NCBI GenBank assembly: GCA_016188545.1 | Contig: JACPHO010000002.1 | Coordinates: forward strand, 64,013 to 128,012 | Direction: 5' to 3' | Origin: Candidatus Shapirobacteria bacterium | GTDB lineage: Bacteria; Patescibacteriota; Microgenomatia; UBA12405 | Length of the DNA: 64,000 bases | Shown here: piece by piece, positions 1-64,000 of the stretch | Layout of the letters: each line of letters begins with the position of its first letter | Position numbering within the stretch: the stretch's first letter is position 1 | The notes under the pieces: generated by a model | What the model was told of the DNA's origin: nothing | What the model saw: the letters and a program-made list of their open reading frames with translations, nothing else | Databases searched by the model: none | Made by a program: the position numbers and the translations under genes

Positions 1-1
1 A

Positions 2-232
2 CCTAAAACATTTGGGAGTCTGGATTATTTTCCACTTATCCCCTGGTTTGGGGTGATGTTGTTGGGTGTGATAATTGGGAAAAGTTTATCTAAAAAGCTA
101 GAATTGAATGTGGGAGCGGTAAGTGGTATGTGTAAACTTTTGACTATGATAGGACAAAAATCACTGCTGGTGTATTTGGTACACCAGCCAATATTGTGGG
201 GAGTAATGACTCTGATCACTATTTTACGATAA
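2..232 (+). CDS. 3'-partial CDS: C-terminus of a membrane protein (…LVYLVHQPILWGVMTLITILR*)
   Basis: Open frame runs off the 5' edge and ends at TAA 230-232. The hydrophobic, protein-like translation is more plausible than the overlapping 64-aa minus-strand ORF. Confidence 0.3.
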   Translation, partial: PKTFGSLDYFPLIPWFGVMLLGVIIGKSLSKKLELNVGAVSGMCKLLTMIGQKSLLVYLVHQPILWGVMTLITILR

Positions 233-689
233 GGTTGGCATGAGGTATTCCCATGCCACAGGTTATATAATGAAGTCCTTTAGAGGTTGGAATGAACTCA
301 ATAACATTGGTTTTACCTTTTTCAAAAAACTCGACTTGAGAAGAAAAATCCGGAATCATCAAACTCCCCATACAACCGATACCATCCTCAGTGGCAGTGA
401 CTTCGAGGCGAAGTGGGACACCAAGCTTAACAGCGAACTGGGTGGGGACAAATCCATTAGGCGGTCCATAGGTGGCTCTAATAACTTCAACACTTGAATC
501 TGGCGGTGGTACTTGTGAAGGTGGAATATTTGCCGGAGGAGTCGAGACTTTAATAATCGTAGGTGTTGGCGTGATTGGCTGTCCAGAGGGGGCAAGAGAT
601 TCGGCATTTACATACCTAAACGAGTGGAGAATTACAAAACTAGCGAGAGTGAATAAAACAAATGACAATAAAGCATACTTTATTTTCAT
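219..689 (-). CDS. Secreted or membrane-anchored cupredoxin-like domain protein
   Basis: N-terminal hydrophobic leader. C-terminal HYITCGMGIPH motif resembles the C-x-M-G-M cupredoxin-like domains of the two downstream paralogs. Lies in the copper locus. Confidence 0.5.
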   Translation of the reverse strand: MKIKYALLSFVLFTLASFVILHSFRYVNAESLAPSGQPITPTPTIIKVSTPPANIPPSQVPPPDSSVEVIRATYGPPNGFVPTQFAVKLGVPLRLEVTATEDGIGCMGSLMIPDFSSQVEFFEKGKTNVIEFIPTSKGLHYITCGMGIPHANLIVK

Positions 690-731
690 ATAAGCTATGG
701 CACCCTGGGGTTACCTAGGTTACCGGTAGAG

Positions 732-3700
732 TTAGTTTACTGAATCTTCAGAAGTTGGCATGACCGATGATTCGGTTTTTAAGGAGTTCAAATAATTGTC
801 TTTAAACTCGCGGGGGACGAAGTGCATCATGTCTAAACTGGTCAAAGTTCTTTTGGGTAAGCCAGCAACAATGACATTGTTGCCAAAGAAGTCTTTGAGT
901 GTATCTAGTTTCTTACTAATCAACTTCTCAGACTTCATCATGGCTGCTTCGTCGTAACCAATAGTTACCGGGAGGAATTTCATATTCCCCATGGTATAGC
1001 TGCGCTTGAGAGGGTTAACCACACTGCGAAGTAAGGCTGGGATATTGTTTCTATCGTAGAGGTAGAACATCTTCAACTCCCCCATACCAGTCTCGGTTAC
1101 AAGAATATCTTCTTTGGCAAGAAGCTTGTCAAAAGTTGAACGATTAAAAACGTGATATTCATCTAGAGCGGTTCCAGTTTGTTCGAGTATGCCAACTATT
1201 TTTACACTAGGCAGTCCAAAGAAATCTTTTAGCTCGGAGCCGACTCCGCTAATTAGTCCCTCTCCCTTCATCATTGAAGCTTCTACTGAGCCAATAATGA
1301 CACTGTTTTCTGCCGAAAGATCAAGTGAACCTTCCGCCAGTTTTAGACTTTGAGGTAAGCTGTCTAGACCCAAGAAAAGCTTGGGGAGTTTACCTACCAT
1401 TCCAATTCTTGATGGATTGTTAATAAGTGCTTGGTTTATTTCAGTCTGAACTGAGGGATTATTGACTAGATAAGCAGCTAGAGCAGTTGATTTTTCCATA
1501 CCTCCCATTTGTGACGAGAAGCGGGCAAATTCAAAGAAAATGGTGATAAAGACAGCTACCATAGCATAGGGTGCCAGCTTGGAAACCCAGTTAAATTTAC
1601 CGGGTTTATACAACTTCAGTGTCAAAGAATTGGTAACGACCGAGACTGAAGAGAGAGCCATAGCAAGACCGGCCAACTCTGGTTTTAGGACAATACCAGC
1701 GAATGCTAGGGCACGAGCGGCAATGGGGATTCCTAAGACATTGTAAAATAAGGCAAAGAACATATTTTGGCGTATTTTACCGACTGTTTCTCGCGACAAG
1801 CTGATGGCGGTTAAGACACCATTTAGGTCATTACTAATAATGACTATGCCTCCTGATTCCATGGCGACGTCAGCACCGGAACCCATAGCAATACCAAGAT
1901 CAGCTTGAGTAAGTGCGGGAGCGTCATTGATACCGTCTCCAACCATGGCAACTTTGAGGCCACTGTCTTGGAGTTTTTTGACTTCTTCGGCTTTGTTCTG
2001 AGGTAGAACTTCAGCTAAAACGTTAGTGATACCAACCTGACGAGCAATAGCCTCGGCGGTGCGTCGATTGTCGCCAGTGATCATATAAACGGTTATTCCT
2101 ATTTTTTGTAATTTGGAAACTACATGAGCTGAGGTTTCTTTTAACTGATCGGCGACCGCAATGACACCGAGAATTTTTTGACTATCAGCTATGATCATGG
2201 CAGTTTTGCCGTCATTTTCAAATCGCTCCATATCGAAAGAAGCTGAAAGTGGAATTCCGTTTTGTTCCATTAATTTGCGGTTACCAACATAATAGACACG
2301 ACCATTAACTTTGGCTTTGACACCGTGACCAGGAATGGCTTGAAAATCATCAAGAGGATAATTCACAGCACCGGAACTTTGACCATATTTAACAATGGCT
2401 TCTGCCAAAGGATGCTCTGATTTTTGCTCTATTGAATACAAAATAGAGAGAATTGAAGTATCACCTGGGAGATAGTTGATAAAATCGGTAACTTCAGGTT
2501 TACCCTTAGTAAGGGTACCGGTTTTGTCAAAGACAATAGCCTTGATTTTTTCGGCCATTTCTAATGGTTCCCCTCCTTTAATAAGAACACCGTATTCAGC
2601 ACCCTTACCTGTACCAACCATAATGGAAGTTGGAGTGGCCAATCCAAGAGCACAGGGACAGGCAATAACAATGACAGCGACAAAGGCGAGGAGTGAAAAG
2701 GTCAGAGTGGCACCGAGGAAGAAGTACCAAACAACGAATGTCAGAATAGCAATGGCGATAACTATCGGGACAAAGACAGAAGAAATTTTATCGGCGACTG
2801 CCTGAATTGGGGCTTTTGACCCCTGGGCATCTTCAATTAATTTGACGATTTGACTCAAGGCAGTATCGGCACCAATCTTGGTAGTTCGAAATTCGAACGA
2901 ACCAGTTTTATTGATCGAAGCAGTGAATATTTTGGAACCCACCTGTTTTTCGACAGGTAAAGATTCTCCGGTAAGAATAGATTCATCGACTGCGGAGTAA
3001 CCGGAAGTTATTTCACCATCTACTGGGATACGGTCACCAGGCCGAACGATAACAATATCACCAACGATAACCTGCTCAACTGGGATATCAATCTGTTGAC
3101 CATTTCGACTTACACGGGCAGTCTTAGGTGCTAGACCCATGAGTTTTTCAATAGCTTGCGAAGTTTTACCCTTAGCCTTGGCTTCCATGAATTTGCCTAG
3201 AGCAACGAAGGTTATTAAAAAAGCAGCTACTTCGAAATAAAGATTAGGGACTTTAAATCCGTTTAGACCAACCAGAGACCCTGTTTGCTGAAAATATTTG
3301 ACATATTCATAAACGCTGTAGGTGAAAGCAGTACCAGTACCAATAGCGATTAGTGAATCCATGCTAAAAGTACGCATTTTTAGAGCAGACCAAAATCCGG
3401 CAAAGAAATTGCTACCGACATAAAAAAGTACCGGGGTGGACAGAATAAGCGAGGCAATACCAGCATAGGGCATGATGGTGGATTCGAGGGGAACCTTAGA
3501 GGTGAAATCGTAAACCATGAAGAGAATCATGGGGATACTCAAAACAAAACCCAGGAAAAATTTGGTGAACCAGTAGCTAATTTCTTTTTGGCGTTTTTCT
3601 TTTTGGTTTTCTTCTTTTTCACCGGGAAGTGAGGCAGAGTAACCAGCCGATTCCACCCCTTTGATTAAGTCCTCCACTTTAGCTGTTGATGGATTGTAAA

Positions 3701-4172
3701 CAATACGAGCTTTTTCGGAAGCAAAGTTGACATTTACTTCGGTGACACCGTTGACTTTTTTGAGTGATCTTTCGATAAGACCGGCACATGAAGAACAGTG
3801 CATACCAGTTAAATTAAGAAGGGTGACTTGGGAAGTAGATGAAACATCTGAAGCTGGTGATATTACTTCTGTGGGCATTGTCGAATGATCATGTTCTGTT
3901 TTGTCTACAGCTATAGTATTTGAGCCCTCCTTCGCTAAAGCTACGGCGGGTAAAGCAGCATAACCAGACTCTTTAATATTGGCTACCAAGTCGTTTATTT
4001 TGATTTTGGATGGGTCAAAGTCGACAGTGACTTTTTTGGTATCCAATGAGGTGGCGACAGAGGTAACACCCTTGAGATCCTTGAGACCGATGGTAATTAT
4101 CTTGGGACAGGAGGCACAATGCATGTCGGGAACCGATAAAACTACCTGCTTTGATTTTGTTTTTGATTTCAT
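732..4172 (-). CDS. copA: Copper-translocating P1B-type ATPase with two N-terminal HMA domains and an atypical ~300-aa C-terminal extension
   Basis: Two MxCxxC motifs ([16 protein letters not shown]). Membrane CPC motif ([11 protein letters not shown]). DKTGTLT phosphorylation site, GDGINDAP hinge and TGES-like actuator (LTGESLP). 1146 aa versus ~800 aa typical. Confidence 0.9.
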
Positions 4173-4214
4173 AGTTTTTTGTACTACTTGCGTAGTAGTT
4201 AATAATAAAAAAAA

Positions 4215-4433
4215 TTAAATTGTGGTGGCAGTGTACCCGCTTTCTTTGATAGTACTAATTAATTCTACAGGGGAAACTGTATCGGGGTCATATTCAACGA
4301 CAACAAGTTTTGTGTCGAGAGAAGCGTTAGCAACGACAACTCCCTGCCTATCTTGAAGGTCTAACTGAATAAGACGTGGGCAAGAGGGACAGTGCATGTC
4401 ATCTACTTTAAAGGTGATAGTTTGAGTAGTCAT
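4215..4433 (-). CDS. copZ: HMA-domain copper chaperone
   Basis: 72-aa protein with DDMHCPSCP (MxCxxC) ferredoxin-like HMA fold signature, immediately upstream of copA. Confidence 0.8.
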   Translation of the reverse strand: MTTQTITFKVDDMHCPSCPRLIQLDLQDRQGVVVANASLDTKLVVVEYDPDTVSPVELISTIKESGYTATTI

Positions 4434-4500
4434 TGGGAATAATTAAGAATTAATAATTAGGAATTAGGAATTTAGTTTGCTTAATAAATTATTAAAATAT

Positions 4501-4887
4501 TTAATTGACGACTTCGAAGGAACCGGTGTACATGCCCATGCTACAACTAAATTTGTAAACTCCAGGTTTTGCGGCAGTAAACTCTTGGGTAACGGTTGTA
4601 TTTGGTGAGAGAGCAATCATGCCAGAAAAAAATGAAGGGGCAACAAGCGCACTGGCGCAGCCAGCGTTGCCAACACTGGTAATCTGCCAAGAGACAGGGA
4701 TGCCGGCACGAATTTTGAGACGAGACGGTGAATAGCCCGAGCCAGAGGCGGACATCTTGACAATTTGCTTACCATTAACAATTTCAGGAAGATTGGCAGC
4801 TGAGACATTACCTGGCTGACGACTAAAGAACCAAAAGACAAAACCGGCTAACATTACAAAAATTCCAACTAAATAAAAGTTTTTCAT
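4501..4887 (-). CDS. Membrane-anchored cupredoxin-like domain protein
   Basis: N-terminal TM helix. C-terminal GVYKFSCSMGMYTGSFEVVN is almost identical to the C-terminus of the 502-aa fusion protein. Cupredoxin_1-type domains commonly flank CopA. Confidence 0.6.
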   Translation of the reverse strand: MKNFYLVGIFVMLAGFVFWFFSRQPGNVSAANLPEIVNGKQIVKMSASGSGYSPSRLKIRAGIPVSWQITSVGNAGCASALVAPSFFSGMIALSPNTTVTQEFTAAKPGVYKFSCSMGMYTGSFEVVN

Positions 4888-4901
4888 ATTTTTTTAAATT
4901 A

Positions 4902-6410
4902 TTAACGGACACCTCCACAGGTAGCTCCCCCACCGCCACCACAACCCTGCCGGTCGGCAGGCAGGCTTTGGCTCAGATCGGAGTTGTTAATTGCCCCAGT
5001 TGATCCACTTGTGTCGACTACTTCGACGGTACCAGTGACCATGCCCATCCAACAACTGAATTTGTAAACCCCAGGCTTGGGTGAAGTAAATTCTTTGACG
5101 GAAGTAGTGCCATCGACAAGATCAATTTGACCTTCGAATAGACCACGGGACATAATGGCGTTGGTGCAGCCGCTGATGTTGTTGGAAGTGATTTCCCAAC
5201 GAGTTAGGGTATTGGCTCTCATTACTATACGGTTGGGGGTGTATCCAGAGGCAGAGGCGTTTATTTTTATAATCTGTTTACCGTTTACTAAAGCTGGTAA
5301 TTCACCAGCATTTAACGTTGACTGGCTAGTGGGTTGACTACCAACAAGATCATTGATGTTGGTAATGCCCAGGACAGATAATTGGGCATTAATATTGAAA
5401 GCTGCAAAAAATAAGACCAATAGACCAGCTATCATGGAAAAGTTTGAAGCCAGACGTGGATTGCTATAGAACTTAACACTACTAAGACCTATGGCCAGAA
5501 GTCCTGGTACTGTTCCAAGAGCAAACAGACCCATGATCAGAGATCCAGTCAATGGACTTCCTGAAGCTAGGGCAAGTGCCTGGGCAGTGATGGTAAACCC
5601 GCAAGGGAGAAAAAAGGTAAGGGCACCCATTAGAAGTGGCGCCAACTTACCAGTAAAATTTGACTCATCTGAAAGCCTTCCGGTAAGTGATTTTGGTAAT
5701 CTAATCTGGAATCGCTGGAGTGACTTGATGCCAAGCATTTGGAGACCAAGTAAAATCATCAAAAGAGAGACTCCAATTACCATGGAGGCTGAAACTAAAG
5801 GTGAAAGTCGAAAATAGTTTCCAATTAACCCAAGCATACCGCCAAAAAATGCATAACCTAACACGCGACCTGCGTTAAAGAGGAGGTGTGGTTGGGCTTT
5901 TTTGGCAAACGAGTCACCTGGACTGTAGAGCGATAGCCATTGTTTACTAACTGAGAGGACAATACCTCCGACTAGAGCAGCACAACTACTGACTCCGGCC
6001 AATAAACCAAAAAAGAAGAAAACTATCAGAGAAGACTGGGCGTTAACAGATATAGCTGAAGAAAATCCGGTTTGAGAAAGAAAAATATATCCGAGTATAA
6101 ATAGAAGTGCGTAGAATATTGATGAAATTATGGTTGAGGGCTGGTTTGATGGTGTGGGACAGGTGTCATCTTGAATGATGGTGGTGTGCTTAAATGGATT
6201 TAAAGAAAAAGAATAACCATCTACTTCAAACATTTCATTTAGTTTTTTGTGGGTAAGCTTGAATCCTGGGATTGTTTCTAAAGTGAGTGTATTTTTAGTA
6301 AGAGAGACGTCGGCGAAGTTGACACCGGCGGTTTTCTTAAGACGTTTTTCAATTAGAAGTTCGCAGGAGGGACAATGGAGACCTTTGATGAAATAGACTG
6401 TACGTTTCAT
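4902..6410 (-). CDS. Fusion protein: N-terminal HMA domain, polytopic DsbD/CcdA-like transmembrane core, C-terminal cupredoxin-like domain, Gly/Cys-rich tail
   Basis: GLHCPSCELLIE (MxCxxC). About 8 TM helices with membrane-embedded Cys (SSCAALVGG, FLPCGFT) as in CcdA/DsbD_2. C-terminal GVYKFSCWMGMVTGTVEVVD. Tail CGGGGGATCGG. Confidence 0.5.
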   Translation of the reverse strand: MKRTVYFIKGLHCPSCELLIEKRLKKTAGVNFADVSLTKNTLTLETIPGFKLTHKKLNEMFEVDGYSFSLNPFKHTTIIQDDTCPTPSNQPSTIISSIFYALLFILGYIFLSQTGFSSAISVNAQSSLIVFFFFGLLAGVSSCAALVGGIVLSVSKQWLSLYSPGDSFAKKAQPHLLFNAGRVLGYAFFGGMLGLIGNYFRLSPLVSASMVIGVSLLMILLGLQMLGIKSLQRFQIRLPKSLTGRLSDESNFTGKLAPLLMGALTFFLPCGFTITAQALALASGSPLTGSLIMGLFALGTVPGLLAIGLSSVKFYSNPRLASNFSMIAGLLVLFFAAFNINAQLSVLGITNINDLVGSQPTSQSTLNAGELPALVNGKQIIKINASASGYTPNRIVMRANTLTRWEITSNNISGCTNAIMSRGLFEGQIDLVDGTTSVKEFTSPKPGVYKFSCWMGMVTGTVEVVDTSGSTGAINNSDLSQSLPADRQGCGGGGGATCGGVR

Positions 6411-6443
6411 ATACTACACAGTGTAGTACATGCTAAATATTTG

Positions 6444-7391
6444 TCAAGAAGATAAACTGGGGAAGTCACAGTTTTGGTTGTTAATAATTGGTGGGGGCAT
6501 AAGATGGTCTGGAGTGACTAAGTTTTGGAAACATTTGACAAGATGTTGACATTGATAAAAGAAGTCAGTCTGATTTAAATAAGCCACAGAAACTATCAAG
6601 AGACTGATCATTAACAGATTAGGATAGAGTATGGAGCCGAAGAATAATTTCTTCTTACCAACTAATATTTTGATACGTTCAGATTGGGCGGAAAAGTGAC
6701 TTAGATAATAATATTTAGGACGAAAAGACTCTTGGATCTTAATTAGGGCGGTTATAAGGGAGTCAGGATGAGTGGTTGAATTTTGGGAGTGAATATCACA
6801 ACCTATTTCGATAAGAGTGTAATACTGTCCAAAAAACCAACTTTTACAGGGGAAGTAAGGGGTAATATAGGAAATAAAATCTACAAAGAGATTTTTAAGT
6901 GGATCAAAATTATGACGATGAGATTGTTCGTGGTTTAGGATGGAGCTTAGTTCGTCCGGAGTGGAGACTTGGATGACCTTATCTGAAACAAAGACTTGCG
7001 GTTTTAGCAAACCGGCAGTAAAAACAGTGGCATAGTTGGAGCTGAATACTTTATAGAGAGCATTTGTTTTAATAATGTTTAACGAGCTTAAATATTTTGA
7101 AGTGTTAATTACTTGGCTAAGCAGCCGATAGAATCCAGATACGACTAAAGTGAGAAGGTATGTCCAAAGTATTCCGGCGGAAAACTGAGTTAAAAAATCC
7201 TGACGGGTAAAAAGAGTCGATATAGAATTGGGATGAACAATAAGTGAATCAAAAAGATAAATAAACTGCATAAGAAACCCAGAATATATTTTTTGACTAA
7301 AGAACGTCAGTGAGGTGAAATAGGTTAGACCAACTAAGATAATAAGAATAAATGAAAGCTGGCGATAGAAATTGACAGCTGTTGATTTCAT
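6444..7391 (-). CDS. M56-family (BlaR1-like) membrane metallopeptidase lacking an extracellular sensor domain
   Basis: Polytopic N-terminus. HExxH in ILNHEQSHRHNFDPLKN, typical of the BlaR1/MecR1 M56 loop. Start overlaps the upstream BlaI-family repressor stop by 4 nt. 315 aa, so no penicillin-binding sensor. Confidence 0.7.
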   Translation of the reverse strand: MKSTAVNFYRQLSFILIILVGLTYFTSLTFFSQKIYSGFLMQFIYLFDSLIVHPNSISTLFTRQDFLTQFSAGILWTYLLTLVVSGFYRLLSQVINTSKYLSSLNIIKTNALYKVFSSNYATVFTAGLLKPQVFVSDKVIQVSTPDELSSILNHEQSHRHNFDPLKNLFVDFISYITPYFPCKSWFFGQYYTLIEIGCDIHSQNSTTHPDSLITALIKIQESFRPKYYYLSHFSAQSERIKILVGKKKLFFGSILYPNLLMISLLIVSVAYLNQTDFFYQCQHLVKCFQNLVTPDHLMPPPIINNQNCDFPSLSS

Positions 7392-7786
7392 TTTTTATTT
7401 AGATAGTTTTTAAGAAGCTCCAGATCTTCATTGTTTGACTTGAGAGAATCGACAAACTGGGATATGGCTAATTTGCCGTAGGAATGTACCAGACCATTAT
7501 AGATTCCAGAGAGATTGGTTTTGACAAAATCTTCACGGCAGTGACAAGGAGCATAGAGAAAAGCTTTTCCAGCTAGCTTACGACAGGCAAAGTTTTTGTC
7601 AGTAAGTCTTTTGAGGATGGTCATGACGGTAGTGTAGGCGTAATCCCCTTTTAGAAGATTTTTGACATCCTGTGGTTTTAGGGGATTCTCTGAGTTCCAA
7701 AGGATTTCCATTACTTGCTGTTCGAGTGGACCCAACATATCAGTTTTCATACTACTGAGTGTAGTAGATAACCACAAGGAAGTCAA
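7388..7786 (-). CDS. BlaI/MecI/CopY-family winged-helix transcriptional repressor
   Basis: LGPLEQQVMEILW…YAYTTVMTILKRLTDKNF…FLYAP is the penicillinase-repressor-family signature. Translationally coupled to the M56 gene. A CHC motif follows the wing. Confidence 0.75.
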   Translation of the reverse strand: MTSLWLSTTLSSMKTDMLGPLEQQVMEILWNSENPLKPQDVKNLLKGDYAYTTVMTILKRLTDKNFACRKLAGKAFLYAPCHCREDFVKTNLSGIYNGLVHSYGKLAISQFVDSLKSNNEDLELLKNYLNKK

Positions 7787-7808
7787 TTATTGTCAATGAT
7801 AAAATAAT

Positions 7809-8603
7809 TTGGTGAGCAAACTAAATTTGGCGGTCATATTTTGGTTTTATAAAGAACCGGAAATTTGTATCAATAGGCTTATGTTAATAAAAAAACATAA
7901 CCCTGATTTAAAAATATTTGGAGTTTTTGGAGGTAAGCGGGAAGAAGAGTATTTGTATAAAGAAAAACTTGGTAAATATCTGGATGATTTTTATTGCCAC
8001 ACATCAACGGATAATGATTGGAAATGGATACATGGAGATTTGATGTTACTAGATTGGTATCGAGAAAGAGGAAACAAACTAGATTGGGATAGTGTAGTAA
8101 TAGTGCAATGGGATATGCTAGTTTTTGATAGTTTTAATAATCAATTTCCAAATATAAAGAAAAATGAAATGTTTTTGTCTGGATTACAAACTTTAGATAA
8201 ATACACAGAAGTTAATTGGGAGTGGACTAGCCCACTTCGAGAATATCGAAAAGATTTTGATAATTTTTTAAAATTTGCTAAAGAAAAATATGGATATAAG
8301 AAAGATGAATTGCCATGTTGTTTGTTTATTATTGAAATAATACCGAGAATATTTTTTGAAAAATACTTGACTGTGGAAAATAAGGATGTGGGAATGTTGG
8401 AATACAAAATACCTATTTATAGAGAAATATTTGATATTCCTATATACAAGAAAAACGTCGGGGCTCATTGGTGGGGAAATGTAGAACAATTCCCGTTAAA
8501 CGCAGAACCAACTGAAATAAAAACTAGATATATTGAAGCAGAACTAGAAAAGGAATATGGATGGAGAATTTTCCATCCATATTTTAAAATTTGGGATAAA
8601 TAA
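7809..8603 (+). CDS. Hypothetical protein (264 aa, Trp/Tyr-rich, no recognisable motif)
   Basis: Long clean ORF with plausible coding composition. No confident family assignment. Confidence 0.45.
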   Translation: MVSKLNLAVIFWFYKEPEICINRLMLIKKHNPDLKIFGVFGGKREEEYLYKEKLGKYLDDFYCHTSTDNDWKWIHGDLMLLDWYRERGNKLDWDSVVIVQWDMLVFDSFNNQFPNIKKNEMFLSGLQTLDKYTEVNWEWTSPLREYRKDFDNFLKFAKEKYGYKKDELPCCLFIIEIIPRIFFEKYLTVENKDVGMLEYKIPIYREIFDIPIYKKNVGAHWWGNVEQFPLNAEPTEIKTRYIEAELEKEYGWRIFHPYFKIWDK

Positions 8604-8627
8604 CGAGGGTTATAAATACCTTGAATA

Positions 8628-8984
8628 CTAAGGTTCAATCTTTTGGAGCTTGGCCATGCGATTGAAAGAAGCGATAACTTCGTCACCGTAACTATCAAAA
8701 AGCCTCTCAAAAAGATCATCGAGACAGCCACAGGCATAGGTAGATTTATCCTGGACCGGTGTGTAATAAAAAACATTCCCCTTCTGCTTTCGGGTTACTA
8801 AATCTTTGTCAAACATCCTTTTAAGGACGGTGGTGATAGTGGTGTAGGCATGGCTATTACCAAGGGTTTTGACGATTTGAGAAGGCTTCTGGGCTGTAGT
8901 ACTATGCCAGAGGGCATCCATGATTTTTTGTTCGAGTCCCCCGAGCATTTTACACTTGGCATTACAGTTACAATCACAGCTCAT
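8628..8984 (-). CDS. BlaI/CopY-family repressor with N-terminal Cys cluster (CDCNCNAKC)
   Basis: GGLEQKIMDALW…HAYTTITTVLKRMFDKDLVTRKQKGNVFYYTP is the same winged-helix signature as the 132-aa paralog. N-terminal MSCDCNCNAKCK and an internal YACGCL motif. Confidence 0.65.
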   Translation of the reverse strand: MSCDCNCNAKCKMLGGLEQKIMDALWHSTTAQKPSQIVKTLGNSHAYTTITTVLKRMFDKDLVTRKQKGNVFYYTPVQDKSTYACGCLDDLFERLFDSYGDEVIASFNRMAKLQKIEP

Positions 8985-9057
8985 AGCCCATTATACTACG
9001 ACGTGTGTCGCTACTGAAACTGAGCTGAAAACAGCTATCGGGTATACTAGTTAAGCT

Positions 9058-10218
9058 ATGATAAATCTTCTAAGACCATATTTAGTAATTCCAAAACTAA
9101 TTCAACAAAAGACATGGGGTGGTGAATACATATCATCGAAAAAAGGAATCCAGCTCGACAGTAATAATTCCTTAAAATTGGGACAGAGTTACGAACTCTT
9201 TTCTGGATCGAAGTTGACGTTGATGAACGAAGGTAAACAATATGAGGTGGGACACCCAGACCGGGATGAAATTGATAAGGAGTTGTCGATACCCATTGTC
9301 GAAGGTATAAGCCTTTTTGAACTGTCAGAGATAAATCCGGAAATGGCACTGGGGACCAACGTTACAAAAAATGGCAATGCAATGCCACTACTTTTAAAAT
9401 TGACCCAAGCTAAAGGTAACTCTTTCCAGCTACATATTAAACCAGGAACAAGCGATCCTCGGTGGCTGTCAAAATCGGAGACTTGGTATTTTTTTGAGAA
9501 AGGAAAAGTGACTTACGGTATTTCTAGAGGAATTTCGGTAAAGGACTATAAGGATGCATGTGTATTAATTGATCGAGAAATGAAAGAAATTAGCCAACTA
9601 ATTGTCGGCCAGAAACTGTCTGTAGATGAAGCAAGAATAAGGGCGAATGAACTCACTAAAAAAATAAATCCATGGCAATTTGTACAGCGCAGAACAGCAG
9701 AGGTTGGGCAAATATTTGACTTAAGTCAGGGGGGAATTCACCATTCGTGGGAAGAAGACTCTTTGAACAGTAATGGAAATATACTTTATGAAGTTCAAAA
9801 AGACCGAATGGATCCTTTTTCGACTATCAGGGCATTTGACCAAGGGAAAATTGATGATAAGGGAAATATCCGAGAGGTAAATATTGATGACTATTTTAAG
9901 TATTTGGATACTAGTGATGAGTTAAACATGGGAAGTTTTTCGGGTAAGAGTGATGGTTTAAACAATGCATTTACAACAAAGGACTATGCTATGGACATCA
10001 TTGAGTTTGAAAAAAATGTAAGTGATTCGACAGATGCTTCTTTTTGCCATTACTTCGTAAAGAATGGGAGGATAAAAGTAGAGACTGACGAAGGGTGGGT
10101 AACGGTGGAGAGAGGGTGGAGTTGTTTTGTGCCAGCTGCGGCCGCAAACGAAGTCAAAATTGAAAGTTTAGACGACAGAGCAACCATACTAAAGACTTAT
10201 GTCCCGACAAAAAACTGA
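9058..10218 (+). CDS. Cupin-fold protein resembling class I phosphomannose isomerase
   Basis: N-terminal QQKTWGGEYIS resembles the ManA (QNYAWGS) motif. FQLHIKP gives Q-x-H metal ligands, with a later GGIHHSWEED His. ~390 aa, like type I PMI. Confidence 0.4.
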   Translation: MINLLRPYLVIPKLIQQKTWGGEYISSKKGIQLDSNNSLKLGQSYELFSGSKLTLMNEGKQYEVGHPDRDEIDKELSIPIVEGISLFELSEINPEMALGTNVTKNGNAMPLLLKLTQAKGNSFQLHIKPGTSDPRWLSKSETWYFFEKGKVTYGISRGISVKDYKDACVLIDREMKEISQLIVGQKLSVDEARIRANELTKKINPWQFVQRRTAEVGQIFDLSQGGIHHSWEEDSLNSNGNILYEVQKDRMDPFSTIRAFDQGKIDDKGNIREVNIDDYFKYLDTSDELNMGSFSGKSDGLNNAFTTKDYAMDIIEFEKNVSDSTDASFCHYFVKNGRIKVETDEGWVTVERGWSCFVPAAAANEVKIESLDDRATILKTYVPTKN

Positions 10219-10738
10219 CGAAGAAATTATAGGGAGGATAAAGAATGGGAATAGCGAACTATATGGGGTGATAGTGAAAAAATATCAGAGTTTATTGATG
10301 AGATATGTCAGAAGAGTAACAAATCAAGCCGAAGAGGAGGTTGAAGATATTGTCCAGGAGGTGTTTATTAAGGGATATGAAAACGTTCAGAGCTTTGATC
10401 AAACCAAGAAGTTTAGTAGCTGGATATATAGAATTGCCCACAACCTTTGTATTGATTTTTTTCGCAAAAAAACACCAATAACCTCGGTGATTGAAGACGG
10501 TGAGGAATTGTTTGAGTCCGGAGAAAAATTAATAGAAGAACTGACTATTGAAAAAGAAAAGCGAAAAGAGATATTAAGGGCAGTTGAAAAACTAGAGCTA
10601 AAATATAGGGAGGTAGTACTCCTCTACTACTTTGAAGAAAAAAGTTATGAAGAAATAAGTGATATTTTGCATATAAATACTTCAAATGTGGGGGTGTTAT
10701 TACTACGAGCTAGAGAAAAGCTGAAAAAATTAATATGA
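10199..10738 (+). CDS. ECF-type RNA polymerase sigma-70 factor
   Basis: Region 2 (IVQEVFIKGYENVQSFDQTKKFSSWIYRIAHNLCIDFFRKK) and region 4 HTH (SYEEISDILHINTSNVGVLLLRAREKLKK). Confidence 0.8.
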   Translation: MSRQKTDEEIIGRIKNGNSELYGVIVKKYQSLLMRYVRRVTNQAEEEVEDIVQEVFIKGYENVQSFDQTKKFSSWIYRIAHNLCIDFFRKKTPITSVIEDGEELFESGEKLIEELTIEKEKRKEILRAVEKLELKYREVVLLYYFEEKSYEEISDILHINTSNVGVLLLRAREKLKKLI

Positions 10739-11136
10739 AAAAAAATATTCAAAAGGAAATACTAGACAAGATCAAGAGAGGTGAACTAAAAATGAAACCA
10801 AGGTGGCAATTTGAAGTAAAAGAGAAAGGTAAAAAAGGTGTGGCTTTGGGAACATTGATTTTGGCGGCGATAGCAATAACGACAGTAATTTTCTTTGTTA
10901 GAGAATACGAACCTTGGACTTTGTGGGAGTTGGGTGAAGTGGGAAAACAGATTGTGATTGAGGACTTTCCATACTGGTGGTTCTTGGCCGGAGCAACAAT
11001 GGTAGTTGGTTCAACTGCGGTGATAAAGAATGTGGGAGATAACTACAAAAGAAGTGCTCGTGATATCTGGACGATGACAATTATCACTACAGTAGTGATA
11101 ACAACACTAGTGTGGTTGATTTGGGGATTATTCTAG
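10735..11136 (+). CDS. Small membrane protein, putative anti-sigma factor
   Basis: Start overlaps the sigma-factor stop (ATGA). Charged N-terminus followed by TM helices. Assignment is by position only. Confidence 0.4.
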   Translation: MKKNIQKEILDKIKRGELKMKPRWQFEVKEKGKKGVALGTLILAAIAITTVIFFVREYEPWTLWELGEVGKQIVIEDFPYWWFLAGATMVVGSTAVIKNVGDNYKRSARDIWTMTIITTVVITTLVWLIWGLF

Positions 11137-11391
11137 CTCGGAGTCGAGGCGGGAAAACTCTTGGTCGATTTGAGCGTTACTTTCTGACTCCATCTGGAGC
11201 AGAAGCTGATCATCGGAAAGGGTTGAGGGATCAGTTGTGGGTGCAGTCGAAATATCTTCTGAATAAGTTTGAGTATCAGAGTCAGTCTCAGTTTCAACAT
11301 TAACTCTCAGCTTGTCCACAGAGGAACAAGCTGAGAGGAGAAGAGAGAATGACGATAAAACAATGGTGGTTAGAATTATTTTTTTGGTCAT
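11128..11391 (-). CDS. Small acidic lipoprotein
   Basis: Signal peptide with lipobox LLLSAC-SS. Asp/Glu/Thr-rich mature part. Confidence 0.45.
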   Translation of the reverse strand: MTKKIILTTIVLSSFSLLLSACSSVDKLRVNVETETDSDTQTYSEDISTAPTTDPSTLSDDQLLLQMESESNAQIDQEFSRLDSELE

Positions 11392-11413
11392 GTAATGATT
11401 TTACAACACAAAC

Positions 11414-12076
11414 TTATTTTGCCTTGACAACCAATCGTAGATCAACGACTAAGAATTGACGAATAGCTTTGAGGTCTTCGTTGATTTTCTTAGCTTGAGT
11501 ACGAAGATCATTTAGAAGTGATTTTGGATCACTGGCAGTAGCTACAGCCTTGATGGAAACTTCATATTTGGCGACATCAGCTTTAAAATTGGCCCAAAGA
11601 GTTTTTTGCTCATCAGAACCAAGGGAAGCTTGAGCTTTTAACAAATCTTGATTGCCAGGCAATTTGACTAGCTTTTGGGTAATACGGTCAGCAATAAGTT
11701 TTTGATATCTCTCAAGAGCAGAGGCTCTGACAGTGAAACTTCTGAGTAAGCCGTTTTGACTAGTAGTGAGGAGTTTGCGACGGAGATCGGTTTTATCTGG
11801 ATTTTCTGTGCCATTAAGATCTTTGCGGATTTCTTTAACATCTTCTTTGATTTCTTTACGGTTTTCTTTGACATCTTCGCGCATTTCTTTACGATTTAAT
11901 TGAAACTGGCGAAAGAGTCCAGACTTAGGGGTAACCGTGGCTGTAGTAGTAGCAGTAACTGTTGGAGAGGTAGCGGTAACCGCTACAGTAGAGGTTAGAG
12001 ATACTTCAGCATGAGCAGCGGTAGGAAAAAATAAAGCTGCAAAAAGAGCGACTGGGACTAGGTTGGTTGTTTTCAT
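11414..12076 (-). CDS. Secreted coiled-coil protein with KE-rich repeats
   Basis: Signal peptide ending AAHA-EV. Repeats REDVKENRKEIKEDVKEIRKDL. Confidence 0.5.
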   Translation of the reverse strand: MKTTNLVPVALFAALFFPTAAHAEVSLTSTVAVTATSPTVTATTTATVTPKSGLFRQFQLNRKEMREDVKENRKEIKEDVKEIRKDLNGTENPDKTDLRRKLLTTSQNGLLRSFTVRASALERYQKLIADRITQKLVKLPGNQDLLKAQASLGSDEQKTLWANFKADVAKYEVSIKAVATASDPKSLLNDLRTQAKKINEDLKAIRQFLVVDLRLVVKAK

Positions 12077-12175
12077 ATTTATATAAAAAATAACTTGGTT
12101 ACCTACTGATACGTCAGTTGGGGATAAAATATTACAAATGAATTGTTCGAAAAAATCAGGGTGATAATTAGCACC

Positions 12176-13039
12176 TTAACCAATTAGTTTTTGACAACTT
12201 GGGCAGTAAAATGTTCCACGTCCACCAAGGGTAATCTTTTTAATAGGATCTTTACAGATCAAACAAGGTTCACCAAGTCGTTGGTAGACACGAAAGAAAA
12301 ACTGGTTACTACCAAAAGTGCCGTCGGGACGGACATATTTATTGTCTTTCATAGTGGAACCTCCGACAGAAACCGACTGACGCATAATGTCGATTAAGTG
12401 TTGGTGAATTTTAGTTGATTGTTCCTTGGTTATCTTATTGGCTGGGGTTGTGGGGTGGATGCGTGATAAAAACAGAGAATCGTTGGCATAAATATTGCCA
12501 ATACCAGCAAAATAGTGCTGATCCAGCAAGACAACTTTGACGGCTTGGGAAGATCTGTGGAGTTGGTGAAAAAGATAGTCGGCAGTAAAATTTTCACTAA
12601 AGATATCGTGACCTAAACTACTCTGAAAAGTTGCAAGTGATTTTGGATCAAAAGTTTGGATCCAGCCAAATTTTCGCTGATCGTTAAAATAGAGAGTAAA
12701 ATTGTTTTTAAACTTTAAAATTATTCTGGTCGATTTACTAGGGAGAGATGATGAGAGAGAGTCTTTGGTAGGGTGCCCCATAACTGTCCGAGCAGAATTG
12801 TTTACCAAAACAAGCTGGCCGGTCATTTTTAGATGAACCAAAACAATGTAGCCATTTTTTAGGTATATAGATAGTTGCTTACCAACTCGAGAAAAGCTAG
12901 TAATAGATTGGCCCACTACCAAGCTTTGATCACCAATAAAACTTTTTGGATTGAGAATATCCAAAGAAGCTATCTGTTGATGAAGCAGCTTGTCTTCTAA
13001 ATAAATTTTAACTACTTCGACTTCGGGTAATTCAGGCAT
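12176..13039 (-). CDS. mutM: Formamidopyrimidine-DNA glycosylase (Fpg/Nei family)
   Basis: N-terminal MPELPEVEV catalytic motif. C-terminal zinc finger CLICKDPIKKITLGGRGTFYCPSCQ. Confidence 0.85.
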   Translation of the reverse strand: MPELPEVEVVKIYLEDKLLHQQIASLDILNPKSFIGDQSLVVGQSITSFSRVGKQLSIYLKNGYIVLVHLKMTGQLVLVNNSARTVMGHPTKDSLSSSLPSKSTRIILKFKNNFTLYFNDQRKFGWIQTFDPKSLATFQSSLGHDIFSENFTADYLFHQLHRSSQAVKVVLLDQHYFAGIGNIYANDSLFLSRIHPTTPANKITKEQSTKIHQHLIDIMRQSVSVGGSTMKDNKYVRPDGTFGSNQFFFRVYQRLGEPCLICKDPIKKITLGGRGTFYCPSCQKLIG

Positions 13040-13111
13040 ACCTTGTGAAAAATCCTAAATCCTAAATTCAAAAGTAAAAAATAAAAACATGATTAGGAAT
13101 TATAGAACAAA

Positions 13112-14032
13112 TCAGATTAGATCGTCGAGGTCGATGGTGGAGACATTGTGGTTGGCAGCGAGTCGCTCGAGTCCAACTAACATGTCGGTGACACTATCCT
13201 GGATACTTGAAAATGAATTTAAAAATACTTGAGTTTGAGTAACATATCCCATTATTAATACCAAATGCGAGACATGTTGCACCCCGCTTGAAGTGGCATA
13301 TATCAGATAAAAAAGAATGAGTGAATAAAATAAAACTGATAGGTTCTGTAAAAGTGACCATTCGGTAAAGCCCCAATTGGTGACACGGCTATAGTGACGA
13401 CTCCATGATTTTTGTTCGAGGTCGAAATCATCACTTTCCTGGAGCTTGGCATAATAACTTTCGGTCTTGTAATTTAAATGGTCTTTAAGCTCGGCATAAT
13501 GGTTGGTGGTATAGTAGTCGATAGCTAAATAGATAAGAATGTAAGCAGTGGTTAGGACGAAGGTGCGAAAGTCGAGTGAATACAAAATTACCGGAATAAA
13601 GAGAAAAGAAACTAGACTATCGATTCCTGGCTGCTTGACCAAATCCAGGGTTACGGCTGAAGCATCGGCAAAATTTCGAATGGCTTGGACGGCCGCGTGC
13701 CGCTCCTCTTTGGTATCGGTTTTGAGTGTGGTTAAGAAATAGTTGTGGATATCAAAAGAGATATTGGAGATCTCGTGCTCGAGTCTGGTTATGGACTTGA
13801 GACGGAGAACGTTATCGATTACCCGAACAATAAATATCCAAACAACCGAAGAAAGAATATTTTTAATAGGGGCACCAGTTTCGACTTGTTTAATTACTTC
13901 GGAAAACTGATAGATAGTTACTAGCGGTAAGATGGCAGAAATAAAGCGAACAAGTAGCCAGAAAAATAAGGGGGCCTTCTGCTTGGCAACTTTGTAAATA
14001 AATCCAATTACTTTATGAGGACGGGGCTTCAT
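13112..14032 (-). CDS. Polytopic membrane protein, possibly an ABC-exporter-like transmembrane domain without an ATPase
   Basis: About 6 predicted TM helices across 306 aa. No Walker motifs. Confidence 0.4.
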   Translation of the reverse strand: MKPRPHKVIGFIYKVAKQKAPLFFWLLVRFISAILPLVTIYQFSEVIKQVETGAPIKNILSSVVWIFIVRVIDNVLRLKSITRLEHEISNISFDIHNYFLTTLKTDTKEERHAAVQAIRNFADASAVTLDLVKQPGIDSLVSFLFIPVILYSLDFRTFVLTTAYILIYLAIDYYTTNHYAELKDHLNYKTESYYAKLQESDDFDLEQKSWSRHYSRVTNWGFTEWSLLQNLSVLFYSLILFYLIYATSSGVQHVSHLVLIMGYVTQTQVFLNSFSSIQDSVTDMLVGLERLAANHNVSTIDLDDLI

Positions 14033-14084
14033 TAATCAATTATCAATTAGGAATTAGGAATTAGCAATTTGTTAAAATGGGAGC

Positions 14085-15053
14085 ATGAGTGAAAATATAT
14101 ACGACACTATAATAATTGGTTCTGGCCCGGCTGGGTTGACGGCGGCAATTTATAACATTAGGGCGAACCTAAGGACAATTGTACTTGGAGGAGATCAGCC
14201 TGGTGGACAACTAACGCTAACAACTGTGGTGGAAAATTATCCCGGGTTTGCCACCGGAATTGGTGGACTAAAACTGATGATGGATATGCAAACTCAAGTA
14301 AAAAATTTGGGGGTGGAGATAAGAAACGCCAAAGTAATGGGCATTTCAAAATTCAAAATTCAAAATTCAAAATTCAAAATTGAATTAGAGGATGGACGGG
14401 TACTGGAGACAAAAGCGGTGATAGTAACGACAGGGGCGAAGGCAAGATGGCTTAATTTACCAAAAGAGAAGGAGCTAATTGGTAAGGGAGTATCAGCCTG
14501 TGCGACTTGTGATGGAATGTTTTTCCGAGACAAGACCGTAGTGGTGGTTGGAGGTGGTGATGTAGCTTGCGAAGATGCAATGTTTTTAAGTAAATTCGCC
14601 TCTAAGGTTTATTTGATTCATAGAAGAGATACTTTACGCGCCCAGGTTTATATCAGAGAAAAAATAAAACTAAATCCAAAAATTGAATTTGTTTGGGATA
14701 CTGAAGTAATAAATATAAATTCAAAAAATGAAAGTCAAAATTCAAAACTTGAAGATATTAAAATAAAAAATAACAAAACTGGTGAGGAAAAGGTTATGCA
14801 AATAGACGGATTGTTTGTGGCGATTGGACACGATCCGGCGACGAGTTTTGTCAAAGATTTGGTGGAATTGAAAGAAACAGGTCATGTGATCGTAGGAAAA
14901 AGTGAAAAGTATCCAACAATGACATCTGTTCCAGGAGTTTTTGCAGCCGGCGACAATGTTGACGACGTATATCGACAGGCAATTATCGCCGCGGGACATG
15001 GAGCAATGGCGGGAATGGATGCTGAGAGATGGCTGGGGGAGAATAAATCTTAA
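14085..15053 (+). CDS. trxB: Thioredoxin-disulfide reductase with an in-frame (AAAATTC)n insertion
   Basis: FAD motif IIIGSGPAGLTAAIY. Redox-active CATCDG. NADPH motif VVVVGGGDVACEDA. A heptamer tandem repeat at 14345-14377 encodes the duplicated KFKIQNSKFKI. Confidence 0.9.
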   Translation: MSENIYDTIIIGSGPAGLTAAIYNIRANLRTIVLGGDQPGGQLTLTTVVENYPGFATGIGGLKLMMDMQTQVKNLGVEIRNAKVMGISKFKIQNSKFKIELEDGRVLETKAVIVTTGAKARWLNLPKEKELIGKGVSACATCDGMFFRDKTVVVVGGGDVACEDAMFLSKFASKVYLIHRRDTLRAQVYIREKIKLNPKIEFVWDTEVININSKNESQNSKLEDIKIKNNKTGEEKVMQIDGLFVAIGHDPATSFVKDLVELKETGHVIVGKSEKYPTMTSVPGVFAAGDNVDDVYRQAIIAAGHGAMAGMDAERWLGENKS

Positions 15054-15085
15054 ATCCCAAACTCAAAAGTAAAAAGTAAAAACAT

Positions 15086-15750
15086 ATGACAATTTTAGAC
15101 AAGAACAATCAACTACCAATACAAATTGACTATTCTAGACAATATAAACAGGGTGAAACATTTAGGACTTCGGCATTTGTCTTGGAAGTACAACATCCTA
15201 ATCCAACACAAAATGATGTTGCAAAAATCGAAGGTTTGAGATAGGGAGGAATGCAGTGCTTCTCTACTTGCTTTGCTGCTTGGGCAGTTATGCAAGATCT
15301 CGTCCAAAAAAATGAAGTTAGATCTCTTATTAACAAAATAGACCGTGCTCTAGAAAATAATGGGGGGGTGTTTATGGATATAGCAGCTTGGCAATTGAAC
15401 AACTCTCAATAAACGCCGAACAAAAAGAAGAGATTCAATCAGCAACAAAAAATTCAAGCGTTTCGGCCGAGTGGAATTCTCTATCAGAAACTGAGAGGGG
15501 AAGAAATAATGCAAATCTATTGAAAAATGGTGGAGCACTAATTTTACAAAGCGGAAATCATTACAGACTGGTCTGCATTGACAATACTTCTAGGTTAGTA
15601 ATATTTGACCCATTACTTGGTAAAGTGACACCCATCAATTCTGAAACGGTATATGATTACGCTCGGCCAGAAACTATTGGAAGAACCGGCGCTGTAATAA
15701 TTGAGCTACCAACCTTCAAGGGACAAGATGAGGATTTTATAATGAACTAG
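15086..15750 (+). pseudogene. Possible frameshifted C39-like (papain-fold) peptidase gene split into three ORFs of 52, 52 and 120 aa
   Basis: Consecutive ORFs in different frames. The middle ORF has MQCFSTCFAAWAV (candidate catalytic Cys region). The last ORF has GNHYRLVCIDNTSRLVIFDPLLG, matching the His/Asp C39-like motif GGHFVLGVAV…IVTADP of the 1156-aa T4SS hydrolase. A G7 homopolymer lies at 15362-15368 near one frame break. Confidence 0.3.
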
Positions 15751-15807
15751 GTGTTAATGTACATCACATTGACAAGTTGTACAAAATAGTTTAGAATTTT
15801 TGTACAA

Positions 15808-16074
15808 ATGACTATAACAGTGCAAATATCAGACTTTCGAAATAACATGGCAATGTATTTAGCAAAATTGAAAGTGGGACAAATTATTGATATCAAAAAA
15901 GGAGGTAAGTATTTAGCAAAACTTTCAAAACATCCTAAGGCAGTTGAAACTAGAGAATATAAAGATGCTGACGAATTTATGGCTAAGTTGAAGAAAATAT
16001 GGTCAATGCAGGCAAAAAGTAAAAAGAAGACCAATTACAGTATGAGAGTGGATGAAATCTTGTATGGTAAATAA
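15808..16074 (+). CDS. Phd/YefM-like antitoxin
   Basis: 88-aa protein. N-terminal ISDFRNNMAMYLAKLKVGQIIDI resembles the antitoxin fold. 3' end overlaps the downstream PIN gene by 23 nt. Confidence 0.55.
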   Translation: MTITVQISDFRNNMAMYLAKLKVGQIIDIKKGGKYLAKLSKHPKAVETREYKDADEFMAKLKKIWSMQAKSKKKTNYSMRVDEILYGK

Positions 16075-16474
16075 AAAAATCCTGATCGATAGTTGTGTTT
16101 GGATTGCGTTTTATGACAAAAACGACAGACAGCATGAAAAAGCAGTAGAATATTTTGAAAAAAATAAAGAGAAACAGTTTTTATATGTTATACATTTTTT
16201 GGTGTTAATCGAAACTTTGTCAATTTTGAAATATAAAAAGTTCGACCCTGAGATATTAAAAGAAATTAGAAGGCATGCCTCTGGTACTGAAGAAATTGAG
16301 ATTGTTAAAAGGGGTGAAATTAACTTATCACCAAAGATGTGGGGGTTATTTGAAACGGTTAACAGACTTGGAGTAGTAGACGTAATTTTGCTTGACTATT
16401 GTCTTAAAAATAATATGGAGATAGTTACTTTTGATGTGGCATTGAATGAATTGTGGAAGAAACTAGTTTTTTGA
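16052..16474 (+). CDS. vapC: PIN-domain ribonuclease toxin (VapC-like)
   Basis: N-terminal ILIDSCVWIAFYDKND (acidic D-x-x-x-x-D start) and C-terminal VVDVILLDYCLKNNMEIVTFD, typical of the PIN fold. Paired with the upstream antitoxin. Confidence 0.65.
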   Translation: MKSCMVNKKILIDSCVWIAFYDKNDRQHEKAVEYFEKNKEKQFLYVIHFLVLIETLSILKYKKFDPEILKEIRRHASGTEEIEIVKRGEINLSPKMWGLFETVNRLGVVDVILLDYCLKNNMEIVTFDVALNELWKKLVF

Positions 16475-17543
16475 TTTTCTGAGCAAAAATGTCGTGGCTA
16501 AATTTTTGAGAGTGCATGATACAAACTGCAGAATCGAATTTTAGTTTTTCAAAGCGTTTGATAGCTGTAATAAGGGAGTCCACAGTAGGTTCATCAAAAA
16601 AAACACCTGTTTTATTCTCAACAACTGACTCAAGGTAGCCACCGCCACGAAAGGCAATGACCGGAGTTCCAAAATGCATAGCTTCGACGGGAGTCATTCC
16701 AAAGTCTTCATCGACAGACAGCGCAAAAAAGGCCTTGGCTTTGGCATAACAGAGATTGCGATCTTCATCAGAAAGTCGGCCGAGAAATTCGACTCGGTCA
16801 CCGGCTATTTTTTGGAGGTGGTGGTACTCCGTGTAATATCCAGCCGACTCTCCAATTATTTTTAGTTTAAAACCAAGCTTAATAGCGGCGTTTACAGCTA
16901 AATCTAGACCCTTGGCACCGACAATTCGCGAAGTGATTAGATAATAATTTTCTTTGGATACTTTTGGAACTGGTGGAAGTGAAACAGGTGGGTAAATAAC
17001 AATAGAATCACGGCGATAAAACTTTTTAATACGATTGGCTACATTATGAGAATTGGCGACAAACACATCTACTTTTTGAGCCTGTGAAAAATCGTAAAGT
17101 CGCATAAAGTGACCAACAATCGCGGCATAAATACGAACTGGCCAATACTTTTGAAACTCGATGGAAGTTTTGAAACCATAAAGCCAACGAGGTGGGGTGT
17201 GACAATAGCAGATTTCTTTGGTGGAAGGACCTTTGCGAAAGCCCTTGGTGATATACCAACTGGCTGAACCGATAACGACGTCGTACTGTGAGAAGTCAAA
17301 ACTACCCCAAATAAGTGGGGTTAGAAAACGAAGAGGACTATGGAGCTTGCTACTAAAAAATGGAATGTAGTGTGCCCAAGATGGAACAATAGTACGGTGC
17401 TTAAAGTGGTTGTAGGCAGTCGAGTTCTTTTTGTAAAAGGCGGTAAATATAGGGGCGTTGGGATAAATATCGGCTAACTCCGAGAGTACCCGTTCAGCTC
17501 CTCCAAACTCATTGAGATAGTCGTGAACGAGGGCGATCTTCAT
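16425..17543 (-). CDS. GT4-family glycosyltransferase
   Basis: C-terminal EDFGMTPVEAMHFGTPVIAFRGGGYLESVVENKTGVFFD matches the GT-B/GT4 E-x7-E region. Confidence 0.8.
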   Translation of the reverse strand: MKIALVHDYLNEFGGAERVLSELADIYPNAPIFTAFYKKNSTAYNHFKHRTIVPSWAHYIPFFSSKLHSPLRFLTPLIWGSFDFSQYDVVIGSASWYITKGFRKGPSTKEICYCHTPPRWLYGFKTSIEFQKYWPVRIYAAIVGHFMRLYDFSQAQKVDVFVANSHNVANRIKKFYRRDSIVIYPPVSLPPVPKVSKENYYLITSRIVGAKGLDLAVNAAIKLGFKLKIIGESAGYYTEYHHLQKIAGDRVEFLGRLSDEDRNLCYAKAKAFFALSVDEDFGMTPVEAMHFGTPVIAFRGGGYLESVVENKTGVFFDEPTVDSLITAIKRFEKLKFDSAVCIMHSQKFSHDIFAQKIKKLVSSTIHSMPHQK

Positions 17544-17579
17544 GATTTATGATATATGATTTATGAGATATGAATAAAA

Positions 17580-18596
17580 CTAGAAAAGGGTAGTTTGAGT
17601 GGATGTTGACACAGGCTGGGGAGGTTTTTGAGGATGGCGACGACGGATTCGTGATAAGAGAGATTTGAAGTTGTATTCTGCAAACAACTTTTCTAAGGAG
17701 AGGTAGGTGCCGGGGAGTAACTTGGCAGAACGGAGGGTAAATTTGAGTGGAATATTGGTAACCAAAGAGGCTAACTTTTGACTAAGATAGGCATTTTCCT
17801 TGTCTTTGAGGAGCTTTGATTTGACGGTGTCTTTGATCTCTGATGATTTTTCAAGAGCGGAATAGATATTATCCAAAGTTCGATACTTGGTTAATAGATC
17901 AGTAGCGGTCTTGGGACCAATGCCTTCAATCCCAGGATAATTATCCGATTGATCCCCCATCAAGGCCTTGAGGTCAACCACCTGATTGGGATTGACACCC
18001 AGTCGCTCTTTAACTGCCTCCGAGTCATAGACCTTGGTAACTGACAACCCTTGAACTGGCACGAAAAGATTAACTTTGTCGTCAACCAGTTGCATTAGAT
18101 CTTTATCGCCAGTAATAATGGTGACTTGGGTAATGATTTTTTTACCCTTTTTATGGCGCCTCAATGATTTTTTGGTGATTGTAGCGATAAGGTCGTCGGC
18201 TTCAAAGCCACCCATGGAATAATGAGAGATTCCAGCAGATTCTAATGTTTTAGGTAGGAGCGGAAGCTGAGTTTTAAGGTCAACATCGGCGGGTTTTCGT
18301 TGGGCGCGGTAACCGACAAACTCTTCATTTCGAAAATTGGGGCCTGGTGAGTCAAGACAGACAATAAGATACTTTGGTTTGAGGGTGTCGAGAGCCGAAA
18401 GAATCATCGAATAAAAACCATAAATAGCGTTGACAGGCTGACCATTGGAAGTAAGTGGGGGGATGGAGTGATAAGCACGGTGGGCTATGGCGTGACCGTC
18501 GACTATGACTAGATGAGACATAGGATAGTTTAGCAAGTTCATAAAGTTGGAGAGATAAGGTAGAATTTTAGGAGATGGAACAGCACGCAATTCCAC
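17580..18596 (-). CDS. Stand-alone 5'-3' exonuclease / flap endonuclease (Pol I N-terminal-domain-like)
   Basis: HLVIVDGHAIAHRAYHSIPPLTSNGQPVNAIYGFYSMI…YLIVCLDSPGPNFRNEEFVGYRAQR (PIN-like 5'-3' exo N domain). H3TH motif GDQSDNYPGIEGIGPKTATDLL. Confidence 0.8.
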   Translation of the reverse strand: MELRAVPSPKILPYLSNFMNLLNYPMSHLVIVDGHAIAHRAYHSIPPLTSNGQPVNAIYGFYSMILSALDTLKPKYLIVCLDSPGPNFRNEEFVGYRAQRKPADVDLKTQLPLLPKTLESAGISHYSMGGFEADDLIATITKKSLRRHKKGKKIITQVTIITGDKDLMQLVDDKVNLFVPVQGLSVTKVYDSEAVKERLGVNPNQVVDLKALMGDQSDNYPGIEGIGPKTATDLLTKYRTLDNIYSALEKSSEIKDTVKSKLLKDKENAYLSQKLASLVTNIPLKFTLRSAKLLPGTYLSLEKLFAEYNFKSLLSRIRRRHPQKPPQPVSTSTQTTLF

Positions 18597-19504
18597 AGCA
18601 GATTTCGTCGTACGAATTCAAACTGGTGGGAGACATGACACTTAAGCAATTTTTGAAGGCCGCAGTGGGAATAGTATTGGCGGTAGCTATTAATGCAACT
18701 AATTTGATTTTTTTCCTTAAATATCCGCTAATGTTGATATTTGGTGGAGGTGGACTGATGATGGCATTTGTACCCTTTCAAGATAGACCACTAGAAACTT
18801 GGGTAATTGCATTCTTAAGATCAATTTATTCTCCGACAATTTATACATACAAAAAAATGCCGGATAAAGACTGGATAAGTTTGATGAATAGCAAATCTGT
18901 AGGAAGAGATAAGACCCTTGATGAAGCAGAAGAAGTGTCAGTGCCAGTGAAAGACAGTAATAAGGTCAGGGAGTTTATAGAATCTTTGCCAACAGTAAAA
19001 ATGAGCGAAGCGGTGATAGATGAACCAATAGAGGAAGACGAGAGGACATTGATTGGAAAAATCGGAATGGGGGGAAATACTAACAAACTTCCTGAAAGAG
19101 AATCTGATGTACCAGTAAAAACAGAGGAACCACCAAAAGAAAATTGGCGTGACAAAAAAGCAGAACTGGGGTTGAAAGCTGATAAAGTCGAGGCAACGGC
19201 TAAAGTTGTTTTTGGCGAAATTCCAATGCCAGATAAACCAGATATTCCAAATATGATGGTAGGAATGGTAACTAACAGTGAGGAGAAAATTGTAGATGGG
19301 GCAATTGTAGAGGTACAGGATAGTAAAGGAAACCCGAGTAGAGTGCTAAAGACAAACTCCCTGGGACAATTTAGAACAACCACTCCACTTTCGAATGGTA
19401 AATATTTGATCATTACTGAAAAAGAAAAGCTAGAATTTGACAGAGTCGAAGTCGAACTGGTCGGCAAAATAGTAGAACCAGTAAAAATAAAGGCGATAGT
19501 ATGA
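18575..19504 (+). CDS. PrgI/VirB3-like T4SS membrane protein
   Basis: N-terminal ISSYEFKLVGDMTLKQFLKAAVGIVLAV followed by a second TM helix, then a soluble tail. Resembles PrgI-family proteins that sit directly upstream of VirB4 in Gram-positive-type T4SS. Confidence 0.45.
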   Translation: MEQHAIPQQISSYEFKLVGDMTLKQFLKAAVGIVLAVAINATNLIFFLKYPLMLIFGGGGLMMAFVPFQDRPLETWVIAFLRSIYSPTIYTYKKMPDKDWISLMNSKSVGRDKTLDEAEEVSVPVKDSNKVREFIESLPTVKMSEAVIDEPIEEDERTLIGKIGMGGNTNKLPERESDVPVKTEEPPKENWRDKKAELGLKADKVEATAKVVFGEIPMPDKPDIPNMMVGMVTNSEEKIVDGAIVEVQDSKGNPSRVLKTNSLGQFRTTTPLSNGKYLIITEKEKLEFDRVEVELVGKIVEPVKIKAIV

Positions 19505-19579
19505 GGAAAAGTTAAAACATAAAAGTTAAAAGTAAAAAATAAAGAAATTTTTGACTCGAATATATGGTTAAATTAAACA

Positions 19580-20299
19580 ATGGGTGTTGATCCACTAAAG
19601 ATTGCAATTAGAGGTAGTACTCAGGAGCATTTGCCGATTGAGGATATTATCGATGGAATGGTGTTACTTAAAGATGGTTCTTGCGTGAGCATTTTACAGA
19701 TTTCTTCGGTAAACTTTGACCTACTATCAGAGCGTGAACAAGGTGCTTTGATTTTTTCTTATGGGGGAATATTAAACTCTCTCAACTTCCCAGTTGAAAT
19801 TGTGATTTACTCAAACACGAAGGATGTAACTTTTTATCTTAATAACTTGAAGAAAGCAGAGGAAAAACAGACGAACATGCTTTTACGGGAACGGATTGTT
19901 CAGTACAGAAAATTTATTGAAGAAACTGTCAAGAAAAATGATGTTTTGTCAAAAGCTTTTTATGTGGTGGTGCCTTTTTCGATTTTGGAACTAGGAATCA
20001 AGAGTATGTCTTCGCAGATGATGGGGGGGATGCCAGTGTTTACAAAGAAAGAGGCAAAAGAACTACCTTTTGCGAAAAGTTATATCTTAGAAAAAGCTAA
20101 GGCAAGTTTGGAACCAAAGAAGAACCATTTGAGTCGCCTTTTTTCAAGACTTGGGCTGGAAATTAGAACACTATCAACTCGGGAATTGATTGAATTATTT
20201 TATAAAATCTATAATGAAGATACTGCAGCCGTACAGCGGGTTTCATCTTTGAACTACGACTCACCGATGATTACTACTAAAGAAAACCCAAAATCCTAA
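19580..20299 (+). CDS. Protein resembling the VirB4/TraC N-terminal domain
   Basis: PIEDIIDGMVLLKDGSCVSILQISSVNFDLLSEREQGALIFSYGGILNSLNFPVEIVIYS resembles the N-terminal domain of VirB4-family proteins. Sits immediately 5' of the VirB4 gene. Confidence 0.4.
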   Translation: MGVDPLKIAIRGSTQEHLPIEDIIDGMVLLKDGSCVSILQISSVNFDLLSEREQGALIFSYGGILNSLNFPVEIVIYSNTKDVTFYLNNLKKAEEKQTNMLLRERIVQYRKFIEETVKKNDVLSKAFYVVVPFSILELGIKSMSSQMMGGMPVFTKKEAKELPFAKSYILEKAKASLEPKKNHLSRLFSRLGLEIRTLSTRELIELFYKIYNEDTAAVQRVSSLNYDSPMITTKENPKS

Positions 20300-20354
20300 A
20301 TCCAAAAGCCATGCCTACCGGCAGGCAGGTAAAAAATAAAAAGCAAAAACAATA

Positions 20355-22973
20355 ATGGATATTTTTAACTTAATTAAAAAAAACAAAAAAACTCCGGCAG
20401 AAATGGCAGCAGCGGTGGTGGATGTTAAAACTGGATTGATTGATCAGGGTAAGACTAAAGAGAGACAATTTGTAGAAGGGTTGGTCTCAACTAAAGATAT
20501 TATTGCTCCTGGTGCTTTGGAGGTTGAAACTGATTTTATCAAGATCGGAACTAAATTCTATCGAACTCTTTTTACAGTAATAAACAGACGTTTTGTGGAA
20601 ATTAACTGGCTATCAACTTTAATCAATTTCGATGCATCCTTGACGGTAGCCATGTACATCTACCCATCAGATGGTAAGGAAATTTTGGATGATCTTCGAC
20701 GTAAAATCACAGAAATGGAGGCAGAACTAACAACTGATATCCAAAGAGGGAGGATTGTAAACCCAGCAACACAAGCCAAACTTGAGGATGCCCTGAATCT
20801 ACAAGCTGACTTGGTTAAAGGTGAGGAAAGATTTTTCCAAATGGGTTTGTATATTACGGTAAGTGCTGAAAGTAAAGAACAGATGGATAAGGTGACCAAG
20901 AACTTAGAGGCAGCTATGGGTGCTCTAATGGTATTGACCAAGAGAACAACATTTGATGCTGAGAATGCCTTTATTACTACCCTACCACTTGGTTCTGATC
21001 GACTTAACCTTACTCGGAACATGGATACAACCTCACTGGCGACAACATTTCCATTTGTTTCATCTGATCTTTCTGACGATAAAGGGATTATGTTTGGAAT
21101 TAATGAACATAATGGATCACTAGTTATTTTCGACCGATTCTCAATGCAAAACTACAACTCTGTAGTATTTGCAACAGCTGGAGCTGGAAAGTCTTACATG
21201 ATTAAATTGGAGGCTTTACGGTCGCTAATGATGGGAACAGATATTATTGTAATCGACCCGGAAAATGAGTACAAAGATTTGTGTGAGGCGGCTGGTGGAC
21301 AATACATTGCTTTTGGGTATGGTGAAGCATCGAAGATTAATCCTTTTGACTTGTCTCTAATTGTTGATGAAGGTGATAATGCACTGAATGCCAAGATTTT
21401 GGGGGTACATAAACTACTAAAAGTAATGCTTGGTGAACTGGATCCAATCGAAGAATCCATTCTTGACCGAGCGGTAGTTGACGCTTACAAAATGAAAGGA
21501 ATTACTCCAGATCCAGAGACACAGTCAAAAGAGCCGCCATTGGTCGAAGATTTGTATAAATCACTAATTGGAATGGAGGATAAACAGGCGCAGATGATAG
21601 CGGCTCGGCTGGAAAAATATATTAAAGGATCGTTTGCGGGGATTTTTAACCAAAAAACAACAGTTAATTTGAAAAGCGAGTTTGTGGTTTTTGGAATAAA
21701 AAACCTGGAAGATACTCTGCGACCGGTGGCCATGCATATTATTCTTGACTACATCTGGACAGTAGTTAAGAAAGAAATGAGAAGAAGAATCTTAGTTGTC
21801 GACGAGGCGTGGTACCTAATGCAATACCCCGATTCGGCAGCATTCTTACGAGGAATTGTTAAACGAGGAAGGAAATACTATCTTGGGGTAACTACAATCA
21901 CTCAGGATGTAGATGACTTTTTGGAAACAGCCTATGGACGCGAAATCGTAACTAACAGCGCCATTCAAATTCTTCTAAAACAACACAGTGCGGCAATTGA
22001 CCAAATTGGGGAGGTTTTTTACTTATCTGAGGGAGAAAAACAACTACTTTTGTCAGCGGACAAAGGAGAAGGTATTTTCTTTGCCGGCCAAAATCATGTG
22101 GCAATTAGAGTGGTGGCGTCGGAAGATGAACATAAACTAATTACATCTAACCCAGAAGAGGTAATGAAGATGAAACAACAACTGAAGTTGCAGAGAGCAA
22201 AAGAGGCTGAAGATAGGCGGGTGGAAAGAGAAGCAATGGGACCACTTGGGACTAGCGACATCATTAAACAAATGGGTAAAACAGAGGAACCCTTAGTAAA
22301 AACAACAGAACCAGAATTGGTACTAACTAAACCTCCTGAAACGCTGGAAAAAACGGTAGTTCAATCACCTATAATGGTAACTGAGGTGGTGGGAGATACT
22401 AAACCAGAAGAAGAGCTGCAAAAAAGAATTGCTGAAATGGAGGCAGTTGAAAAAGAAAAGGTGGAAGAACATAAGAAAAAAGTTGCGGCAGAGGCTGAAG
22501 TATTAGCAAAAGAAGAAGTCGAAAAAAAGAAGCTTCAAGGAACTTTGGGTGGTTTTGGAACTCTACCAAAATATCAGGATTTATTTGTTAATAAAAATAA
22601 ACTACCTCCATTACCACCATTGCCTCCCCTTCCAAAATTCCAACCATCTACTGCACCATCAGCAAGTTCGGGGCTAAATAGTGCACCAGCACCAGTAGCA
22701 CCAACAACGCTTCCAAAATCACCACAATTTGCGACCGAGGTAGTATCTAATACTGGCAAACCGACTTTTGTGAATTTACCGAAAGAAGAAGTAAAAGTAC
22801 CACAACCACCTCAATTGTCGAAGAAACCCCAACCAGTATTTGAAAATCAAACAATGCCACAGCCAGTAAGTACTCAACCGTCTACAGCAGCGACCATGCC
22901 AACTGATAAACCAAAAGATAACCAAAATAACGCTCCTGGAATGGACTATGACAAACTGTTTGGGAACGTGTAG
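20355..22973 (+). CDS. VirB4/TrbE/CagE-family T4SS ATPase with a ~250-aa Pro/Ala/Ser-rich C-terminal tail
   Basis: CagE_TrbE_VirB-type region (FYRTLFTVINRRFVEINWLSTLINFDASLTVAMYIYP). Walker A VVFATAGAGKSYMIK. Walker B ILVVDEAWYLM. Tail …KLPPLPPLPPLPKFQPSTAPSASS…. Confidence 0.85.
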   Translation: MDIFNLIKKNKKTPAEMAAAVVDVKTGLIDQGKTKERQFVEGLVSTKDIIAPGALEVETDFIKIGTKFYRTLFTVINRRFVEINWLSTLINFDASLTVAMYIYPSDGKEILDDLRRKITEMEAELTTDIQRGRIVNPATQAKLEDALNLQADLVKGEERFFQMGLYITVSAESKEQMDKVTKNLEAAMGALMVLTKRTTFDAENAFITTLPLGSDRLNLTRNMDTTSLATTFPFVSSDLSDDKGIMFGINEHNGSLVIFDRFSMQNYNSVVFATAGAGKSYMIKLEALRSLMMGTDIIVIDPENEYKDLCEAAGGQYIAFGYGEASKINPFDLSLIVDEGDNALNAKILGVHKLLKVMLGELDPIEESILDRAVVDAYKMKGITPDPETQSKEPPLVEDLYKSLIGMEDKQAQMIAARLEKYIKGSFAGIFNQKTTVNLKSEFVVFGIKNLEDTLRPVAMHIILDYIWTVVKKEMRRRILVVDEAWYLMQYPDSAAFLRGIVKRGRKYYLGVTTITQDVDDFLETAYGREIVTNSAIQILLKQHSAAIDQIGEVFYLSEGEKQLLLSADKGEGIFFAGQNHVAIRVVASEDEHKLITSNPEEVMKMKQQLKLQRAKEAEDRRVEREAMGPLGTSDIIKQMGKTEEPLVKTTEPELVLTKPPETLEKTVVQSPIMVTEVVGDTKPEEELQKRIAEMEAVEKEKVEEHKKKVAAEAEVLAKEEVEKKKLQGTLGGFGTLPKYQDLFVNKNKLPPLPPLPPLPKFQPSTAPSASSGLNSAPAPVAPTTLPKSPQFATEVVSNTGKPTFVNLPKEEVKVPQPPQLSKKPQPVFENQTMPQPVSTQPSTAATMPTDKPKDNQNNAPGMDYDKLFGNV

Positions 22974-22994
22974 GTGAACTGTATAATAAATTGA

Positions 22995-25900
22995 ATGAAG
23001 AAGTTTGAATTGTATGAAGAACTAGGGCGGCTATCCGGCAGAGGTGAAATACTGGAAATATCTAATGCGGCTTACAATACCTGCAGTAGGTTATTTTCTG
23101 ACTTGGGAATGGGTGGAAAGTTTGATCCGACAAACCCAGGAAGGATGTTGGATGCTTTATATGGATTTGAAACAACGACAGGTAATAACAATAAAGTCAC
23201 TCAAGCATTGGAAGTAATTGAAGCAGACTTGAATCCTGCTGTGGAAACAAGAAATGACAAGGTGGGTCCAATGTCACTTAGGTCAGATCAATTAAAAGTG
23301 CTGCTTGATAAAGTTGATGAGAAAAAACATAGGGATGACGTAGAAGCGATGGCAACTGAAGCAACAAGAGAAAGATTGCTAAGGAATGCAGACCGTAACA
23401 TAGTGGTGGCAACACTAATAAAAAAGTTTGAAATACAGGAAAAACTCCATTCGATGGGAAAAACGAAGGCAGAGGCAGATAGACTTTCCGACCTAATCCT
23501 GGAGACTGGGCAAGTAGTAACGACCATTGTTGAAGATGATGAGTTTTTAGGAAAGGAATCACTTAGGCTAGCCGAAGAAATTGTGGAGCTGTCAGAGAAA
23601 GCCAAAACAACGGTCGAGGCAGTAGAGCTAGCAAAATCACTACAAGCTGAAAACTCAATTATAGATGCCAATGAAATGTTGCAGTACTTAGTAGAGACGA
23701 ACAGAGCCAGCCGAGAACTAGAAATAAAAATTGATGAAATAGCTAGAGATGTGGTAGCTGATGTTGAAAGAGAAGGAGGTTCGCTTGGGGGTAGGAAAGA
23801 TGAAGTACTAAAACTAATTGAAGAGAGATATGAGAAGGTACTAGTACATCCTGAGTATAATATTAATGAAGCAAAATACGAAACGAGAATAGGTGAAAAC
23901 GGAAGGTATGAGCGGGTAGTTGTCGAAAGAGGACTGACTGAAGAAATAGTTGAAATACTGAAAGGCGGAGCCAGAGGAAATATTCCAGGTAGACAGGAAA
24001 AAATAATTGAAGCAGTGGTGGAAAATAAGCTGGGAGCATCAGCAACTCCACTAACTGACGTGACCAATGCATCAACCGGAAATGAAGCAAAAATGATGAT
24101 GGAGAAACTCACATCACATGGTTTTGGGGCGGCAGATTTGAAAGCATTAATGAGATTGAGGTCGGGAGCGACAGAGTCGGGAATTGAGGGGATTGAAAAT
24201 GGATTGACACAAGAACATGAAATAAAAATAAAGATGGTAGGAAAGGGAGTGCCAGCAACGAAAATTGCTGAGGTGGAAATGGGAACTGTGGTAACGTCGA
24301 TGTTAAATGGCGATGAACCAATACCAGAGTTAGTTCAGAGAATTGAAAATGACTACAAAGCGAAGTTAGTCGGCACAGAGCATGGTGAAAGGAGACGACT
24401 AAAAGATGGTGATGTGCGTGTTGTTTCAAGGGGGTCAATTCCGGAAATGGAAGCTGTAGTAAAGGTAGCTGATAGGCTAAAAGACAGACCGGATTTGCAG
24501 GGCAGAATGGAGCTAATTCGAAAAATTGAAAAGGCAAAGAATTTTATTGATAGATATTCAGGTGGAGCAATAAGCAAAGCAATGGGAAACTCATCAATCC
24601 AAATTGGGAGAATAATGAAGATTGAGGGACTACAGCAGTTTGGAATGCAACTGGCTAGTCGTTATGGCGGGGTTATGGGGGAGGCAATGGCCTCTCAAAT
24701 AGTGAATTTTGGTTTTGAAAAGGGCTTACAAAACATCTTAGTCCAATTGCTTAGAACTGGAACTGTAAAGGCAGTGGAAGTGGGAGCAACAGGTGCAACA
24801 GCGGCCGCGGGAACAGCCGCAACCGGAACAGCACTTGCGGCTGGAGGACCGCCGACATGGATAGTAGCAGCGGTTTTGGCGGCAATAGCAGTGGTAAAAA
24901 AGGCCTGGAGTGGAATGGAAAAGGGTTTGATAAAAATGTTGGAGTTTTTGGGATTTGACTCGTACAAAACCCGAGAGTTTTTGAAAAACGGGGTGGGAAA
25001 AATAGTAACCGTTGGGGGAATGGCCATTGGTGGGGCAACAACAGTGATAATTGGTATTGGAGGGATGTTGATGTCTATACCGACAGGGATAATAGGGACA
25101 GTTTTTGCGATTGTATTGGCAGTATTGATTGGATACAACCTGCTTCAAGTGGCAACAACCCAAGTATCAAGTTTGGTGGTGCCAAAATCAGATCCGATTG
25201 TGGGGGCATGTATCAAAAAAGAGGATTTAACAGATCCCCCAACCGGACCGTTGGCCAATTGTAATGTAAACGCACCAGCATCGAATTATGGAGGAATAAG
25301 TAAAGATGCGTTTGTAACCCTAGCAGAAAGTTGGTCGGCAGGTGGCGGAGTCAATGCGGCAAGATGTTTTAATGATGTGGTTTGTAAGGCTTTAAGTGCT
25401 GGCATTAATCCGACATATGCACTGTGGGCATGGCTACATGAATCAGGAGCTAGTAACTATTCACTCGGGAGTGATATTGAAGATTTTGGGATACATTACA
25501 TCCCAGAAAATAATAATTTTAATGCGCAATGGGAGGCATTTGCCAAACTTGATCCAGCCTCAGGCTGCTCAGGGATTTCAGATTATTGGTTGGCTTTTGC
25601 CACTAATTATCTGAATGGCTCAGACCATTGCGACCCTGATTATCAGAATCCAACTTCAGGACAAACAGGAAGACAATATTTAGCCGAACTGCAAAGTACT
25701 TGGGAATGGTTAAATGCTGGGCCAATGCCAACATCGATACATGTGCCAAAACAAGCTTGTGGTGGAGGATCTCCTGAGGGTGGGGTAGAAGAAACGGATC
25801 CGAATACAGGCGAGAACTTTGTCTGCTTTGGGGGAGCAAAACTAGGCCCAAGTACCCCTTTAAACGGAGCTAAGAGTGGTGGATCGGTGTACAATCCAAA

Positions 25901-26465
25901 CGCGACAGGGCTAGAGGGAGAGAAAATACCAGGTGAATGTACTGTGTCTGATAAAGTGGTGTTGACAAAGCAGTGTGGACAGGCCTGGTCAAATAAAGGG
26001 TTACCTGGAGGATCGGGGACAATCTGCACAGCCGGCTGTGGACCAACCTCAGTCTCAATGATGCTGAGACACTTTAATGGGAGCCTAACACCAGATTCGG
26101 TTATATTTTCACCAGGGTCGGCATACAACTCAATGAACAACGATGGATCTAGTTTGGGACAAGCAACGGCGGAAATAAATAAATATTTTCCAGGAGCGGC
26201 TAGTAGTTCACAACCATGTGATGCTAAAGCAATTGGTGGTTGGATCTGTGCTGGAAAGGTGGTAATGGTGCTAGCTGATTTTTATAACAGCAACAGCTTG
26301 ACAGTGGGAGGACATTTTGTGTTGGGAGTGGCGGTTCAGAATGGAAGCATTGTAACTGCTGATCCTTACTATGCTACCAAAACTCCGTTTGATGGAACTA
26401 AAAAATATGGGTATGCTAGAAATATTCGGAGTTGTATTACTATTGATGCGAGTAAAATTAAATAA
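22995..26465 (+). CDS. Large T4SS-associated membrane protein with C-terminal C39-like papain-fold domain (VirB1/PrgK-type hydrolase analog)
   Basis: N-terminal ~550-aa coiled-coil region. Gly/Ala-rich TM helices at about residues 590-710. C-terminal CTAGCGPTSVSMMLRHF (nucleophile Cys) and GGHFVLGVAVQNGSIVTADPYY (His/Asp) as in Peptidase_C39-like domains. Positioned right after VirB4. Confidence 0.55.
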   Translation: MKKFELYEELGRLSGRGEILEISNAAYNTCSRLFSDLGMGGKFDPTNPGRMLDALYGFETTTGNNNKVTQALEVIEADLNPAVETRNDKVGPMSLRSDQLKVLLDKVDEKKHRDDVEAMATEATRERLLRNADRNIVVATLIKKFEIQEKLHSMGKTKAEADRLSDLILETGQVVTTIVEDDEFLGKESLRLAEEIVELSEKAKTTVEAVELAKSLQAENSIIDANEMLQYLVETNRASRELEIKIDEIARDVVADVEREGGSLGGRKDEVLKLIEERYEKVLVHPEYNINEAKYETRIGENGRYERVVVERGLTEEIVEILKGGARGNIPGRQEKIIEAVVENKLGASATPLTDVTNASTGNEAKMMMEKLTSHGFGAADLKALMRLRSGATESGIEGIENGLTQEHEIKIKMVGKGVPATKIAEVEMGTVVTSMLNGDEPIPELVQRIENDYKAKLVGTEHGERRRLKDGDVRVVSRGSIPEMEAVVKVADRLKDRPDLQGRMELIRKIEKAKNFIDRYSGGAISKAMGNSSIQIGRIMKIEGLQQFGMQLASRYGGVMGEAMASQIVNFGFEKGLQNILVQLLRTGTVKAVEVGATGATAAAGTAATGTALAAGGPPTWIVAAVLAAIAVVKKAWSGMEKGLIKMLEFLGFDSYKTREFLKNGVGKIVTVGGMAIGGATTVIIGIGGMLMSIPTGIIGTVFAIVLAVLIGYNLLQVATTQVSSLVVPKSDPIVGACIKKEDLTDPPTGPLANCNVNAPASNYGGISKDAFVTLAESWSAGGGVNAARCFNDVVCKALSAGINPTYALWAWLHESGASNYSLGSDIEDFGIHYIPENNNFNAQWEAFAKLDPASGCSGISDYWLAFATNYLNGSDHCDPDYQNPTSGQTGRQYLAELQSTWEWLNAGPMPTSIHVPKQACGGGSPEGGVEETDPNTGENFVCFGGAKLGPSTPLNGAKSGGSVYNPNATGLEGEKIPGECTVSDKVVLTKQCGQAWSNKGLPGGSGTICTAGCGPTSVSMMLRHFNGSLTPDSVIFSPGSAYNSMNNDGSSLGQATAEINKYFPGAASSSQPCDAKAIGGWICAGKVVMVLADFYNSNSLTVGGHFVLGVAVQNGSIVTADPYYATKTPFDGTKKYGYARNIRSCITIDASKIK

Positions 26466-26468
26466 CCT

Positions 26469-26882
26469 ATGTGGAAAAATAAATTACTTTTGATAGCACT
26501 AGTACTGTTGGCAGTAGTAGCAGGACTAATTGCGTTGTTTGATAAACCCAGCGATGAGGAAGTAAAAAGTGTTCCGGCGGAAAAGGTGGTAATTCCAACC
26601 AGAATTAATGAGCCGTTTTTTAGTGATACCGGTGCTAAGGATGAACCGATGAGTGATGATGAGTACCGGGTGGGACAATTGATAAATAAATTTAGAAATG
26701 TCTGTCCAGTGAATAACGAATTTTTTGTAGTCGATTTTGATTATAAGATTGATAAATTTGTGGTGTATATAAAAGATTATTCGGAAAAAAACAGACTGGT
26801 ATTTCAAAAATATCTTGAAGATGCTGGGTATATTGAGATTCCTAGTTCATGGTTTGTTTATACTAATAATGTCTACAGGTAA
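26469..26882 (+). CDS. Small membrane-anchored protein
   Basis: N-terminal TM helix (LLLIALVLLAVVAGLIALF) and small soluble domain. In the T4SS module. Confidence 0.4.
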   Translation: MWKNKLLLIALVLLAVVAGLIALFDKPSDEEVKSVPAEKVVIPTRINEPFFSDTGAKDEPMSDDEYRVGQLINKFRNVCPVNNEFFVVDFDYKIDKFVVYIKDYSEKNRLVFQKYLEDAGYIEIPSSWFVYTNNVYR

Positions 26883-27258
26883 AGAAATATTGGCTAAAAA
26901 TCAAGTAGTGGTTTTCTTGGTAATTACGATTGTGTTGTTGGCAGGATTGAAGATAAAATATGGATACAGGGGAGAAGGTGAAAGTCAAAAGTCAAAAGTC
27001 AAAAGTCAAAACGAAGAAGTAAACATAACACCGACAATGACGATGGTGCCAACGACGGATCCGAAAAAGGATTTTCCGTTGAGAAACGAACTACCGTATT
27101 ACGGAAAAGGGTTTGTGGTGGAGAAATACACTTCACCATTGACTTTAAAAATGATTCTTAATGGCGCGACTGAGACATACGCTACCAAAGCGGTTACCGA
27201 CTGGATTAACTCATTTGGTGATGCGATAGGGCAACATAAAATAGAGATACAAAATTAA
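26815..27258 (+). CDS. Small membrane protein with an in-frame (AAAAGTC)n repeat
   Basis: Two TM helices. (AAAGTC/AAAAGT) repeats at 26975-27005 encode QKSKVKSQ. True start may be the internal Met at 26869, which would reduce overlap with the preceding gene. Confidence 0.4.
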   Translation: MKMLGILRFLVHGLFILIMSTGKEILAKNQVVVFLVITIVLLAGLKIKYGYRGEGESQKSKVKSQNEEVNITPTMTMVPTTDPKKDFPLRNELPYYGKGFVVEKYTSPLTLKMILNGATETYATKAVTDWINSFGDAIGQHKIEIQN

Positions 27259-27284
27259 AAATTCAAAAGTAAAAAGTAAAAAAT

Positions 27285-27584
27285 ATGAAAAAAATAATTT
27301 TAGGAATTGTTTTATCAACTTTAATTTTAAGTGGGTGTACAACAAAACAGAATACAGTTAAGACGGCTGAGGAGAAGTTGCAGGAAAGTGTGGTGACAAA
27401 AACAGGGACAATATCAACTAAAGTGGGAGATGAATATTTACTATCAACCAGAGATGGGATCGTAAATATTACCAGTAATAAAGTAAATCTTGATACTTAT
27501 ATGAAAAAACCAGTCAGAGTTACAGGGATGTTTTCTGGATCAACTCTTTACGTCGATAAAATCGAGAGTGCAATAACAAACTAG
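27285..27584 (+). CDS. Small lipoprotein
   Basis: Signal peptide with lipobox ILSGC-TT. Preceded by an (AAAAGT)n motif. Confidence 0.5.
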   Translation: MKKIILGIVLSTLILSGCTTKQNTVKTAEEKLQESVVTKTGTISTKVGDEYLLSTRDGIVNITSNKVNLDTYMKKPVRVTGMFSGSTLYVDKIESAITN

Positions 27585-27802
27585 AAACAGGAATATATCT
27601 AAACTACAGATATTCTTTTCTGAGCTCCATCCAGGTTTTGCCGAGGCGATTTTCGCCCAACTGATCCGCACCCCAACCCCAAACATTATCACGCCAGGAA
27701 TCTTCGATAATTTCCCACGATTTTTAGTTAGCTAAATTTTCTTCAAAAAAAATAGTGATCGGTTTGATTTAGTTCAACCCATTCAAACAGTTTAGTGTCA
27801 GA

Positions 27803-28159
27803 TTAAAGGATTTTTTTATATTCTTCTTGAACGTCAACATAAAATGCGGCTGTTTGAAGCATACTAATGCGCAAGTCAGCGTAACTAGCAGACTTTTTAG
27901 CATCAGGAGCTCCTGGATTTAACTTGCCTTTTTGCTGTTGTGCAGCAAATATTGCTGCATCAAGAGCGATACGACCGGCCTTACTTTCATTTCCAATCAC
28001 AATAAGCCCACCAAGATCTGGTTGTGGATTTTGGTGATTTGCTTCTATACTAACGATTTGATCGCTGATTTGTGCGTATTTCGGAGCGATAGCTTCACGA
28101 CTGGGACTGTTTTCGGGAATTTGAAAACCGGTTGGAAGATCAGGTACACTTGTTGGCAT
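27803..28159 (-). CDS. Hypothetical protein downstream of the transglutaminase-like gene (candidate partner or immunity protein)
   Basis: 118-aa ORF co-directional with and 77 nt after the transglutaminase-like gene. Region is GC-richer than its surroundings. Confidence 0.35.
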   Translation of the reverse strand: MPTSVPDLPTGFQIPENSPSREAIAPKYAQISDQIVSIEANHQNPQPDLGGLIVIGNESKAGRIALDAAIFAAQQQKGKLNPGAPDAKKSASYADLRISMLQTAAFYVDVQEEYKKIL

Positions 28160-28236
28160 TTTTGTTTTTTAATTATTAATTTATAAAATTAGTTTCGTTT
28201 TGGTTAGTAATTAATTATACAGTAATACTAGTTTTT

Positions 28237-28920
28237 TTAATGATCTTCTGGTCGATTATAATTCCGATTGAAGGTTTGGTTGGCTTCGGCTAATGTTCCG
28301 GCAAAACCATCGTTGGCAACATCAATAACATATATTGCACTCTTGGGGTTTGTATACCTTACCCACGCATGACCACCAAGTTCTTCGTCTAAATTTCTAT
28401 CGAGTGAAGCTTTTCCTCTCAAGAGTTGATCAGCGGTTAACCTTTGGGTAAGATATCCTGCTAATAGTGATTCATGGCGACAAACTCCGACATGGTTGTT
28501 AATGTAATAATCTAAACCAACCGGCTCTCCAGACGAAAAACCTTGATTGTAGACAGTTAGTTTTTTTTCGGAATAAGGTATATATTGCTCAACAATTTTA
28601 GCGATAGGTTTTAAGACCCTGTCTTTGAATGAAAATTTATTTTTATCAACCGGAGTATCTATTCTAGCTAAAAGATAACGATAAATATCGTGCAATATTG
28701 GCATTTTTCGATCATCAACATAGCACGCCTCTTCGTAGATATTTTTCCCGTCTGACATTACAAAAATACCACCGTTTATTGGGCCATCGCGATGAATGAG
28801 AGGCATGCCCTGATAGGTAGCTACTTCTGGTTGAGACTTATCAAAGAACAATTTTTTCTTGGGAGAAACAAATACTTTTGCATTTTCGGTATAGTTCCAA
28901 TTCTTAAGATCACCATTCAT
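28237..28920 (-). CDS. Transglutaminase-like / papain-fold cysteine enzyme
   Basis: Cys-His-Asp order: GVCRHESLLAGYL (Cys), GGHAWVRYTNP (His), IDVANDGF (Asp), as in transglutaminase-like cores. No signal peptide. Confidence 0.5.
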   Translation of the reverse strand: MNGDLKNWNYTENAKVFVSPKKKLFFDKSQPEVATYQGMPLIHRDGPINGGIFVMSDGKNIYEEACYVDDRKMPILHDIYRYLLARIDTPVDKNKFSFKDRVLKPIAKIVEQYIPYSEKKLTVYNQGFSSGEPVGLDYYINNHVGVCRHESLLAGYLTQRLTADQLLRGKASLDRNLDEELGGHAWVRYTNPKSAIYVIDVANDGFAGTLAEANQTFNRNYNRPEDH

Positions 28921-28928
28921 TTTAGAAT

Positions 28929-30053
28929 TTAATCCTGTATTCGAACAGGCATGATAATGTGGGTTAGTGTTGGATTGGAAGTATCTTGAAATAATCCAGG
29001 AGTCAGAGGTTCGTTGAGACTGATGATAATATTTTCACCTTGACAGATAGATAAAAAATCGGAAATAAATTTGTAGTTAAAGGCAATCTCAAGTGGTTCA
29101 CCTTCCACTTTGGAATCGACTGTGACTTTGTTTTGACCAACCTGGACAGCATTAGCTGAGACTTCAACTTGGTTGTTTTTGACAGACAGCTTAACAACAT
29201 TGGCTGATTCACGGGCAAAAACTGAAGCAATTTTTATGGACTGAGCGAACTCATCTTTGGAAAGGTTGATGGTAGTAGAAAAAGCACTAGGGATAATTCG
29301 GTTGTAATCAGGAAAGTCACCTTCAATAAGACGCGAAGATAGTTCAATATCAGGAGTAACAAAAACTAATTGATGAGAATCTTCACTGAGACCAAATTTT
29401 AATTTATCGACCGATTTTGTCATCTTGGAGACTTCAGACAAACTCTTTGAAGGAATCAGAAAAGTCAGTTGATCAACACTAGAGGGAAGAGTAATCGGTT
29501 CTACATGAACAATTTCTTTGACTGAGAGACGAAAACCGTCAGTAGCAACTAACTTGAAACTAGTAGAAGTAAAGATACAAAGAACAGCAGTGAGCACAGG
29601 TCGGGAATCGTCGGTAGATGAGGCAAAAACAACTTCAGATATGGCTGAGGAAAACTCCTTTAAAGAAATGTCGATGGCGGTTTTAGTGTTAATTGAAGGA
29701 ATGGCTGGATAATCAGAAGTTGGCGAAGTGGTAAAGGAAGAGTTGGCTTTTGATGAGGAAATTTCGAGTAAAGACTGTGGGTTGAGAGTAAGATCGAGTT
29801 TACCTGAAGGTAGATAGGAAATGAATTCAGTGATTTCTTTGGCGGGAATTGCCAAACTACCCTCGACATCAATCTTGCCACCAATCCAATAATTTATACC
29901 CATTTCAAGATTGGTAGCGGAGAGCTTGAGTCGGCCGTTGTTGGTGGTAAAAAGAATATGGCTGAGAATGGGTAACTGTGCTCTTAGGGCAACAAATCTA
30001 GAGACAGTGGAAAGAGCTGGGCTTAACGTTTCCTGGAGAAGTGACACCTTCAT
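28929..30053 (-). CDS. dnaN: DNA polymerase III beta sliding clamp
   Basis: 374 aa. Three-domain clamp-like composition. Immediately downstream of dnaA in the canonical dnaA-dnaN arrangement. Confidence 0.8.
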   Translation of the reverse strand: MKVSLLQETLSPALSTVSRFVALRAQLPILSHILFTTNNGRLKLSATNLEMGINYWIGGKIDVEGSLAIPAKEITEFISYLPSGKLDLTLNPQSLLEISSSKANSSFTTSPTSDYPAIPSINTKTAIDISLKEFSSAISEVVFASSTDDSRPVLTAVLCIFTSTSFKLVATDGFRLSVKEIVHVEPITLPSSVDQLTFLIPSKSLSEVSKMTKSVDKLKFGLSEDSHQLVFVTPDIELSSRLIEGDFPDYNRIIPSAFSTTINLSKDEFAQSIKIASVFARESANVVKLSVKNNQVEVSANAVQVGQNKVTVDSKVEGEPLEIAFNYKFISDFLSICQGENIIISLNEPLTPGLFQDTSNPTLTHIIMPVRIQD

Positions 30054-30403
30054 ATCTACAGTTTATAAAGTTTATAAGGTTTGTAAAGTTCATAAAGATT
30101 TGATGATGGTTGACGGTGAGGTGAATATGCGTTATTAGGTAAAAATGCTTTGTAGAACAGTAGTGTTAGTAGTAGAGTAGGTGAACAAGTTAATAATTAA
30201 CAATTAATAGTTAATAGTTGGGGATATTTTGAATATAAAATAATGTTAGTAAGCCGATAACCTTGGAGGTTAGTAGTAGATTTGCACGTTTTGGCTTATA
30301 AAACGAGCTTAGATTGGGGTAACCTTCGGGGGATAATGTGAGGATAAAATGTGGACAACTAAGTGGATAAGTATGTCAAGAAAGTGGATAACTTTAGTGA
30401 AGT
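30054..30403. promoter_or_regulatory. dnaA-dnaN intergenic origin element: DnaA-box cluster plus AT-rich 9-mer repeats
   Basis: TGAGGATAA 30338-30346, TGTGGACAA 30349-30357, AGTGGATAA 30361-30369 and 30382-30390 (consensus TGTGGATAA). Four tandem TTYRTAARG 9-mers at 30062-30097. Confidence 0.6.
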
Positions 30404-31756
30404 TTAAAAGGTCGACTTGATTTGGTTGATAAGTGTCCGCAATTGTGGATTAGTTGATAAGTCGGCGGCAACCTTGTCTCGGGCGTGCATGATACTGGTG
30501 TGATCCCGACCACCTAAAAGATGACCAACTTCTTTTAGAGGTAGGTTGATTTCATTGAGAAGGAGGTAGGCGGTAAGATGGCGGGCGGTGACTAAGTCTT
30601 TACGTCGACTGTTACCGCACAGTTCACTAGTTTTTAGATTAAAGTGTTTAGCACAAACGGAAATTATATGGCGAGGAGTGACTTTTTGAGAAAAGGTTGA
30701 GGCTGATGGAGAATCCGGGCTGAGAAAACTTTCAACAGTCTCAATGGTAATTGTGTGGATATTCTGGGATAGAGCAATGGCAGCAAGCTGCTGGACTTTA
30801 CCTTCGATATCTCGAGTGTTTGATTGGAGGTTATCAGCTAGAAACTGAGTGGCATCTGAGGCAATGACTATCCCCTTTTCGTTCGCTTTTTGGGTGATAA
30901 TAGCTGACCTCATTTCATAATCTGGGGGTTGGATGTCAACTGTTAATCCACCCATAAAACGTGAAACTAGCCGATCTTCTAGATCTTTAATATCGGATGG
31001 TTTACGATCCGAAGTGAGAATAACTTGCTTGCCGGCCATGTGAAGGGCATTGAAAGTGTGGAAAAATTCTTCTTGGGTGTAATCTTTACCGGCTATAAAC
31101 TGGATATCATCGACCAGGATACAGTCGAGATGGCGATATCTTTCTTTGAATTGATTGATGGATTTTGATTTTAGAGCTGCAATAAGCTCATTTCCAAAAG
31201 TTTCGGCGGGAAAGTATTTTATTTTGAGCGAAGAATTATTCTTGAGTAATTCATGTCCGATAGCTTGCATTAAGTGGGTTTTTCCAACCCCTACCCCACC
31301 CCAAATAAAGAAGGGATTGTAGGAAAGTCCGGGATTTTTGACGATTCCTTGGGCGGCGGCATAAGCGAAGTTATTACTGTTACCAACAATTAGATTTTCA
31401 AATGTGTATTTGGGGTGTAAGTTGGAACGGATAGAGTTGCTGTTTTGGATGGATGGTGGATTGTAAGTAAATAATGGGCCAGCTGGAGTGGCGACTGACT
31501 CGGCTTTAATAGGTTCTTGAACGATGAATTCAAGACTGTTGCTATTCTTGGTTTGGTTATCGAGAGCACTTTTAAAGAAAGAGTAGTACCTTTTTTGATT
31601 TATATCTGCGAGGTAGGCATTGGAACAGGCAATAGTAGCGACATTATTAGAGATGGCAATTAACTGAGTTTTTATTATAAAGGTCTGGTAAATTGAAGGC
31701 GCCAAAATTACATGAAGTTCCTCCTGAGTATTTTTCCAAAGTTGATCTAAGTCCAT
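30404..31756 (-). CDS. dnaA: Chromosomal replication initiator DnaA
   Basis: Walker A GGVGVGKTHLM. Box VII DDIQFIAGK. C-terminal DNA-binding HTSIMHARDKV. The ORF extends to 31843 but the extra 29 aa (…YVFTFYFLLFTLEV) come from an (AAAAGT)n repeat. The likely start is Met at 31756 (MDLDQLWKNTQEEL). Confidence 0.9.
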   Translation of the reverse strand: MDLDQLWKNTQEELHVILAPSIYQTFIIKTQLIAISNNVATIACSNAYLADINQKRYYSFFKSALDNQTKNSNSLEFIVQEPIKAESVATPAGPLFTYNPPSIQNSNSIRSNLHPKYTFENLIVGNSNNFAYAAAQGIVKNPGLSYNPFFIWGGVGVGKTHLMQAIGHELLKNNSSLKIKYFPAETFGNELIAALKSKSINQFKERYRHLDCILVDDIQFIAGKDYTQEEFFHTFNALHMAGKQVILTSDRKPSDIKDLEDRLVSRFMGGLTVDIQPPDYEMRSAIITQKANEKGIVIASDATQFLADNLQSNTRDIEGKVQQLAAIALSQNIHTITIETVESFLSPDSPSASTFSQKVTPRHIISVCAKHFNLKTSELCGNSRRKDLVTARHLTAYLLLNEINLPLKEVGHLLGGRDHTSIMHARDKVAADLSTNPQLRTLINQIKSTF

Positions 31757-31852
31757 GGGAGAAACTTCTAAAGTAAAAAGTAAGAAATAAAAAGTAAAAA
31801 CATAGTATAGATACGTTAAATTTAAACAACGATACTGGGGCAAAGTTTCGAG

Positions 31853-31884
31853 TTATCCACATCATAATAAATTAGTTTTCCACA
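31853..31884. promoter_or_regulatory. DnaA boxes upstream of dnaA (TTATCCACA 31853-31861, TTTTCCACA 31876-31884)
   Basis: One perfect consensus DnaA box and one 8/9 match in the dnaA 5' region. Coding-strand bias switches here. Confidence 0.55.
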
Positions 31885-31981
31885 TTTAACAAGATGTCAA
31901 ATCCCCTCTGTCTGCTGAATGGCGGACATCTCCCCTTGATACCCTAACGGGCACAGGTAAAGGGAGAAACACAAACTTGTT

Positions 31982-32437
31982 TTATAGACCGGCGGAGTAT
32001 TTAGCAGCCAGGCGAATTCTTGCTTGACCACCAATATCTTTTGGGTTAAATTTGAGAATCTTAGCATCGCCTATACCATCATTGTTTAATTTTTCAGCTG
32101 GTGATTCAGCAATTCTTGGTCTTTCAAAATCTGCCGTTGAGGCTATTTTAATAAAAGCTTCTGGGTGGGTGTAAAGTCGATCATCAAATCCAGTGACGGT
32201 AAAAGTTACGTCTGGAGTGGCGATTAAAACTTGTGAGTCTCCACCAGGATCAAATATGTTTTTACTAATCATAATGGGTTTTCCGTCCGGGAGAGTTGCA
32301 AGCATTAATCCATTTTTTTCTAAGTTGCCAATACTTAAAATTTCTTTGGCAAATTCCGGTAATCCTTCTAGTGTATCTTCAACGTCAGTAATGGGGATGG
32401 TATTTTCGTTTAAGTAGTATCTAGTACCGTCTGGCAT
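31982..32437 (-). CDS. Hypothetical protein (151 aa) between dnaA and rpmH
   Basis: Clean ORF with balanced protein-like composition. No motif recognised. Confidence 0.45.
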   Translation of the reverse strand: MPDGTRYYLNENTIPITDVEDTLEGLPEFAKEILSIGNLEKNGLMLATLPDGKPIMISKNIFDPGGDSQVLIATPDVTFTVTGFDDRLYTHPEAFIKIASTADFERPRIAESPAEKLNNDGIGDAKILKFNPKDIGGQARIRLAAKYSAGL

Positions 32438-32535
32438 AAGAATTTATAAAATAATAAATGTTATAAAATTATATCATTGGAAACAGCAGAGATTTGTCTA
32501 TTGGGAATTGGAGATAAGTAAGGTAGAATACTAGT

Positions 32536-32688
32536 TATGAAAGAGAAGGGAACATACCAACCAAAATCAAAAAAACGTCTACGAGTTCATGGGTTTCTAA
32601 AAAGAATGGCAACTCAGGATGGTAGGAATGTCATTAAAAGACGACGAGCGAAAGGTAGAACTAGACTGACTGTGTCTTCGGAAAAATA
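32536..32688 (+). CDS. rpmH: 50S ribosomal protein L34
   Basis: 50-aa product [46 protein letters not shown] matches the L34 consensus (…RKRTHGFRARMAT…GRKVLARRRAKGRKRLTV). Absent from the ORF track because it is under 60 aa. Confidence 0.85.
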
Positions 32689-32712
32689 AATTGTCAACTT
32701 ACACTCACAACA

Positions 32713-32761
32713 TTTTTTTCTCGCTAGTCAATGCTGGCGCGTTGAAGGCTTCGAAAAAAAA
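32713..32761. repeat. Conserved hairpin-forming intergenic element, copy 1 (T-run/stem-loop/A-run)
   Basis: TTTTTTTCTCGCTAGTCAATGCTGGCGCGTTGAAGGCTTCGAAAAAAAA. One of three copies sharing CTCGCTAGTCAATG…GTTGAAGGCTTCGAAAAAAA. Confidence 0.6.
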
Positions 32762-32807
32762 CATTATCTCGCTTTGTTGATCATTACTTTTTCAAGTAGA
32801 ATAGGAT

Positions 32808-33146
32808 GTGTTGAAGAAAATTAATCGTGGTTTAACTAAAAAAGACTTTGCCAGTATTTTGGGTGGGGGTAAGACCATCCAGACCCCCCTATTTGGAGTT
32901 AGATATATAAAATCGGAAGAAACAAAATATGGTTGGATTGTGTCGAAAAAAATTTCAAAAAAGGCTGTTGATCGAAATAAAATAAAAAGAAGGTTGGCAG
33001 AGGTTATTGCTAAAAAGATACTGCAAAATGTTCACCTGGTGGTATTGGTGAAGAAAAGTATATTAGCTGCGAAGATAATTGAAATTAAACAGTGTTGGAA
33101 TGGAATTTATGAAAAAGTTAGTTCTAAAAATAATTTTTTGGTATAA
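32808..33146 (+). CDS. rnpA: Ribonuclease P protein component
   Basis: 112 aa, basic, with AVDRNKIKRRLAE (RNR-like motif). Sits between rpmH and yidD. Confidence 0.75.
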   Translation: MLKKINRGLTKKDFASILGGGKTIQTPLFGVRYIKSEETKYGWIVSKKISKKAVDRNKIKRRLAEVIAKKILQNVHLVVLVKKSILAAKIIEIKQCWNGIYEKVSSKNNFLV

Positions 33147-33312
33147 AAAGTACCTTTCTGGGGGCTATTACTGCCGTTTTGCCCCGACTTGTAGTGAATA
33201 TACTTATGAGGCGGTGGAAAAGTATGGAGTTATAAAAGGGTTATGGCTCGGTACTAAACGAGTGGCAAAATGTCATCCTTTTGGGAAAAGTGGAATTGAT
33301 TTGGTACCATAG
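33079..33312 (+). CDS. yidD: Membrane protein insertion efficiency factor YidD
   Basis: YYCRFAPTCSEYTYEAVEKYGVIKGLWLGTKRVAKCHPFGKSGIDLVP is the YidD signature. Overlaps the rnpA 3' end as usual. Confidence 0.8.
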   Translation: MKLNSVGMEFMKKLVLKIIFWYKKYLSGGYYCRFAPTCSEYTYEAVEKYGVIKGLWLGTKRVAKCHPFGKSGIDLVP

Positions 33313-33315
33313 TCC

Positions 33316-34479
33316 ATGGGTTTTGGTAATGAAATAATACAAAAAATGGACGGGGTGCCTCCATATTTAAAAGAAGTTTCAATGGTGTTTGACCGAAAAG
33401 TGACTGCTTTAAGAAGTGAGTTTTTCGTGAATTGCAAAGACGGAGATCCTGAAGAAGTAGTTGGATTGTTTAAAAAAGTGTATTGTGATCGTGTGAAAAG
33501 TGAAGATGGGATGCGAGAGTCGATCTTTATTAGAAAGCCGTTAAAATTGGTTGATTGGTCTGATTTAAAGAATGAATTGTCTGAGTCTGAAAGAAGTGAA
33601 TACATAGTTAATGATTTAATTGAATCAACGGGTGAAGAAATAGCAAAAGTGGCAAAACATGATAGGAGTAAGGGAGCGGTTGAAGCGGCGTTTTTACTTT
33701 TAAACGGGATGCCTATTAACGTCGTAACTGCTGAATTAAGGCGTCAAGAGGTTCCATTTAATACTGAAAAAGCCGATGATCCATTATTTGCGGTGCTTAA
33801 TGAGGCAGTAATGGTGAGAAAAAGTATGGGTGAATATGTAAACACTCAGGAAATTTTCAATTATAAAGGTTTAAAAATAAATATAAATAATGAAGTAGAT
33901 AGCATCGGGATTCCGTTGACGGTATTTAAGTATTCAAGTGACGAATCTGATAGGCTCAGATTATTTCTTAAGGCAAATTTAGGAATAAATAATAAAACTA
34001 TAAGTGCGGATGATGCGACAAAGACGTGTAAGTGGTTACTGGAAAATTATGAGAAGGTTTATCGAGCTCAGGTGATAGATGGGGAAACAATTGCCCAGAG
34101 AATGGGAGAATGGCAATTCGCGAGAGAATATTTAGCTGATGTAAAAGTAAAAGATGTTAAAGACCTAAAAAATCAACATCAACTACAGTCCCACAGAAGA
34201 TCAATCGGTAACATGGTGGCCTTAAGAGGTGTGGAGCTATATTCTGAGGGTGACTATTATGAGGCATATACACAAATTGCTTTTGCTTTGTTTATTGGAA
34301 TACCGACAGATAAAATTATTGAGTTGTTAGATACTTATAAAAATGTTAGTTATGATTTGAGTGGAAAATCGAAAGAGTTTTTGTCGAAAATGTTGGTGAA
34401 TGCTAAAAAAGTTGAAGATAAAGTCAGACAGGAATTTGCAGAATTAATGCCGGAGCAAGTAGTCGAATTAATAGTTTGA
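33316..34479 (+). CDS. Hypothetical soluble protein (387 aa) inserted between yidD and yidC
   Basis: Long ORF with protein-like composition. No motif recognised. Confidence 0.5.
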   Translation: MGFGNEIIQKMDGVPPYLKEVSMVFDRKVTALRSEFFVNCKDGDPEEVVGLFKKVYCDRVKSEDGMRESIFIRKPLKLVDWSDLKNELSESERSEYIVNDLIESTGEEIAKVAKHDRSKGAVEAAFLLLNGMPINVVTAELRRQEVPFNTEKADDPLFAVLNEAVMVRKSMGEYVNTQEIFNYKGLKININNEVDSIGIPLTVFKYSSDESDRLRLFLKANLGINNKTISADDATKTCKWLLENYEKVYRAQVIDGETIAQRMGEWQFAREYLADVKVKDVKDLKNQHQLQSHRRSIGNMVALRGVELYSEGDYYEAYTQIAFALFIGIPTDKIIELLDTYKNVSYDLSGKSKEFLSKMLVNAKKVEDKVRQEFAELMPEQVVELIV

Positions 34480-34517
34480 TTTAGATATTGGACAGTTTCT
34501 TGCTAGAATAGAGGATT

Positions 34518-35348
34518 ATGAACATACTCGTCTCCCCTTTTGTTAATGCATTGTTTGGGTTTTATTATTTGCTGGGTAATTTGGGTTGGTCGGTAATAGT
34601 AGTGACTGTATTGATTAGGGTTTTGTTGATTCCATTAGTACTTCCAAGCTTAAAGTCGGCTAAGAAAATGGCAGTATTGCAACCGAGACTAAAGAAGTTA
34701 CAAGAAAAATATGCGGGGAATAAAGAAGGTTTGGCTAAAGCACAGATGGATTTGTACAAAGAAGAGGGAATAAACCCACTATCCGGGTGTTTGCCGCAAA
34801 TTTTGCAAATTGCTGTATTGATAATGTTCTTCTCGGCTTTCAACTTGGTGACTAACTACACAATCGGAAAAAGTGACGTAAACAGTATGAATAAGGAATT
34901 GGTTTCTAGCTTTAAAATCAGTGAAGGTTTCAAATTTGAAACTATGTTTTTGGGAAGTAATTTATCCCAAACTCCTGCGGATATTTATAAAACAGGTTTG
35001 GGGATGGAGTTCATCTTACCTTTAATCCTGCTATTAGGGTCGGGAGTGTTGCAGTACTTTAGTTCTAAGTTGATGATGCCGTCCTCCGCTGCTTCGCAGC
35101 TTCGGACTGGCAAGCCTGTTGGCAAAATTGACCAGTCGGCATATGTTAAAGCTACTCCAGAAAAGAGTGATGACATGATGGAGATGATGAGAATGCAATC
35201 GACTTATATGATGCCCCTAATGACTATTTTTATTGGTTGGAACTTTTCACTAGGAATGCTTCTCTACTGGTTTGTGAATAGTGGGGTGATGTTGGTGCAA
35301 CAGTTGGTGGTGGGGAAGATGGATAAAGATAAAAAGACTAAACTCTAA
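34518..35348 (+). CDS. yidC: Membrane protein insertase YidC/Oxa1 (short form)
   Basis: LQPRLKKLQEKYAGNKEGLAKAQMDLYKEEGINPLSGCLPQILQIAVLIMFF matches the YidC core. About 5 TM helices. Confidence 0.8.
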   Translation: MNILVSPFVNALFGFYYLLGNLGWSVIVVTVLIRVLLIPLVLPSLKSAKKMAVLQPRLKKLQEKYAGNKEGLAKAQMDLYKEEGINPLSGCLPQILQIAVLIMFFSAFNLVTNYTIGKSDVNSMNKELVSSFKISEGFKFETMFLGSNLSQTPADIYKTGLGMEFILPLILLLGSGVLQYFSSKLMMPSSAASQLRTGKPVGKIDQSAYVKATPEKSDDMMEMMRMQSTYMMPLMTIFIGWNFSLGMLLYWFVNSGVMLVQQLVVGKMDKDKKTKL

Positions 35349-35445
35349 ATACTAAAGTGAAAATTCAAAAGTAAAAAGTAAAAGCAAGGCGGTGGGCATG
35401 GCCCAGCCTACGATAAAGCTACGGTGGGCATGGTAGAATAGGCGC

Positions 35446-35916
35446 ATGGAAAATAAAGAACGTAATCAAACAATCCTTCAAATCACATGTGAAATGTTGG
35501 AAAAAATGAACTTCGAAGTTGACGATGCTTTCGTCGAAGACGTGGCTGAAGAAGAAAATCAAGTTTTGGTAAGCGTAACTGTGGCTAACCCAGCTGGGTT
35601 GATTGGATTTCGAGGTCGCAATTTGGCGGCTATCCAACTGGTTCTTTCCTTGGTTGTTAAAAACAAACTCGGTGAATGGGTAAGAGTACTCCTTGATATC
35701 AACAACTATCGTCAAGAACAGAAAGAAAGACTAACAAATATGGCGTTGAATTTGGCTGAAAAAGTCAAAGCAACTGGAAATGAAGTGGTAATGGCCAACA
35801 TGAGTTCTTACGAGAGAAGGTTGTGCCATATGGCTCTCGTTGAAATCGAAGGAATTACTTCGGATTCTGAGGGAGAAGGTGAAGATCGACATATTGTCAT
35901 TAAGCCAATAGCTTAA
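35446..35916 (+). CDS. jag: Jag/KhpB-like RNA-binding protein (KH + R3H)
   Basis: KH-like VANPAGLIGFRGRNLAAIQLVL. R3H-like SYERRLCHMAL. Canonical position after yidC. Confidence 0.7.
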   Translation: MENKERNQTILQITCEMLEKMNFEVDDAFVEDVAEEENQVLVSVTVANPAGLIGFRGRNLAAIQLVLSLVVKNKLGEWVRVLLDINNYRQEQKERLTNMALNLAEKVKATGNEVVMANMSSYERRLCHMALVEIEGITSDSEGEGEDRHIVIKPIA

Positions 35917-35964
35917 TGACAAATTCTAAAGTCAAAACCCAAAAATTAAAACACAAAAAAGAGT

Positions 35965-37221
35965 GTGGTATATTGGGGCGTGAAGGCTTTTTGGGAAAAA
36001 ATAGATGAAATGCTGTTGATTTTGCTACTTCTTCTGGTACCAACACAGCTTGGAAAACATTTCTGGCCGGAATGGAGTATGGTAATGGGGGTGAGAGTTG
36101 ACTATTTGTCCCCTACTTTATACCTAATTGATTTGGTGTGGCTGGCTTGGGTGATGGTGAAGGGAATGTTTTTGATCTCTAAAAAAAGAAAAATAGAGTT
36201 TAAAACAGTGGTAAATTTTCAAAACATTATTGCCACCCTACTGGTGGTATTGAATATTGCAATTGCTGGAAACAGATGGGTGGCGGTTTATAGGTGGTTA
36301 AGGGTGTTCCAGTGGGTAGTAACTTTTGGGTTGATTAGAGGAGATAAGTTGCTGGTGGTGAAACAGTTATTGTGGATTGTGCCGGTGTGGGTATTGGCAG
36401 AGACTATTTTGGGGGTAAGTCAGGTGGTTAAGGGTGGAAGTATTGAGGGGTGGTGGTACTGGTTTGGTGAGCGAAGATTTGGTTATAGTGGAATTGGAGT
36501 AGCTCAAATATCGTGGTTGGGTCAGGGAGTAGTAAGAGCATATGGAACTTTTTCTCACCCAAATAGTATGGCAGGGTTCTTTCTTTTGGTTTTGGCTTGG
36601 TGGAATGGGCAGAAAAAAGTGGAAAAAATAACTTGGTGGTGGGTGTTTTGGATGTTGATTGTGGGGATCATTGTTTGTGGTAGTCGGGTGGTATGGCTTA
36701 TGGCTGGAGCGATGGTAGTGTGGAGGTTTTGGATAGCCAGTGGGATGAAATTTGGTAAAAAAATACTCGGATATGGGGCGATATTGTTGGGACTAGTGTT
36801 AATTGTGATGGGGGTGGTGGGGATGAACTATCGACTGAGTGACTTTGTAGGTGGCTGGGATAGTGATAGCTCAATGAAGCGGATGACACTGAATTGGTCG
36901 GCTATGAAGATGTGGAAGGATAATTTTATTTTGGGGGTGGGGCTGGGGAACTTCACCAGTCGACTACCTTACTTTGTCCAAGGATTATCATTTTACTGGT
37001 GGCAACCAGTACATAATATTTTCTTACTATTGGCTTCAGAAACTGGAATATTGGGGGTAATGGGGATGGTGTGGGTGGTGGCTTCTTGGTGGCGAAATAG
37101 ATTGTGGAAAGAGTGGAAAATACTTTTGATATGTCTTATCTTTACTGGGATGTTGGATCACTATTGGGTTACTCTACCCCAGAATAATTGGTTGCTGGCG
37201 GTGATACTGGCGGTGTTGTAG
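35965..37221 (+). CDS. Trp-rich polytopic membrane protein, possibly an O-antigen-ligase/polymerase-like (Wzy_C-type) protein
   Basis: About 10-12 TM helices. Adjacent to Wzx-like flippase and DUF4012 genes. Assignment by topology and context only. Confidence 0.3.
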   Translation: MVYWGVKAFWEKIDEMLLILLLLLVPTQLGKHFWPEWSMVMGVRVDYLSPTLYLIDLVWLAWVMVKGMFLISKKRKIEFKTVVNFQNIIATLLVVLNIAIAGNRWVAVYRWLRVFQWVVTFGLIRGDKLLVVKQLLWIVPVWVLAETILGVSQVVKGGSIEGWWYWFGERRFGYSGIGVAQISWLGQGVVRAYGTFSHPNSMAGFFLLVLAWWNGQKKVEKITWWWVFWMLIVGIIVCGSRVVWLMAGAMVVWRFWIASGMKFGKKILGYGAILLGLVLIVMGVVGMNYRLSDFVGGWDSDSSMKRMTLNWSAMKMWKDNFILGVGLGNFTSRLPYFVQGLSFYWWQPVHNIFLLLASETGILGVMGMVWVVASWWRNRLWKEWKILLICLIFTGMLDHYWVTLPQNNWLLAVILAVL

Positions 37222-37440
37222 TTGAATTAGACCGATAATCGGCTAGCTTATTTAATCTCAAGCGCACGTACCGCCGTTATCTGAATTCTCGAAGATCTCC
37301 AAAGGGTAAAACAGATCTTCTGCGAAATCTCTACTCCGGAAACATGTTTGACTTTGAATTGACTTGATCGCTAAAGGTTATTTTGTTTAAGGTTTTGTTT
37401 GTAAACGATGAAAATTAATTAGTAGAAGGTAGAATACACT

Positions 37441-38652
37441 ATGTTGAGGAAATCACTGGAAAATACGGCGGTGCAAATTATAGGGAAGGCGGTGATGGTA
37501 ATAATCAGCCTGGTGACAACTGGAATACTGACTAGAAAGCTGGGTGCAACTGGTTACGGAGGTTTTGTATTAATTTCATCGTTGTTTGTATTTTTGGACT
37601 CATTGGCCGATTTTGGAACAAAGACGATAGGAGTTAGAGAAGTGTCTAGGAGTCCGGAAAAAGACTTGATGGGACACATTTTTAACCTGAGGATGACAAT
37701 GACTACGATTTCCTTCATTTTGGGGTTGTTGGTGGTGTGGGGTTGGGATGGACTTGCCCATTTTAGGTGGGAAGCGACAGTGGCACTAATGATGATTTTT
37801 CTAACATCCGTAGGTGGATTTATGGAAATAATCTTTCAAAGTAGATTGAGAATGGAACTGAAGGTGCTGATGGATATCACCTTTCCCCTCACCTTTCTAA
37901 TTGGATTATGGAAATGGAGTGGTGAAATTACTCTGCTGTGGGTGATGACGGCTTATGTAGTCGCTCGTGCGGTAAGCTTAATGGTCGGGTGGTGGTTGGT
38001 ATCAGGAATAGAAAAAGTTGAGTTTAGGAAGTTGAATTGGACCAAGGTTAAAACAATTTGGGATTCATCATGGCCAATGGGACTTTTTTTGATTATTTTT
38101 GCGACCTATGACAAGGCAGTTGATTCACTACTTATCCAACATTTTTTGGGACCACTGGAGGTGGCTTATTATGGACTGGCTTACAAAATTCATGGAGTAA
38201 TGTTGCAACCGGCTTATTACTTTGTGAACAGTATTTTTCCGATACTATCGAATCGGGAAAGTAAAACACCTGGACTAATGAGAACATCATTGGTAATACT
38301 CCTCGTCATGGTAGCTGGGGCAATGATGGTGGTGTGGATGTTGGCGCCGTGGATGATATATGTGTTGGGTGGAGCTGAATTTGCTCCATCTGTGGGGATA
38401 TTGAGAACACTGATGTGGGCAATGTTGTTTTCGTACGTGGGACATCTAGTTGGATTTGCGCTGATCGCTGACGGTGGGCAGAAGGAAATGTTGAAACTGG
38501 GAATAGTGGCCTTGGTGGTGAACCTGAGTTTGAATATGCTACTAATCCCCCGCTTTGGGGTTTTGGCGGCAGCATGGGTAACTGTTTTTACAGAGATGGT
38601 TGATATGGGGATGATGATTTGGTTTTGGAAGAATAGAAATAGAGCGCAGTAA
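37441..38652 (+). CDS. MOP-superfamily polysaccharide flippase (Wzx / Polysacc_synt-like)
   Basis: N-terminus SLENTAVQIIGKAVMVIISLVTTGILTRKLGATGYGGFVLISSLFVFLDSLADFGTKTIGVREVS is typical of Wzx-family proteins. 12-TM topology. Confidence 0.6.
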   Translation: MLRKSLENTAVQIIGKAVMVIISLVTTGILTRKLGATGYGGFVLISSLFVFLDSLADFGTKTIGVREVSRSPEKDLMGHIFNLRMTMTTISFILGLLVVWGWDGLAHFRWEATVALMMIFLTSVGGFMEIIFQSRLRMELKVLMDITFPLTFLIGLWKWSGEITLLWVMTAYVVARAVSLMVGWWLVSGIEKVEFRKLNWTKVKTIWDSSWPMGLFLIIFATYDKAVDSLLIQHFLGPLEVAYYGLAYKIHGVMLQPAYYFVNSIFPILSNRESKTPGLMRTSLVILLVMVAGAMMVVWMLAPWMIYVLGGAEFAPSVGILRTLMWAMLFSYVGHLVGFALIADGGQKEMLKLGIVALVVNLSLNMLLIPRFGVLAAAWVTVFTEMVDMGMMIWFWKNRNRAQ

Positions 38653-38988
38653 CAAGTAACTAGAAATTAGTAACCAGTAACAAGAATAAAACAGTGAATT
38701 TGGATTAGGATGCTTCGGAAAGAGTTTTTTTGTGAGGTTTTTTGATATATAAATCGCTTGGGAGTTGGGACATTTTTTTCTTATTAAAAACGTGGAAAAA
38801 TGGCTGTTCGGACAATTTTTGCAGGCATAAACAAAGCCGTATATCCCCTTATTGGGTACTGACAATTTATAAAGTTAACAGTGCACGTCATTACGTTTTT
38901 TCACGTTTCAAACCCCAATTCTAACATCTTGATACAGTCTATTGACCAATAACCGCATAATAACCGATTATTAACCGCCATCCTTCGC

Positions 38989-41900
38989 TTGCTCAGCTAC
39001 GGACTGGTAAATACTATTAAGTTTGAGTTAGTTAAATTAGAATTAGGAATGCGCGATGGATTACCGGTGGCTTTAGTAAACGGATTGGGGCTTTTGGGGA
39101 CTTCTGGTTTGGTGGAAAAACTGAGCGAAAACGAGATGAAAGTAGTTGCTGTTGGTGAGTTTGAGTCGAGGTTGACAACAATGCCTTCGGTGGTTGTAAA
39201 AGGAGAAATACCAACTGACCTGAAGGGAGTAGATTATGTTTTTGACTTTATCGGAGAGCCAAGATTGTGGACAAAGTTAGTTGGGAGTGAGACTAGATTG
39301 ATGGTAATCGGTGTTAATGGGGAGGATGTGGCGGATTTGAGGGAGCTAGGGGGGAGTGTTAACTGGAGAGTGTTAAGGGCGCACGGGGTGTCAGGAAGGG
39401 GAAGAAATCTAAGTGCGTTAAACCAAGAGGTGGGTTTTTTGGTTCGAGCAATGGAACTGGCGGTAAAAAACCAAAACTTAGTACTGCCGGCAAGAAAATC
39501 CAACATAAGACTTTTAGGTGAACCGTCGTTTGTGGATGTAATGATGAGAGGGATGTTTTTGTCTAACACTCAGAATAATATTTTTGATGTTTGGGGTGAA
39601 GTTGTTGAGGTAGAAGATTTGGCCAAATGGCTGATTGATGAAGCTAAAATGACTCGGAGTAAGGTGTTGGAAAGCGAGGAACAACAACCATTACCTGAAG
39701 GTGAGATGGTAGAGGCTGAGTGGGGGAGGTTGAGGTGGAAACCAGGATCGGACGTGGGCATAACGGTGGCCCAAGCGCTGCAATACTTTTTTGCTAAGGC
39801 TGATGAAGAAAGCCGGAGGCCAAAAAGTGCACCTGAGATAAAGCCGGCCAAGTTTGAGGAAAAAGTAAATGTACCAAGAAGATTTGAGGTAGTAGTTGAG
39901 TCAGCTGTGGTAAGTGGAGATATTGAAGCGGTGGTGGAACATGAGGGGAACGGAGAACTGTTAACAGAGTCAGAAGTAATTGGAGCTGAGCCTGAAACAA
40001 TAGTAGAACCTGAAGCAGAGGTGGCAAAAGTAGTGCCGACTCCTAGGGTAGAAATCCAGGAAGATAGACACGATTCGATCGCGAAAATTATGAGGGAGGA
40101 GTATGGGGAGTCGCTGAAAAAAGAAGCGGTAAAACCGATAGAAATAACCCCATTTTTGGTAAAAAATTCTAACAGCCGTTTTGTGAAGCCACAGGAGGAT
40201 GAACTTACGGAAGTGATTGAAAAAGAAGAGCCAAGACTGGCGGCAAAACCCGTGCATGAAGAAAAAAAACTGGAAATATTAGAAAAAGTTACTAATAAAA
40301 CCTTGCCTTGGAAATGGCTGGCAGCAATGGGGATATCAATAATCACCGTAACTGTTTTGTTGTTGGTTTTTTGGGGAGTTGATAATTACCGCATGGTTAG
40401 GAGTATCTATGCAATTGCTCAAATGGCAAATGAAAAGAAATATGATGAGGCTTCGACCGTGGCTGGTGCGACTATAAAGCGGGTGTTGGCTAATCAAACA
40501 ATGGTAGATAAGTGGAAGTGGAATAGATGGGTGTGGGGAAGACGATATCAGGATCTGTTGAGAGTGGCTGAACAGGGATTGAAGCTGGAAACAGAAGTGG
40601 TGACTGTGGCCAAGAGGTCGGAGACAATAAATGCAGGAATGTTTAAGGAAAAGGACATCGACTGGAAGAAGGAGCTGGAAGGACTAAAGAAAGAGATGGA
40701 AGATGTGAGAGGGACGATGTCGATGTTATCAGCCAGAATGGCTGGGGACTGGTCGTGGATCCCGAATAGATGGAGGGGGGACTTTAATAATGCAAGAACA
40801 AAAGTAACGGAAATCAACGGAGTAATAGGAAAAGTGACCAGGGCAGTTGACTTTTTACCGGAAATGTTGGGAACTGACGGGAAGAGAAGAGAGTTTATGG
40901 TTCTATTACAGAACGAAAGTGAAATTCGTCCGGGAGGTGGATTTATTGGTTCGTACGGAATATTGAGTTTTGAAAATGGAAAATTGCTCAACTTTGAGAT
41001 AAGCGATATTTATGAGGCGGATGGGCAACTGAAGGGACATGTGGAACCACCGGCAGCGATTAAAAAATATTTGGGAGAAGCAAAGTGGTACATGAGAGAT
41101 GCAAATTGGCAGGCTGATTTTGGAATGTCGGCGAAAGACATCCAGTGGTTTATGGAAAAAGAGACGGGTAGAAAAGTGGATGGTGTAATTGGAGTGGACC
41201 TGGCGGTGGCAAAAGCAATTCTGGGTGTAACTGGGGAGATCTATGTGCCGGACTTTAAAGAAAAAATTAATAAAAATAACTTATATGAACAGGCAGAATT
41301 TTATTCAGAGACAAAATTTTTCCCTGGATCAAAGCAAAAAGCCAGTTTTTTAGGTGGTTTGGGGCGACAACTGTTTGAGGAAATAAAGAATCTTAAGGGT
41401 GAGCAGAGATTAAAGATGGTACTAGCACTGGTAGACATGATGGAGAGAAATGAAATCCAAATTGCCTTGACCAATGAACCAGCGGCAAAGGTGGTGGCAG
41501 AATTGGGGTGGAATGGAGCATTGTACGAAGGAAAATGTGCGGTTGATCGCTGTTTTGCAGATTATTTGTACGTGGTGGAGGCTAACTTGGGGGTTAATAA
41601 AGCCAATTATTTTTTGTATCGAAGTATTGATCAGACGATTGATATAGGAACTCAGACTATTGGGCGGGTGGTAAAAATTAGCTACGAAAATACGGCAAAA
41701 AACAACAGCTGGCCGGGAGGTGATTATAAGAATTATGTGAGGATGTATATTCCTTCAAGCGCAAACTTAGCTGAGGTGAGCGTGACTGATATGGAGGCAA
41801 ACGGAGTAAAAACAATATTTTCTGGAGAAAGCTTGGATGTCTCAACTAGCAGAGGTAAAAAAGAAATAGGTTTTTTAGTAGTAGTACCGGCGGGGAAGAA

Positions 41901-42144
41901 GCGAATGGTGGAGGTAAGGTATGTAGATCAAGTTGATCTGACAAAAAAGGAAAAATTTTCCTATCTACACTACATTCAAAGGCAACCAGGGTATGGTGAT
42001 ACTGGCCTAGTCTCTTTGGTTACTCTACCAACTGGATGGCAAGTAAATCAGGTGGAGCCGGCGGCGAGTATGGTTGGGGAGAAATTATTGTTTAATCAAA
42101 AATTGGATAGAGATATAAAGCTAGGAGTTGAAATTTCAAAATAA
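38989..42144 (+). CDS. Large single-pass membrane protein with C-terminal DUF4012 domain
   Basis: TM helix around residue 450. Extracytoplasmic FMVLLQNESEIRPGGGFIGSYGIL…ISDIYEADGQL matches the DUF4012 core (LLqNnaElRptGGfiGsy). Cell-envelope gene context. Confidence 0.6.
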   Translation: MLSYGLVNTIKFELVKLELGMRDGLPVALVNGLGLLGTSGLVEKLSENEMKVVAVGEFESRLTTMPSVVVKGEIPTDLKGVDYVFDFIGEPRLWTKLVGSETRLMVIGVNGEDVADLRELGGSVNWRVLRAHGVSGRGRNLSALNQEVGFLVRAMELAVKNQNLVLPARKSNIRLLGEPSFVDVMMRGMFLSNTQNNIFDVWGEVVEVEDLAKWLIDEAKMTRSKVLESEEQQPLPEGEMVEAEWGRLRWKPGSDVGITVAQALQYFFAKADEESRRPKSAPEIKPAKFEEKVNVPRRFEVVVESAVVSGDIEAVVEHEGNGELLTESEVIGAEPETIVEPEAEVAKVVPTPRVEIQEDRHDSIAKIMREEYGESLKKEAVKPIEITPFLVKNSNSRFVKPQEDELTEVIEKEEPRLAAKPVHEEKKLEILEKVTNKTLPWKWLAAMGISIITVTVLLLVFWGVDNYRMVRSIYAIAQMANEKKYDEASTVAGATIKRVLANQTMVDKWKWNRWVWGRRYQDLLRVAEQGLKLETEVVTVAKRSETINAGMFKEKDIDWKKELEGLKKEMEDVRGTMSMLSARMAGDWSWIPNRWRGDFNNARTKVTEINGVIGKVTRAVDFLPEMLGTDGKRREFMVLLQNESEIRPGGGFIGSYGILSFENGKLLNFEISDIYEADGQLKGHVEPPAAIKKYLGEAKWYMRDANWQADFGMSAKDIQWFMEKETGRKVDGVIGVDLAVAKAILGVTGEIYVPDFKEKINKNNLYEQAEFYSETKFFPGSKQKASFLGGLGRQLFEEIKNLKGEQRLKMVLALVDMMERNEIQIALTNEPAAKVVAELGWNGALYEGKCAVDRCFADYLYVVEANLGVNKANYFLYRSIDQTIDIGTQTIGRVVKISYENTAKNNSWPGGDYKNYVRMYIPSSANLAEVSVTDMEANGVKTIFSGESLDVSTSRGKKEIGFLVVVPAGKKRMVEVRYVDQVDLTKKEKFSYLHYIQRQPGYGDTGLVSLVTLPTGWQVNQVEPAASMVGEKLLFNQKLDRDIKLGVEISK

Positions 42145-42164
42145 TGATCAATCTCTCGATAACA

Positions 42165-42214
42165 TTTTTTCTCGCTAGTCAATGTGCAACGCACGTTGAA
42201 GGCTTCGAAAAAAA
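42165..42214. repeat. Conserved hairpin-forming intergenic element, copy 2
   Basis: TTTTTTCTCGCTAGTCAATGTGCAACGCACGTTGAAGGCTTCGAAAAAAA. Inner stem CAATGTGC/GCACGTTG with G-U wobble. 20 nt after the DUF4012 gene stop. Confidence 0.6.
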
Positions 42215-42341
42215 CATTATCATCGAGATCGATATTATTTAAATGAAAATTTCTAACTCCTAACTTCTAAAATAAAAATTCAAAAGTAAAAAGTAAAAAC
42301 ATAGACTTGAAAATTAACTTCCAATTTCCAAACAAACAACA

Positions 42342-42662
42342 ATGACCAATGACCAAAACCTCAAAAAAAACTTCATTAGGAAGAAGGAAGATTTTGTGTG
42401 CGAGCATTGTGGAGAATTGGTGGTGGGAGATGGATATACTGATCATTGTCCAAAATGTTTGTGGGCAAAACATGTGGATCGATTAATTCCTGGGGATCGG
42501 GAAAGTGACTGCAAGGGGATGATGGAACCAATTGGGACAAAATTCAAAATTCAAAATTCAAAATTCAAAATAAATTACAGATGTAATAGATGTGGGCATG
42601 AGTTTGGAGTGAGAGAGGGGAAGGGGGATGATAGAGAGAAGTTGATGGGGCTAATGTTATAA
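42342..42662 (+). CDS. Zinc-ribbon protein (RNHCP-like Cys clusters) with in-frame (AAAATTC)n insertion
   Basis: CEHCGE…HCPKC…CNRCGH Cys/His pairs. Heptamer repeat at 42536-42568 encodes KFKIQNSKFKI, the same peptide as the trxB insertion. Confidence 0.45.
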   Translation: MTNDQNLKKNFIRKKEDFVCEHCGELVVGDGYTDHCPKCLWAKHVDRLIPGDRESDCKGMMEPIGTKFKIQNSKFKINYRCNRCGHEFGVREGKGDDREKLMGLML

Positions 42663-42672
42663 TCGGAAAAAT

Positions 42673-42918
42673 ATGACAAGATCAAGAAAGAGCACGATGA
42701 GTGAGTTGGTGGATCGTAGTCCAGGTCTGGTTTTTACAGCGACAACCAAATATTTAGTAGATGATGAGTTATCTTCTGAATTGAGGCCAAAGGCAGTGGA
42801 AATTCGTAAAAGGGCAGCTTCGAAGTTGGGAGTAGGCTGGCTTACTAATCCAGAAACATCGGCACTAGAAAGAAAAGAGAAGGGTGTAAGGTTGATTCTT
42901 GAAGACTGCGGAGTATAA
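42673..42918 (+). CDS. Small hypothetical protein (81 aa)
   Basis: More protein-like than the overlapping 112-aa minus-strand ORF. Local GC is elevated. Confidence 0.2.
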   Translation: MTRSRKSTMSELVDRSPGLVFTATTKYLVDDELSSELRPKAVEIRKRAASKLGVGWLTNPETSALERKEKGVRLILEDCGV

Positions 42919-42969
42919 ACGGTTAAATTGCGGTTATTGGATAGGGTGATTTTTTTAGAAATTTGACAG

Positions 42970-44958
42970 GTGTTCAATGGTATAATCCTACGCATGCAAA
43001 ATAAAGAGAGTATTTGGAAAAAAATTGTAAAGATACTGGGAATAGGTTCAAAGAAAGCCGAAAAAGAGAAAGATAGTGGTATACCGGATGAGGTAATGAA
43101 GAATCTGCCTCCAGGGGTGAAAATAAAGAGAATTGAAATAGGGCCGTCGCAAATAATGAAGGGGATACTTTACGTAGTAATAATTTATTGGACTCTAACA
43201 GTACTAAAACAAGTCTTCTTGCCGGAAGAAATTGTAAAAGCACCACTGTCACAAGTGGTTGAGGTAATTAAGAAAAATGAAGCGGAAGAAATAACGGTGA
43301 TGGATAATGAGATTGTTGTAAAGCTGAAAAATGAGGGGAAATTATTGGTATCGTCAAAGGAACCCTCAACTTCAATGGCGGAGTTGTTGCAAAGAGAAGG
43401 AGTCGACGTGGCTAGCGTCAAGTTTAGTGTTGAGAATAGAACTGGCTGGAAGATGTTTTTGGAAATATTTGGAACACTAATATCAATTGGGTTGCCAATA
43501 CTATTTATCATCTGGTTTTTTGGGCGACAGCAAGGAGGGGCAGGAGGAATCTTTGGCTTTGGGAAATCGACCGCCAAACTATTTATTAAAGGTAAACAAA
43601 ACTTAACATTTAAGGATGTGGCTGGGGTTACGGAAGCTAAAAAAGACCTGGAAGAAATTGTTGATTTTTTGAAACATCCGGAAAAATACAGAAAAATGGG
43701 AGCAAGGGCACCTAAGGGGGTACTGTTGGTTGGACCGGCGGGGGTGGGAAAAACACTTCTGGCCAAGGCGGTAGCGGGAGAGGCGAATGTGCCTTTTTAT
43801 GCAATGGCTGGTTCGGAATTTATGGAAATGTTGGTGGGAGTTGGAGCTTCTAGAGTTCGAGATCTGTTTGGGACTGCTAAAAAAGCAGGTAAGGCAATTA
43901 TTTTTATTGATGAAATCGACGCTATTGGGAGAATGAGAGGTGGACTTGAAGGGGGACATGGAGAAAGGGAGCAAACATTAAATCAAATTTTGGTAGAAAT
44001 GGATGGTTTTGAGGCAAATACTGCGGTAGTAGTATTGGCGGCAACTAATCGAGGAGATCTGTTGGATTCGGCATTACTTCGTCCGGGTAGATTTGATCGA
44101 AGGGTGATGTTGGAAATGCCAGACTTGGCAGCGCGTGAAGATATCATAAAGATTCATGCTAAGGGCAAACCTTTTGGTAAATCGGTCCGTTGGCCGGCAG
44201 TGGCAAGAAGAACAGTAGGGTTTTCAGGAGCTGATCTGGAAAATATGCTAAACGAGTCGGCAATTAAAGCAGCGAGGGAGAATAAAACAAAAATCGAAAT
44301 GGTAGATATTGAAGAGGCAGCCTTGAAGGCAAAACTTGGCTCGGAAAAGAAAAGGGAACAGTCTGATGAGGATAAATTAATGACGGCTTATCATGAGGCG
44401 GGACATGCAATCGTAAACTATGTGGAGGGATTGGACCCGGTTCACCGGATTTCGATCGTTTCACGAGGAATGGCACTGGGATTTACATTGATTCCACCAC
44501 AGAAAGATAGGGTTCACGAAACAAGGTCAAGATTGGTAAAACAGATGGCAATGGCAATGGGTGGAAGAGCGGCTGAAGAAATTATATTTAAAGATATTAC
44601 AACGGGAGCTAGTAGTGACATTAGTCATGTAACCAATATTGCCAGAAATATGGTGGTGGATTGGGGAATGTCAGAACTGGGACCAGTAAATTATGGACCA
44701 CAGATGGATATAAGTGAAATGGGTAGAGCGTGGATGGAGCCGGCCAAAATATCTGATGGAATGCAACAGAAAGTTGACGATGAAATTAAAAAATTCGTTA
44801 ATATCGCATTGGATAGGGCTAGAGAAATCCTTAAGAAGGAACGTAAAAAGATGGATGAGCTGGCTAAAGTGTTAATGATCAAGGAAAGCTTGGATGATGT
44901 GGAGTTTGAAGAGTTGATGTCTAAAGAAGTAAAGCCAAAAGTAAAAAGTAAAAAGTAA
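42970..44958 (+). CDS. ftsH: ATP-dependent zinc metalloprotease FtsH
   Basis: Two N-terminal TM helices. Walker A LLVGPAGVGKTLLAKA. Walker B IIFIDEIDAIG. SRH ATNRGDLLDSALLRPGRFDRRV. Zn site HEAGHAIV. C-terminal KPKVKSKK encoded by the (AAAAGT)n repeat. Confidence 0.9.
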   Translation: MFNGIILRMQNKESIWKKIVKILGIGSKKAEKEKDSGIPDEVMKNLPPGVKIKRIEIGPSQIMKGILYVVIIYWTLTVLKQVFLPEEIVKAPLSQVVEVIKKNEAEEITVMDNEIVVKLKNEGKLLVSSKEPSTSMAELLQREGVDVASVKFSVENRTGWKMFLEIFGTLISIGLPILFIIWFFGRQQGGAGGIFGFGKSTAKLFIKGKQNLTFKDVAGVTEAKKDLEEIVDFLKHPEKYRKMGARAPKGVLLVGPAGVGKTLLAKAVAGEANVPFYAMAGSEFMEMLVGVGASRVRDLFGTAKKAGKAIIFIDEIDAIGRMRGGLEGGHGEREQTLNQILVEMDGFEANTAVVVLAATNRGDLLDSALLRPGRFDRRVMLEMPDLAAREDIIKIHAKGKPFGKSVRWPAVARRTVGFSGADLENMLNESAIKAARENKTKIEMVDIEEAALKAKLGSEKKREQSDEDKLMTAYHEAGHAIVNYVEGLDPVHRISIVSRGMALGFTLIPPQKDRVHETRSRLVKQMAMAMGGRAAEEIIFKDITTGASSDISHVTNIARNMVVDWGMSELGPVNYGPQMDISEMGRAWMEPAKISDGMQQKVDDEIKKFVNIALDRAREILKKERKKMDELAKVLMIKESLDDVEFEELMSKEVKPKVKSKK

Positions 44959-45034
44959 AAAACTATTTTGCTTGTTCTTCGAGATTGATTATCCGTTGCC
45001 ATCCTGCGCTAAAGCTACGGACTGGTAAAGAGGA

Positions 45035-46726
45035 CTATGTTTGTTCCTCTAAATTAATTATGCGTTGGAGTATCGATAGTGTTCCTAAATATACAGGTTC
45101 GGCACCATTGAGCTGAAGGCTTCCGGTTCCTAAATTCTTGGCCTTGGAATAGGGAGTGTCGCTTGTGTAATTGATGATACCGACATCAAATGGTGCCTGG
45201 TGTAAATCAACAATGGAATTTCTGGGAAATTGTTGATCGTAGGTGGCTTCGGAAATAGCGGAAAGATAGGGACCTGATTCCATTTCAATAATAGTTAGAT
45301 TATTGTCGAAATATTTTTTGAGGAGGGCTTCATTTTCGAGAAATGTGCCGAGGACTGAAACAGCTTTTTGATTGGTCAAAATAGATCCTTGGTTGTTGGA
45401 AAATGGAAAAAAGGTGTTGAAACAGTTGTTAAACATGTAGGTATTTTGAGTGTGTTCGTCAAAAACCACTTTGGGCACTTCAACATCACCTAATTCTGAG
45501 TTTAGAACAGCTGCTTTTCCGAGGACGTAGACACCATTGAGCTGGTAAACGTTTTCGAGGACTTCATTGAGGATGTGATAGGCAGCAAAACCCAAGGGGT
45601 AGTCAATGTTGAAGATCAGAGCTTTGGAACGAGCAATGCGGCGACGATCTTTGATAGAAATTTGAGGAGAAAGATATTTTGATTTGACTAAGTTTTTTAG
45701 TGGAAATATCTGAACGTTAATATCAAGGATGTGAGATGAGGGAATGGTTATGACATCAAGTTGCTTTTGGAGGTCGGAATGCATTTTTTTGAGAATGGGG
45801 TCGTTGGCATAAAATTTGGAAACATAGAAGAGAAAATCAGGTTCGGGAAGGGAATTGTTGCCGGCTTGAATTTGTTGCCAGAGTTCATATAACTGGGGTC
45901 GATCTTTTTTTATTTTTGAGATGAGAATGTTTTTGGCTTTGATGGGAAATCCGGTGAAAAGATTGAGTAAACTATGGGTGTTGCTACTAACAAAGTAGAT
46001 GGAACTTTTGGACATGTGGATGGGGGATTTGGTAGTGGAGTGAGAAACAGTGGAAGCAACGTTTTTCCACCATCTTTGAACTGTTTTGGTGTAGTCAATC
46101 CATGAGCCAGCTAAGAGGCGGATGCGGAGGTCGTGAAATTTTTCATAGATAGTAAAAAAGCGTTTTTGAAAGTCTTGGCCAAGGGCGGAAGTGAAATTGG
46201 ACCAGTCTTCGGGGGTGGCGTTAAGATCCTGGGCAATTTTGCCGGATTTAACGGCGGTACGGAATTCTTTGATGGTTTTGTATTTTTCTACGAAAATAAG
46301 GTGGAGTTTGTTCCACTCAACTTGGTAGGCAATAAGGTTGTTGATGATATCGTCCACGTCAGATATTGACCCGATTAGGCTAGCGATGATTCCGGAGCTA
46401 ATATTAACAAAGTTGGTGCGGCGGCGGGCGGGGGAGGGGCATTGGGGCCAGGTGTCGATGTGAGGAAACCCATGTTGGGAAAAAACATCGGGGTTTTGGC
46501 CCATAACAACTAAATTGAGGTGATCAATTTCACTGGGGAGTCGTAATAGAGAATATACGAGGGCGGAAAAGTCGATGACTGCGGGGTTTTCACCGTAGGG
46601 ATGGAGAATTGATTCTAGTCGATTGTGAGGATTGGTAAGAGAATTGATGGTAATCTCGAGATTACTTTTGAGGGCACTGCGATAAGATCTAACGTGAAAT
46701 TCGATGTCGTTGATGGTGGCGGGCAT
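45035..46726 (-). CDS. Hypothetical 563-aa protein with C-terminal nucleoside-phosphorylase-like (PNP_UDP_1-type) region
   Basis: C-terminal GKAAVLNSELGDVEVPKVVFDEHT…LTIIEMESGPYLSAI resembles the PNP/MTA-nucleosidase Gly-rich and ME(S/A) motifs. N-terminal ~350 aa unassigned. Confidence 0.35.
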   Translation of the reverse strand: MPATINDIEFHVRSYRSALKSNLEITINSLTNPHNRLESILHPYGENPAVIDFSALVYSLLRLPSEIDHLNLVVMGQNPDVFSQHGFPHIDTWPQCPSPARRRTNFVNISSGIIASLIGSISDVDDIINNLIAYQVEWNKLHLIFVEKYKTIKEFRTAVKSGKIAQDLNATPEDWSNFTSALGQDFQKRFFTIYEKFHDLRIRLLAGSWIDYTKTVQRWWKNVASTVSHSTTKSPIHMSKSSIYFVSSNTHSLLNLFTGFPIKAKNILISKIKKDRPQLYELWQQIQAGNNSLPEPDFLFYVSKFYANDPILKKMHSDLQKQLDVITIPSSHILDINVQIFPLKNLVKSKYLSPQISIKDRRRIARSKALIFNIDYPLGFAAYHILNEVLENVYQLNGVYVLGKAAVLNSELGDVEVPKVVFDEHTQNTYMFNNCFNTFFPFSNNQGSILTNQKAVSVLGTFLENEALLKKYFDNNLTIIEMESGPYLSAISEATYDQQFPRNSIVDLHQAPFDVGIINYTSDTPYSKAKNLGTGSLQLNGAEPVYLGTLSILQRIINLEEQT

Positions 46727-46832
46727 ACCTTAGAAAAAAATTTTCAATTTTTAATTTTTAATCAATTTCCAATTTTTATATTTTAAAATTTAAAAAACAG
46801 AATGCGATTTGGTAGGTAAGATTATACAGGAT

Positions 46833-46925
46833 CGTAAAACGTAATATGTAACACGTAAAACGTAATACGTAACATGTAACACGTAATACGCAATCAGTAA
46901 AATGTAACAAGTAACAAGTAACAAG
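46833..46925. repeat. Degenerate tandem 8-mer array (GTAAYAYG / GTAACAAG) in a divergent intergenic region
   Basis: cgtaaaacgtaatatgtaacacgtaaaacgtaatacgtaacatgtaacacgtaatacg…gtaacaagtaacaagtaacaag lies between the divergently transcribed 563-aa and AAA-ATPase genes. Confidence 0.6.
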
Positions 46926-47066
46926 AAACTGGAAATTGGTTGTTTAAAAGACAAACGTGGTTAGAGAGAAAATATATAGGATCCACCTACGCAATGCTAT
47001 GGCGGACAAGTAAAATTGAAGCAGGAATAAGTTCAGACGTTTATTTTTTTTGGTGATTTTAGTACT

Positions 47067-48329
47067 TTGATCGTTGACATAACAATGATTCTAGTACTAA
47101 AATATGATATGAAAATAACAAATAGAGATGATTTTGAGAGAATTTTGCCAACAAAGGTAATTAATAGAAAAATTCACAGTGAATTTATTGAAAGTATGGA
47201 TCGGGAAGAAGTGAGCATTTTGTATGGGGCTAGACAGGTGGGAAAAAGTGTGGAGGTGTGGCAAACAATAAAGGAACTGTTTGACAGGGGTCCGTCCGAA
47301 GTATTTTATTATAACTTTGATGAAATACCGAGTGATGCAAATAATCCAGATGTATTTTTGAATTCTATTTTATCCCAAATGACGACTAAAAAATGTTTTG
47401 TCTTTATTGACGAGGCACAAAGAAAAACAGATGTGGGGAAATGGATAAAATATATGTACGATCAAAAAAAGGGGATTAAATGGGTATTGACTGGGTCGGC
47501 CTCATTGGAACTGAAAAATAAAACAAAAGAATCGCTTGTGGGGAGAAAAATTGAGTTTTACTTGAGTTCACTTGATTTGATGGAAATATTGGGTGATATG
47601 AACATTGATGTTAAGAATATTACGGGAAGATTCGAAAAACTGGACCAGATAGTTGAAGAATACCTGCGGTTTGGTGGGTATCCTGGAGTTTACCAACAAG
47701 TTAGCGCAATAAATAAAATCGAAAAATTAACAGAAGTCGCGGAGACTTATTTGATTTCTGATTTGGCAAACATGTATGGAATTCAAAATAAAGATAGTTT
47801 GAGGCTGGTGGCGAGTTTTGTGGGAGAAAACGTGGGAAGTGTGCTGAGTAAAGATAATATCGCTAAAGTAACAGCTTTGAAAAAAAATGAGGTAGAAAAA
47901 GTACTTGAGGCGTTGGAAGGAGGGTTTGTAGTGAGAAAAATAAAGACTTTTTCAACTGATAGTACAAAAGAGTTGATACATCGTCCAAAAGTATTTTTTG
48001 AAGATTTGGGGATTAGAAATGCATTATTACGGAAACTTGAAGAGGGAAGATTGATGACTGAAAAAGGGAAATTGTGGGAAAATCTGGTGGTAAATTTGGC
48101 GGCAAATAAATGGGGGTGGAGAAATATTCGATATTGGCGGACTATAAATCAGACGGAGGTTGATGTGGTGGTAGTAAAAGATAATGGAAGACTGGAGGTA
48201 ATCGAGGCAAAGTATTCGACGATAGAATATATACCTAAAAATGTAGCCAGTTTTAGTGAGAAATACAGAGATTTGGTAGATAATGTAACAATTGTGAGCC
48301 GAGATAACTGGTGGGGGATGTTGAGTTAA
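47067..48329 (+). CDS. AAA-domain ATPase with C-terminal DUF4143-like domain
   Basis: Walker A ILYGARQVGKSVEV. Walker B CFVFIDEAQR. C-terminal RYWRTINQTEVDVVVVKDNGRLEVIEAKYS is typical of this family. Start may be the internal Met (MKITNRDDF). Confidence 0.7.
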   Translation: MIVDITMILVLKYDMKITNRDDFERILPTKVINRKIHSEFIESMDREEVSILYGARQVGKSVEVWQTIKELFDRGPSEVFYYNFDEIPSDANNPDVFLNSILSQMTTKKCFVFIDEAQRKTDVGKWIKYMYDQKKGIKWVLTGSASLELKNKTKESLVGRKIEFYLSSLDLMEILGDMNIDVKNITGRFEKLDQIVEEYLRFGGYPGVYQQVSAINKIEKLTEVAETYLISDLANMYGIQNKDSLRLVASFVGENVGSVLSKDNIAKVTALKKNEVEKVLEALEGGFVVRKIKTFSTDSTKELIHRPKVFFEDLGIRNALLRKLEEGRLMTEKGKLWENLVVNLAANKWGWRNIRYWRTINQTEVDVVVVKDNGRLEVIEAKYSTIEYIPKNVASFSEKYRDLVDNVTIVSRDNWWGMLS

Positions 48330-48394
48330 AAAATTAATATAGGATAAAATTGAAGCTGGAATAGATAGGGTTGGAGTGATATAATTTCGGATAT

Positions 48395-50542
48395 ATGGCG
48401 ATTGACAAAATTGGCTTGAGGTACATTCCCAGTGAGGCTGTGTTTGTTGGGGAAAAAGTGGTTGATGAAGCATGGAAAAAAGTAGTAGTTGAGAATGCGG
48501 AAATAGCCCGAAGAGAAGTTTTGGGGGTAACTGATACACCCAGAGCTAGAGATGGAATAAATTTGATTTTTAAAAATCTCAATGTGATGACTGGTGGTTC
48601 ATATGGAAATGCGAATGAGTTAGTGGATGCTGTAGAAAATGACCCGGGTAATGAAAACTTGGCTTTAGGACAATTGATGTTGGCCCAAAGTGTGTATTTG
48701 GCAATGAGGGATGGGGGAAATGTAAAAATGGAGGGGGCTTTGGCATCGGGTACGGCTACAACTATTGAAAATGAACTGCCGGCAAGACTAAAAGGGATCG
48801 CAAGAGAAGTGAGAAACTTGGAAATAACAAGTCCTAAATATAGAAATATCTTGGATGAGATGGATGCAAATGCAGCACTTGATAAATGGCAAAAACTTCC
48901 ACCCTCTGTAGATGAACAAAGGAAACTGCTGGAGATGGCTATGACTTCTTTGAAGACTGGTGGTAATGGACCTGTAAATGATGAAGAAAAAAGGGAATAC
49001 AGCCTGGTAGTTAGAAGTTTGAGAGCAAGATTGAATATTTTGGATGCGGGTGGAGATAACGCATTGTTAGTACATTTTGTAAATGAAAAAAAAGAGAGAG
49101 AAAGTAGTGTCGTTGATCAACTTAGGCAGAGAGCCGAAGAAGGATCAAGGCAAAAGGCTGATTATTTTAAGGCTATGGCCGGTGGAGCAACGCCTGATTC
49201 GTTTGTCTCGCCAAGTTCGCCAATGGCCCCTGAGTGGTTGAAAGGGATGGAGCCGAGACATGCTTTGTTACTGACGGAATTAAACAACGCTTCATTTATG
49301 TTGGGTAGGGTTTCGGGAATTGGTGAAGTCGTTCAAGGAAGTGGATTATTTAGAACAGATGATGATGGGATGGATTTTTTATTGAACCAAACACCAGGCG
49401 CCAGAGAGGCATTTGCTTTTATTTTACAAACATATTTTGACCCCGTAGACGAAGAAGGAAATATTTTCGACCCAAGTGTTGATAGAAGATCTATCGTAAA
49501 TGTAAGGCTCAAAGTGGATGACAAAGTACTAATGAGTGACTTTGTCGGAAATAGAGTATTTGACAATGTAAAAGGTTACCTTGTAGGAATGAGGCCACCA
49601 ATAGATTTTGGTGATGGTATTTTGGGGAAAGAAGCTGGGTCGTCAATGGCGGTTGGGGTAGTTTTGGCGTTATCTAGGGTTGGTTTTATGTTTAATGATG
49701 CTGACCCGAAAAGAAAAATGGGAAAATCTAACTTGCAAAATCAGGTATGGAATGCAAATTATCCGGCAGCTAAAGGGGCGCAGAAATTTAAAAAAGCTGA
49801 GCCTTGGGCAGGGTCCCAGGGAGATTGGTTGTTCGCTAGGCAACAAGGGGCAGTAACCGTTTCAAAAAATCAAGCTAAAGAGATAGAATTTGTAGAACGT
49901 TGGGAGAGTGGTGAGATTAATCCTTTGCCGGAAAGATTGATGATAAATTTTTTTGCAAATACAGAAGTGACGACTGCTACTAGTGGTAAAGTATCAATGA
50001 TTGAAGCGTTGTATTTTGGTTATGAAATAATATATGAACAAGGTAGCAATGACGATTGGGTATCTTATCAAGATGTGGTTAGAGCTGCGGCCGGTGCATT
50101 TGAATATATGAAAGGCGGTGATAAGCAAAAGTTAATGTTGGGAAAAAATGAAGGTGAGTGGGCTAATGGAATTAGGTCTATAGTATCTGACTTGAGTAAA
50201 AATGAAGAATTGGCACCTCAGTTTAGTAATGAACCGTTAATGAGTGGTGGAAAATGGGTTGGACCAAGTCCGCTGGCAGAACGGATGTTGTGGTTTATTG
50301 GAGCGTGTGGTGGGCTGGCAAACATTCCAGACTTAATTGTGACTCAGGGGGCAGATAAGTTTCAGGATAATGCGATGCGAAATGTGGTGGATACTACTGC
50401 AATGAAAATAATGTTGCCCAATGAGGCCGATAGAGAATGGATCCTTAAACAATTAAGTTGTGACGGTAAAGGTCAGATACAGATTGAGAAAAATAAATGG
50501 AAAAGAAGATCATTATTGGGATTGCCTAACAGTATTCTCTGA
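48395..50542 (+). CDS. Large hypothetical cytoplasmic protein (715 aa)
   Basis: Clean long ORF with no TM segment and no motif recognised. Convergent with the VirB6-like gene. Confidence 0.5.
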   Translation: MAIDKIGLRYIPSEAVFVGEKVVDEAWKKVVVENAEIARREVLGVTDTPRARDGINLIFKNLNVMTGGSYGNANELVDAVENDPGNENLALGQLMLAQSVYLAMRDGGNVKMEGALASGTATTIENELPARLKGIAREVRNLEITSPKYRNILDEMDANAALDKWQKLPPSVDEQRKLLEMAMTSLKTGGNGPVNDEEKREYSLVVRSLRARLNILDAGGDNALLVHFVNEKKERESSVVDQLRQRAEEGSRQKADYFKAMAGGATPDSFVSPSSPMAPEWLKGMEPRHALLLTELNNASFMLGRVSGIGEVVQGSGLFRTDDDGMDFLLNQTPGAREAFAFILQTYFDPVDEEGNIFDPSVDRRSIVNVRLKVDDKVLMSDFVGNRVFDNVKGYLVGMRPPIDFGDGILGKEAGSSMAVGVVLALSRVGFMFNDADPKRKMGKSNLQNQVWNANYPAAKGAQKFKKAEPWAGSQGDWLFARQQGAVTVSKNQAKEIEFVERWESGEINPLPERLMINFFANTEVTTATSGKVSMIEALYFGYEIIYEQGSNDDWVSYQDVVRAAAGAFEYMKGGDKQKLMLGKNEGEWANGIRSIVSDLSKNEELAPQFSNEPLMSGGKWVGPSPLAERMLWFIGACGGLANIPDLIVTQGADKFQDNAMRNVVDTTAMKIMLPNEADREWILKQLSCDGKGQIQIEKNKWKRRSLLGLPNSIL

Positions 50543-50544
50543 AA

Positions 50545-52071
50545 TTATTTGCGTTTTACCCAGCCAAACAGTCCGGCGGTGTCACCAGCGGCATTTCTTA
50601 ATTTATCGCCAGTAGTAAGATTACCTGCATTATTGGGATCGTTATAGTATTCTTGTTGTTTTTGAGAGGCCAGTTGGGCACCAAGACGACCAGCTCCAGT
50701 AACAGGTGCAAAGGCACCTTTTGTACCTTCACCAATCGCCTTACCCCAGGGAGATGGTTTGATGGCGAAGACAAACTCAGGGATCATTTCAGGCAGTTTT
50801 GAGACTAGGGCAATTACTGAAAGACCAATACCGACAGAAATAATACTAGGTAGATTGGCCGTACCAAGCCCCCATGAGGTAAGGGCAGTGGGAATTGACA
50901 TGTTGGAAATGACGCTAGGAGCCCACATACCTTTTTTGGAAAAATCGACCAGCATGTTGCCAACTACCATGAAAATAAGTGACACAGGGAAAATGGCAAG
51001 ATTGGCGATAAGATCCCAAATCCAGGTACTAAATCCCATCTTGGAATTGGGGAAGGCACCCATAGCTAGCTCAAGAGGGGCGATAACTATTTTGAAAATT
51101 ACCGTAACATAGGCCTTAAGACAGCCAAAATAAAACTTGAACATCCAGATAACAACAAGGATTAGCATAACCAGTAGAACAATAACTGGAACAATTCCGA
51201 GAGCAGTAATCGACCACCCGCCAGTAGGAACGAGAAACATAGCAGCAATAATTGCACCAAGTATAAATCCCCAGTACATAAACATGGTTGTTGGTATAGC
51301 TCGGAAAGTTAAATCGGCGTAGGTACCAATACCGGCATTGGTCAGAGTGTCAAAAGAATAGTTTTTGGTGCCATCAAGAAGGTTGGCAGACAGACCTTTG
51401 CCAGTAACTTCAAAAAGCAGAGCGATAACTACACCCTGGACAAAAGTCATTAGGTCGATAAGTAAACCGGCGATAGCGTAGGAAAAAGTGACTAAAACGA
51501 GAGTGGTGATCAGTTGAGGGACAGCATTTTGGACGGTAACCACAGCTTGGGGGGAGATCTTGACCCGGAGCATAATCATGACACCGATAATGATAAAAAC
51601 AAGTGAGGAAAGCAAATAAACTATGTTACGAAAACCCCGCCAGATAGGTAAAATTGGCTGGAGACCAGCAAACCCAAAACCTTGCTGGGCATAGGCCGGT
51701 TTGCCAAGAAAACTATCCTTGAGGCCAGCCAAATATTGGAATCCAGAAGCGGGAGGAGTCCAGAGACTGGCAATCATTTGGTTGGTAAATCCCAACATGC
51801 CGGCGGGAATATAACTAGTGGCGGTGCCATTGAGAACACTGTCGGGAATCTTACCAGTGAGTATTTCTAGTGCGATAACAGCATTACTGTCAAGAGATTC
51901 TTTGAGCCAACGTTCTTGATTGTTGCCTTTGAGAATGGCGTCACTTTTCTTTTTGTAGACACTGTTTTGAGTCGGGGGAGTCTGAGCAAACAAAGGGGTG
52001 ATAAAAGAGAAAAATAAAAAACAAAAAGTAAAAATAAGAAACAGGCGACGCATGGTGAATAATTTTAACAT
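50545..52071 (-). CDS. VirB6/TrbL-like polytopic T4SS membrane protein
   Basis: Signal peptide MLKLFTMRRLFLIFTFCFLFFSFITPLFA-QTP (likely start 52071 or 52053, since the ORF extends to 52245). At least 6 TM helices. Precedes the pilin array. Confidence 0.4.
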   Translation of the reverse strand: MLKLFTMRRLFLIFTFCFLFFSFITPLFAQTPPTQNSVYKKKSDAILKGNNQERWLKESLDSNAVIALEILTGKIPDSVLNGTATSYIPAGMLGFTNQMIASLWTPPASGFQYLAGLKDSFLGKPAYAQQGFGFAGLQPILPIWRGFRNIVYLLSSLVFIIIGVMIMLRVKISPQAVVTVQNAVPQLITTLVLVTFSYAIAGLLIDLMTFVQGVVIALLFEVTGKGLSANLLDGTKNYSFDTLTNAGIGTYADLTFRAIPTTMFMYWGFILGAIIAAMFLVPTGGWSITALGIVPVIVLLVMLILVVIWMFKFYFGCLKAYVTVIFKIVIAPLELAMGAFPNSKMGFSTWIWDLIANLAIFPVSLIFMVVGNMLVDFSKKGMWAPSVISNMSIPTALTSWGLGTANLPSIISVGIGLSVIALVSKLPEMIPEFVFAIKPSPWGKAIGEGTKGAFAPVTGAGRLGAQLASQKQQEYYNDPNNAGNLTTGDKLRNAAGDTAGLFGWVKRK

Positions 52072-52072
52072 A

Positions 52073-53488
52073 TTAGAACTGCATTGATTCGGGTTGTAAT
52101 TGGCGGGCATAGGTGTTGAGAGTGTAGGGATTGCCTGGATCAAAGCTGTGACTGTCGGTGGAAGAAAAAGGACGATGGGGATCGTTGAGAGTGACGTCGG
52201 CTTCCTGGACATATTCAGGGATGAGGTTTTTGCGAGCGACTTCATCGATTTTCATATTGGCTTCCTGAGCGGGTTCGATGTGGTACTCGTAGGTGAGAGA
52301 GTGGGAGAAGGTCATAGCGGTCTCAAAGACAGTACCAAACTCTTCAAGGGACTGTTTGATGGCATAGAGCAGATCATTTGGTTTGTCGCGAATCTCATTT
52401 TTTTCATAGGTACCACAAAAATTGATGGGTGGAATGTCTTGACCGTCATAGTTGATAATGGCCAGTGAGTTAGCCGAAGCAAGAGATTCACCGCGGGGCA
52501 TGTTAGTTTTTTTGATTTCAGGGTTAACATCACGTTCATGGTCGTCGTTGTAGACAAAGACGCGACGCATACTGGGGCCACTGCCCTCAGGCCCTAAGGT
52601 TTTGTAGAGTTTGCAGGCTTCACTGGGGTCAAGAGCCTGAAAAGAGTCACTGGATGGGTCGGTAAAGTCACTGAGTCGGCCTGGAGTGGGAACGGGGAGG
52701 GAAGGATTAGTAGGATCATTGTTGTAGCAATTGTCATCGGGGTTGTAAAAGATTAGATTTTCTTCGGTGCCAGGAAGACAACGTCCAGTAGCAGGGTCGG
52801 TATTGACCAAAGATAGAGTGGGGTTTTGTTCCATGGTGATAGCAATGTCTTCGAGTTGAACTTTTTGACCGTCATCTTGATCGGAGTCGGTGACTGGTTT
52901 GGCGGAACCACCGTCGTACCAAGCAACTTGTTCATTACTGACAACTCCACCACCGGAGCCATTGGCTAATTTGACCGCTTTGACCAGTCTTTGGCCAACG
53001 AGACATTTGAGGACATCTTCGGGCATATTTTTGTTACCGGTGCCAATTGACCCTTCAGCATTGTCCGGAGTATAGGACATAAAGGAGCGGTTGATACTAT
53101 CAGTGTTGAGAAAATTCTTGGGATGGCTGTTGGTGGCTCGGTCGCGACCAAGGGCGGCAGGATTGGTCCAAAAACCTTTGTTGAATATGGGGGGACGGCC
53201 TTGGATTCGATTGACGTCGTAGGGGACAAAGGTAGTAGTTTGTTCACCAGTATTGGGATCAGTGGTGGTTTTTTCTTCAGGTTGGAAAGTTTGGGAAATG
53301 GTGAATTTACCGGTGCAAACTAGACCGACACTATTGGGATAATAGATGGAGTCATCAGAGAGAGCGGTGTCTGCAGGAGGTGAACCAGGGTCGGATCGTT
53401 TGATGATAATTGGGTTGAGAGCCAGAGCAGGAAAAGTAAAAAGTAAAAAGTTAAAAGTTAAAACAATAAATATGAAAACAGGTTTCAT
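52073..53488 (-). CDS. Secreted 471-aa protein of the T4SS/pilin locus
   Basis: Signal peptide MKPVFIFIVLTFNFLLFTFPALA-LNP encoded by an (AAAAGT)n repeat. Asp/Pro/Thr-rich mature protein. Function unknown. Confidence 0.5.
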   Translation of the reverse strand: MKPVFIFIVLTFNFLLFTFPALALNPIIIKRSDPGSPPADTALSDDSIYYPNSVGLVCTGKFTISQTFQPEEKTTTDPNTGEQTTTFVPYDVNRIQGRPPIFNKGFWTNPAALGRDRATNSHPKNFLNTDSINRSFMSYTPDNAEGSIGTGNKNMPEDVLKCLVGQRLVKAVKLANGSGGGVVSNEQVAWYDGGSAKPVTDSDQDDGQKVQLEDIAITMEQNPTLSLVNTDPATGRCLPGTEENLIFYNPDDNCYNNDPTNPSLPVPTPGRLSDFTDPSSDSFQALDPSEACKLYKTLGPEGSGPSMRRVFVYNDDHERDVNPEIKKTNMPRGESLASANSLAIINYDGQDIPPINFCGTYEKNEIRDKPNDLLYAIKQSLEEFGTVFETAMTFSHSLTYEYHIEPAQEANMKIDEVARKNLIPEYVQEADVTLNDPHRPFSSTDSHSFDPGNPYTLNTYARQLQPESMQF

Positions 53489-53896
53489 TTAGTGGCTGGG
53501 GATAATAAAGTTGGTAACGTCGGCACCGGTAATTTTTTTGATGAGTTGAAGAATTAGGTAGGAAGAGACAACACCAACTAACCCAAGAATAGACATGGTA
53601 AGAGTGGATGAGGCAGTGGCAACTCGTTTTTGATCACCACTACTAAAAAGATATTGAAAACCACCATTGATAAACATGACAAAAAAAATGATACCGGCGA
53701 GACCAACTATGACTTGGAGGATGTTACCAAAAAGACACTCGAGACCTTGGAGAGTAGCGACATCGCCTTGAGCGAGGCATTTTCCAGACCAGGTGGATTG
53801 GGCTTGGGCTGGAATAGCGAAAGAAAAAAGAAAAAAGTAAAAAGTAAAAATAAATTGGAAAAAACGATTTCTCATGGGTAGATTATACAAAATCAA
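53489..53896 (-). CDS. VirB2/TrbC-like pilin paralog 1
   Basis: Sec signal peptide (…AIPAQA-QS), then two hydrophobic helices separated by the loop FSSGDQKRVATAS. About 105-aa mature protein. Confidence 0.45.
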   Translation of the reverse strand: MILYNLPMRNRFFQFIFTFYFFLFSFAIPAQAQSTWSGKCLAQGDVATLQGLECLFGNILQVIVGLAGIIFFVMFINGGFQYLFSSGDQKRVATASSTLTMSILGLVGVVSSYLILQLIKKITGADVTNFIIPSH

Positions 53897-53941
53897 CGTT
53901 GATTTACGAAATATGATTCATGATTTAAGAATAGAACAAAA

Positions 53942-53965
53942 ATATCCCCGAGAAATCGGGGATAT
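53942..53965 (-). terminator. Perfect 10-bp stem hairpin followed (minus sense) by a T-rich tract, between pilin paralogs
   Basis: ATATCCCCGAGAAATCGGGGATAT. Read on the minus strand it is followed by TTTTGTTCTATTC, 25 nt after the stop of the 53990..54385 pilin gene. Confidence 0.55.
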
Positions 53966-53989
53966 TTTGATTTGTGATTGATTCCTTGG

Positions 53990-54385
53990 TTATTGGAAGG
54001 AAGGAACTTTGAATCCAGAGAGAAGCTGAATACCGAAAACGGTTTCGATGAGCTTCATAATGGCAAAAGCAGCAAAGACAATAGCCAAACCAATGAGGGC
54101 ATTGGTGATTTGGGCTCGGGCGGCTTCGACGGCTTTTTGATCACCTTCGGACATGACCCATTTGAGACCACCCCAGATGAGGATGAAGAAGAAAACCAGG
54201 GCGACAACCAACATAACTAAACTAATGGCACCGGAAATGATACCACCAAAGGTTAATTTGGTAAGGTTGTTCCAATTGCTGTCGTTGGGAATCAGTTTGA
54301 TATCTTGGGCGTAAACCGGAGCAGCGATAGCTGCGTATTGGACGAGATCTTTGAACTTTTGGACCATAATAGGTGTGTTTTTCAA
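53990..54385 (-). CDS. VirB2/TrbC-like pilin paralog 2
   Basis: Hydrophobic helix 1 (GGIISGAISLVMLVVALVFFFILIWGG), loop MSEGDQKAVEAARAQ, helix 2 (ALIGLAIVFAAFAIMKLI). Confidence 0.45.
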   Translation of the reverse strand: MKNTPIMVQKFKDLVQYAAIAAPVYAQDIKLIPNDSNWNNLTKLTFGGIISGAISLVMLVVALVFFFILIWGGLKWVMSEGDQKAVEAARAQITNALIGLAIVFAAFAIMKLIETVFGIQLLSGFKVPSFQ

Positions 54386-54430
54386 TAAATTATTAATAAT
54401 TAGCTAATTGTAACAGTAAAGTAAATAAAA

Positions 54431-54820
54431 TTAAAGTGTAGGCCAAGTGATGGTAAGAGTGCTTAGTCCAGGGATACCAAGGACTATACCGACAAACTTG
54501 AGGATGGCAAAAATAGAAAAAACGACAAACAGACCGATGGTGGCATAAGTCATTTCATTCTTGCCTGACTCCCACCTTTTGGGATCACCCTCAGAGGCGA
54601 TCAGGTGATAGCCAGCAAAAACTATGTGCCAAACATAGTAAATTATGCCGACAATGAAAAAGATGGAAAAAACGGTTGAAAGGACGCTGTTAAAATAGGT
54701 TTTGGGAGCTGTAGAAGAGGTACAGTTTTTGAGAATGGGATTGCAAATGACCGCATGGACTGGGGTAGAAAAGTAAAAAGTAAAAAGTAAAAAGTAAAAA
54801 GTGGAAATTAGTTTTTTCAT
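54431..54820 (-). CDS. VirB2/TrbC-like pilin paralog 3
   Basis: Signal peptide MKKLISTFYFLLFTFYFSTPVHA. Helix, loop IASEGDPKRWESGK, helix. Confidence 0.45.
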   Translation of the reverse strand: MKKLISTFYFLLFTFYFSTPVHAVICNPILKNCTSSTAPKTYFNSVLSTVFSIFFIVGIIYYVWHIVFAGYHLIASEGDPKRWESGKNEMTYATIGLFVVFSIFAILKFVGIVLGIPGLSTLTITWPTL

Positions 54821-54822
54821 AT

Positions 54823-55179
54823 TTAGAGACCCATTTGGGTGAATAAAGCATTAATGTCGAGGACATTGGTGATACCAGCCAGGGTGGCAATGAGAGAACC
54901 AAGGCCAACAGCAACGATAACAATGGTAAGACCAAGGACACCATTGGTGAGTCGGCTACGGGCAGCAGCCATATTTTTTTCGTCTCCTTGGGAGTTAATG
55001 TAAGAATAACCGGCGAGAATTATTTGAATGGCAAACCAAATAACAGCAAAGATGGTGAGAACACCAATTACTTGACCAACTATTTTTTCAAGAGCAGCGA
55101 CACCGTTGCCAGCAGGTTTGACACCTGGGCCAATGATTTCGGGAACATTAACATCAGCGAGTAGGCGATTAGGGTCCAT
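54823..55179 (-). CDS. VirB2/TrbC-like pilin paralog 4
   Basis: Same helix-loop-helix architecture with loop YINSQGDEKNMAAARS. No long signal peptide. N-terminal region may be processed differently. Confidence 0.4.
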   Translation of the reverse strand: MDPNRLLADVNVPEIIGPGVKPAGNGVAALEKIVGQVIGVLTIFAVIWFAIQIILAGYSYINSQGDEKNMAAARSRLTNGVLGLTIVIVAVGLGSLIATLAGITNVLDINALFTQMGL

Positions 55180-55555
55180 AAATGACTGGGGCTAAAATTT
55201 TAATCCCGGTAAATCTTTCGACAACCGAGGCAATTACAAAAGCGGAGGCAATAATAACCATACCGAGGATACTCTGCCAGATTTGGGTCCAAGCAGTGGC
55301 GGCAGCTTTAGGGTCGCCAGCCGAGTTGATATAAGCATATCCAGCTAGAATTAGCTGGATGATCATATAGATACCACCAATAGTACCGGCGAATTTTAGG
55401 ACATTACCTAAAAATATGAACAGGCCCTGACCGTTGGGACTGGCGTATTTGGGGAGTGGGTTGGTGATGCCACCGATGACGCCTTGAGCTTGCGCTGGCA
55501 GCGCAGAGTAAAAAGTTAAAAGTAAAAAGTTAAAAGTTAAAAAAACTTGTTTCAT
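55169..55555 (-). CDS. VirB2/TrbC-like pilin paralog 5
   Basis: Signal peptide MKQVFLTFNFLLLTFYSALPAQA-QG. Helix, loop YINSAGDPKAAATA, helix. Confidence 0.45.
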   Translation of the reverse strand: MKQVFLTFNFLLLTFYSALPAQAQGVIGGITNPLPKYASPNGQGLFIFLGNVLKFAGTIGGIYMIIQLILAGYAYINSAGDPKAAATAWTQIWQSILGMVIIASAFVIASVVERFTGIKILAPVIYGP

Positions 55556-55559
55556 TTAT

Positions 55560-55901
55560 TTATAGTCCGGAGTTTAATATTTTTAGACCAGTAGTAACTT
55601 CAACTATTTGAACTATGAAGTAAGCGGTGATCACAATGACGAAGCCAATAATAGCGTCGGTTACTAAGGCTTTGCCTTGAGCAGACTTTTTGGAATCACT
55701 ACTGCCTGCGCCAATTATAACCATTAGACCGCCAAAAATCAAAAGAATAAGTAAAATTGTGCCAGCAATGGTAAATGAGTTTTTTACGATTACCGAAATC
55801 AATGATGAAAGAGTGGGAAAAGTTTGTGAGAGAGTTTTACCTGTGCCAGTGGGTGGATCAATAGCGATGGCGAGGAGGCGATTCATGGCGTAATTATACA
55901 A
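55560..55901 (-). CDS. VirB2/TrbC-like pilin paralog 6
   Basis: 113 aa. Helix (TIAGTILLILLIFGGLMVIIGA), loop GSSDSKKSAQGKA, helix (AIIGFVIVITAYFIVQIV). Confidence 0.4.
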   Translation of the reverse strand: MYNYAMNRLLAIAIDPPTGTGKTLSQTFPTLSSLISVIVKNSFTIAGTILLILLIFGGLMVIIGAGSSDSKKSAQGKALVTDAIIGFVIVITAYFIVQIVEVTTGLKILNSGL

Positions 55902-56049
55902 TTAAATTACAAATTACAAATTTCTAATTACTAATTGATTATACAATAAAATAAAACCGCCGAATATATCGGTAAAATTTGGTATATTGACTGGTGTAAA
56001 ATGATGTTATAATACGCTCAATTAATTATAAAAAACTCCCCTACTCTTT

Positions 56050-56886
56050 ATGAGAAAAATGTGGATCTTTGTGTGGTTTTTGTGTCTAGGGTCTTTGAGT
56101 ATAAGTGCTGATGCCATTGAACGGATCAAGGTGTCACCAACAGCAACAATGACCGCAATAATGGAAACAGCTGTGGGGGAGTCAACACATCCAGTAGTAA
56201 AGATTGAGAAATGGAATGGTTTAAATACAGTAAAAGTAGCTTCAAAAGTGGCCATGAGTCGGGGGGTGTCTGAGATCACCATAGTATTGTTGCTACTTCT
56301 ACCACTTCTAGCCACCTTAATATCGGTACTCCACTATATATTTGGCTTTTCTGGATATGGAATTTTTATACCATCAATGATTGCGGTAGCATTCTTGGCT
56401 ACTGGGGTGACAGTTGGTCTGCTTTTATTTGCAATGATTTTAGTAATGTCACTTCTTAGTAATGTGATGTTGAGAAGGTTCCGACTACATTTTTGGCCAT
56501 CAAGAGCGATTAACCTGGTGTTTATATCATTGGGAACTTTGGGACTGATGTTGGTGATGTCATATGTTCCGATGGCGGAGATGAGTAAAATTTCTATTTT
56601 CCCGATACTACTAATGGTATTGTTATCAGAGGAATTTGTGAGAACTCAATTGGCTAAGAGTCGAAGTGAAGCTAAGAAGTTGACTTTGGGAACACTAATT
56701 TTGGCCGGGGTGGGAGCGGGAATGATGAGTGTAAGAGAGGTTCAAGAAGCGGTACTTTCGTATCCAGAATTGTGTTTGTTTACTGGACTCTTGATAAATC
56801 TTTTAGTCGGGAACTATAGTGGAATTAGATTGTCAGAAATAAAAAGGTTTGGAAAAGCTATTCGAAAGAAGGGAAGTATGAAGTAA
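56050..56886 (+). CDS. Polytopic (7TM-like) membrane protein with ~80-aa extracytoplasmic N-terminal domain
   Basis: Signal peptide MRKMWIFVWFLCLGSLSISADA, then about 7 TM helices. Directly upstream of the ATP-grasp cluster. 7TM proteins are known companions of RimK-like ligases. Confidence 0.45.
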   Translation: MRKMWIFVWFLCLGSLSISADAIERIKVSPTATMTAIMETAVGESTHPVVKIEKWNGLNTVKVASKVAMSRGVSEITIVLLLLLPLLATLISVLHYIFGFSGYGIFIPSMIAVAFLATGVTVGLLLFAMILVMSLLSNVMLRRFRLHFWPSRAINLVFISLGTLGLMLVMSYVPMAEMSKISIFPILLMVLLSEEFVRTQLAKSRSEAKKLTLGTLILAGVGAGMMSVREVQEAVLSYPELCLFTGLLINLLVGNYSGIRLSEIKRFGKAIRKKGSMK

Positions 56887-56912
56887 GATTTATGATTTAT
56901 GAATAGAACAAA

Positions 56913-58310
56913 ATGTTTGGAATTAACCTTAAACAATATAGACAATTTTTGACTAAAAATGAGCGGAATAAGGTATATCTAAGAAAAAACAGCTCATTAG
57001 GTAGAGCAATCGCAGATAGTAAGCATAGAACAAAGATACTTTTAGGAAAGGCTGGTGTGGGTGTACCAGCGTTAATAAAGAGATTCAGAGACAGCTTCGA
57101 GGTGGAGAAATTTAAATGGGAAAAATTAGATGGTAATTTTGTAGTTAAACCGGTATCAGGATATGGGGGGGAGGGAATACTGATAATTAGAAAAATCCTA
57201 AATCCTAAATCCCAAGTCCAAAATAAAGAGACGAGGTGGCAAATGATGGATGGGAAAATAATCTCGGAATCAGGAATAAAAAACCACTGTCAAGACATAT
57301 TAGCTGGAAAATACAGTCTACATGGCATGCCAGATACAGTACTAGTAGAAGAACGAATAAAAATTCATCCAATGTTTTTGGCGATTACAAAGTCGGGGAC
57401 TCCAGATATTAGAGTTATTGTTTATAACAAGGTACCAGTGATGGCGATGTTTAGAATTCCAACTGAAAAAAGTAAGGGTAAAGCAAACCTGCAACAAGGA
57501 GCGATGGGTCTTGGGGTAGACCTGGCAACTGGAATTACCACTTTTGGAATTGAGGGAAAAAGTGAAGAGATAAAAAAATTATATGACAGTGGTAAGAAGA
57601 AGTGGATTAAAGTCAATGGAATTAAAGTACCTTTGTGGAGAGAAATACTTGAAACAGCGGTAAATTGTCAGAAGGCAATACCAGGGCTGGGGTTTTTGGG
57701 AGTGGATGTGGTGTTGGATAAAGAAAGGGGCCCCATGGTGTTGGAGGTAAATTCGCGTCCGGGGTTGTCAATTCAAATATGTAACAAAGCTGGATTAAAA
57801 CAGAGAATGGAGAAGGTGGATGATATCGACGTGAGAAGTACAAACCATGCAGTGACTTTGGCAAAGTATTTGTTTGGTGAAAGTTTTTTTGAAAAGGTAG
57901 AGCAGAAGGAAAAAATAAAAACAGTGGAGCCTTTGGAAACAATTAAAGTAAAAATTCCTAAGGGATTTCGACCGGAACTGAGTAAAAGTCCGATTTTACG
58001 CATGGGTAAACATCGAGTGGTAGAAGTGAGGGCGAAAATTGATACAGGAGCGTTTAGAAGTTCGATTGATGTAGTCTTGGCTGAAAAGTTGGGTTTACTC
58101 CAAGATAATCGGGTACTATATTATCGACATTACCGATCATCCCTGGGGAAAAATAAAGATCGACCAGTAGTGGGAGCAACTTTTTGGCTAAATGGTAAAA
58201 AGGTAACTACGGCGGTAAACGTAGCCGATAGAGCAAAATTGAGGACAAAATTTCTCTTAGGTCGAAAAGACTTGGAGGGTTTTCTTATTAGTGCAAAAAG
58301 AGAAAAATGA
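56913..58310 (+). CDS. Alpha-L-glutamate-ligase-related ATP-grasp enzyme fused to a C-terminal retropepsin-like (DTGA) aspartic protease domain
   Basis: ATP-grasp motifs VKPVSGYGGEGILIIRK and VLEVNSRPGLSIQ. C-terminal VRAKIDTGAFRSSIDVVLAEKLGL carries the D-T-G-A aspartyl-protease signature. Contains an in-frame (AAATCCT) repeat encoding KILNPKSQ. Confidence 0.65.
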   Translation: MFGINLKQYRQFLTKNERNKVYLRKNSSLGRAIADSKHRTKILLGKAGVGVPALIKRFRDSFEVEKFKWEKLDGNFVVKPVSGYGGEGILIIRKILNPKSQVQNKETRWQMMDGKIISESGIKNHCQDILAGKYSLHGMPDTVLVEERIKIHPMFLAITKSGTPDIRVIVYNKVPVMAMFRIPTEKSKGKANLQQGAMGLGVDLATGITTFGIEGKSEEIKKLYDSGKKKWIKVNGIKVPLWREILETAVNCQKAIPGLGFLGVDVVLDKERGPMVLEVNSRPGLSIQICNKAGLKQRMEKVDDIDVRSTNHAVTLAKYLFGESFFEKVEQKEKIKTVEPLETIKVKIPKGFRPELSKSPILRMGKHRVVEVRAKIDTGAFRSSIDVVLAEKLGLLQDNRVLYYRHYRSSLGKNKDRPVVGATFWLNGKKVTTAVNVADRAKLRTKFLLGRKDLEGFLISAKREK

Positions 58311-58334
58311 TTTATGATTTAAGATTTATGATAT

Positions 58335-59345
58335 ATGAATAAAACAAAAAAACAGACAAAGGTAGCATTATTTTTTGGAGGAATGATAAGTCAACACTTG
58401 GTAATGATCCGTAAGGCAGCTAAAAAATTAGGAGTGGATCTTGACTTGGTTTCCTACAACAGAGTCTGTTTTGACAGTCAGGAAAAAAGAGTAAAAATTC
58501 GGGGAAACTTGGGAAGATGGGGGAGTGCTGAGGAATGGATCAACTTGGGAGATTATGACGTTCTTTTTTTTCGGACAACCGGAAAACACTGGGAAGAAGT
58601 AGATTTGGTGGTTAAAGAGGTGAAACAGATGAATGGTAAAAAACCAGTGATTGTTGATCCAATCATTTTAAATGGAAAACCCTCAATGGCTTGCAAAGCA
58701 TACCAAATGTTGGCACTGGGTGAAGCAGGGATTGATGTACCAAGAAGCATTTATGGAAGTTTGTGGTATTTATACGATACAATGAAAGAAATATCCAATA
58801 ACCAAATTTCAAGAAACAAACAATTACCAATATCCAAATTTCAATTTCCAATAATAATTAAAGGGTCAGGAGGAGATCGGGGGACAAGAGTATTTAAAGC
58901 AGACAACTTAGGAAAAATGGAAATTTTGGTAAGAGATTTACGAAAAACTGAAACAGAAGAAGGCAAGAGATATATGTTGCAGGAATTTATTCCAAATGAT
59001 GGGGATTTTAGAGTATTTGTATTGGGTGGAAAAGTGTTAGGAGTGATGAAGCGTTCTGCAAAGCAGAATTCAACAGAATTTAGAAATAATTATAGCGCGG
59101 GTGGAAGTGTTGAAGTGGCGGAATTACCGGTGGAAATAAAACAATTGGCGGTAAAAGCGGCTAAGGCATGCGGTCTGGCTGTGGCTGGTGTTGACGTGGC
59201 TTTTAGAAATAACGATCGAAGCCGACCGGTAATCTGGGAAGTAAACAAAGGGCCACAGTTTAAGGGGTTTATGGAAGCGACTGGGATTGATGTACCGAGA
59301 GAGATAGTTAAATATTTAGTTAGCTTACGTGATAATTCTCAATAA
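58335..59345 (+). CDS. RimK-family ATP-grasp ligase
   Basis: FRVFVLGGKVLGVMKRSAKQNSTEFRNNYSAGGSVEVAELP…CGLAVAGVDVAF…PVIWEVNKGPQFKGFMEATGIDVPREI matches the RimK core (fRv.V.ggk…R.NlhrGG…GvD…lEvN.sPg). Confidence 0.75.
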   Translation: MNKTKKQTKVALFFGGMISQHLVMIRKAAKKLGVDLDLVSYNRVCFDSQEKRVKIRGNLGRWGSAEEWINLGDYDVLFFRTTGKHWEEVDLVVKEVKQMNGKKPVIVDPIILNGKPSMACKAYQMLALGEAGIDVPRSIYGSLWYLYDTMKEISNNQISRNKQLPISKFQFPIIIKGSGGDRGTRVFKADNLGKMEILVRDLRKTETEEGKRYMLQEFIPNDGDFRVFVLGGKVLGVMKRSAKQNSTEFRNNYSAGGSVEVAELPVEIKQLAVKAAKACGLAVAGVDVAFRNNDRSRPVIWEVNKGPQFKGFMEATGIDVPREIVKYLVSLRDNSQ

Positions 59346-59347
59346 TC

Positions 59348-59397
59348 TTTTTTCTCGCTAGTCAATGTGCGGCGCATGTTGAAGGCTTCGAAAAAAA
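59348..59397. repeat. Conserved hairpin-forming intergenic element, copy 3
   Basis: TTTTTTCTCGCTAGTCAATGTGCGGCGCATGTTGAAGGCTTCGAAAAAAA. A single C-to-U change in the inner stem (G-C becomes G-U) relative to copy 2. Starts 3 nt after the RimK-like stop codon. Confidence 0.6.
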
Positions 59398-59436
59398 TAT
59401 TTTCGAATTATTACTTTTTATTAATATATATAGTAT

Positions 59437-60348
59437 ATGAACAAAAAAATCGTTACATTTACAATGTCTTTGAAGCAAAGCCAGTTTGAGGTGAATCGAC
59501 TTGAGGAAGAGGCTAATAAGCTGGGAGTGGAAGTAAACCGAGCGTTATACCGAGACTTAAGATTTGATCTAAAGAACGAAAAGCCACGAGTATTGGTTAA
59601 GGGAGAGGAAGTTACAATGGAGAATACTATAGGAATGTGGTTTAGGGTGGCAGGGACAGTTAGTGGAAAATACACCGAGGGTAGAAATTTGGCGATAAGA
59701 ATGTTAAAGAATAGAATATTTTGTGCCAATCATGCGGGATACTTGGAATGGACAAGAATGGGAAAGATTAGTCAGCATGGGGTGTTTTTGGGGAGTGGGA
59801 TACCAATCGTACCAACTAAAGTTATCTATTCAAGAGCACAAATTATAGAACTTAGAGATGAAATGGAGAGAGATTGGGGGTTTCCAATAATTGCTAAACA
59901 CGAGAGGGGTTATCAGGGGAAGAGTGTAAAAAAGTTCGACAATGCAAAACAAATGGAAAAGTGGGCAAATAAAATTCAAGAGAAAAACCTAGGTATGTTT
60001 TTATGGCAAAAATTTTTGCCAACCAGATGGGATATTCGGGTAATAGTTCTGGATGGTAAAGCTATGGGAGGAATGAAAAGATCGGCTGTTGGAAACGAGT
60101 TCAGAAGTAACTACAGCTTGGGTGGAGAAGTTCAAAAATGGGAATTATCAACTGCCGACTCTGAATTGGCGGAAAAAGTGGCTAAAATTTGTGGTCTAGA
60201 TTATTGTGGGGTAGATATTATGAAAGATGAGAGCGATAAAAGTTACATTCTGGAAGTTAACCGACAATGTCAATTCAAAGGTTTTGAAGAGTCTACTGGC
60301 ATTAATGTGGCCAAACTAGTAGTTGAAATGTTCATGAAAAGAGCATAG
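59437..60348 (+). CDS. RimK-family ATP-grasp ligase (second paralog)
   Basis: IRVIVLDGKAMGGMKRSAVGNEFRSNYSLGGEVQKWEL…CGLDYCGVDIM…SYILEVNRQCQFKGFEESTGINVAKLVV. Confidence 0.75.
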   Translation: MNKKIVTFTMSLKQSQFEVNRLEEEANKLGVEVNRALYRDLRFDLKNEKPRVLVKGEEVTMENTIGMWFRVAGTVSGKYTEGRNLAIRMLKNRIFCANHAGYLEWTRMGKISQHGVFLGSGIPIVPTKVIYSRAQIIELRDEMERDWGFPIIAKHERGYQGKSVKKFDNAKQMEKWANKIQEKNLGMFLWQKFLPTRWDIRVIVLDGKAMGGMKRSAVGNEFRSNYSLGGEVQKWELSTADSELAEKVAKICGLDYCGVDIMKDESDKSYILEVNRQCQFKGFEESTGINVAKLVVEMFMKRA

Positions 60349-60357
60349 ATTAATTGT

Positions 60358-61218
60358 ATGAGGAAAAGTTTGTTGATTACTTACTTGGTTTTGACGGTGG
60401 TTTTTGGTTTTAATTCGAGGGTGATGGCGGTAGGTGAACCAGCTAAAGAAGGTCAATTGTGTGGTGGAATTGCAGGGATAATCTGTGCTAGTGGATTGAC
60501 ATGTAAATATTCGAACAATACTGGAGTGGACAGAAGTGGGGTGTGTGTTAGAGTCTTAACTCCGACACCAAGAAGACCAGCCCAAGAAGGTCAATTGTGT
60601 GGTGGAATTGCAGGGACAATCTGTGCTAGCGGATTGAAGTGTGAAATGAATCGGTGTGGAGATGGTGGTCAGAAGTGTCCTGATGGATCCGGGGTATGTG
60701 TGAAAATGGCAACGCCGACACCAGTTAGGTTGGCGCAGGAAGGACAGGTGTGTGGTGGCATATCTGGGATAATGTGTGCCAGTGGACTAACTTGTAAATA
60801 TTCGAGTAATACAGGAACAGATAGAAGTGGGGTATGTGTGAAAAGTGTGGCGAAGGTAACTCCAACTTGTGTACCCAGACCAGCATGTTTGGACTTACCA
60901 AATCCATGTCGAATGCCGGAATTACCAGAATATTGTCGAAAACCGAGAGTAACTCCAACCTGTGTTCCAAGACCGGCGTGTTTGGATTTACCAAATCCAT
61001 GTCGAATGCCGGAATTACCAGAATATTGTCCAAAGAGAGGGGTGAAAGGTGACGCTAATGGTGATAGTAAAGTTGATCTGGCGGATTTTTCTATTTGGAA
61101 GAAAGAGTATATAGGTGAGATAAAGACAAAGAGAGCTGATTTTAACGGTGATAGTAAAGTTGATCTGGCGGATTTTTCTATTTGGAAAACTGGTTATTTA
61201 GTTAATATTAAAAAATGA
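60358..61218 (+). CDS. Secreted Cys-rich repeat protein with C-terminal dockerin-type double repeat
   Basis: Signal peptide. Four copies of a ~34-aa module (EGQLCGGIAGIICASGLTCKYSNNTGVDRSGVCV). Two near-identical VTPTCVPRPACLDLPNPCRMPELPEYC modules. C-terminal DANGDSKVDLADFSIWK twice (Ca-binding dockerin pattern). Confidence 0.6.
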   Translation: MRKSLLITYLVLTVVFGFNSRVMAVGEPAKEGQLCGGIAGIICASGLTCKYSNNTGVDRSGVCVRVLTPTPRRPAQEGQLCGGIAGTICASGLKCEMNRCGDGGQKCPDGSGVCVKMATPTPVRLAQEGQVCGGISGIMCASGLTCKYSSNTGTDRSGVCVKSVAKVTPTCVPRPACLDLPNPCRMPELPEYCRKPRVTPTCVPRPACLDLPNPCRMPELPEYCPKRGVKGDANGDSKVDLADFSIWKKEYIGEIKTKRADFNGDSKVDLADFSIWKTGYLVNIKK

Positions 61219-63209
61219 AAGGAATACTGAAAATATTGTCGATGGTGATCTTATTGGCTGCTCTGGTTGGGGCGGGTATTTTGGTAAAAAATAACCAAGA
61301 AACAAGGAGGGGAGCTGCGGCGAGTGAGACTAGTACTCAGATATTGCCGGATAAAGTAACGGCTGGAGTGGGGAAGTCGATTGGGGTTCAGTTGTGGGTT
61401 AATACGGGTAAAGTGACTGATAAATTAACTGGGACAGAATTAAAAGTCTCATATGACTCAAAAATGTTGAAGTTTACAGGGTTTACAGCGGCATCTAGTG
61501 ATTACACACTAATTAACGACCCTGGGACGATGGCGGCTAATACTGGAGTGGTTGATGTGCGGATGGTGGCAATGGGCGTTGAGAAAGGGGGGGCGATCAA
61601 TTTAGGAAAGTTGAGTTTTTCAGTTTTGACCAGTGATAGTGGAAAAGTGGTAGTAATGCCAGGAAGTAAGTTAATGATTTCAGGTCAATCAGCAACATGG
61701 GATGTAGCAAAAAATAATCCAAGTGATATATCAACTGGTGGAGTTACTGCAACAAAAATACCCACCAAGATTCCGACTGTGGGACCAAGTGTTATACCAA
61801 CTGTGTCGGCTGGTCTTTGTGGTTGGTGTGGAATAAATTGCCAGAGACTAGATCCTTTGGCTGACTGTCCTGCTATAGCTTCACCGGTGGGTAAGGTATG
61901 TAAAGAAGTGAGAGGAAGCTGTGTAGTCCAAAATAAATTAGCACAAGAGGGAGAGTTGTGTGGTGGGATAGCAGGAATAATGTGTGCCAGTGGACTAACT
62001 TGTAAATATTCGAGTAATACCGGAGCGGACAGAAGTGGGGTGTGTGTGAAGACAACATCTCCAACTCCGACAGGACAAGTAGCAAGGTGTGGTTGGTGTG
62101 GAATAAATTGTCAGAGACTAGATCCTTTGACTGACTGTGTCGCAATGGCGCCTCCGGCGGGAAAGGTGTGTCGTGAAGTAAGTGGAAGCTGTAAGATATT
62201 ACCTAATATAACGCCAACTCCGGTGGCGACATGTGGACAAAGATGCACAACAAATGCCCAGTGTAAGGGAGGACTGACATGCTCACCAATTTGGTGGCCA
62301 TGCGGTACAATGCCTTCAGTTGAGGTGATGGCCAAACTACAGGCAAGTGAAGGTTTAAGTAAAATACTGGTTGCCCAGATGATTAGAGAGTGTCCGGCTG
62401 TCAAGTCGGTTTTGCCAACTGGATATGCTGGAATGACACTAGTCAAGATGCCAACTTTTTACGGTGTTTGTCGAAATCCTAAGTGTACGTCGAGTCTAAC
62501 TTGTGGTTGTGGTTTAGGAGTAACGCCAACACCAACGATTAGACCAGGTGAGAATATTGGTACATATAGTATGCAATTTTCTAGGACACAAATGACAAAA
62601 GGAGAAGAGGTAATGTTGAATTTGGCGGCAGATGTGGGCGGTAATAGAAAAATATCAGCTGTTAACGTCAAGATAAATTATGGCGGAGCAAATTTTGATG
62701 TAGTTGATATTCAACCTGAAGGGAGAGGGGTTGAAGTTAAAAAAATAATTGATCCTGTGGCAGGAACGATAACACTGTATTACACCTGGAGCTTGCCGGC
62801 TGATAGATTGTTTAATCGGTATACAGTGGCGAATATTAAATTGAAAGCCAAATCTGCAGGTGTAGTAAGTGCGACTTTTGATTCAAGTTATAAGCATGAG
62901 ATATCAGGGCTTGATGAAAATGGTCGGAGCGTTGGTTTTAAAGTAGCTACTTATAGCAGTGGACCAGTGTCGATAACTGATGGCACGCTTGTTTGTAAGC
63001 AATGTGCCGATTCAGCAAGCAAATCGAAAGGTGATGCTAACTGTGATGGTCAAATAAACTCGGTTGACTTTGAGATATGGCGGAGTGAAATGTTTGATCA
63101 AGGTGGCTTAGCTGGTGATACAAAATCGACATGGATGGCTGACTTTAACTGCGACCTTAAGGTCAGTGGTATTGATTTTGAGATCTGGCGGAAGACAGTG
63201 TTTCAATAA
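61215..63209 (+). CDS. Large secreted Cys-rich repeat protein with C-terminal dockerin-like repeats
   Basis: Signal peptide. Shares the LCGGIAGIMCASGLTCKYSSNTGADRSGVCV module at near-identical DNA sequence with the upstream gene. Repeated CGWCGINCQRLDPL(A/T)DC modules. C-terminal DANCDGQINSVDFEIWR and DFNCDLKVSGIDFEIWR. Confidence 0.6.
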   Translation: MKGILKILSMVILLAALVGAGILVKNNQETRRGAAASETSTQILPDKVTAGVGKSIGVQLWVNTGKVTDKLTGTELKVSYDSKMLKFTGFTAASSDYTLINDPGTMAANTGVVDVRMVAMGVEKGGAINLGKLSFSVLTSDSGKVVVMPGSKLMISGQSATWDVAKNNPSDISTGGVTATKIPTKIPTVGPSVIPTVSAGLCGWCGINCQRLDPLADCPAIASPVGKVCKEVRGSCVVQNKLAQEGELCGGIAGIMCASGLTCKYSSNTGADRSGVCVKTTSPTPTGQVARCGWCGINCQRLDPLTDCVAMAPPAGKVCREVSGSCKILPNITPTPVATCGQRCTTNAQCKGGLTCSPIWWPCGTMPSVEVMAKLQASEGLSKILVAQMIRECPAVKSVLPTGYAGMTLVKMPTFYGVCRNPKCTSSLTCGCGLGVTPTPTIRPGENIGTYSMQFSRTQMTKGEEVMLNLAADVGGNRKISAVNVKINYGGANFDVVDIQPEGRGVEVKKIIDPVAGTITLYYTWSLPADRLFNRYTVANIKLKAKSAGVVSATFDSSYKHEISGLDENGRSVGFKVATYSSGPVSITDGTLVCKQCADSASKSKGDANCDGQINSVDFEIWRSEMFDQGGLAGDTKSTWMADFNCDLKVSGIDFEIWRKTVFQ

Positions 63210-63224
63210 TAGTTAAACAAGAAC

Positions 63225-63710
63225 ATGACTAAATTAATAGTAATAGTGTTGGTAGTAATAGTGTTGGGGGGGGGTGTAATTGCTAGGTATATGATTCGAC
63301 CTGAGGAAGTGGAGATGAATCAGGTTAATGAGCTGGTTGAAAGCGGGGCGATGGCGGTGGTTGAGGGAAGCGAATTAAGAATAAATGTAGCAAAAAAAAT
63401 ATCAATGGTTGATATAACAGTAAAGTTGTCTGAAGGTGTGATTGGTGGATTTGAGACGAATAAGGAGGTGTTTAATTCCGAGTTGTTGAATAGTGTAGGG
63501 GAGGATGGCAGTTTACATCTAGTTCTGGGGATCATGAAAGCAACAAATGAGTTGCCTGACGGTGATATTTTGGTGGGGAAGTTGGTTAATAGCGATGAAC
63601 CTAATGGACAGATTGAGGTGAGTGGAAAAGTAACTGTATCGTCGGATGGCGATAGTCCACCGAGTGAGGTGGAAGTTGGTACAGGAGGAGTAAATGATGC
63701 AGGTGAGTAG
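63225..63710 (+). CDS. Membrane-anchored hypothetical protein
   Basis: N-terminal TM helix (LIVIVLVVIVLGGGVIA). Acidic Gly/Val-rich soluble part. Confidence 0.4.
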   Translation: MTKLIVIVLVVIVLGGGVIARYMIRPEEVEMNQVNELVESGAMAVVEGSELRINVAKKISMVDITVKLSEGVIGGFETNKEVFNSELLNSVGEDGSLHLVLGIMKATNELPDGDILVGKLVNSDEPNGQIEVSGKVTVSSDGDSPPSEVEVGTGGVNDAGE

Positions 63711-64000
63711 AGTCTGGTTGATGATAAACTTGGTCTGGGGATTAGGGTGGATACTGACTTTTCCGGGACAGATTGAGGCCTATTTGGGGAAGGTTGAGGG
63801 ATATATGAGTCCATCGACAGAGGTGTTAAACGTTGGCGAGAAATTGTCAACCAAGGTAATGTTGAATACAGGATCAAGTAAATTATCAGTAGTCTATCTT
63901 AATTTACAAATCGACACTTCAAGATTGAAGGTGACAAGTGTTATCGTAAATAGAAATGTATTTTCAGGCGTGTACATGGAGAAAGAAAGTGGCGGAGTGG
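63694..64000 (+). CDS. 5'-partial CDS (N-terminus of a hypothetical secreted or membrane protein, runs off the window end)
   Basis: ATG at 63694, then MMQVSRVWLMINLVWGLGWILTFPGQIEA… open to the end of the window. Confidence 0.3.
   Translation, partial: MMQVSRVWLMINLVWGLGWILTFPGQIEAYLGKVEGYMSPSTEVLNVGEKLSTKVMLNTGSSKLSVVYLNLQIDTSRLKVTSVIVNRNVFSGVYMEKESGGV

Follow-up and report, generated by a model that had tools for sequence, protein, structure and literature searches.

The T4SSs closest to the system reported here are those of Patescibacteria (Wang et al. 2023, PMC10633639; Quinonero-Coronel et al. 2025, PMC12102498), which lie close to dnaA/dnaN on the chromosome, have an MPF-FATA-like VirB4 directly preceded by PrgI and TrsD, have no relaxase or coupling protein nearby and have divergent VirB2-like pilins arrayed elsewhere in the genome. 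TrsD is their commonest component (PMC12102498). In S. epibionticum, the VirB4 gene (1839 nt, about 612 aa) is directly followed by SEML1_0007, which encodes 1113 aa with a C-terminal DD-peptidase fold, while SEML1_0006 carries two lysozyme-like domains and a cysteine proteinase domain; both were scored essential (PMC10633639). The hydrolases of Gram-positive conjugation systems, PrgK (pCF10), TraG (pIP501), TcpG (pCW3) and CD419/TrsG, are likewise encoded in T4SS operons and combine glycan-cleaving and peptidase modules behind a single N-terminal membrane anchor.

We analysed a 64,000-nucleotide stretch (the window) of the genome of Candidatus Shapirobacteria (Patescibacteria, class Microgenomatia), an uncultured ultra-small bacterium. 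A T4SS locus flanked by dnaN, dnaA, yidC and ftsH shares the above features of Patescibacteria T4SSs, including a large gene past virB4 with a C-terminal wall-peptidase domain as in SEML1_0007, and is best explained as the core operon of a chromosomal, oriC-proximal T4SS encoding PrgI/VirB3-like, TrsD-like and VirB4 proteins and a large putative envelope hydrolase (Table 1). It differs from the known Patescibacteria systems in that the terminal peptidase is C39_2 instead of M15-like or M23, that a glycosidase-like domain (MID) is part of the hydrolase itself instead of a separate PF01832/PF18013 lysozyme protein, and that VirB4 carries a tail of ~270 aa. The 2025 survey (PMC12102498) has no mention of C39, proline or disordered in its main text, where 'C-terminal' occurs once, for the CHAP domain of VirB1.

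Table 1. Features of the T4SS loci in the window (positions count from its first letter)
Feature	Position	Strand	Basis or remark
PrgI/VirB3-like membrane protein, 309 aa	18575..19504	+	C-terminal CarboxypepD_reg-like domain; opens the T4SS operon
TrsD/TraC-like protein, 239 aa	19580..20299	+	homologous to the N-terminal domain missing from the window VirB4
VirB4 ORF, 872 aa	20355..22973	+	ORF confirmed
VirB4 ATPase core, residues 1-600, CD1110/MPF-FATA type	20355..22154	+	conju_CD1110, Pfam, Walker motifs
VirB4 tail, first half, residues 601-735	22155..22559	+	Glu/Lys-rich, weak conservation, semi-conserved helix motif EELQKRIAEMEA
VirB4 tail, second half, residues 736-872 and stop	22560..22973	+	Pro-rich, conserved short motifs
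LPKYQDLF, VirB4 tail	22563-22586	+	motif search
LPPLPPLPPLP, VirB4 tail residues 750-760	22602-22634	+	motif search
VPQPPQLSKK, VirB4 tail	22797-22826	+	motif search
MDYDKLFGNV, VirB4 C-terminal end	22941-22970	+	motif search
Putative hydrolase ORF, 1156 aa	22995..26465	+	ORF confirmed
Its N-terminal region, residues 1-615	22995..24839	+	highly charged, presumed cytoplasmic, no signal peptide
Gly/Ala-rich membrane region, segments ~616-641, 670-695, 699-717	24840..25145	+	Kyte-Doolittle scan
MID domain, residues 745-925	25227..25769	+	unannotated, all-alpha, conserved; between membrane region and C39 domain
WLHESGASNY, MID invariant	25431-25460	+	Glu816 at 25440-25442
EDFGIH, MID invariant	25479-25496	+	alignment A2
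Cys-containing linker, residues 926-1005	25770..26009	+	Gln993 (25971-25973), conserved Gln N-terminal to the catalytic Cys
Peptidase_C39_2 domain, residues 1006-1156 and stop	26010..26465	+	Cys1015 (26037-26039), His1107 (26313-26315), Asp1123 (26361-26363)
Three small genes: 137 aa and 147 aa (membrane-anchored), 99 aa (lipoprotein-like)	26469..27584	+	N-terminal hydrophobic segments
Second T4SS locus	50545..55901	-	pilin array, 471-aa protein and 566-aa protein
Polytopic 566-aa protein, VirB6-like candidate	50545-52245	-	at least 6 hydrophobic segments
Secreted 471-aa protein	52073-53488	-	N-terminal part of P0003 matched at 32% identity across 172 aa
Six tandem VirB2-like pilin genes	53489-55901	-	PF18895 T4SS_pilin matched by 6/6

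The first product of the operon matches Pfam PrgI over residues 6-89 with 24.4 bits, below the gathering score of 27, and has hydrophobic segments at residues 21-62. In most related loci a custom HMM detects this gene ahead of TrsD-VirB4, and precomputed annotation gives a weak PrgI match in L003. The 239-aa protein matches NCBIfam TrsD (E 4.4e-11) and aligns with two VirB4 profiles, CD1110 (positions 2-104) and VirB4_plasma (105-233). Precomputed annotation assigns PF26593 (TraC-like) to its L001 and L003 orthologues and, in L006, to a protein identical to it. VirB4 itself lacks the first ~177 positions of the CD1110 profile: NCBIfam conju_CD1110 scores 380 bits (cut-off 325), aligning residues 37-584 to profile positions 178-734 of 752. 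The core also matches P-loop_TraG, AAA_10 and DUF87, with Walker A GAGKS at residues 276-280 and Walker B VVDEAW at 481-486. The three small genes downstream of the hydrolase may be accessory components, though their membership is uncertain; the 99-aa product bears only a weak resemblance to TrsH and lipoprotein signal peptides, and the small genes at the matching position in L001-L003 have no detectable homology to them.

The original prediction described the gene after virB4 as encoding 1156 aa with a Gly/Ala-rich multi-TM segment and a C-terminal papain-fold domain, all of which we confirm. The N-terminal 530 aa are 34% charged, with 2.3% Pro and one Cys; residues 1-615 gave no Pfam match at E≤1 but align at 27-33% identity to M23-type orthologues (P0130, P0131, P0133 and P0135), and a signal-like segment at the N-terminus is lacking in all 20 VirB4-adjacent orthologues. 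The membrane region is conserved in orthologues, and in all class A loci two to five hydrophobic segments lie 40-60 aa ahead of MID. Fourteen of the 16 Cys of the protein lie after residue 739, which, together with four invariant Cys in MID, fits an extracytoplasmic C-terminal half. The topology was derived from a hydropathy scan, and the Lys/Arg-rich loop after the first hydrophobic segment is at odds with the positive-inside rule for a three-TM model. A cytoplasmic N-terminal domain of ~600 aa followed by three membrane segments, which contrasts with the single N-terminal anchor of the Gram-positive hydrolases, would put two catalytic modules outside the membrane, near the cell's own wall.

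One of these modules, MID (residues ~745-925), is absent from the architecture as originally described. It is conserved across 322 cluster representatives; every genome in which it turned up is of Microgenomatia type, and in relatives it is fused to M23 or C39. MID adjoins T4SS genes in 46 of 73 loci, comprising 27 of the VirB4-adjacent type, L052, and 18 adjacent to pilin arrays. The order pilins, MID protein, 566-aa-like protein was seen in 18 loci, with PrgI-TrsD-VirB4 inside the 10-kb flank examined in 12 of them; in L005, P0003 sits after a pilin array and has MID at its C-terminal end. An alignment of 43 MID sequences (A2) contains invariant C, W, E, S, DFG, Q and Cys columns. The AF2 model (pLDDT 90.3, pTM 0.86) is all-alpha and has the invariant Glu at the end of helix 64-75. 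All-alpha wall glycosidases, GH73 (FlgJ, Auto, AtlA-type) and GH23 goose-type lysozymes/SLT, were the top Foldseek matches in two independent libraries, albeit at non-significant scores (E at least 0.5, TM-scores 0.39-0.47). In both MID (HESGAS...DFGIH) and FlgJ (LESGWG...NLFGVK), Glu-Ser stands at a helix end and an FG motif follows ~12-15 residues on. Four invariant cysteines and a differing C-terminal half set MID apart from these families, and no sequence or profile score was significant: Pfam gave no match (just 2 of 43 members reached E 0.12 to Glucosaminidase), a profile search of PDB sequences gave none, and hhalign against FlgJ GH73 returned a probability below 1%.

This lack of significant similarity to any glycosidase, and the pilin-locus proteins in which MID is the sole recognisable C-terminal module, would fit a non-enzymatic structural or wall- or pilus-binding role, with the peptidase as the only catalytic activity of the protein. 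We consider such a role unlikely, however, as the invariant Glu-Ser at the helix C-terminus and the following invariant DFG mirror GH73, wall glycosidases were consistently the best fold matches, and polar residues that never vary are commoner in active sites than in binding modules. MID is probably a lysozyme-like glycosidase or lytic transglycosylase, an activity predicted from the model, with Glu816 as the presumed general acid cutting glycan strands.

The C-terminal domain matches Peptidase_C39_2 (PF13529) above the gathering score of 24, with 25.6 bits for the whole protein and 30.1 bits for the isolated domain. All 29 aligned family members match it as well (best E 3.5e-12), 12 also matching DUF3335 and 6 Peptidase_C39. 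CGPTSVSMML (residues 1015-1024), GGHFVLGVAV (1105-1114) and ADP (1122-1124) supply Cys1015, His1107 and Asp1123, which with Gln993 are kept in 40-41 of 41 sequences (Gln993 in 40); the linker (LINK module) that holds Gln993 is recovered jointly with C39 in relatives. This part of the AF2 model is poor (pLDDT ~50-59). The C39_2, CHAP and NlpC/P60 families share a papain-like cysteine peptidase fold. The window protein has the Cys/His/Asp and upstream Gln of phage endolysin C39_2 and of bacteriocin ABC exporter C39; it differs from them in being set in a T4SS membrane protein, in having no ABC transporter fusion and in not being phage-encoded (tblastn gave one weak match in phages and none in plasmids). 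It also differs from the Gram-positive conjugation hydrolases, having no SLT, GH73, CHAP, NlpC/P60 or LytM match in Pfam and a MID whose sequence does not identify it as SLT or GH73.

The terminal peptidase is probably an exchangeable slot, filled by C39_2, by intact Peptidase_M23 or, in Saccharibacteria, by a DD-peptidase (M15-like) fold. At the orthologous position, M23 occurs in L001-L003 and 16 GTDB loci and C39 in 9, and orthologues in syntenic Shapirobacteria loci have Peptidase_M23 in place of the window's C39. The M23 variants keep their invariant H, D and HxH residues, and the two types are intermixed by MID/TM similarity. As far as can be checked, C39 is, as predicted, unusual among T4SS wall hydrolases; the literature searched contained no link between C39 and VirB1-type hydrolases. 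Peptidase_C39_2 is, however, catalogued as an endolysin catalytic domain in phages of Gram-positive hosts (PMC8223927), and because it occurs in endolysins the family is used against cell walls. The domain would cut peptide stems or cross-links.

From the domain content, conservation, synteny and co-occurrence established here, we think it likely, though well short of certain, that the 1156-aa protein is a VirB1-type wall hydrolase of a Patescibacteria T4SS, with MID, C39_2 in an exchangeable slot, and a docking tail on its neighbour VirB4. Because a probable glycosidase-like domain is present, the protein would be bifunctional like PrgK, TraG and TcpG, with the cell's own wall as its predicted substrate. 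Cultivated Patescibacteria are obligate epibionts that need their T4SS to grow on the host (PMC10633639, PMC12857230), and among solved structures the C39 profile comes closest to a PAAR-like (DUF4150) protein, BtrH and CdiA toxin domains, none of which is a wall hydrolase. The extracellular modules might then attack the wall of the host bacterium, as an offensive tool of an epibiotic parasite breaching the host envelope at the contact site, with the hydrolase acting alone or after release from the membrane; a swappable C39, M23 or M15-like peptidase could track host cross-link chemistries. We regard this as quite improbable. MID starts ~28 residues past the last membrane segment, which would hold the enzymes at the producer's own membrane, and neither a cleavage site nor a secretion signal was identified in the protein. 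Membrane-anchored hydrolases of the PrgK and TraG type act on the producer's wall.

It is very unlikely that the C39-like domain is instead a processing protease, like that of bacteriocin ABC exporters, maturing VirB2-like pilins or a secreted substrate and not cutting peptidoglycan. The six pilin paralogues have N-terminal leaders needing processing and some family members, as noted, also match canonical Peptidase_C39, but wall-peptidase families (M23 with intact metal ligands, the Saccharibacteria DD-peptidase fold) occupy the same slot, C39 is joined to MID, whose partner elsewhere is M23, the protein has no ABC transporter domains, and the family is known from endolysins.

The original prediction also gave VirB4 a P/A/S/T/Q tail of ~250 residues. 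A tail of ~270 residues past the ATPase core does exist, but only residues ~736-860 have that composition (Pro 0.17-0.23 vs 0.027 in the core), residues ~601-735 being Glu/Lys-rich (E+K as high as 50%). It lies past the end of the CD1110 profile and is absent from other Microgenomatia VirB4 (575-655 aa). Of the 121 closest homologues (59-100% identity), 116 have tails of 150 aa or more (median 248), DYDxLFG C-terminal ends and IPQPPQL appear in almost every homologue tail, and conservation islands across 115 homologues include four or five motifs at ≥80%. The first-half helix motif recurs in L007, L008 and L027, and the LPP repeat is encoded by a 9-bp x 2.1 tandem repeat. An independent Logan assembly contains 872-aa and 1156-aa genes identical to the window's. 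Mean identity to the query is 0.27 in the first half vs 0.83 in the core, mean conservation of the tail overall is 0.27-0.46, and its length ranges from 170 to 430 aa across loci; nevertheless, it is exceedingly unlikely, and already largely refuted, that the tail is low-complexity drift without function or arose from errors in sequencing or assembly, since it is in frame and no frameshift product, is kept with its motifs in orthologues and is identical in the second assembly.

Where the hydrolase adjoins VirB4, VirB4 measures 763-1073 aa (20/20 loci), vs 575-655 aa where the MID protein is the secreted pilin-locus protein (13/13), so that a long tail and an adjacent membrane-anchored hydrolase co-occur in 20/20 vs 0/13 loci. 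As the tail is found only where a hydrolase with a large cytoplasmic domain adjoins VirB4, its role is most likely docking or tethering, although the co-occurrence could stem from common ancestry inside one clade instead of function. The tail would be a cytoplasmic, largely disordered extension bearing conserved short linear motifs, which may dock the ATPase to the cytoplasmic domain of the hydrolase or to another partner and thereby couple VirB4 to the envelope module.

Overall, the original prediction is supported, with hydrolase activity predicted from the sequence; the architecture it called atypical is so only against textbook systems and is the norm within its own clade. The locus is a lineage-specific variant of the already described Patescibacteria T4SS and no new kind of machine, in which MID and C39_2 would jointly open a local peptidoglycan gap that lets through the secretion channel and the VirB2-like pilus.

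The gene downstream of virB4 begins 21–22 nt past the virB4 stop codon and encodes a protein identical to a 1156-aa NCBI product named 'C39 family peptidase [Candidatus Shapirobacteria bacterium]', which places the organism in the Patescibacteria (CPR; class Microgenomatia); the position directly after VirB4 is also filled in 22 GTDB loci and in the related loci L001–L003. Pfam found one domain in this protein, Peptidase_C39_2 (PF13529, residues 1011–1125), barely over the gathering score (25.6 bits for the whole protein and 30.1 bits for the domain alone, against a threshold of 24). The family was matched by all 29 aligned relatives (best E 3.5e-12; 12 also matched DUF3335), matches to Peptidase_C39 (PF03412) being weak and limited to 6 of the 29. 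Across 41 sequences His1107 and Asp1123 were present in all, and Gln993 and Cys1015 in 40. The C39-like C-terminal domain of the original prediction is thus borne out, and the assignment is robust at the family level, peptidase activity being predicted. CHAP, NlpC/P60 and LytM peptidase domains were not found in the window protein, which has C39_2 in that place, while its orthologues carry M23/LytM; the view of C39 as a distinct choice was, as far as these comparisons reach, also upheld. No ABC transporter membrane or ATPase domains were detected in the 1156-aa protein or neighbouring genes. The best PDB profile match of the C39 domain reached only E 1.4e-4 (to a DUF4150 protein of 156 aa, the alignment covering the Cys and His motifs), and an AlphaFold2 model of the C-terminal 432 aa built from six sequences was poor (pLDDT 48.5; 50–59 in the C39 part) and was left out of the fold search. 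Peptidase_C39_2 is catalogued among endolysin catalytic domains (PMC8223927); a literature search found no paper linking C39 to VirB1-type hydrolases.

Coordinates of the features discussed in the window
Feature	Position (nt)	Strand	Remarks
PIN-domain protein, toxin-like	16052-16474	+	small ORF ahead at 15808-16074
TrsD-like protein, 239 aa	19580..20299		upstream of virB4
VirB4, 872 aa	20355..22973	+	ORF listing and translation
Predicted hydrolase, 1156 aa	22995..26465	+	ORF listing and translation; same direction as virB4
ORFs of 137 and 147 aa	26469-26882, 26815-27258	+	overlap of 68 nt, different frames
AAA_14/DUF4143 ATPase gene	47067-48329	+	between DUF6909 gene and 715-aa gene
Secreted 471-aa and polytopic 566-aa proteins	50545-53488	-	directly after pilin array; 566-aa protein with at least six hydrophobic segments
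Six tandem pilin genes, 113-135 aa	53489-55901	-	all match Pfam T4SS_pilin PF18895
7TM_transglut protein and three ATP-grasp/RimK-like ligases	56050-60348		adjoin pilin array
Two proteins with dockerin (and cohesin, Toxin_7) domains	60358-63209	+	cellulosome-type modules

A hydropathy scan placed three hydrophobic segments at residues 616–717, and 14 of the 16 cysteines lie beyond residue 739. The simplest topology would put the ~600-aa N-terminal region in the cytoplasm and the C-terminal domains outside the membrane, although a Lys/Arg-rich loop behind the first hydrophobic segment sits poorly with this arrangement. The N-terminal 740 aa had no Pfam match at E≤1. A word-based homologue search with the whole protein returned the query alone, low-complexity words having saturated the candidates, and tblastn of the C-terminal half gave no match in plasmids and one weak match in phages.

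Between the hydrophobic segments and C39 lies a conserved domain (residues ~745–925, termed MID here) that the original prediction did not describe. When the C-terminal 432 aa were searched, relatives sharing this region ended in Peptidase_M23, or in nothing further, instead of C39. An exhaustive HMMER search yielded 322 cluster representatives, and module mapping revealed a recurrent order of N-terminal region, transmembrane segments, MID and C39 or M23, along with many other proteins in which MID follows unrelated N-termini. In an alignment of 43 sequences, a Trp and a Glu-Ser pair (WLHESGASNY), DFG, a Gln and four Cys are invariant. The MID profile had no match among PDB sequences; against Pfam, including GH73 Glucosaminidase (PF01832), the window domain had no match, and 2 of the 43 relatives matched at E 0.12. 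The AlphaFold2 model from the same alignment was all-alpha and confident (pLDDT 90.3, pTM 0.86), with the invariant Glu816 at a helix end. Foldseek found no significant match to this model; the best non-significant ones were a GH73 glucosaminidase (8yxk), g-type lysozymes (3gxk and 1gbs), a GH23 chitinase and Listeria Auto in the PDB, and SLT, LT_GEWL and transglycosylase proteins in BFVD. The HESGAS...DFGIH stretch of MID is similar to LESGWG...NLFGVK of FlgJ; hhalign was not significant (probability <1%) with either E. coli FlgJ by itself or a three-sequence FlgJ alignment as target, and a forced alignment, which pairs the Glu-Ser and FG motifs, was not counted as evidence. We do not count MID as a member of GH73, to which it showed no significant sequence or profile similarity, or of SLT. 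On these results together, MID is quite probably a highly divergent lysozyme-like glycosidase; that the domain is non-catalytic we consider unlikely.

A MID-pattern scan of the species genomes in GTDB gave 73 loci, which we annotated with purpose-built HMMs. All were titled as Microgenomatia-type CPR lineages or bore evidently automatic labels; several (L007, L008, L017, L022, L027, L031 and others) had the Shapirobacteria-type synteny PrgI-TrsD-VirB4-hydrolase-dnaN-dnaA and were recorded as, for instance, 'uncultured Gammaproteobacteria bacterium' or 'Candidatus Methanoperedens sp.'; mislabelling or contamination of these MAG records is probable. In the 27 loci of class A, VirB4 (763–1073 aa) was directly upstream in 22 and complete in 20, and was followed by a protein without signal peptide, composed of a long N-terminal region, two to five transmembrane segments, MID and a C39 (9 loci) or M23 (16 loci) domain; in the remaining two no terminal peptidase was detected, one being cut by the contig end. 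Class B comprised 18 loci with a pilin-array arrangement, in which 8–11 VirB2-like pilins precede a signal-peptide protein ending in MID and then a polytopic protein; PrgI-TrsD-VirB4 lay within the fetched flank in 12 of them, the VirB4 being 575–655 aa with a tail of 9–30 aa. Class C (Dojkabacteria; L035–L047 and L053) encodes secreted MID proteins of ~716 aa, often as tandem pairs, with MID at ~210–390 and ~320 residues after it; T4SS genes up to 10 kb away were looked for and not found. These loci form a third context for MID.

The virB4 region is chromosomal: dnaN, dnaA, yidC and ftsH lie on one flank, and genes for a 5'-3' exonuclease, a glycosyltransferase and thioredoxin-reductase-like products on the opposite one. 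Searches of the window for tRNA and Rfam features were negative. L001–L003, which carry close VirB4 homologues, have the order exonuclease, PrgI-like, TraC-like/TrsD, VirB4 (835–922 aa), M23 protein (1068–1129 aa, Peptidase_M23), small genes, dnaN, dnaA, which is the window arrangement with M23 replacing C39. The M23 variants retain the invariant H, D and HxH residues. A ranking by MID/transmembrane similarity mixes C39 with M23 types, which suggests more than one exchange. The terminal peptidase is a swappable slot, filled by C39, M23 or M15-like domains. Among the smaller genes, the PIN gene lies between the thioredoxin-reductase-like and glycosyltransferase genes, a place taken by other small genes in L001 and L003. 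The 137- and 147-aa ORFs were considered as a frameshifted copy of the single 312–336-aa gene in syntenic L001/L003, an idea rejected for want of detectable similarity.

VirB4 itself matched NCBIfam NF045971 (CD1110/MPF-FATA type) with 380.3 bits versus a cut-off of 325, its residues 37–584 aligning to profile positions 178–734 of 752 and leaving the rest of the profile uncovered; Walker A (GAGKS) is at 276–280 and Walker B (VVDEAW) at 481–486. The N-terminal membrane-proximal domain is not in this polypeptide (profile positions 1–177 unmatched). The upstream 239-aa product matched TrsD (E 4e-11) and CD1110 positions 2–104, with PF26593 TraC-like precomputed for it, and by these matches the separate gene is predicted to supply the profile part that VirB4 is without. 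Such a split of the VirB4 N-terminus is typical of Patescibacteria (PMC12102498).

The protein does not end soon after the ATPase domain: 288 residues follow the last profile-matched one (~270 past the ATPase). The original prediction, of ~250 residues rich in P/A/S/T/Q, was right about a long tail but only half right about its composition, because residues 601–735 are Glu/Lys-rich and only 736–860 are Pro-rich (17–23% Pro versus 2.7% in the core). In 116 of the 121 closest VirB4 homologues the tail extended ≥150 residues beyond the core (median 248), and an independent Logan assembly contained proteins identical to the window's 872-aa and 1156-aa products. An alignment of 115 sequences revealed islands kept at ≥80% amid a fast-evolving background (LPKYxDLF, LPPLP..LP, KPxF, (I/V)PQPPQLxKK and a C-terminal DYDxLFG), a pattern typical of a disordered region bearing short linear docking motifs. 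The tail is thus genuine, and its explanation as junk, frameshift or assembly error is essentially refuted. Among GTDB MID loci with complete VirB4, the tail accompanied an adjacent hydrolase with a large cytoplasmic domain in 20/20 loci versus 0/13 without adjacency. L052, counted among the 13 class B loci, lacks both a pilin array and a homologue of the 566-aa polytopic protein in its vicinity. From this restriction to adjacent hydrolases we infer that the tail, presumably cytoplasmic, docks VirB4 to the hydrolase N-domain or another partner, the weakest step of the argument; the correlation may simply reflect the shared history of one clade. A tail was rejected for the 867-aa class B VirB4 of L049, which owes its additional residues to an intein-like insertion inside the protein. 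The gene of this Patescibacteria MAG VirB4 (L049, 8488–11088) is interrupted after core position ~263 by ≥600 aa that resemble an intein containing a homing-endonuclease region.

Some 27 kb separate the VirB2-like pilin array from virB4, an organisation already known from Microgenomatia and Saccharimonadia. Three large ORFs close to the array gave no Pfam match at E≤1, and neither the 471-aa nor the 566-aa protein has one; the true start of the latter is probably near Met59. In 18 loci a polytopic protein of its type again neighbours a MID protein and a pilin array, and it is a VirB6 candidate for Microgenomatia, where this component is 'missing'. In L005 a pilin array is followed by a protein (P0003) that ends in MID, and the 471-aa protein is, as far as sequence indicates, orthologous to its N-terminal part. 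The 7TM_transglut and ligase genes adjoin the array in L005 as well (58–4377), a conserved linkage. The AAA_14/DUF4143 gene is possibly an insertion, because it is missing from the matching L005 position.

The system belongs with the Patescibacteria MPF-FATA-like T4SS (PMC12102498, PMC10633639, PMC12857230). Few VirB1 and VirB6 homologues are known from Microgenomatia, in which other glycosidases might substitute (PMC12102498); the main text of that paper does not mention C39, proline or disorder, its sole 'C-terminal' mention being the VirB1 CHAP domain. In S. epibionticum (Saccharibacteria), PrgI, TrsD-like and VirB4 (1839 nt) genes are followed by SEML1_0007 (1113 aa, C-terminal DD-peptidase fold) and SEML1_0006 (two lysozyme-like domains and a cysteine proteinase domain), all scored essential (Wang et al. 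2023 supplement, PMC10633639). These two proteins are positional counterparts of the window hydrolase, and their essentiality hints indirectly that T4SS function may need peptidoglycan degradation. From this order and these domains the overall plan is already on record: a large envelope protein, encoded beside virB4 and terminating in a wall peptidase, accompanied by lysozyme-like activity. The window differs by its C39_2 module, MID module and VirB4 tail. Its hydrolase shares the position of PrgK/TraG/TcpG-type VirB1 analogues but has no SLT/GH23 or GH73 domain recognised by sequence.

The 1156-aa protein would then be the membrane-anchored VirB1-type hydrolase of the window T4SS, keeping a glycan-cleaving MID and a C39 that cuts stem peptides or cross-links within a few nm of the cell's own wall, where they would open a local gap for channel and pilus. 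A further, doubtful extension joins two proposals: that MID is an unrecognised, T4SS-dedicated, Microgenomatia-restricted wall glycosidase filling the 'missing VirB1', and that the VirB4 tail docks through YxDLF, PPLPP, PQPPQL and the C-terminal DYDxLFG on the ~600-aa cytoplasmic domain of the hydrolase, so that the ATPase would mechanically control an extracellular hydrolase. A parallel would be the way FtsEX governs PcsB/EnvC-type hydrolases; to our knowledge, ATPase–hydrolase coupling across the membrane is undescribed for any T4SS. Action of MID and C39 on the wall of a host, possible for an epibiont, is improbable, the short tether favouring the own wall. A role of C39 as a processing protease for pilin or leader peptide is very unlikely, as the M23 and M15-like replacements oppose it.

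These findings refine an already described system and overturn nothing current. MID is a reusable by-product, a conserved, unannotated T4SS-associated family that marks T4SS loci across Microgenomatia and that the GTDB scan located in Microgenomatia-type genomes only, and the peptidase swaps may track differences in wall chemistry. The T4SS is among the few machines shown essential for the epibiotic life of Patescibacteria, and this locus gives a concrete candidate for its wall-opening component in Microgenomatia, a large class from which VirB1 has not been recognised and VirB6 hardly at all; the strict co-occurrence of tail and hydrolase offers a testable hypothesis for the wiring of the ATPase to envelope remodelling.

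What the first reader, a model, noticed from the sequence alone, without database searches (positions are those of the whole stretch)
27585..28920. GC-richer islet with a transglutaminase-like Cys-His-Asp enzyme, a small partner gene, and a gene remnant, wedged between the T4SS module and dnaN
The 227-aa protein has the ordered motifs GVCRHES (Cys), GGHAWVRY (His) and IDVAND (Asp) of transglutaminase-like or papain-fold enzymes. It has no signal peptide and is followed by a 118-aa ORF. The flanking 27600-27720 stretch is GC-rich, noncoding, and translates on the minus strand into a protein-like fragment (…WRDNVWGWGADQLGENRLGK…), which suggests a decayed gene. The composition differs from the surrounding AT-rich DNA. 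This fits a horizontally acquired effector/immunity-like pair or toxin module next to a secretion system.
Basis: partly seen in the sequence, partly recalled or inferred. Interest (0 to 1): 0.55.

Follow-up and report, generated by a model that had tools for sequence, protein, structure and literature searches.

The report
Variable islet carrying transglutaminase-like enzyme
A 1.3-kb stretch found only in this lineage, slotted directly behind the replication gene dnaN of a tiny uncultured (CPR) bacterium, carries an intact enzyme gene from a widespread but undescribed family, one orphan gene and the stump of a dead gene; it is a real variable spot in the genome, but nothing shows it is a toxin system.

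Summary
The ORFs, the motifs and the remnant are real. The "GC-richer" claim is not: the region is 37.5% GC against 40.1% for the window, and both ORFs have native codon statistics. The 227-aa protein belongs to an undescribed family (757 cluster representatives, no Pfam or NCBIfam model) found almost only in CPR/Patescibacteria, plus a few MAGs labelled DPANN. Cys147, His184 and Asp200 are conserved in at least 219 of 222 members. A confident AF2 model has the papain/transglutaminase topology, and its best solved matches are a TGase and LapG. Family genes elsewhere sit among housekeeping genes with no conserved partner. Long members are often fused to FHA domains. The 118-aa ORF has no detectable homologue anywhere but looks coding. 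The "remnant" is the last third of a NADAR-domain gene. Six related contigs (DnaN 91-93% identical) all lack window 27585-28928. In three of them (two distinct sequences) dnaN and the T4SS lipoprotein gene abut. One has a different Bro-N gene at the same site. One has a 67-bp insert flanked by a 21-bp duplication of the dnaN end. So this is a lineage-specific islet at a hypervariable site. The effector/immunity reading is not supported.

The parts
27585..28928 (-). The whole lineage-specific segment (1,344 bp), lying between the stop codon of the T4SS-module lipoprotein gene (27582-27584) and the stop codon of dnaN (28929-28931).
   Evidence: blastn of the window against relative L069 aligns 27282-27584 and 28926-31901 to directly abutting, 7-bp-overlapping positions. 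The junction sequences were read. tblastn finds no 227-aa or 118-aa homologue in six related loci. An independent Logan assembly is 100% identical over 3,001 bp spanning the islet.
28237..28920 (-). Gene for a 227-aa cytoplasmic transglutaminase-like (papain-fold) Cys147-His184-Asp200 enzyme. It belongs to an undescribed CPR-wide family and starts 8 nt after the dnaN stop.
   Evidence: Coding score in its own frame is 0.144 bits per codon.
28160..28236 (-). A 77-bp spacer of 14% GC between the two ORFs. It holds a TGTATAAT (-10-like) match at 28214-28221 on the minus strand.
   Evidence: GC 0.143, the lowest 0.03% of windows of that size. The sequence was read. The promoter match is a consensus match only; the scan listed no full -35/-10 site there.
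27803..28159 (-). A 118-aa orphan ORF, probably a real lineage-specific gene of unknown function.
   Evidence: Coding score is 0.177 bits per codon, and its own frame is the only positive one of six. No homologue was found. There are no Pfam, NCBIfam, PADLOC, PHROG or PDB matches.
27604..27740 (-). The 3'-terminal relic of a NADAR-domain (YbiA-like) gene. It keeps 39 intact codons plus the stop (27604-27723). Weak homology runs about 5 codons further upstream across a stop codon. There is no start codon, and the N-terminal two thirds of the domain are missing.
   Evidence: Pfam NADAR E 1.7e-6, profile positions 118-161 of 163. With read-through of the stop the match covers 109-161. It is 67% identical over 33 aa to an intact 152-aa NADAR protein in L068, which itself scores 108.9 bits. 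No other NADAR piece is found in any frame. No RNA family, tRNA or unusual folding is present.
28929..28949 (-). The last 21 nt of dnaN (CCTGTTCGAATACAGGATTAA). In relative L072 the equivalent stretch is duplicated on both sides of a 67-bp insert, which makes it a candidate attachment or target sequence of the hot spot.
27585..27591 (-). The distal junction, CCTGTTT, followed by the lipoprotein stop codon CTA. It may be a 5-nt relic (CCTGT) of a duplicated dnaN end. This is weak evidence.
   Evidence: Read. No longer flanking repeat was found.

Best explanation
Window 27585-28928 is a lineage-specific islet at a hypervariable site immediately 3' of dnaN in a Candidatus Shapirobacteria genome. 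It holds three things.

(1) An intact gene for a cytoplasmic papain-fold (transglutaminase-like) thiol enzyme from a large, undescribed family that is almost confined to CPR bacteria, plus a few MAGs labelled DPANN archaea. Inferred chemistry:
- Cys147, at the N-terminus of a helix, is the nucleophile.
- His184, on the following beta-strand, is the general base.
- Asp200, on the next strand, orients the histidine.
- The enzyme would attack an amide bond of a protein substrate, acting as a protease/isopeptidase or as a glutamine deamidase/transglutaminase.

Relatives are repeatedly fused to phosphothreonine-binding FHA domains at either end. In Saccharibacteria they follow a receiver-domain gene. 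I therefore infer a regulatory protein-modifying role tied to phospho-signalling, not a toxin. In this genome the gene starts 8 nt after dnaN, so it is probably expressed by read-through of the dnaA-dnaN transcript.

(2) A 118-aa orphan gene with native coding statistics and no detectable relatives. It is not a conserved partner.

(3) The dead 3' third of a NADAR gene, left from earlier content of the same site.

Shown: the indel, family membership, triad conservation, the fold, the NADAR identity and the absence of a partner. Inferred: the catalytic activity, the substrate class, co-transcription with dnaN, and the direction and mechanism of the insertion.
For: Enzyme and fold:
- The family has 757 cluster representatives, with best identity 40%.
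- The triad is kept in 220, 219 and 221 of 222 members.
- The motifs GVCRHQALL, GGHAWxRYT and IIDPA follow the Transglut_core pattern.
- The AF2 model has pLDDT 89 and pTM 0.89. Cys147 sits at the start of helix 147-163, His184 in strand 182-190 and Asp200 in strand 196-200.
- Foldseek top hits in the PDB are 4xz7 'TGase' (probability 1.00) and 4u65_E, the LapG complex (0.99).
- Sub-threshold Pfam hits of members all fall in papain-like families: EDR1 12/60, DUF553 10/60, Transglut_core 7/60.

Context in other genomes:
- FHA is present in 16 of 28 long members, N- or C-terminal.
- A receiver gene lies directly upstream in Saccharibacteria.
- Neighbours are housekeeping genes and there is no recurrent partner.

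The other two parts:
- The 118-aa ORF has no homologues but a coding-like score.
- The remnant is a NADAR relic.

The indel and the hot spot:
- The segment is absent from L069, L073 and L074, where the dnaN and lipoprotein stop codons overlap.
- L072 has a 67-bp insert with a 21-bp duplication of the dnaN end.
- L071 has a Bro-N gene 4 bp after dnaN.
- L070 has yet another sequence there.
- The islet is identical in an independent assembly.
Against: - No enzymatic or expression data exist.
- The window protein itself matches no Pfam, NCBIfam or PDB sequence. Structural matches are modest (TM about 0.38, E 2e-3).
- The window copy departs from family consensus at three near-invariant non-catalytic positions: R39M, V67Y and E159Q. 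Its activity could therefore be altered.
- Polarity is unresolved. On a dnaN tree the window is the outgroup to all six relatives, and the empty-site genomes form one clade. Loss in that clade is not excluded.
- No recombinase gene and no clear flanking repeats were found in the window.
- Composition is native. That fits long residence or a compositionally similar donor, and gives no positive evidence of transfer.
- Some of the closest homologues sit beside DNA-repair genes, so a replication/repair role cannot be dismissed.
Confidence: 0.68

Rival explanations
1. The 227-aa enzyme is a toxin or effector, for example a papain-fold deamidase or protease. It would be delivered by, or associated with, the neighbouring T4SS-like system, and the 118-aa protein would be its immunity or antidote. 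The pair would have been acquired horizontally as a module.
For: - The segment is lineage-specific and sits at the variable end of the T4SS-like module.
- A small gene follows the enzyme gene.
- Two of 60 family members give weak hits to the papain-fold toxin family Gln_amidase.
- The adjacent relic is from NADAR, a family that includes antitoxins (PMC11125620).
- A relative carries a mobile-element-type Bro-N gene at the same site.
Against: - The enzyme has no signal peptide and no recognised trafficking domain.
- The gene is convergent to the T4SS genes and coupled to dnaN (sequence read).
- The 118-aa protein has no homologue next to any of 57 family loci, or anywhere else.
- Family genes lie singly among housekeeping genes.
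- Only 1 of 57 other loci has VirB4 nearby.
- There are no PADLOC, PHROG, phage, plasmid or viral-contig matches.
- A catalytically intact cytoplasmic toxin without a conserved antidote in hundreds of genomes is implausible.
Confidence: 0.1
2. The segment is ancestral, and the relatives lost it or replaced it. It would be ordinary gene-content decay rather than an acquired islet. The TGase-like gene would be the native, vertically inherited copy of the CPR family.
For: - Codon statistics are native, and third-position skew has the local sign.
- The family is vertically stable elsewhere. For example, Pacebacteria-type loci L007, L008 and L010 carry copies 66-73% identical to one another, and L007 and L010 also share gene order.
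- The window is the outgroup on the dnaN tree, so polarity is formally open.
Against: - Three different contents plus an empty state occur at exactly the same inter-stop position.
- The empty state has overlapping stop codons (CTAA), as expected of an undisturbed site.
- L072 shows a fresh 21-bp target duplication, which proves insertion activity there.
- The NADAR stump shows that the content turned over in the window lineage too.
- No protein more than 40% identical to the 227-aa enzyme exists in the databases, although relatives with 91-93% identical DnaN are sampled.
Confidence: 0.12
3. The enzyme is functionally tied to DNA replication or repair. It would, for example, process or modify a replisome or repair protein, and its position after dnaN would reflect that role.
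For: - It lies 8 nt downstream of dnaN.
- Family genes lie near dnaN in L027, and between dnaA and dnaN in L036.
- The closest homologues lie inside ruvC-x-x-FAM-ruvA-ruvB (L075) and directly upstream of fpg (L076). P0037 is next to polA and near lexA-recA-recX.
- Two RuvA genes, one PolA and one Tag glycosylase appear among 105 immediate neighbours.
Against: - The census of immediate neighbours gives roughly 10% replication/repair genes. That is about what two random neighbours give in a small, information-processing-rich CPR genome (the background rate is my estimate, not measured).
- The dnaN adjacency is absent in all close relatives of this very genome.
- The most recurrent neighbours are a receiver domain and ribosomal protein L27, not repair genes.
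Confidence: 0.08
4. The 118-aa ORF is not a gene. It would be a chance open frame in decaying inserted DNA.
For: - It has no homologue in about 15 billion proteins.
- No domain, structure or family match exists.
- It lies next to a pseudogene relic.
- There is no obvious Shine-Dalgarno sequence (read).
Against: - Its frame-specific coding score equals the mean of trusted genes, and the other five frames are negative. Shadow ORFs of similar size in the window score between -0.47 and +0.11.
- Its third-position skew and GC3 behave like those of a translated gene on this strand.
- It is preceded by a discrete 14%-GC spacer, typical of an intergenic region.
Confidence: 0.25

Closest known systems
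LapG / BTLCP bacterial transglutaminase-like cysteine proteases (MEROPS C93; PDB 4u65) and the related EDR1/CTR1/ARMC3 peptidase-like domain (Pfam PF14381)
   Same: - It has the same ordered Cys-His-Asp triad on a helix-strand-strand core.
- 4u65_E is the second-best solved-structure match (probability 0.99).
- PF14381 is the most frequent sub-threshold Pfam hit among family members, 12 of 60.
- The literature places EDR1 close to C93 and C71 (PMC10318531).
   Different: - No member reaches the Pfam threshold.
- LapG is a periplasmic, calcium-dependent protease controlled by LapD (established knowledge). This protein has no signal peptide.
- It has its own conserved N-terminal beta-domain (GRxIIxRDxPINGGVY...EAIVVDD).
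- It is restricted to CPR and a few MAGs labelled DPANN.
Transglut_core (Pfam PF01841) / DUF553 (PF04473), the transglutaminase-like superfamily of Makarova, Aravind and Koonin 1999; a solved TGase, 4xz7
   Same: - The motif pattern matches: G-x-C-R...L-L / HAW-x-R-Y / I-D-P.
- The Cys-to-His (37 residues) and His-to-Asp (16 residues) spacing matches.
- 4xz7 is the best solved-structure match (E 2.3e-3, probability 1.00).
- 7 and 10 of 60 members give sub-threshold hits. One aligns to profile positions 2-98 of 108.
   Different: - The window protein gives no hit at E<=1.
- The best member scores 19.3 bits against a cut-off of 23.
- TM-score is only 0.38, because only the C-terminal core aligns.
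CPR-C4 (PDB 7OB6), the one characterised CPR-wide transglutaminase-like protease, with remote homology to vasohibins (PMC9108980)
   Same: - It is a roughly 220-aa cytoplasmic protein of a large CPR-enriched family with no conserved gene neighbourhood.
- It has a transglutaminase-like fold with near-invariant Cys and His.
- Protease activity was shown for CPR-C4. That makes a hydrolase role plausible here by analogy.
   Different: - It is a different family. CPR-C4 uses Cys61-His93-Leu115 (backbone carbonyl) and binds zinc. Here the triad is Cys147-His184-Asp200 with an invariant Asp.
- Neither the family profile against all PDB sequences nor the 50 best-ranked Foldseek hits shown retrieve 7OB6, 7OB7, 7PJO or vasohibins.
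NADAR / YbiA domain proteins (Pfam PF08719), which are N-glycosidases and DNA/RNA de-ADP-ribosylases, some acting as antitoxins (PMC11543638, PMC11125620)
   Same: The relic aligns to the C-terminal motif D-x-x-W-G-x-G...G-x-N-R-L-G...M-E-L-R of the domain.
   Different: - Only profile positions about 109-161 of 163 survive.
- There is no start codon, and the N-terminal two thirds of the domain are gone. It cannot be functional.
- No DarT-like or other ADP-ribosyltransferase partner is present.
Integration hot spots at the 3' ends of conserved genes (as for tRNA/tmRNA-targeting islands) and integron-like cassette arrays
   Same: - Different cargo occupies one precise site in related genomes.
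- Cargo genes share the orientation of the upstream conserved gene and start 4-8 nt after it.
- The target end is duplicated in L072.
- A truncated older gene lies distal to the intact one.
   Different: - No integrase or recombinase was identified, and no attC-like or long att repeats flank the window islet.
- The target is a protein-coding gene end, not a tRNA gene.
- The mechanism is entirely inferred.

Membership tests
Transglutaminase-like / papain-fold thiol enzyme superfamily | Catalytic Cys, His and Asp in that order, conserved across homologues | tested here: met
   C147 is kept in 220 of 222 sequences, H184 in 219 and D200 in 221. The motifs are visible in alignment A1.
Transglutaminase-like / papain-fold thiol enzyme superfamily | Cys at the N-terminus of an alpha-helix, with His and Asp on two successive beta-strands packed against it | tested here: met
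   In the AF2 model (pLDDT 89.1) the helix spans 147-163 and the strands span 182-190 and 196-200.
Transglutaminase-like / papain-fold thiol enzyme superfamily | Structural similarity to solved members | tested here: met
Transglutaminase-like / papain-fold thiol enzyme superfamily | Thiol-dependent hydrolase or transferase activity | not testable with these tools
   This needs biochemistry.
Pfam Transglut_core (PF01841), DUF553 (PF04473), EDR1_CTR1_ARMC3_pept (PF14381) | Score at or above the curated gathering threshold | tested here: not met
   The window protein gives no hit at E<=1. Members give only sub-threshold hits, the best being 19.3 bits against 23 for PF01841. It should not be filed in any of these families.
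CPR-C4 / vasohibin-like proteases | Cys-His-Leu (backbone carbonyl) triad, and sequence or fold similarity to 7OB6 or the VASH proteins | tested here: not met
   Asp is invariant at the third position. There is no PDB sequence hit with the family profile. The 50 best-ranked Foldseek hits shown contain no 7OB6, 7OB7, 7PJO or VASH entry. The CPR-C4 features come from PMC9108980.
Secreted effector or polymorphic toxin with cognate immunity protein | A conserved immunity gene immediately downstream of the toxin gene across homologues | tested here: not met
   The 118-aa protein has no homologue in 57 family loci, by tblastn or by phmmer --max, nor in the 5.8-billion-protein collection. Downstream neighbours do not cluster.
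Secreted effector or polymorphic toxin with cognate immunity protein | A secretion signal or trafficking domain, and recurrent linkage to a secretion locus | tested here: not met
   The N-terminus is hydrophilic (read). A VirB4-like gene lies within 6 kb in only 1 of 57 other loci. The orientation is convergent to the T4SS genes. No dedicated signal-peptide predictor was available.
Known anti-phage defence or phage protein families | A match to PADLOC or PHROG models, or presence on phage, plasmid or viral contigs | tested here: not met
   all returned nothing for the 227-aa and 118-aa proteins.
NADAR domain (PF08719), tested for the remnant | A significant match to the family profile | tested here: met
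   E 1.7e-6 at 28.9 bits, profile positions 118-161 of 163. The score is below the 35.1-bit whole-domain cut-off, as expected for a fragment. The nearest intact relative scores 108.9 bits.
NADAR domain (PF08719), tested for the remnant | A complete domain in an intact ORF, which would make it a functional member | tested here: not met
   There is no start codon, a stop lies at 27724-27726, and no N-terminal NADAR similarity appears in any frame. It is a pseudogene relic.
Site-specific integrative element or cassette | Direct repeats of the target at both ends, and a recombinase | tested here: inconclusive
   Relative L072 has a 21-bp duplication of the dnaN end around a 67-bp insert. The window islet has only a 5-nt CCTGT relic.

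The most novel reading that the evidence does not exclude
The few bases between the stop codons of dnaN and the convergent T4SS lipoprotein gene would be a site-specific cassette-insertion hot spot in this Shapirobacteria clade. Promoterless one- or two-gene cargos would be inserted directly behind dnaN and expressed from the replication operon. Examples are the TGase-like enzyme, a Bro-N protein and, earlier, a NADAR gene. Newer cargo would push older cargo distally and truncate it. This would be an integron-like gene-capture mechanism in ultra-small CPR genomes with no integrase next to the site. In parallel, the cargo enzyme would represent an undescribed FHA-coupled protein-modifying family that is nearly specific to CPR and a few DPANN-labelled episymbiont MAGs.
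Probability: 0.2. Interest if true: 0.6.

Novelty: new member of a known kind. Interest (0 to 1): 0.4.

Why it matters
CPR bacteria make up a large share of bacterial diversity, and most of their proteins have no assigned function. This family has hundreds of sequence clusters, an almost invariant catalytic triad and repeated FHA fusions, yet no Pfam or NCBIfam model. It is therefore a concrete, testable candidate for a regulatory protease or protein-modifying enzyme specific to these episymbionts. The precedent is CPR-C4, which went from hypothetical protein to demonstrated protease. Separately, the locus shows fine-scale gene flux at a precise site behind dnaN among related Shapirobacteria. 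Such flux is rarely documented for CPR genomes, which are usually described as streamlined and static. Neither point overturns current understanding. The main practical result is that a plausible-looking 'toxin/immunity next to a secretion system' call is not supported.

Tried and rejected
1. RNA gene or structured element in 27585-27802. There were no Rfam hits at E<=1 and no tRNA or tmRNA. Folding z-scores were -0.17 and +0.42.
2. Direct annotation of the 227-aa and 118-aa proteins. Pfam, NCBIfam, PADLOC, PHROGs and PDB sequence searches all found nothing.
3. Single-sequence AF2 of the 227-aa protein. It gave pLDDT 34.6, which is useless, and it wasted one of the two structure jobs. As a result the 118-aa protein and the pair could not be modelled.
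5. An extension of the NADAR relic upstream. A 'TDHYFF*RKF' piece in another frame resembles the EHYxQAxKF motif, but it adds nothing to the Pfam score. Rejected.
6. The 118-aa ORF as a frameshifted NADAR N-terminus or a DarT/ART toxin. There was no similarity in any frame and no PADLOC hit.
7. A second family relic at window 15388-15750. tblastn gave E 0.001 with one member. It was not confirmed by the family HMM (E 2.2) or by Pfam.
8. Linkage of the family to T4SS genes, to dnaN or to DNA-repair genes. None exceeds a rough chance expectation.
9. Family members on viral contigs, phages or plasmids. None were found.
10. Flanking repeats or att sites around the window islet. Nothing convincing was found. 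The L072 hairpin unit occurs nowhere else in the held sequences.
11. Literature. No paper describing this family was found. CPR-C4 is a different family.
12. Taxonomy of the nearest homologues through cluster look-up. The sources give no names.
Full report
**Source and layout.** The window comes from a Candidatus Shapirobacteria (CPR/Patescibacteria) MAG. The 227-aa and 118-aa proteins are HYV64_03825 and HYV64_03820, both annotated as hypothetical. On the minus strand the order is dnaA (30404-31843), dnaN (28929-30053), the 227-aa ORF (28237-28920), a 77-bp spacer, the 118-aa ORF (27803-28159), and then 218 non-coding bases. On the plus strand a T4SS-like module runs towards them. It comprises a PrgI-like protein, a 239-aa protein, an 872-aa TraG/VirB4-type ATPase (E 5e-29), a 1156-aa protein with a C39-like peptidase domain, two small proteins and a 99-aa lipoprotein that ends at 27584.

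**Observation check.** The compositional claim fails.
- The region is 37.5% GC against 40.1% for the window, and 79% of equal-length windows are at least as GC-rich.
- Only the 120-bp remnant reaches 47%, and 12% of windows of that size do as well.
- A frame-aware trinucleotide model trained on 32 genes of the window scores the 227-aa and 118-aa ORFs at 0.144 and 0.177 bits per codon. Trusted genes score 0.168 +/- 0.087. The other five frames are negative, and shadow ORFs score between -0.47 and +0.11.
- GC3 is lower than in neighbouring genes: 0.30 and 0.24 against 0.39 +/- 0.06. Third-position GC skew has the local sign but lies in the low tail: 0.22 and 0.31 against 0.50 +/- 0.14.
- The visible dip in total GC skew comes mostly from first codon positions and from the Trp/Gly-rich remnant.

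**The 227-aa protein.**
- Alone it matches nothing in Pfam, NCBIfam or PDB sequences. A word-indexed search of 5.8 billion proteins finds only the protein itself.
- An exhaustive HMMER scan finds 757 cluster representatives at E<=1e-3, of which 420 are at E<=1e-10. The best is 40% identical.
- An alignment of 60 sequences shows the blocks GRxIIxRDxPINGGVY...EAIVVDD, GVCRHQALLxGYLLE, GGHAWxRYT and IIDPA.
- In 222 sequences Cys147 is kept in 220, His184 in 219 and Asp200 in 221.
- With this alignment AF2 gives pLDDT 89.1 and pTM 0.89. The model has an N-terminal beta-rich domain, a helical linker, Cys147 at the start of helix 147-163, His184 in strand 182-190 and Asp200 at the end of strand 196-200. 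That is the papain/transglutaminase arrangement.
- The best solved-structure matches are 4xz7 ('a TGase', probability 1.00) and 4u65_E, the LapG protease in complex (probability 0.99). TM-score is only about 0.38.
- Members give sub-threshold hits only to papain-like families: EDR1_CTR1_ARMC3_pept in 12 of 60, DUF553 in 10, Transglut_core in 7, NAT in 3 and Gln_amidase in 2. One member aligns to Transglut_core positions 2-98 of 108.
- The published classification places EDR1 next to C93 (LapG) and C71 (PMC10318531).
- The protein therefore belongs to the transglutaminase-like superfamily but to none of its described families.
- The one characterised CPR-wide TGase-like protease, CPR-C4, is a different family. 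It uses Cys61-His93-Leu115 and binds zinc (PDB 7OB6). Neither the sequence profile nor the 50 best-ranked Foldseek hits shown retrieve it.

**Family distribution and context.**
- Pattern scanning of one genome per GTDB species found 57 loci. They come from Levy-, Pace-, Shapiro-, Gottesman-, Uhr-, Falkow-, Doudna-, Peri- and Saccharibacteria, other Patescibacteria, and a few MAGs labelled DPANN archaea.
- Records titled 'uncultured Pseudomonadales/Gammaproteobacteria' are evidently mislabelled. For example, one has a GroEL 85% identical to, and syntenic with, that of a Patescibacteria MAG.
- Neighbours are housekeeping genes. By reading their sequences I identify EF-P, GenX, GroEL, PGK, LeuRS, PheS/T and an M23 peptidase; ribosomal protein L27 was identified by Pfam.
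- The only recurrent arrangement is in Saccharibacteria. There a 133-147-aa receiver-domain gene directly precedes a longer (400-460 aa) family member, which is followed by rpmA.
- Sixteen of 28 long members carry an FHA domain, at either the N- or the C-terminus. Independent fusions of this kind argue for a functional link to phosphothreonine signalling.
- VirB4 lies nearby in 1 of 57 other loci and dnaN in 2 of 57.
- The closest homologues sit in ruvC-x-x-FAM-ruvA-ruvB, upstream of fpg, or beside polA. However, a census of 105 immediate neighbours gives about 10% replication/repair genes, roughly what chance would give.
- No family member was found in phage, plasmid, viral-contig, PADLOC or PHROG collections.

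**The 118-aa ORF.** It has no homologue in the large collections, and none in or near any family locus even with unfiltered phmmer. No domain or structure match exists. Its coding statistics are those of a real, resident gene. It is preceded by a 14%-GC spacer holding a TGTATAAT match. I treat it as a probable lineage-specific orphan gene (about 0.75), not as a conserved partner.

**The remnant.**
- The 39-codon frame matches the C-terminus of Pfam NADAR (E 1.7e-6, profile positions 118-161 of 163). Reading through the upstream stop extends the match to position 109.
- A degenerate-pattern scan of metagenomes found relatives. The best is an intact 152-aa protein on a 183-kb contig whose neighbours look T4-like (my reading). 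It is 67% identical over 33 residues and scores 108.9 bits for NADAR.
- No N-terminal NADAR similarity survives in any frame, so this is a dead 3' stump.
- NADAR proteins are N-glycosidases or nucleic-acid de-ADP-ribosylases, and some act as antitoxins (PMC11543638, PMC11125620). No ADP-ribosyltransferase partner is present.

**Comparative genomics, the decisive result.**
- DnaN belongs to a 90%-identity cluster of nine proteins, whereas the 227-aa, 118-aa and 99-aa proteins are singletons.
- In relative L069 (DnaN 92.8% and DnaA 92% identical; T4SS proteins 82-98%) the syntenic region runs rnpA-rpmH-dnaA-dnaN and then straight into the lipoprotein gene and the T4SS module.
- blastn aligns window 27282-27584 and 28926-31901 to abutting positions in L069.
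- In L069, L073 and L074 the two convergent stop codons overlap (GACTAA/CTA).
- L072 has, at exactly this point, a 67-bp double-hairpin insert flanked by a 21-bp duplication of the dnaN end.
- L071 has a 281-aa Bro-N-domain gene starting 4 nt after dnaN.
- L070 has yet another sequence there.
- The islet is identical in an independent assembly.
- Polarity is not fully settled. On a dnaN tree the window is the outgroup (78-81% DNA identity), and the empty-site genomes form one clade.
- Even so, several facts favour repeated insertion or replacement over simple ancestral retention: multiple unrelated contents, a fresh target duplication, the NADAR stump, and the absence of any homologue above 40% identity despite sampled relatives.
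- No recombinase or convincing att repeat was found in the window.

**Interpretation.** The most likely account has three parts. The first is a lineage-specific islet at a hot spot behind dnaN. The second is its main cargo: an intact, probably dnaN-co-transcribed, cytoplasmic thiol enzyme of a CPR-wide transglutaminase-like family. I infer that it cleaves or modifies protein amide bonds in a phospho-signalling context. The third is an orphan gene and a NADAR stump alongside it. The effector/immunity model is not excluded for this particular copy, but it has no positive support and several counts against it.

**Verdict.** The enzyme is a new family-level member of a known superfamily. Interest is moderate.

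Noticed in passing
window 31902-32523 and 33307-34502: There are two further lineage-specific indels relative to L069/L070. One holds a 151-aa orphan ORF (31982-32437, -) between dnaA and rpmH. The other holds a 387-aa ORF with no Pfam match (33316-34479, +) between rnpA/yidD and yidC. The whole dnaA neighbourhood therefore collects orphan genes in this lineage.
   Followed up: partly
whole window (1-64000): Strand asymmetry is very strong. Third-codon-position GC skew measured on the + strand is about +0.49 for genes on both strands. Cumulative GC skew rises monotonically with no switch at dnaA/dnaN. By the skew criterion, the replication origin is therefore not at dnaA within this window.
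   Followed up: partly
window 22995-26465 compared with L069 12768-16199: The large T4SS-module protein differs sharply between relatives. It is 1156 aa with a C-terminal C39-like peptidase domain here, and 1143 aa with an M23 peptidase domain in the relative. The two are only 35% identical, while flanking T4SS proteins are 82-98% identical. The small proteins downstream also diverge: the 147-aa protein is 48% identical, and the 137-aa protein has no match.
   Followed up: partly
L072 2569-2656 (relative; the site equivalent to window 27585-28928): A 67-bp insert made of two similar hairpin units (TTTACCCGCC...GGTGGG) is flanked by a 21-bp direct duplication of the dnaN 3' end. The DNA fold z-score is -1.9.
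   Followed up: partly
L071 2247-3092 (relative): A 281-aa Bro-N-domain gene (27.8 bits, above the cut-off) occupies the same dnaN-3' site and starts 4 nt after the dnaN stop. I know Bro-N as a domain typical of phages and mobile elements.
   Followed up: partly
window 15086-15750 (+): Three short consecutive ORFs are separated by one in-frame stop and one frameshift, which suggests a pseudogene. The last one (120 aa) gives a weak tblastn hit (E 0.001) to the C-terminal His/Asp region of one family member. The family HMM (E 2.2) and Pfam do not confirm it.
   Followed up: yes
window 15808-16474 (+): By eye, the 88-aa and 140-aa ORFs look like an antitoxin followed by a PIN-domain (VapC-like) toxin. 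They overlap by 23 nt. This was not tested with any tool (sequences shown).
   Followed up: no
loci L005, L008, L010, L024, L043 and others (genome contigs records): GTDB representative records titled 'uncultured Pseudomonadales / Gammaproteobacteria / Methanosarcinales (binchicken...)' carry CPR-type loci. Their housekeeping proteins are 68-85% identical to, and in two cases (L024/L006, L010/L007) syntenic with, those of Patescibacteria MAGs. The organism names in those titles are unreliable.
   Followed up: partly
L004, L029, L032, L034, L047, L051 (Saccharibacteria loci): A block is conserved across most of these loci: CHAP protein, S41 peptidase, CTP synthase, receiver-domain protein, long (400-460 aa) family member, then rpmA on the opposite strand. 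CTP synthase is missing in L032 and L051, and in L047 (family member 244 aa) two other ORFs separate it from rpmA. The N-terminal extension of about 200 aa in these members has no Pfam match.
   Followed up: partly

Follow-up and report, generated by a model that had tools for sequence, protein, structure and literature searches.

The window, i.e. the whole 64-kb stretch of DNA analysed here, contains three copies of a hairpin-forming element, located between rpmH and rnpA, between a DUF4012 gene and an RNHCP-domain gene, and between two RimK-like genes (Table 1). The rpmH gene was identified by translation, and the DUF4012, RimK-like (ATP-grasp) and downstream genes were assigned with Pfam. 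All three copies claimed by the initial annotation were recovered: the pattern CTCGCTAGTCAATG-N(2-14)-GTTGAAGGCTTCG has exactly three matches, all on the + strand, which are listed as conserved cores in Table 1, and as it gave no matches in 100 dinucleotide-preserving shuffles, none is expected by chance. No further copies were found in the 64 kb by half-site searches allowing mismatches, by a covariance model run without filters or by the full-length model R3 described below. The copies lie just after stop codons and are each followed by a + strand gene, as had been noted, with the T-run beginning 23, 20 and 2 nt past the stop codons of rpmH, the DUF4012 gene and the first RimK-like gene, respectively.

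The inner stems have the form first reported, namely UCAAUGUGC/GCACGUUGA with the loop AAC in copy 2, the same stem with one extra G·U in copy 3, and the shorter stem UCAAUGC/GCGUUGA with the loop UGGC in copy 1; a U·G wobble (CAAUG/CGUUG) common to all three copies had been missed. Folded as sense RNA, the 50-nt core consists, from the outside, of a stem formed by the U-run and the A-run, a 2x3 loop (UC/UUC), a GCU/GGC helix, a 2x1 loop and an apical stem of 7-9 bp plus extensions, which includes the U·G wobble, with fold energies from -14.7 to -18.4 kcal/mol.

The 50-nt span initially given to the element was too small. Copy-specific complementarity runs ~30 nt further on each side, so the unit is ~110 nt long, and the 50-nt copies are the conserved centres of ~110-nt imperfect-palindrome, hairpin-forming repeats located between genes. 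For the 30 nt on each side of the core, pairing with the own partner gave -10.6 kcal/mol versus -5.0 kcal/mol with the partners of other copies, and the own partner ranked first or second in 16 of 28 units. The complementarity is significant both at 1-15 and at 16-30 nt from the core (p ~1e-6) and fades past 30 nt, and the predicted hairpins have a median of 45 bp. The limits of unit 1 were set by comparison with the empty site of a related locus, L001, and extend from just past the rpmH stop codon to just before TAGAAT. Unit 2, with a fold energy of -33 kcal/mol, was also found as a long inverted repeat.

Table 1 Coordinates of the hairpin repeats, their parts and other mapped features. Positions are those of the window unless a related locus (L number) is named.
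Feature	Coordinates	Strand	Basis or remark
Unit 1, whole ~110-nt hairpin repeat, rpmH/rnpA	32684-32793	+	R3, 68.8 bits
rpmH stop codon TAA, base of unit 1 5' arm	32687-32689	+	translation
Unit 1 5' outer arm (ATTGTCAAC...CTCACAACA)	32690-32712	+	fold, flank complementarity
Unit 1 T-run T7, pairing with the A-run	32713-32719	+	sequence, fold
Unit 1 conserved core	32720-32753	+	pattern match; apical stem 32728-32734/32739-32745, loop TGGC 32735-32738
Unit 1 A-run A8	32754-32761	+	sequence
Unit 1 3' outer arm (CATTATCTCGC..GTTGATCATTAC..)	32762-32796	+	sequence, fold
-10-like TAGAAT 3' of unit 1	32797-32802	+	rnpA start codon GTG at 32808
Unit 2, whole hairpin repeat, DUF4012 gene/RNHCP gene	42135-42247	+	R3, 78.7 bits
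DUF4012 stop codon TAA, within unit 2 5' arm	42142-42144	+	
Unit 2 T-run T6	42165-42170	+	sequence
Unit 2 conserved core	42171-42207	+	pattern match; stem 42179-42187/42191-42199, loop AAC 42188-42190; R1 81.4 bits
Unit 2 A-run A7	42208-42214	+	sequence
Unit 3, whole hairpin repeat, between two RimK-like genes	59318-59427	+	R3, 79.8 bits
Unit 3 MFE hairpin	59329-59414	+	fold
RimK-like gene stop codon TAA, within unit 3 5' arm	59343-59345	+	
Unit 3 T-run T6	59348-59353	+	sequence
Unit 3 conserved core	59354-59390	+	pattern match; stem 59362-59370/59374-59382, loop GGC 59371-59373; extra G·U
Unit 3 A-run A7	59391-59397	+	sequence
dnaA	30404-31843	-	
Example sites of start-proximal -10-like hexamers	35430-35448, 22980-22997, 32797-32810		
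T4SS-like, T4SS-pilin-like and cohesin/dockerin regions	18575-26465, 53489-55901, 60358-63209		
Scaffold units with type B or C cores, L023	3155-3272, 5906-6020		
Scaffold units with type B or C cores, L025	200-320, 7560-7679, 9766-9881		
Scaffold units with type B or C cores, L089	9884-10004, 10970-11088		

Apart from the repeats, the window contains T4SS-like genes (a PrgI-like gene and a gene for a TraG/VirB4-like P-loop ATPase), a T4SS-pilin-like cluster and genes coding for cohesin/dockerin proteins, with the pilin-like cluster and the cohesin/dockerin genes being syntenic in relatives. Upstream regions contain short repeats in tandem: AATTAGG is present three times, together with its complement, around the divergent pair 13112/14085 (13040-14085), and GATTTAT repeats precede two ATP-grasp genes (56890-56912 and 58312-58334). 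Upstream of the DUF4012 gene (38886-38966) there are conserved non-coding motifs, ACGTCATTACGTTTTTTCACGTTTC followed by a tandem ATAACCG-type repeat with AACCGCATAATAACCG, and a 16-mer of this region is found at the equivalent place in 12 relatives; these motifs may correspond to a regulatory site or to a leader RNA.

All the units share one scaffold. From the outside in, it is composed of an AT-rich outer stem, a 2x3 pyrimidine loop (5' CUCG / 3' CUUCG) bounded by C-G and G-C pairs, a GUWAC/GUWAC stem, a short mismatch and the U-run/A-run stem, followed by the core, and in the core type carried by the window (type A) the CUCG/CUUCG loop of the scaffold is repeated. The internal loops were also considered as K-turns, which was ruled out on inspection as there is no tandem G·A.

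The structure-preserving substitutions first reported from the three copies hold in a wider set of relatives, where changes on both sides are seen in six of the seven apical pairs and in all 17 arm pairs tested. In the apical stem, 85.5% of cells are paired versus 75.5% after shuffling (reached in 0 of 500 shuffles), with pair types CG13/GC10, UA18/CG4, AU20/GC2 and GC16/AU2/GU2/CG1 alternating at individual positions, and the U·G wobble is almost invariant (22 of 22 sequences). A model with three helices applied to 30 full units is paired in 77.3% of cells, compared with 60.9% after shuffling (0 of 500) and at most 43% with slid partners, and changes on both sides occur in 12 of 12 outer and 5 of 5 middle pairs. 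Covariation thus supports three nested helices. RNAalifold run on a MAFFT alignment of the full units returned the apical stem only, because the arms are misregistered in that alignment, and the structure was therefore supplied by hand. A sliding 110-nt minimum free energy scan of the window is dominated by GC-rich coding regions and did not single out the units.

Related loci were searched with three covariance models. R1, built from four copies, found ~20 related elements in 1.13 Mb of the dnaA loci of relatives; a second model, R2, raised the count up to 28; and R3, a full-length model with 114 positions and 30 pairs, gave 39 distinct units at E<=5e-6 together with ~8 weaker matches, and another 5 units were found in additional loci. 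Altogether ~50 distinct units are known from the window and ~30 related loci. Their orientation is uniform, sense to the adjacent genes, and the reverse-strand matches to the models are echoes of the same palindromes.

The closest relatives among species-representative genomes are Candidatus Shapirobacteria MAGs, with DnaA identity up to 92%. The exact core had no matches in the GTDB species genomes, and in metagenome contigs it was found at one locus, L001. Two scans of viral contigs yielded one match only, rejected as chance because it is located within a phage coding region, has no hairpin and is not recognised by the covariance model. Searching Rfam 15 with the whole window at the gathering threshold returned no match, and around copy 2 and in L089, searched at an E-value threshold, there were only sub-threshold matches to miRNA- or snoRNA-like hairpins, none of them credible. 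The literature searched on repeats, terminators and MITEs of CPR bacteria describes no such element. The best explanation for these observations is that Candidatus Shapirobacteria (CPR/Patescibacteria) possess a lineage-specific repeat family of imperfect palindromes, each ~110 nt long, which is not in Rfam and is not described in the literature searched.

On the common scaffold at least three types of core are found: type A (..GGUGAAUGUGCGNCGCACGUUCAAGG.. or AGUCAAUG..), type B (CCACUGGAAAAUGARUCUG...) and type C (GCAGUGCUCG..CCUUCGG..GCGCGCU). The weaker R3 matches keep the scaffold with a different centre, and types A and C are present side by side in one genome (L030/L089). Cores of the same type are near-identical within a genome while the arms differ, as in the window, L030 and L035 with three copies each, and their variants are specific to a clade; selection or gene conversion thus keeps the cores uniform. 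The core of L001 is the same as that of window copy 1 over 47 nt, with RnpA being just 79% identical. L001 has its unit at yidD|yidC and an empty rpmH|rnpA spacer, and in the window the situation is the opposite; a unit is thus gained, lost or relocated as one entire piece of ~105 nt. Near-identical, clade-specific cores together with differing occupancy mean that the units are also copied or homogenised as DNA.

These observations bear on the earlier suggestion of a MITE-like repeat, of which one part stood: cores are near-identical per genome, occupancy differs and core types coexist. The features expected of a MITE itself were not found. There is no target-site duplication, either in the flanks or in the filled-versus-empty comparison of the window with L001, and AAATTT-type flanks considered as such were rejected since they are inverted complements with differing sequences and not direct repeats. 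Nor are terminal inverted repeats the best conserved part: the conserved part is the core, with semi-conserved CTCG-GTWAC / GTWAC-TTCG motifs and outermost stems that only covary. A resemblance to IS608 (TTAC/TCAA) was a short partial match only and was dismissed.

A wider form of the same idea is that the repeat is selfish DNA and nothing more: a recombinase or an HUH-type enzyme, encoded elsewhere, would mobilise or copy it in the form of a single-stranded DNA hairpin, along REP/RAYT-, IS200/IS605- or attC-like lines, and any effect on RNA would be incidental. This reading would account for the near-identical cores of a clade-specific type, for types A and C in one genome and for the identical core at rpmH|rnpA in the window and at yidD|yidC in L001, the other site being empty in each. 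It also fits the single orientation on one chromosome arm, non-coding divergent regions included, the wobbles without overall strand bias and the fixed mismatches on both strands, as in REP or attC hairpins. We nevertheless regard it as rather unlikely. A Pfam scan of ~50 window ORFs found no transposase, integrase or HUH protein, the unit lacks a target-site duplication and is least conserved at its outermost ends, and the viral contigs contain no true matches. Moreover, the same junctions are reused across species and the core is conserved about as well as adjacent coding sequence, which argues for host-level constraint or continuing conversion.

The units occupy a narrow range of positions relative to genes. 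Of 25 units examined, 15 have a same-strand ORF that ends 2-32 nt 5' of the core, either within the 5' arm or at its base, and in copies 2 and 3 the unit extends over the final codons of the upstream gene. As a rule the 5' arm begins at the stop codon of the upstream gene and the 3' arm stops shortly 5' of the next gene. Occupied junctions recurring across species are those after rpmH, yidD, yidC, khpB and the Wzy-like, DUF4012 and RNHCP genes, as well as the RimK-like/RimK-like junction. Many gene junctions in the window carry no unit, and the density, 3 per 64 kb in the window, reaches 7 per ~34 kb in one relative.

Downstream genes commonly possess TAGAAT, TAAAAT or TATAAT 5-7 nt before the start codon, with 27-82 nt between the core and the hexamer. 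Throughout the window, 24 of 63 genes carry a TANNNT hexamer that ends 5-10 nt upstream of the start codon (e.g. ggTAGAATaggcgcATG) and only 2 of 63 a Shine-Dalgarno-like 4-mer, which suggests, as far as can be judged from sequence, that this organism commonly has leaderless transcription units and that the repeats would sit between units that are mostly of this kind.

At least five units are located in divergent promoter regions and have no same-strand gene upstream, namely four upstream of rpmH beside DnaA boxes (L030, L035, L058 and L063) and one upstream of a 7TM_transglut gene (L089). In the 24 unit-bearing dnaA loci all the units fall within ~200 kb on the side of rpmH, the ~190 kb on the side of dnaN having none; likewise, no unit was detected by R3 in the left 30 kb of the window.

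Several further observations concern the same junctions. Two DnaA-box-like 9-mers (TTATCCACA and TTTTCCACA) are located just upstream of dnaA at 31853-31885, and in relatives similar boxes are found beside the hairpin unit in the dnaA|rpmH spacer. A 151-aa ORF without a Pfam match (31982-32437, - strand) lies between dnaA and rpmH in the window, the two genes being direct divergent neighbours in L030, L035, L058 and L063, the relatives in which this spacer was read. A 387-aa ORF, also without a Pfam match (33316-34479, + strand), is inserted between yidD and yidC; in L001 nothing but the hairpin unit lies between these two genes. Another recurrent hairpin, CCCCTCTTT-N4-AAAGAGGGG, is present in the rpmH|rnpA spacer of other Shapirobacteria (e.g. 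L043, L053, L078, L034) and has a T-run on its 3' side in some of them. A different hairpin, CGAAGATCT-N14-AGATCTTCTGCG, occupies the Wzy-like|flippase spacer of the window (37285-37325); it is not recognised by R3 and folds no better than shuffled sequences, and several relatives have a unit of the family at this junction.

The position relative to dnaA and to promoters would fit a DNA-level element, that is, a cruciform-prone palindrome or protein-binding site which organises the origin-side chromosome arm or buffers supercoiling upstream of promoters. A GC core with AT-rich arms and homopolymer T/A tracts favours cruciforms by C-type extrusion. The units have such a core, arms and tracts, so that cruciform extrusion may occur here, and they are located upstream of promoters, including divergent regions next to DnaA boxes, on one side of dnaA only, with full-length folding that has no net strand bias. 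Against this, the spacing to the -10 box ranges from 27 to 82 nt, the stems covary and keep no fixed binding sequence, the core is unlike parS, and units are probably also present ~150 kb from dnaA in one genome (from L091 coordinates in a sister assembly, collinearity being assumed). We consider such an element very unlikely. The parS palindrome itself (16 bp, TGTTNCACGTGAAACA) was discarded by inspection, the half-sites in the core GTGAATGTGCGNCGCACGTTCA being in the wrong order and at the wrong spacing.

The initial annotation had also proposed a structured terminator or attenuator. A stable GC-containing stem-loop does follow the stop codon, at 2-23 nt, but the classical form of this reading fails, as on either strand the A-run follows the GC hairpin and the U-run precedes it. 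No U-tract begins 0-2 nt past the stem, the full hairpin lacks a U-rich tail, and the three copies were not flagged in a consensus scan for intrinsic terminators. A textbook bidirectional intrinsic terminator, AAAATATCCCCGA-loop-TCGGGGATATTTT, is located at ~53917-53950 between - strand pilin-like genes, and classical terminators therefore exist in this genome.

An atypical or factor-dependent terminator or insulator, separating transcription units that are closely spaced and mostly leaderless, would be better matched to the position, which is the classical one, from the stop codon to 10-60 nt before the next -10 box. It would also agree with the GC-rich hairpins at rpmH|rnpA in other relatives, some of them followed by T-runs, and with the lack of an excess of canonical terminators at 32-45 kb of the window (8 found versus 7.9 expected in the consensus scan). 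Set against it are the A-run after the GC-rich hairpin, the composition of the 10 nt past the whole hairpin (37% T and 41% A, with T-runs equally common on both sides), the textbook terminator used elsewhere in the same genome and the units which have no upstream transcript to terminate; on balance it is unlikely that the units act in this way.

The idea of a separate small-RNA gene, raised initially as well, was not borne out: with a 5' arm that begins at the stop codon of the upstream gene or within it, and that overlaps this codon or coding sequence, no space is left for an own promoter. More generally, it appears highly improbable that the units are independent small-RNA genes or belong to the downstream promoter as a -35 or UP-like element. 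Copy 2 does have a 9/12 promoter match, TTGAAG-16-TATCAT, overlapping the 3' half of the core, and the hairpins resemble miRNA precursors to Rfam models, yet no Rfam family matches at threshold, promoter-like matches number 31 versus 29.1 in shuffles, copies 1 and 3 have none, and the distance to the real -10 boxes varies. TTGAAG was accordingly not accepted as a -35 element, being confined to copy 2, of background frequency and at a variable core-to--10 distance.

Whether the units act as RNA or as DNA was approached through strand asymmetries. In 27 of 28 units the core has the better fold when taken as sense RNA, with a mean difference of 2.95 kcal/mol (p=1e-5), and full-length folds have no strand preference. 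Wobbles in the apical stem (32 G·U versus 3 A·C) favour the sense strand, whereas those in the middle stem (3 G·U versus 22 A·C) favour the antisense strand. In all sampled units the direction of the genes is also the presumed direction of replication, so the sense orientation is compatible with either role. Taken together, the mixed wobble bias and the coinciding directions mean that the data fit RNA-level and DNA-level action alike.

The reading we favour, although tentatively, is that of a REP/ERIC-like repeat family co-transcribed at gene ends, the RNA of which would form a barrier or processing hairpin between mostly leaderless transcription units. According to this model, the unit would be transcribed at the 3' end of the upstream gene and its RNA would fold into a long quasi-continuous helix which does not stop RNA polymerase in the manner of a canonical terminator; with an A-run instead of a U-run after the GC stem, the helix is stable without the U-tract required for intrinsic termination. 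The helix could then block 3'-to-5' exonucleolytic decay by PNPase, be cut by RNase III, or both, so that the 3' end of the upstream mRNA would be fixed and separated from read-through RNA, an action of the REP, ERIC or T7 R1.1 kind. As DNA, the units would be copied or homogenised by gene conversion or transposition. The predicted hairpins provide the at least ~20 bp of quasi-continuous double-stranded RNA with internal loops that characterise an RNase III site, and RNase III, PNPase and RNase J are reported to be kept in at least 90% of CPR genomes (PMC12641178). The proposed 3'-end role does not apply to the at least five units in divergent regions because these have no same-strand gene upstream, and the one-sided distribution around dnaA also speaks against a boundary role, since a general boundary element should be found on both sides; the many gene junctions of the window that carry no unit count against it as well.

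A more specialised possibility, which we put forward as doubtful, is a CPR-specific system of gene punctuation in which the scaffold with its exchangeable cores A, B and C is read by a dedicated trans-acting factor. The repeats would then mark one mostly leaderless transcription unit after another along a single chromosome arm, and the factor might be either an RNA-binding or RNA-cleaving protein, giving 3'-end formation independent of a U-tract, or an attC-like single-strand recombinase acting at housekeeping gene junctions.

CPR/Patescibacteria make up a large and mostly uncultivated share of bacterial diversity, and to our knowledge little is established about the organisation of their transcripts. 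A conserved covarying hairpin between transcription units could be a candidate signal for mRNA ends in the absence of classical terminators. Alternatively, it could mean that a streamlined genome carries repeats of the REP or attC type, of which the literature searched has no description. In either case the covariance models are a direct means to take a census of the family.

Among known systems, bidirectional intrinsic terminators share with the units a GC-rich hairpin after the stop codon and a stem extended by pairing of A- and U-tracts, but in the units the U-run is on the 5' side and the A-run on the 3' side, leaving the RNA of neither strand with a U-tract after the hairpin. The attC sites of integrons (e.g. 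Vibrio VCRs) are imperfect palindromes of similar length, located right after ORFs in one orientation along the array; like the units, they are alike within a genome and have a variable centre, asymmetric unpaired bases and AAC...GTT in the arms (GTAAC/GTTAC in the units). In the alignment, however, only AAC/GTT of the R''/R' consensus (RYYYAAC/GTTRRRY) is present, no intI or attI was found in the window, nor any integrase among its scanned ORFs, and the genes between units are not cassettes but housekeeping genes of conserved order (rpmH, rnpA, yidD, yidC, khpB).

REP/BIME elements of Enterobacteria and the RAYT-associated REPINs of Pseudomonas are, as the units are, extragenic imperfect palindromes repeated in the genome just after stop codons, with genome-specific repeats and a fixed stem mismatch, and they are co-transcribed with the upstream gene, as proposed here for the units. 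REP sequences stabilise the upstream mRNA against 3'-5' exonucleases. The unit differs from REP in being three times longer (~110 versus 20-40 nt) and in its scaffold-plus-core design, and from both REP and REPIN in the single orientation of all ~50 units, with no inverted pairs, in the modest copy density and in the host, a CPR bacterium with a small genome; unlike REPINs, it is not accompanied by a RAYT (Y1 HUH transposase) among the ~50 window ORFs scanned with Pfam.

In length the units are closer to ERIC/IRU and Correia (NEMIS) elements, which are imperfect palindromes of 100-150 nt in transcribed intergenic regions and give long RNA hairpins, as predicted for the units. Correia hairpins are RNase III substrates and ERIC copies alter mRNA stability. 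Both families have well-conserved termini, and Correia elements also have target duplications and both orientations, whereas in the units it is the centre that is conserved, the outer stems only covary, there is no duplication and the orientation is uniform. Finally, the RNase III signals of phage T7 (R1.1 type) differ from the units, which are longer, chromosomal, have two repeated 2x3 pyrimidine loops and are also located upstream of first genes, but these signals likewise are intercistronic hairpins of mutually related sequence built of an upper stem, asymmetric internal loops and a lower stem, and their cleavage leaves a protective 3' hairpin on the upstream mRNA.
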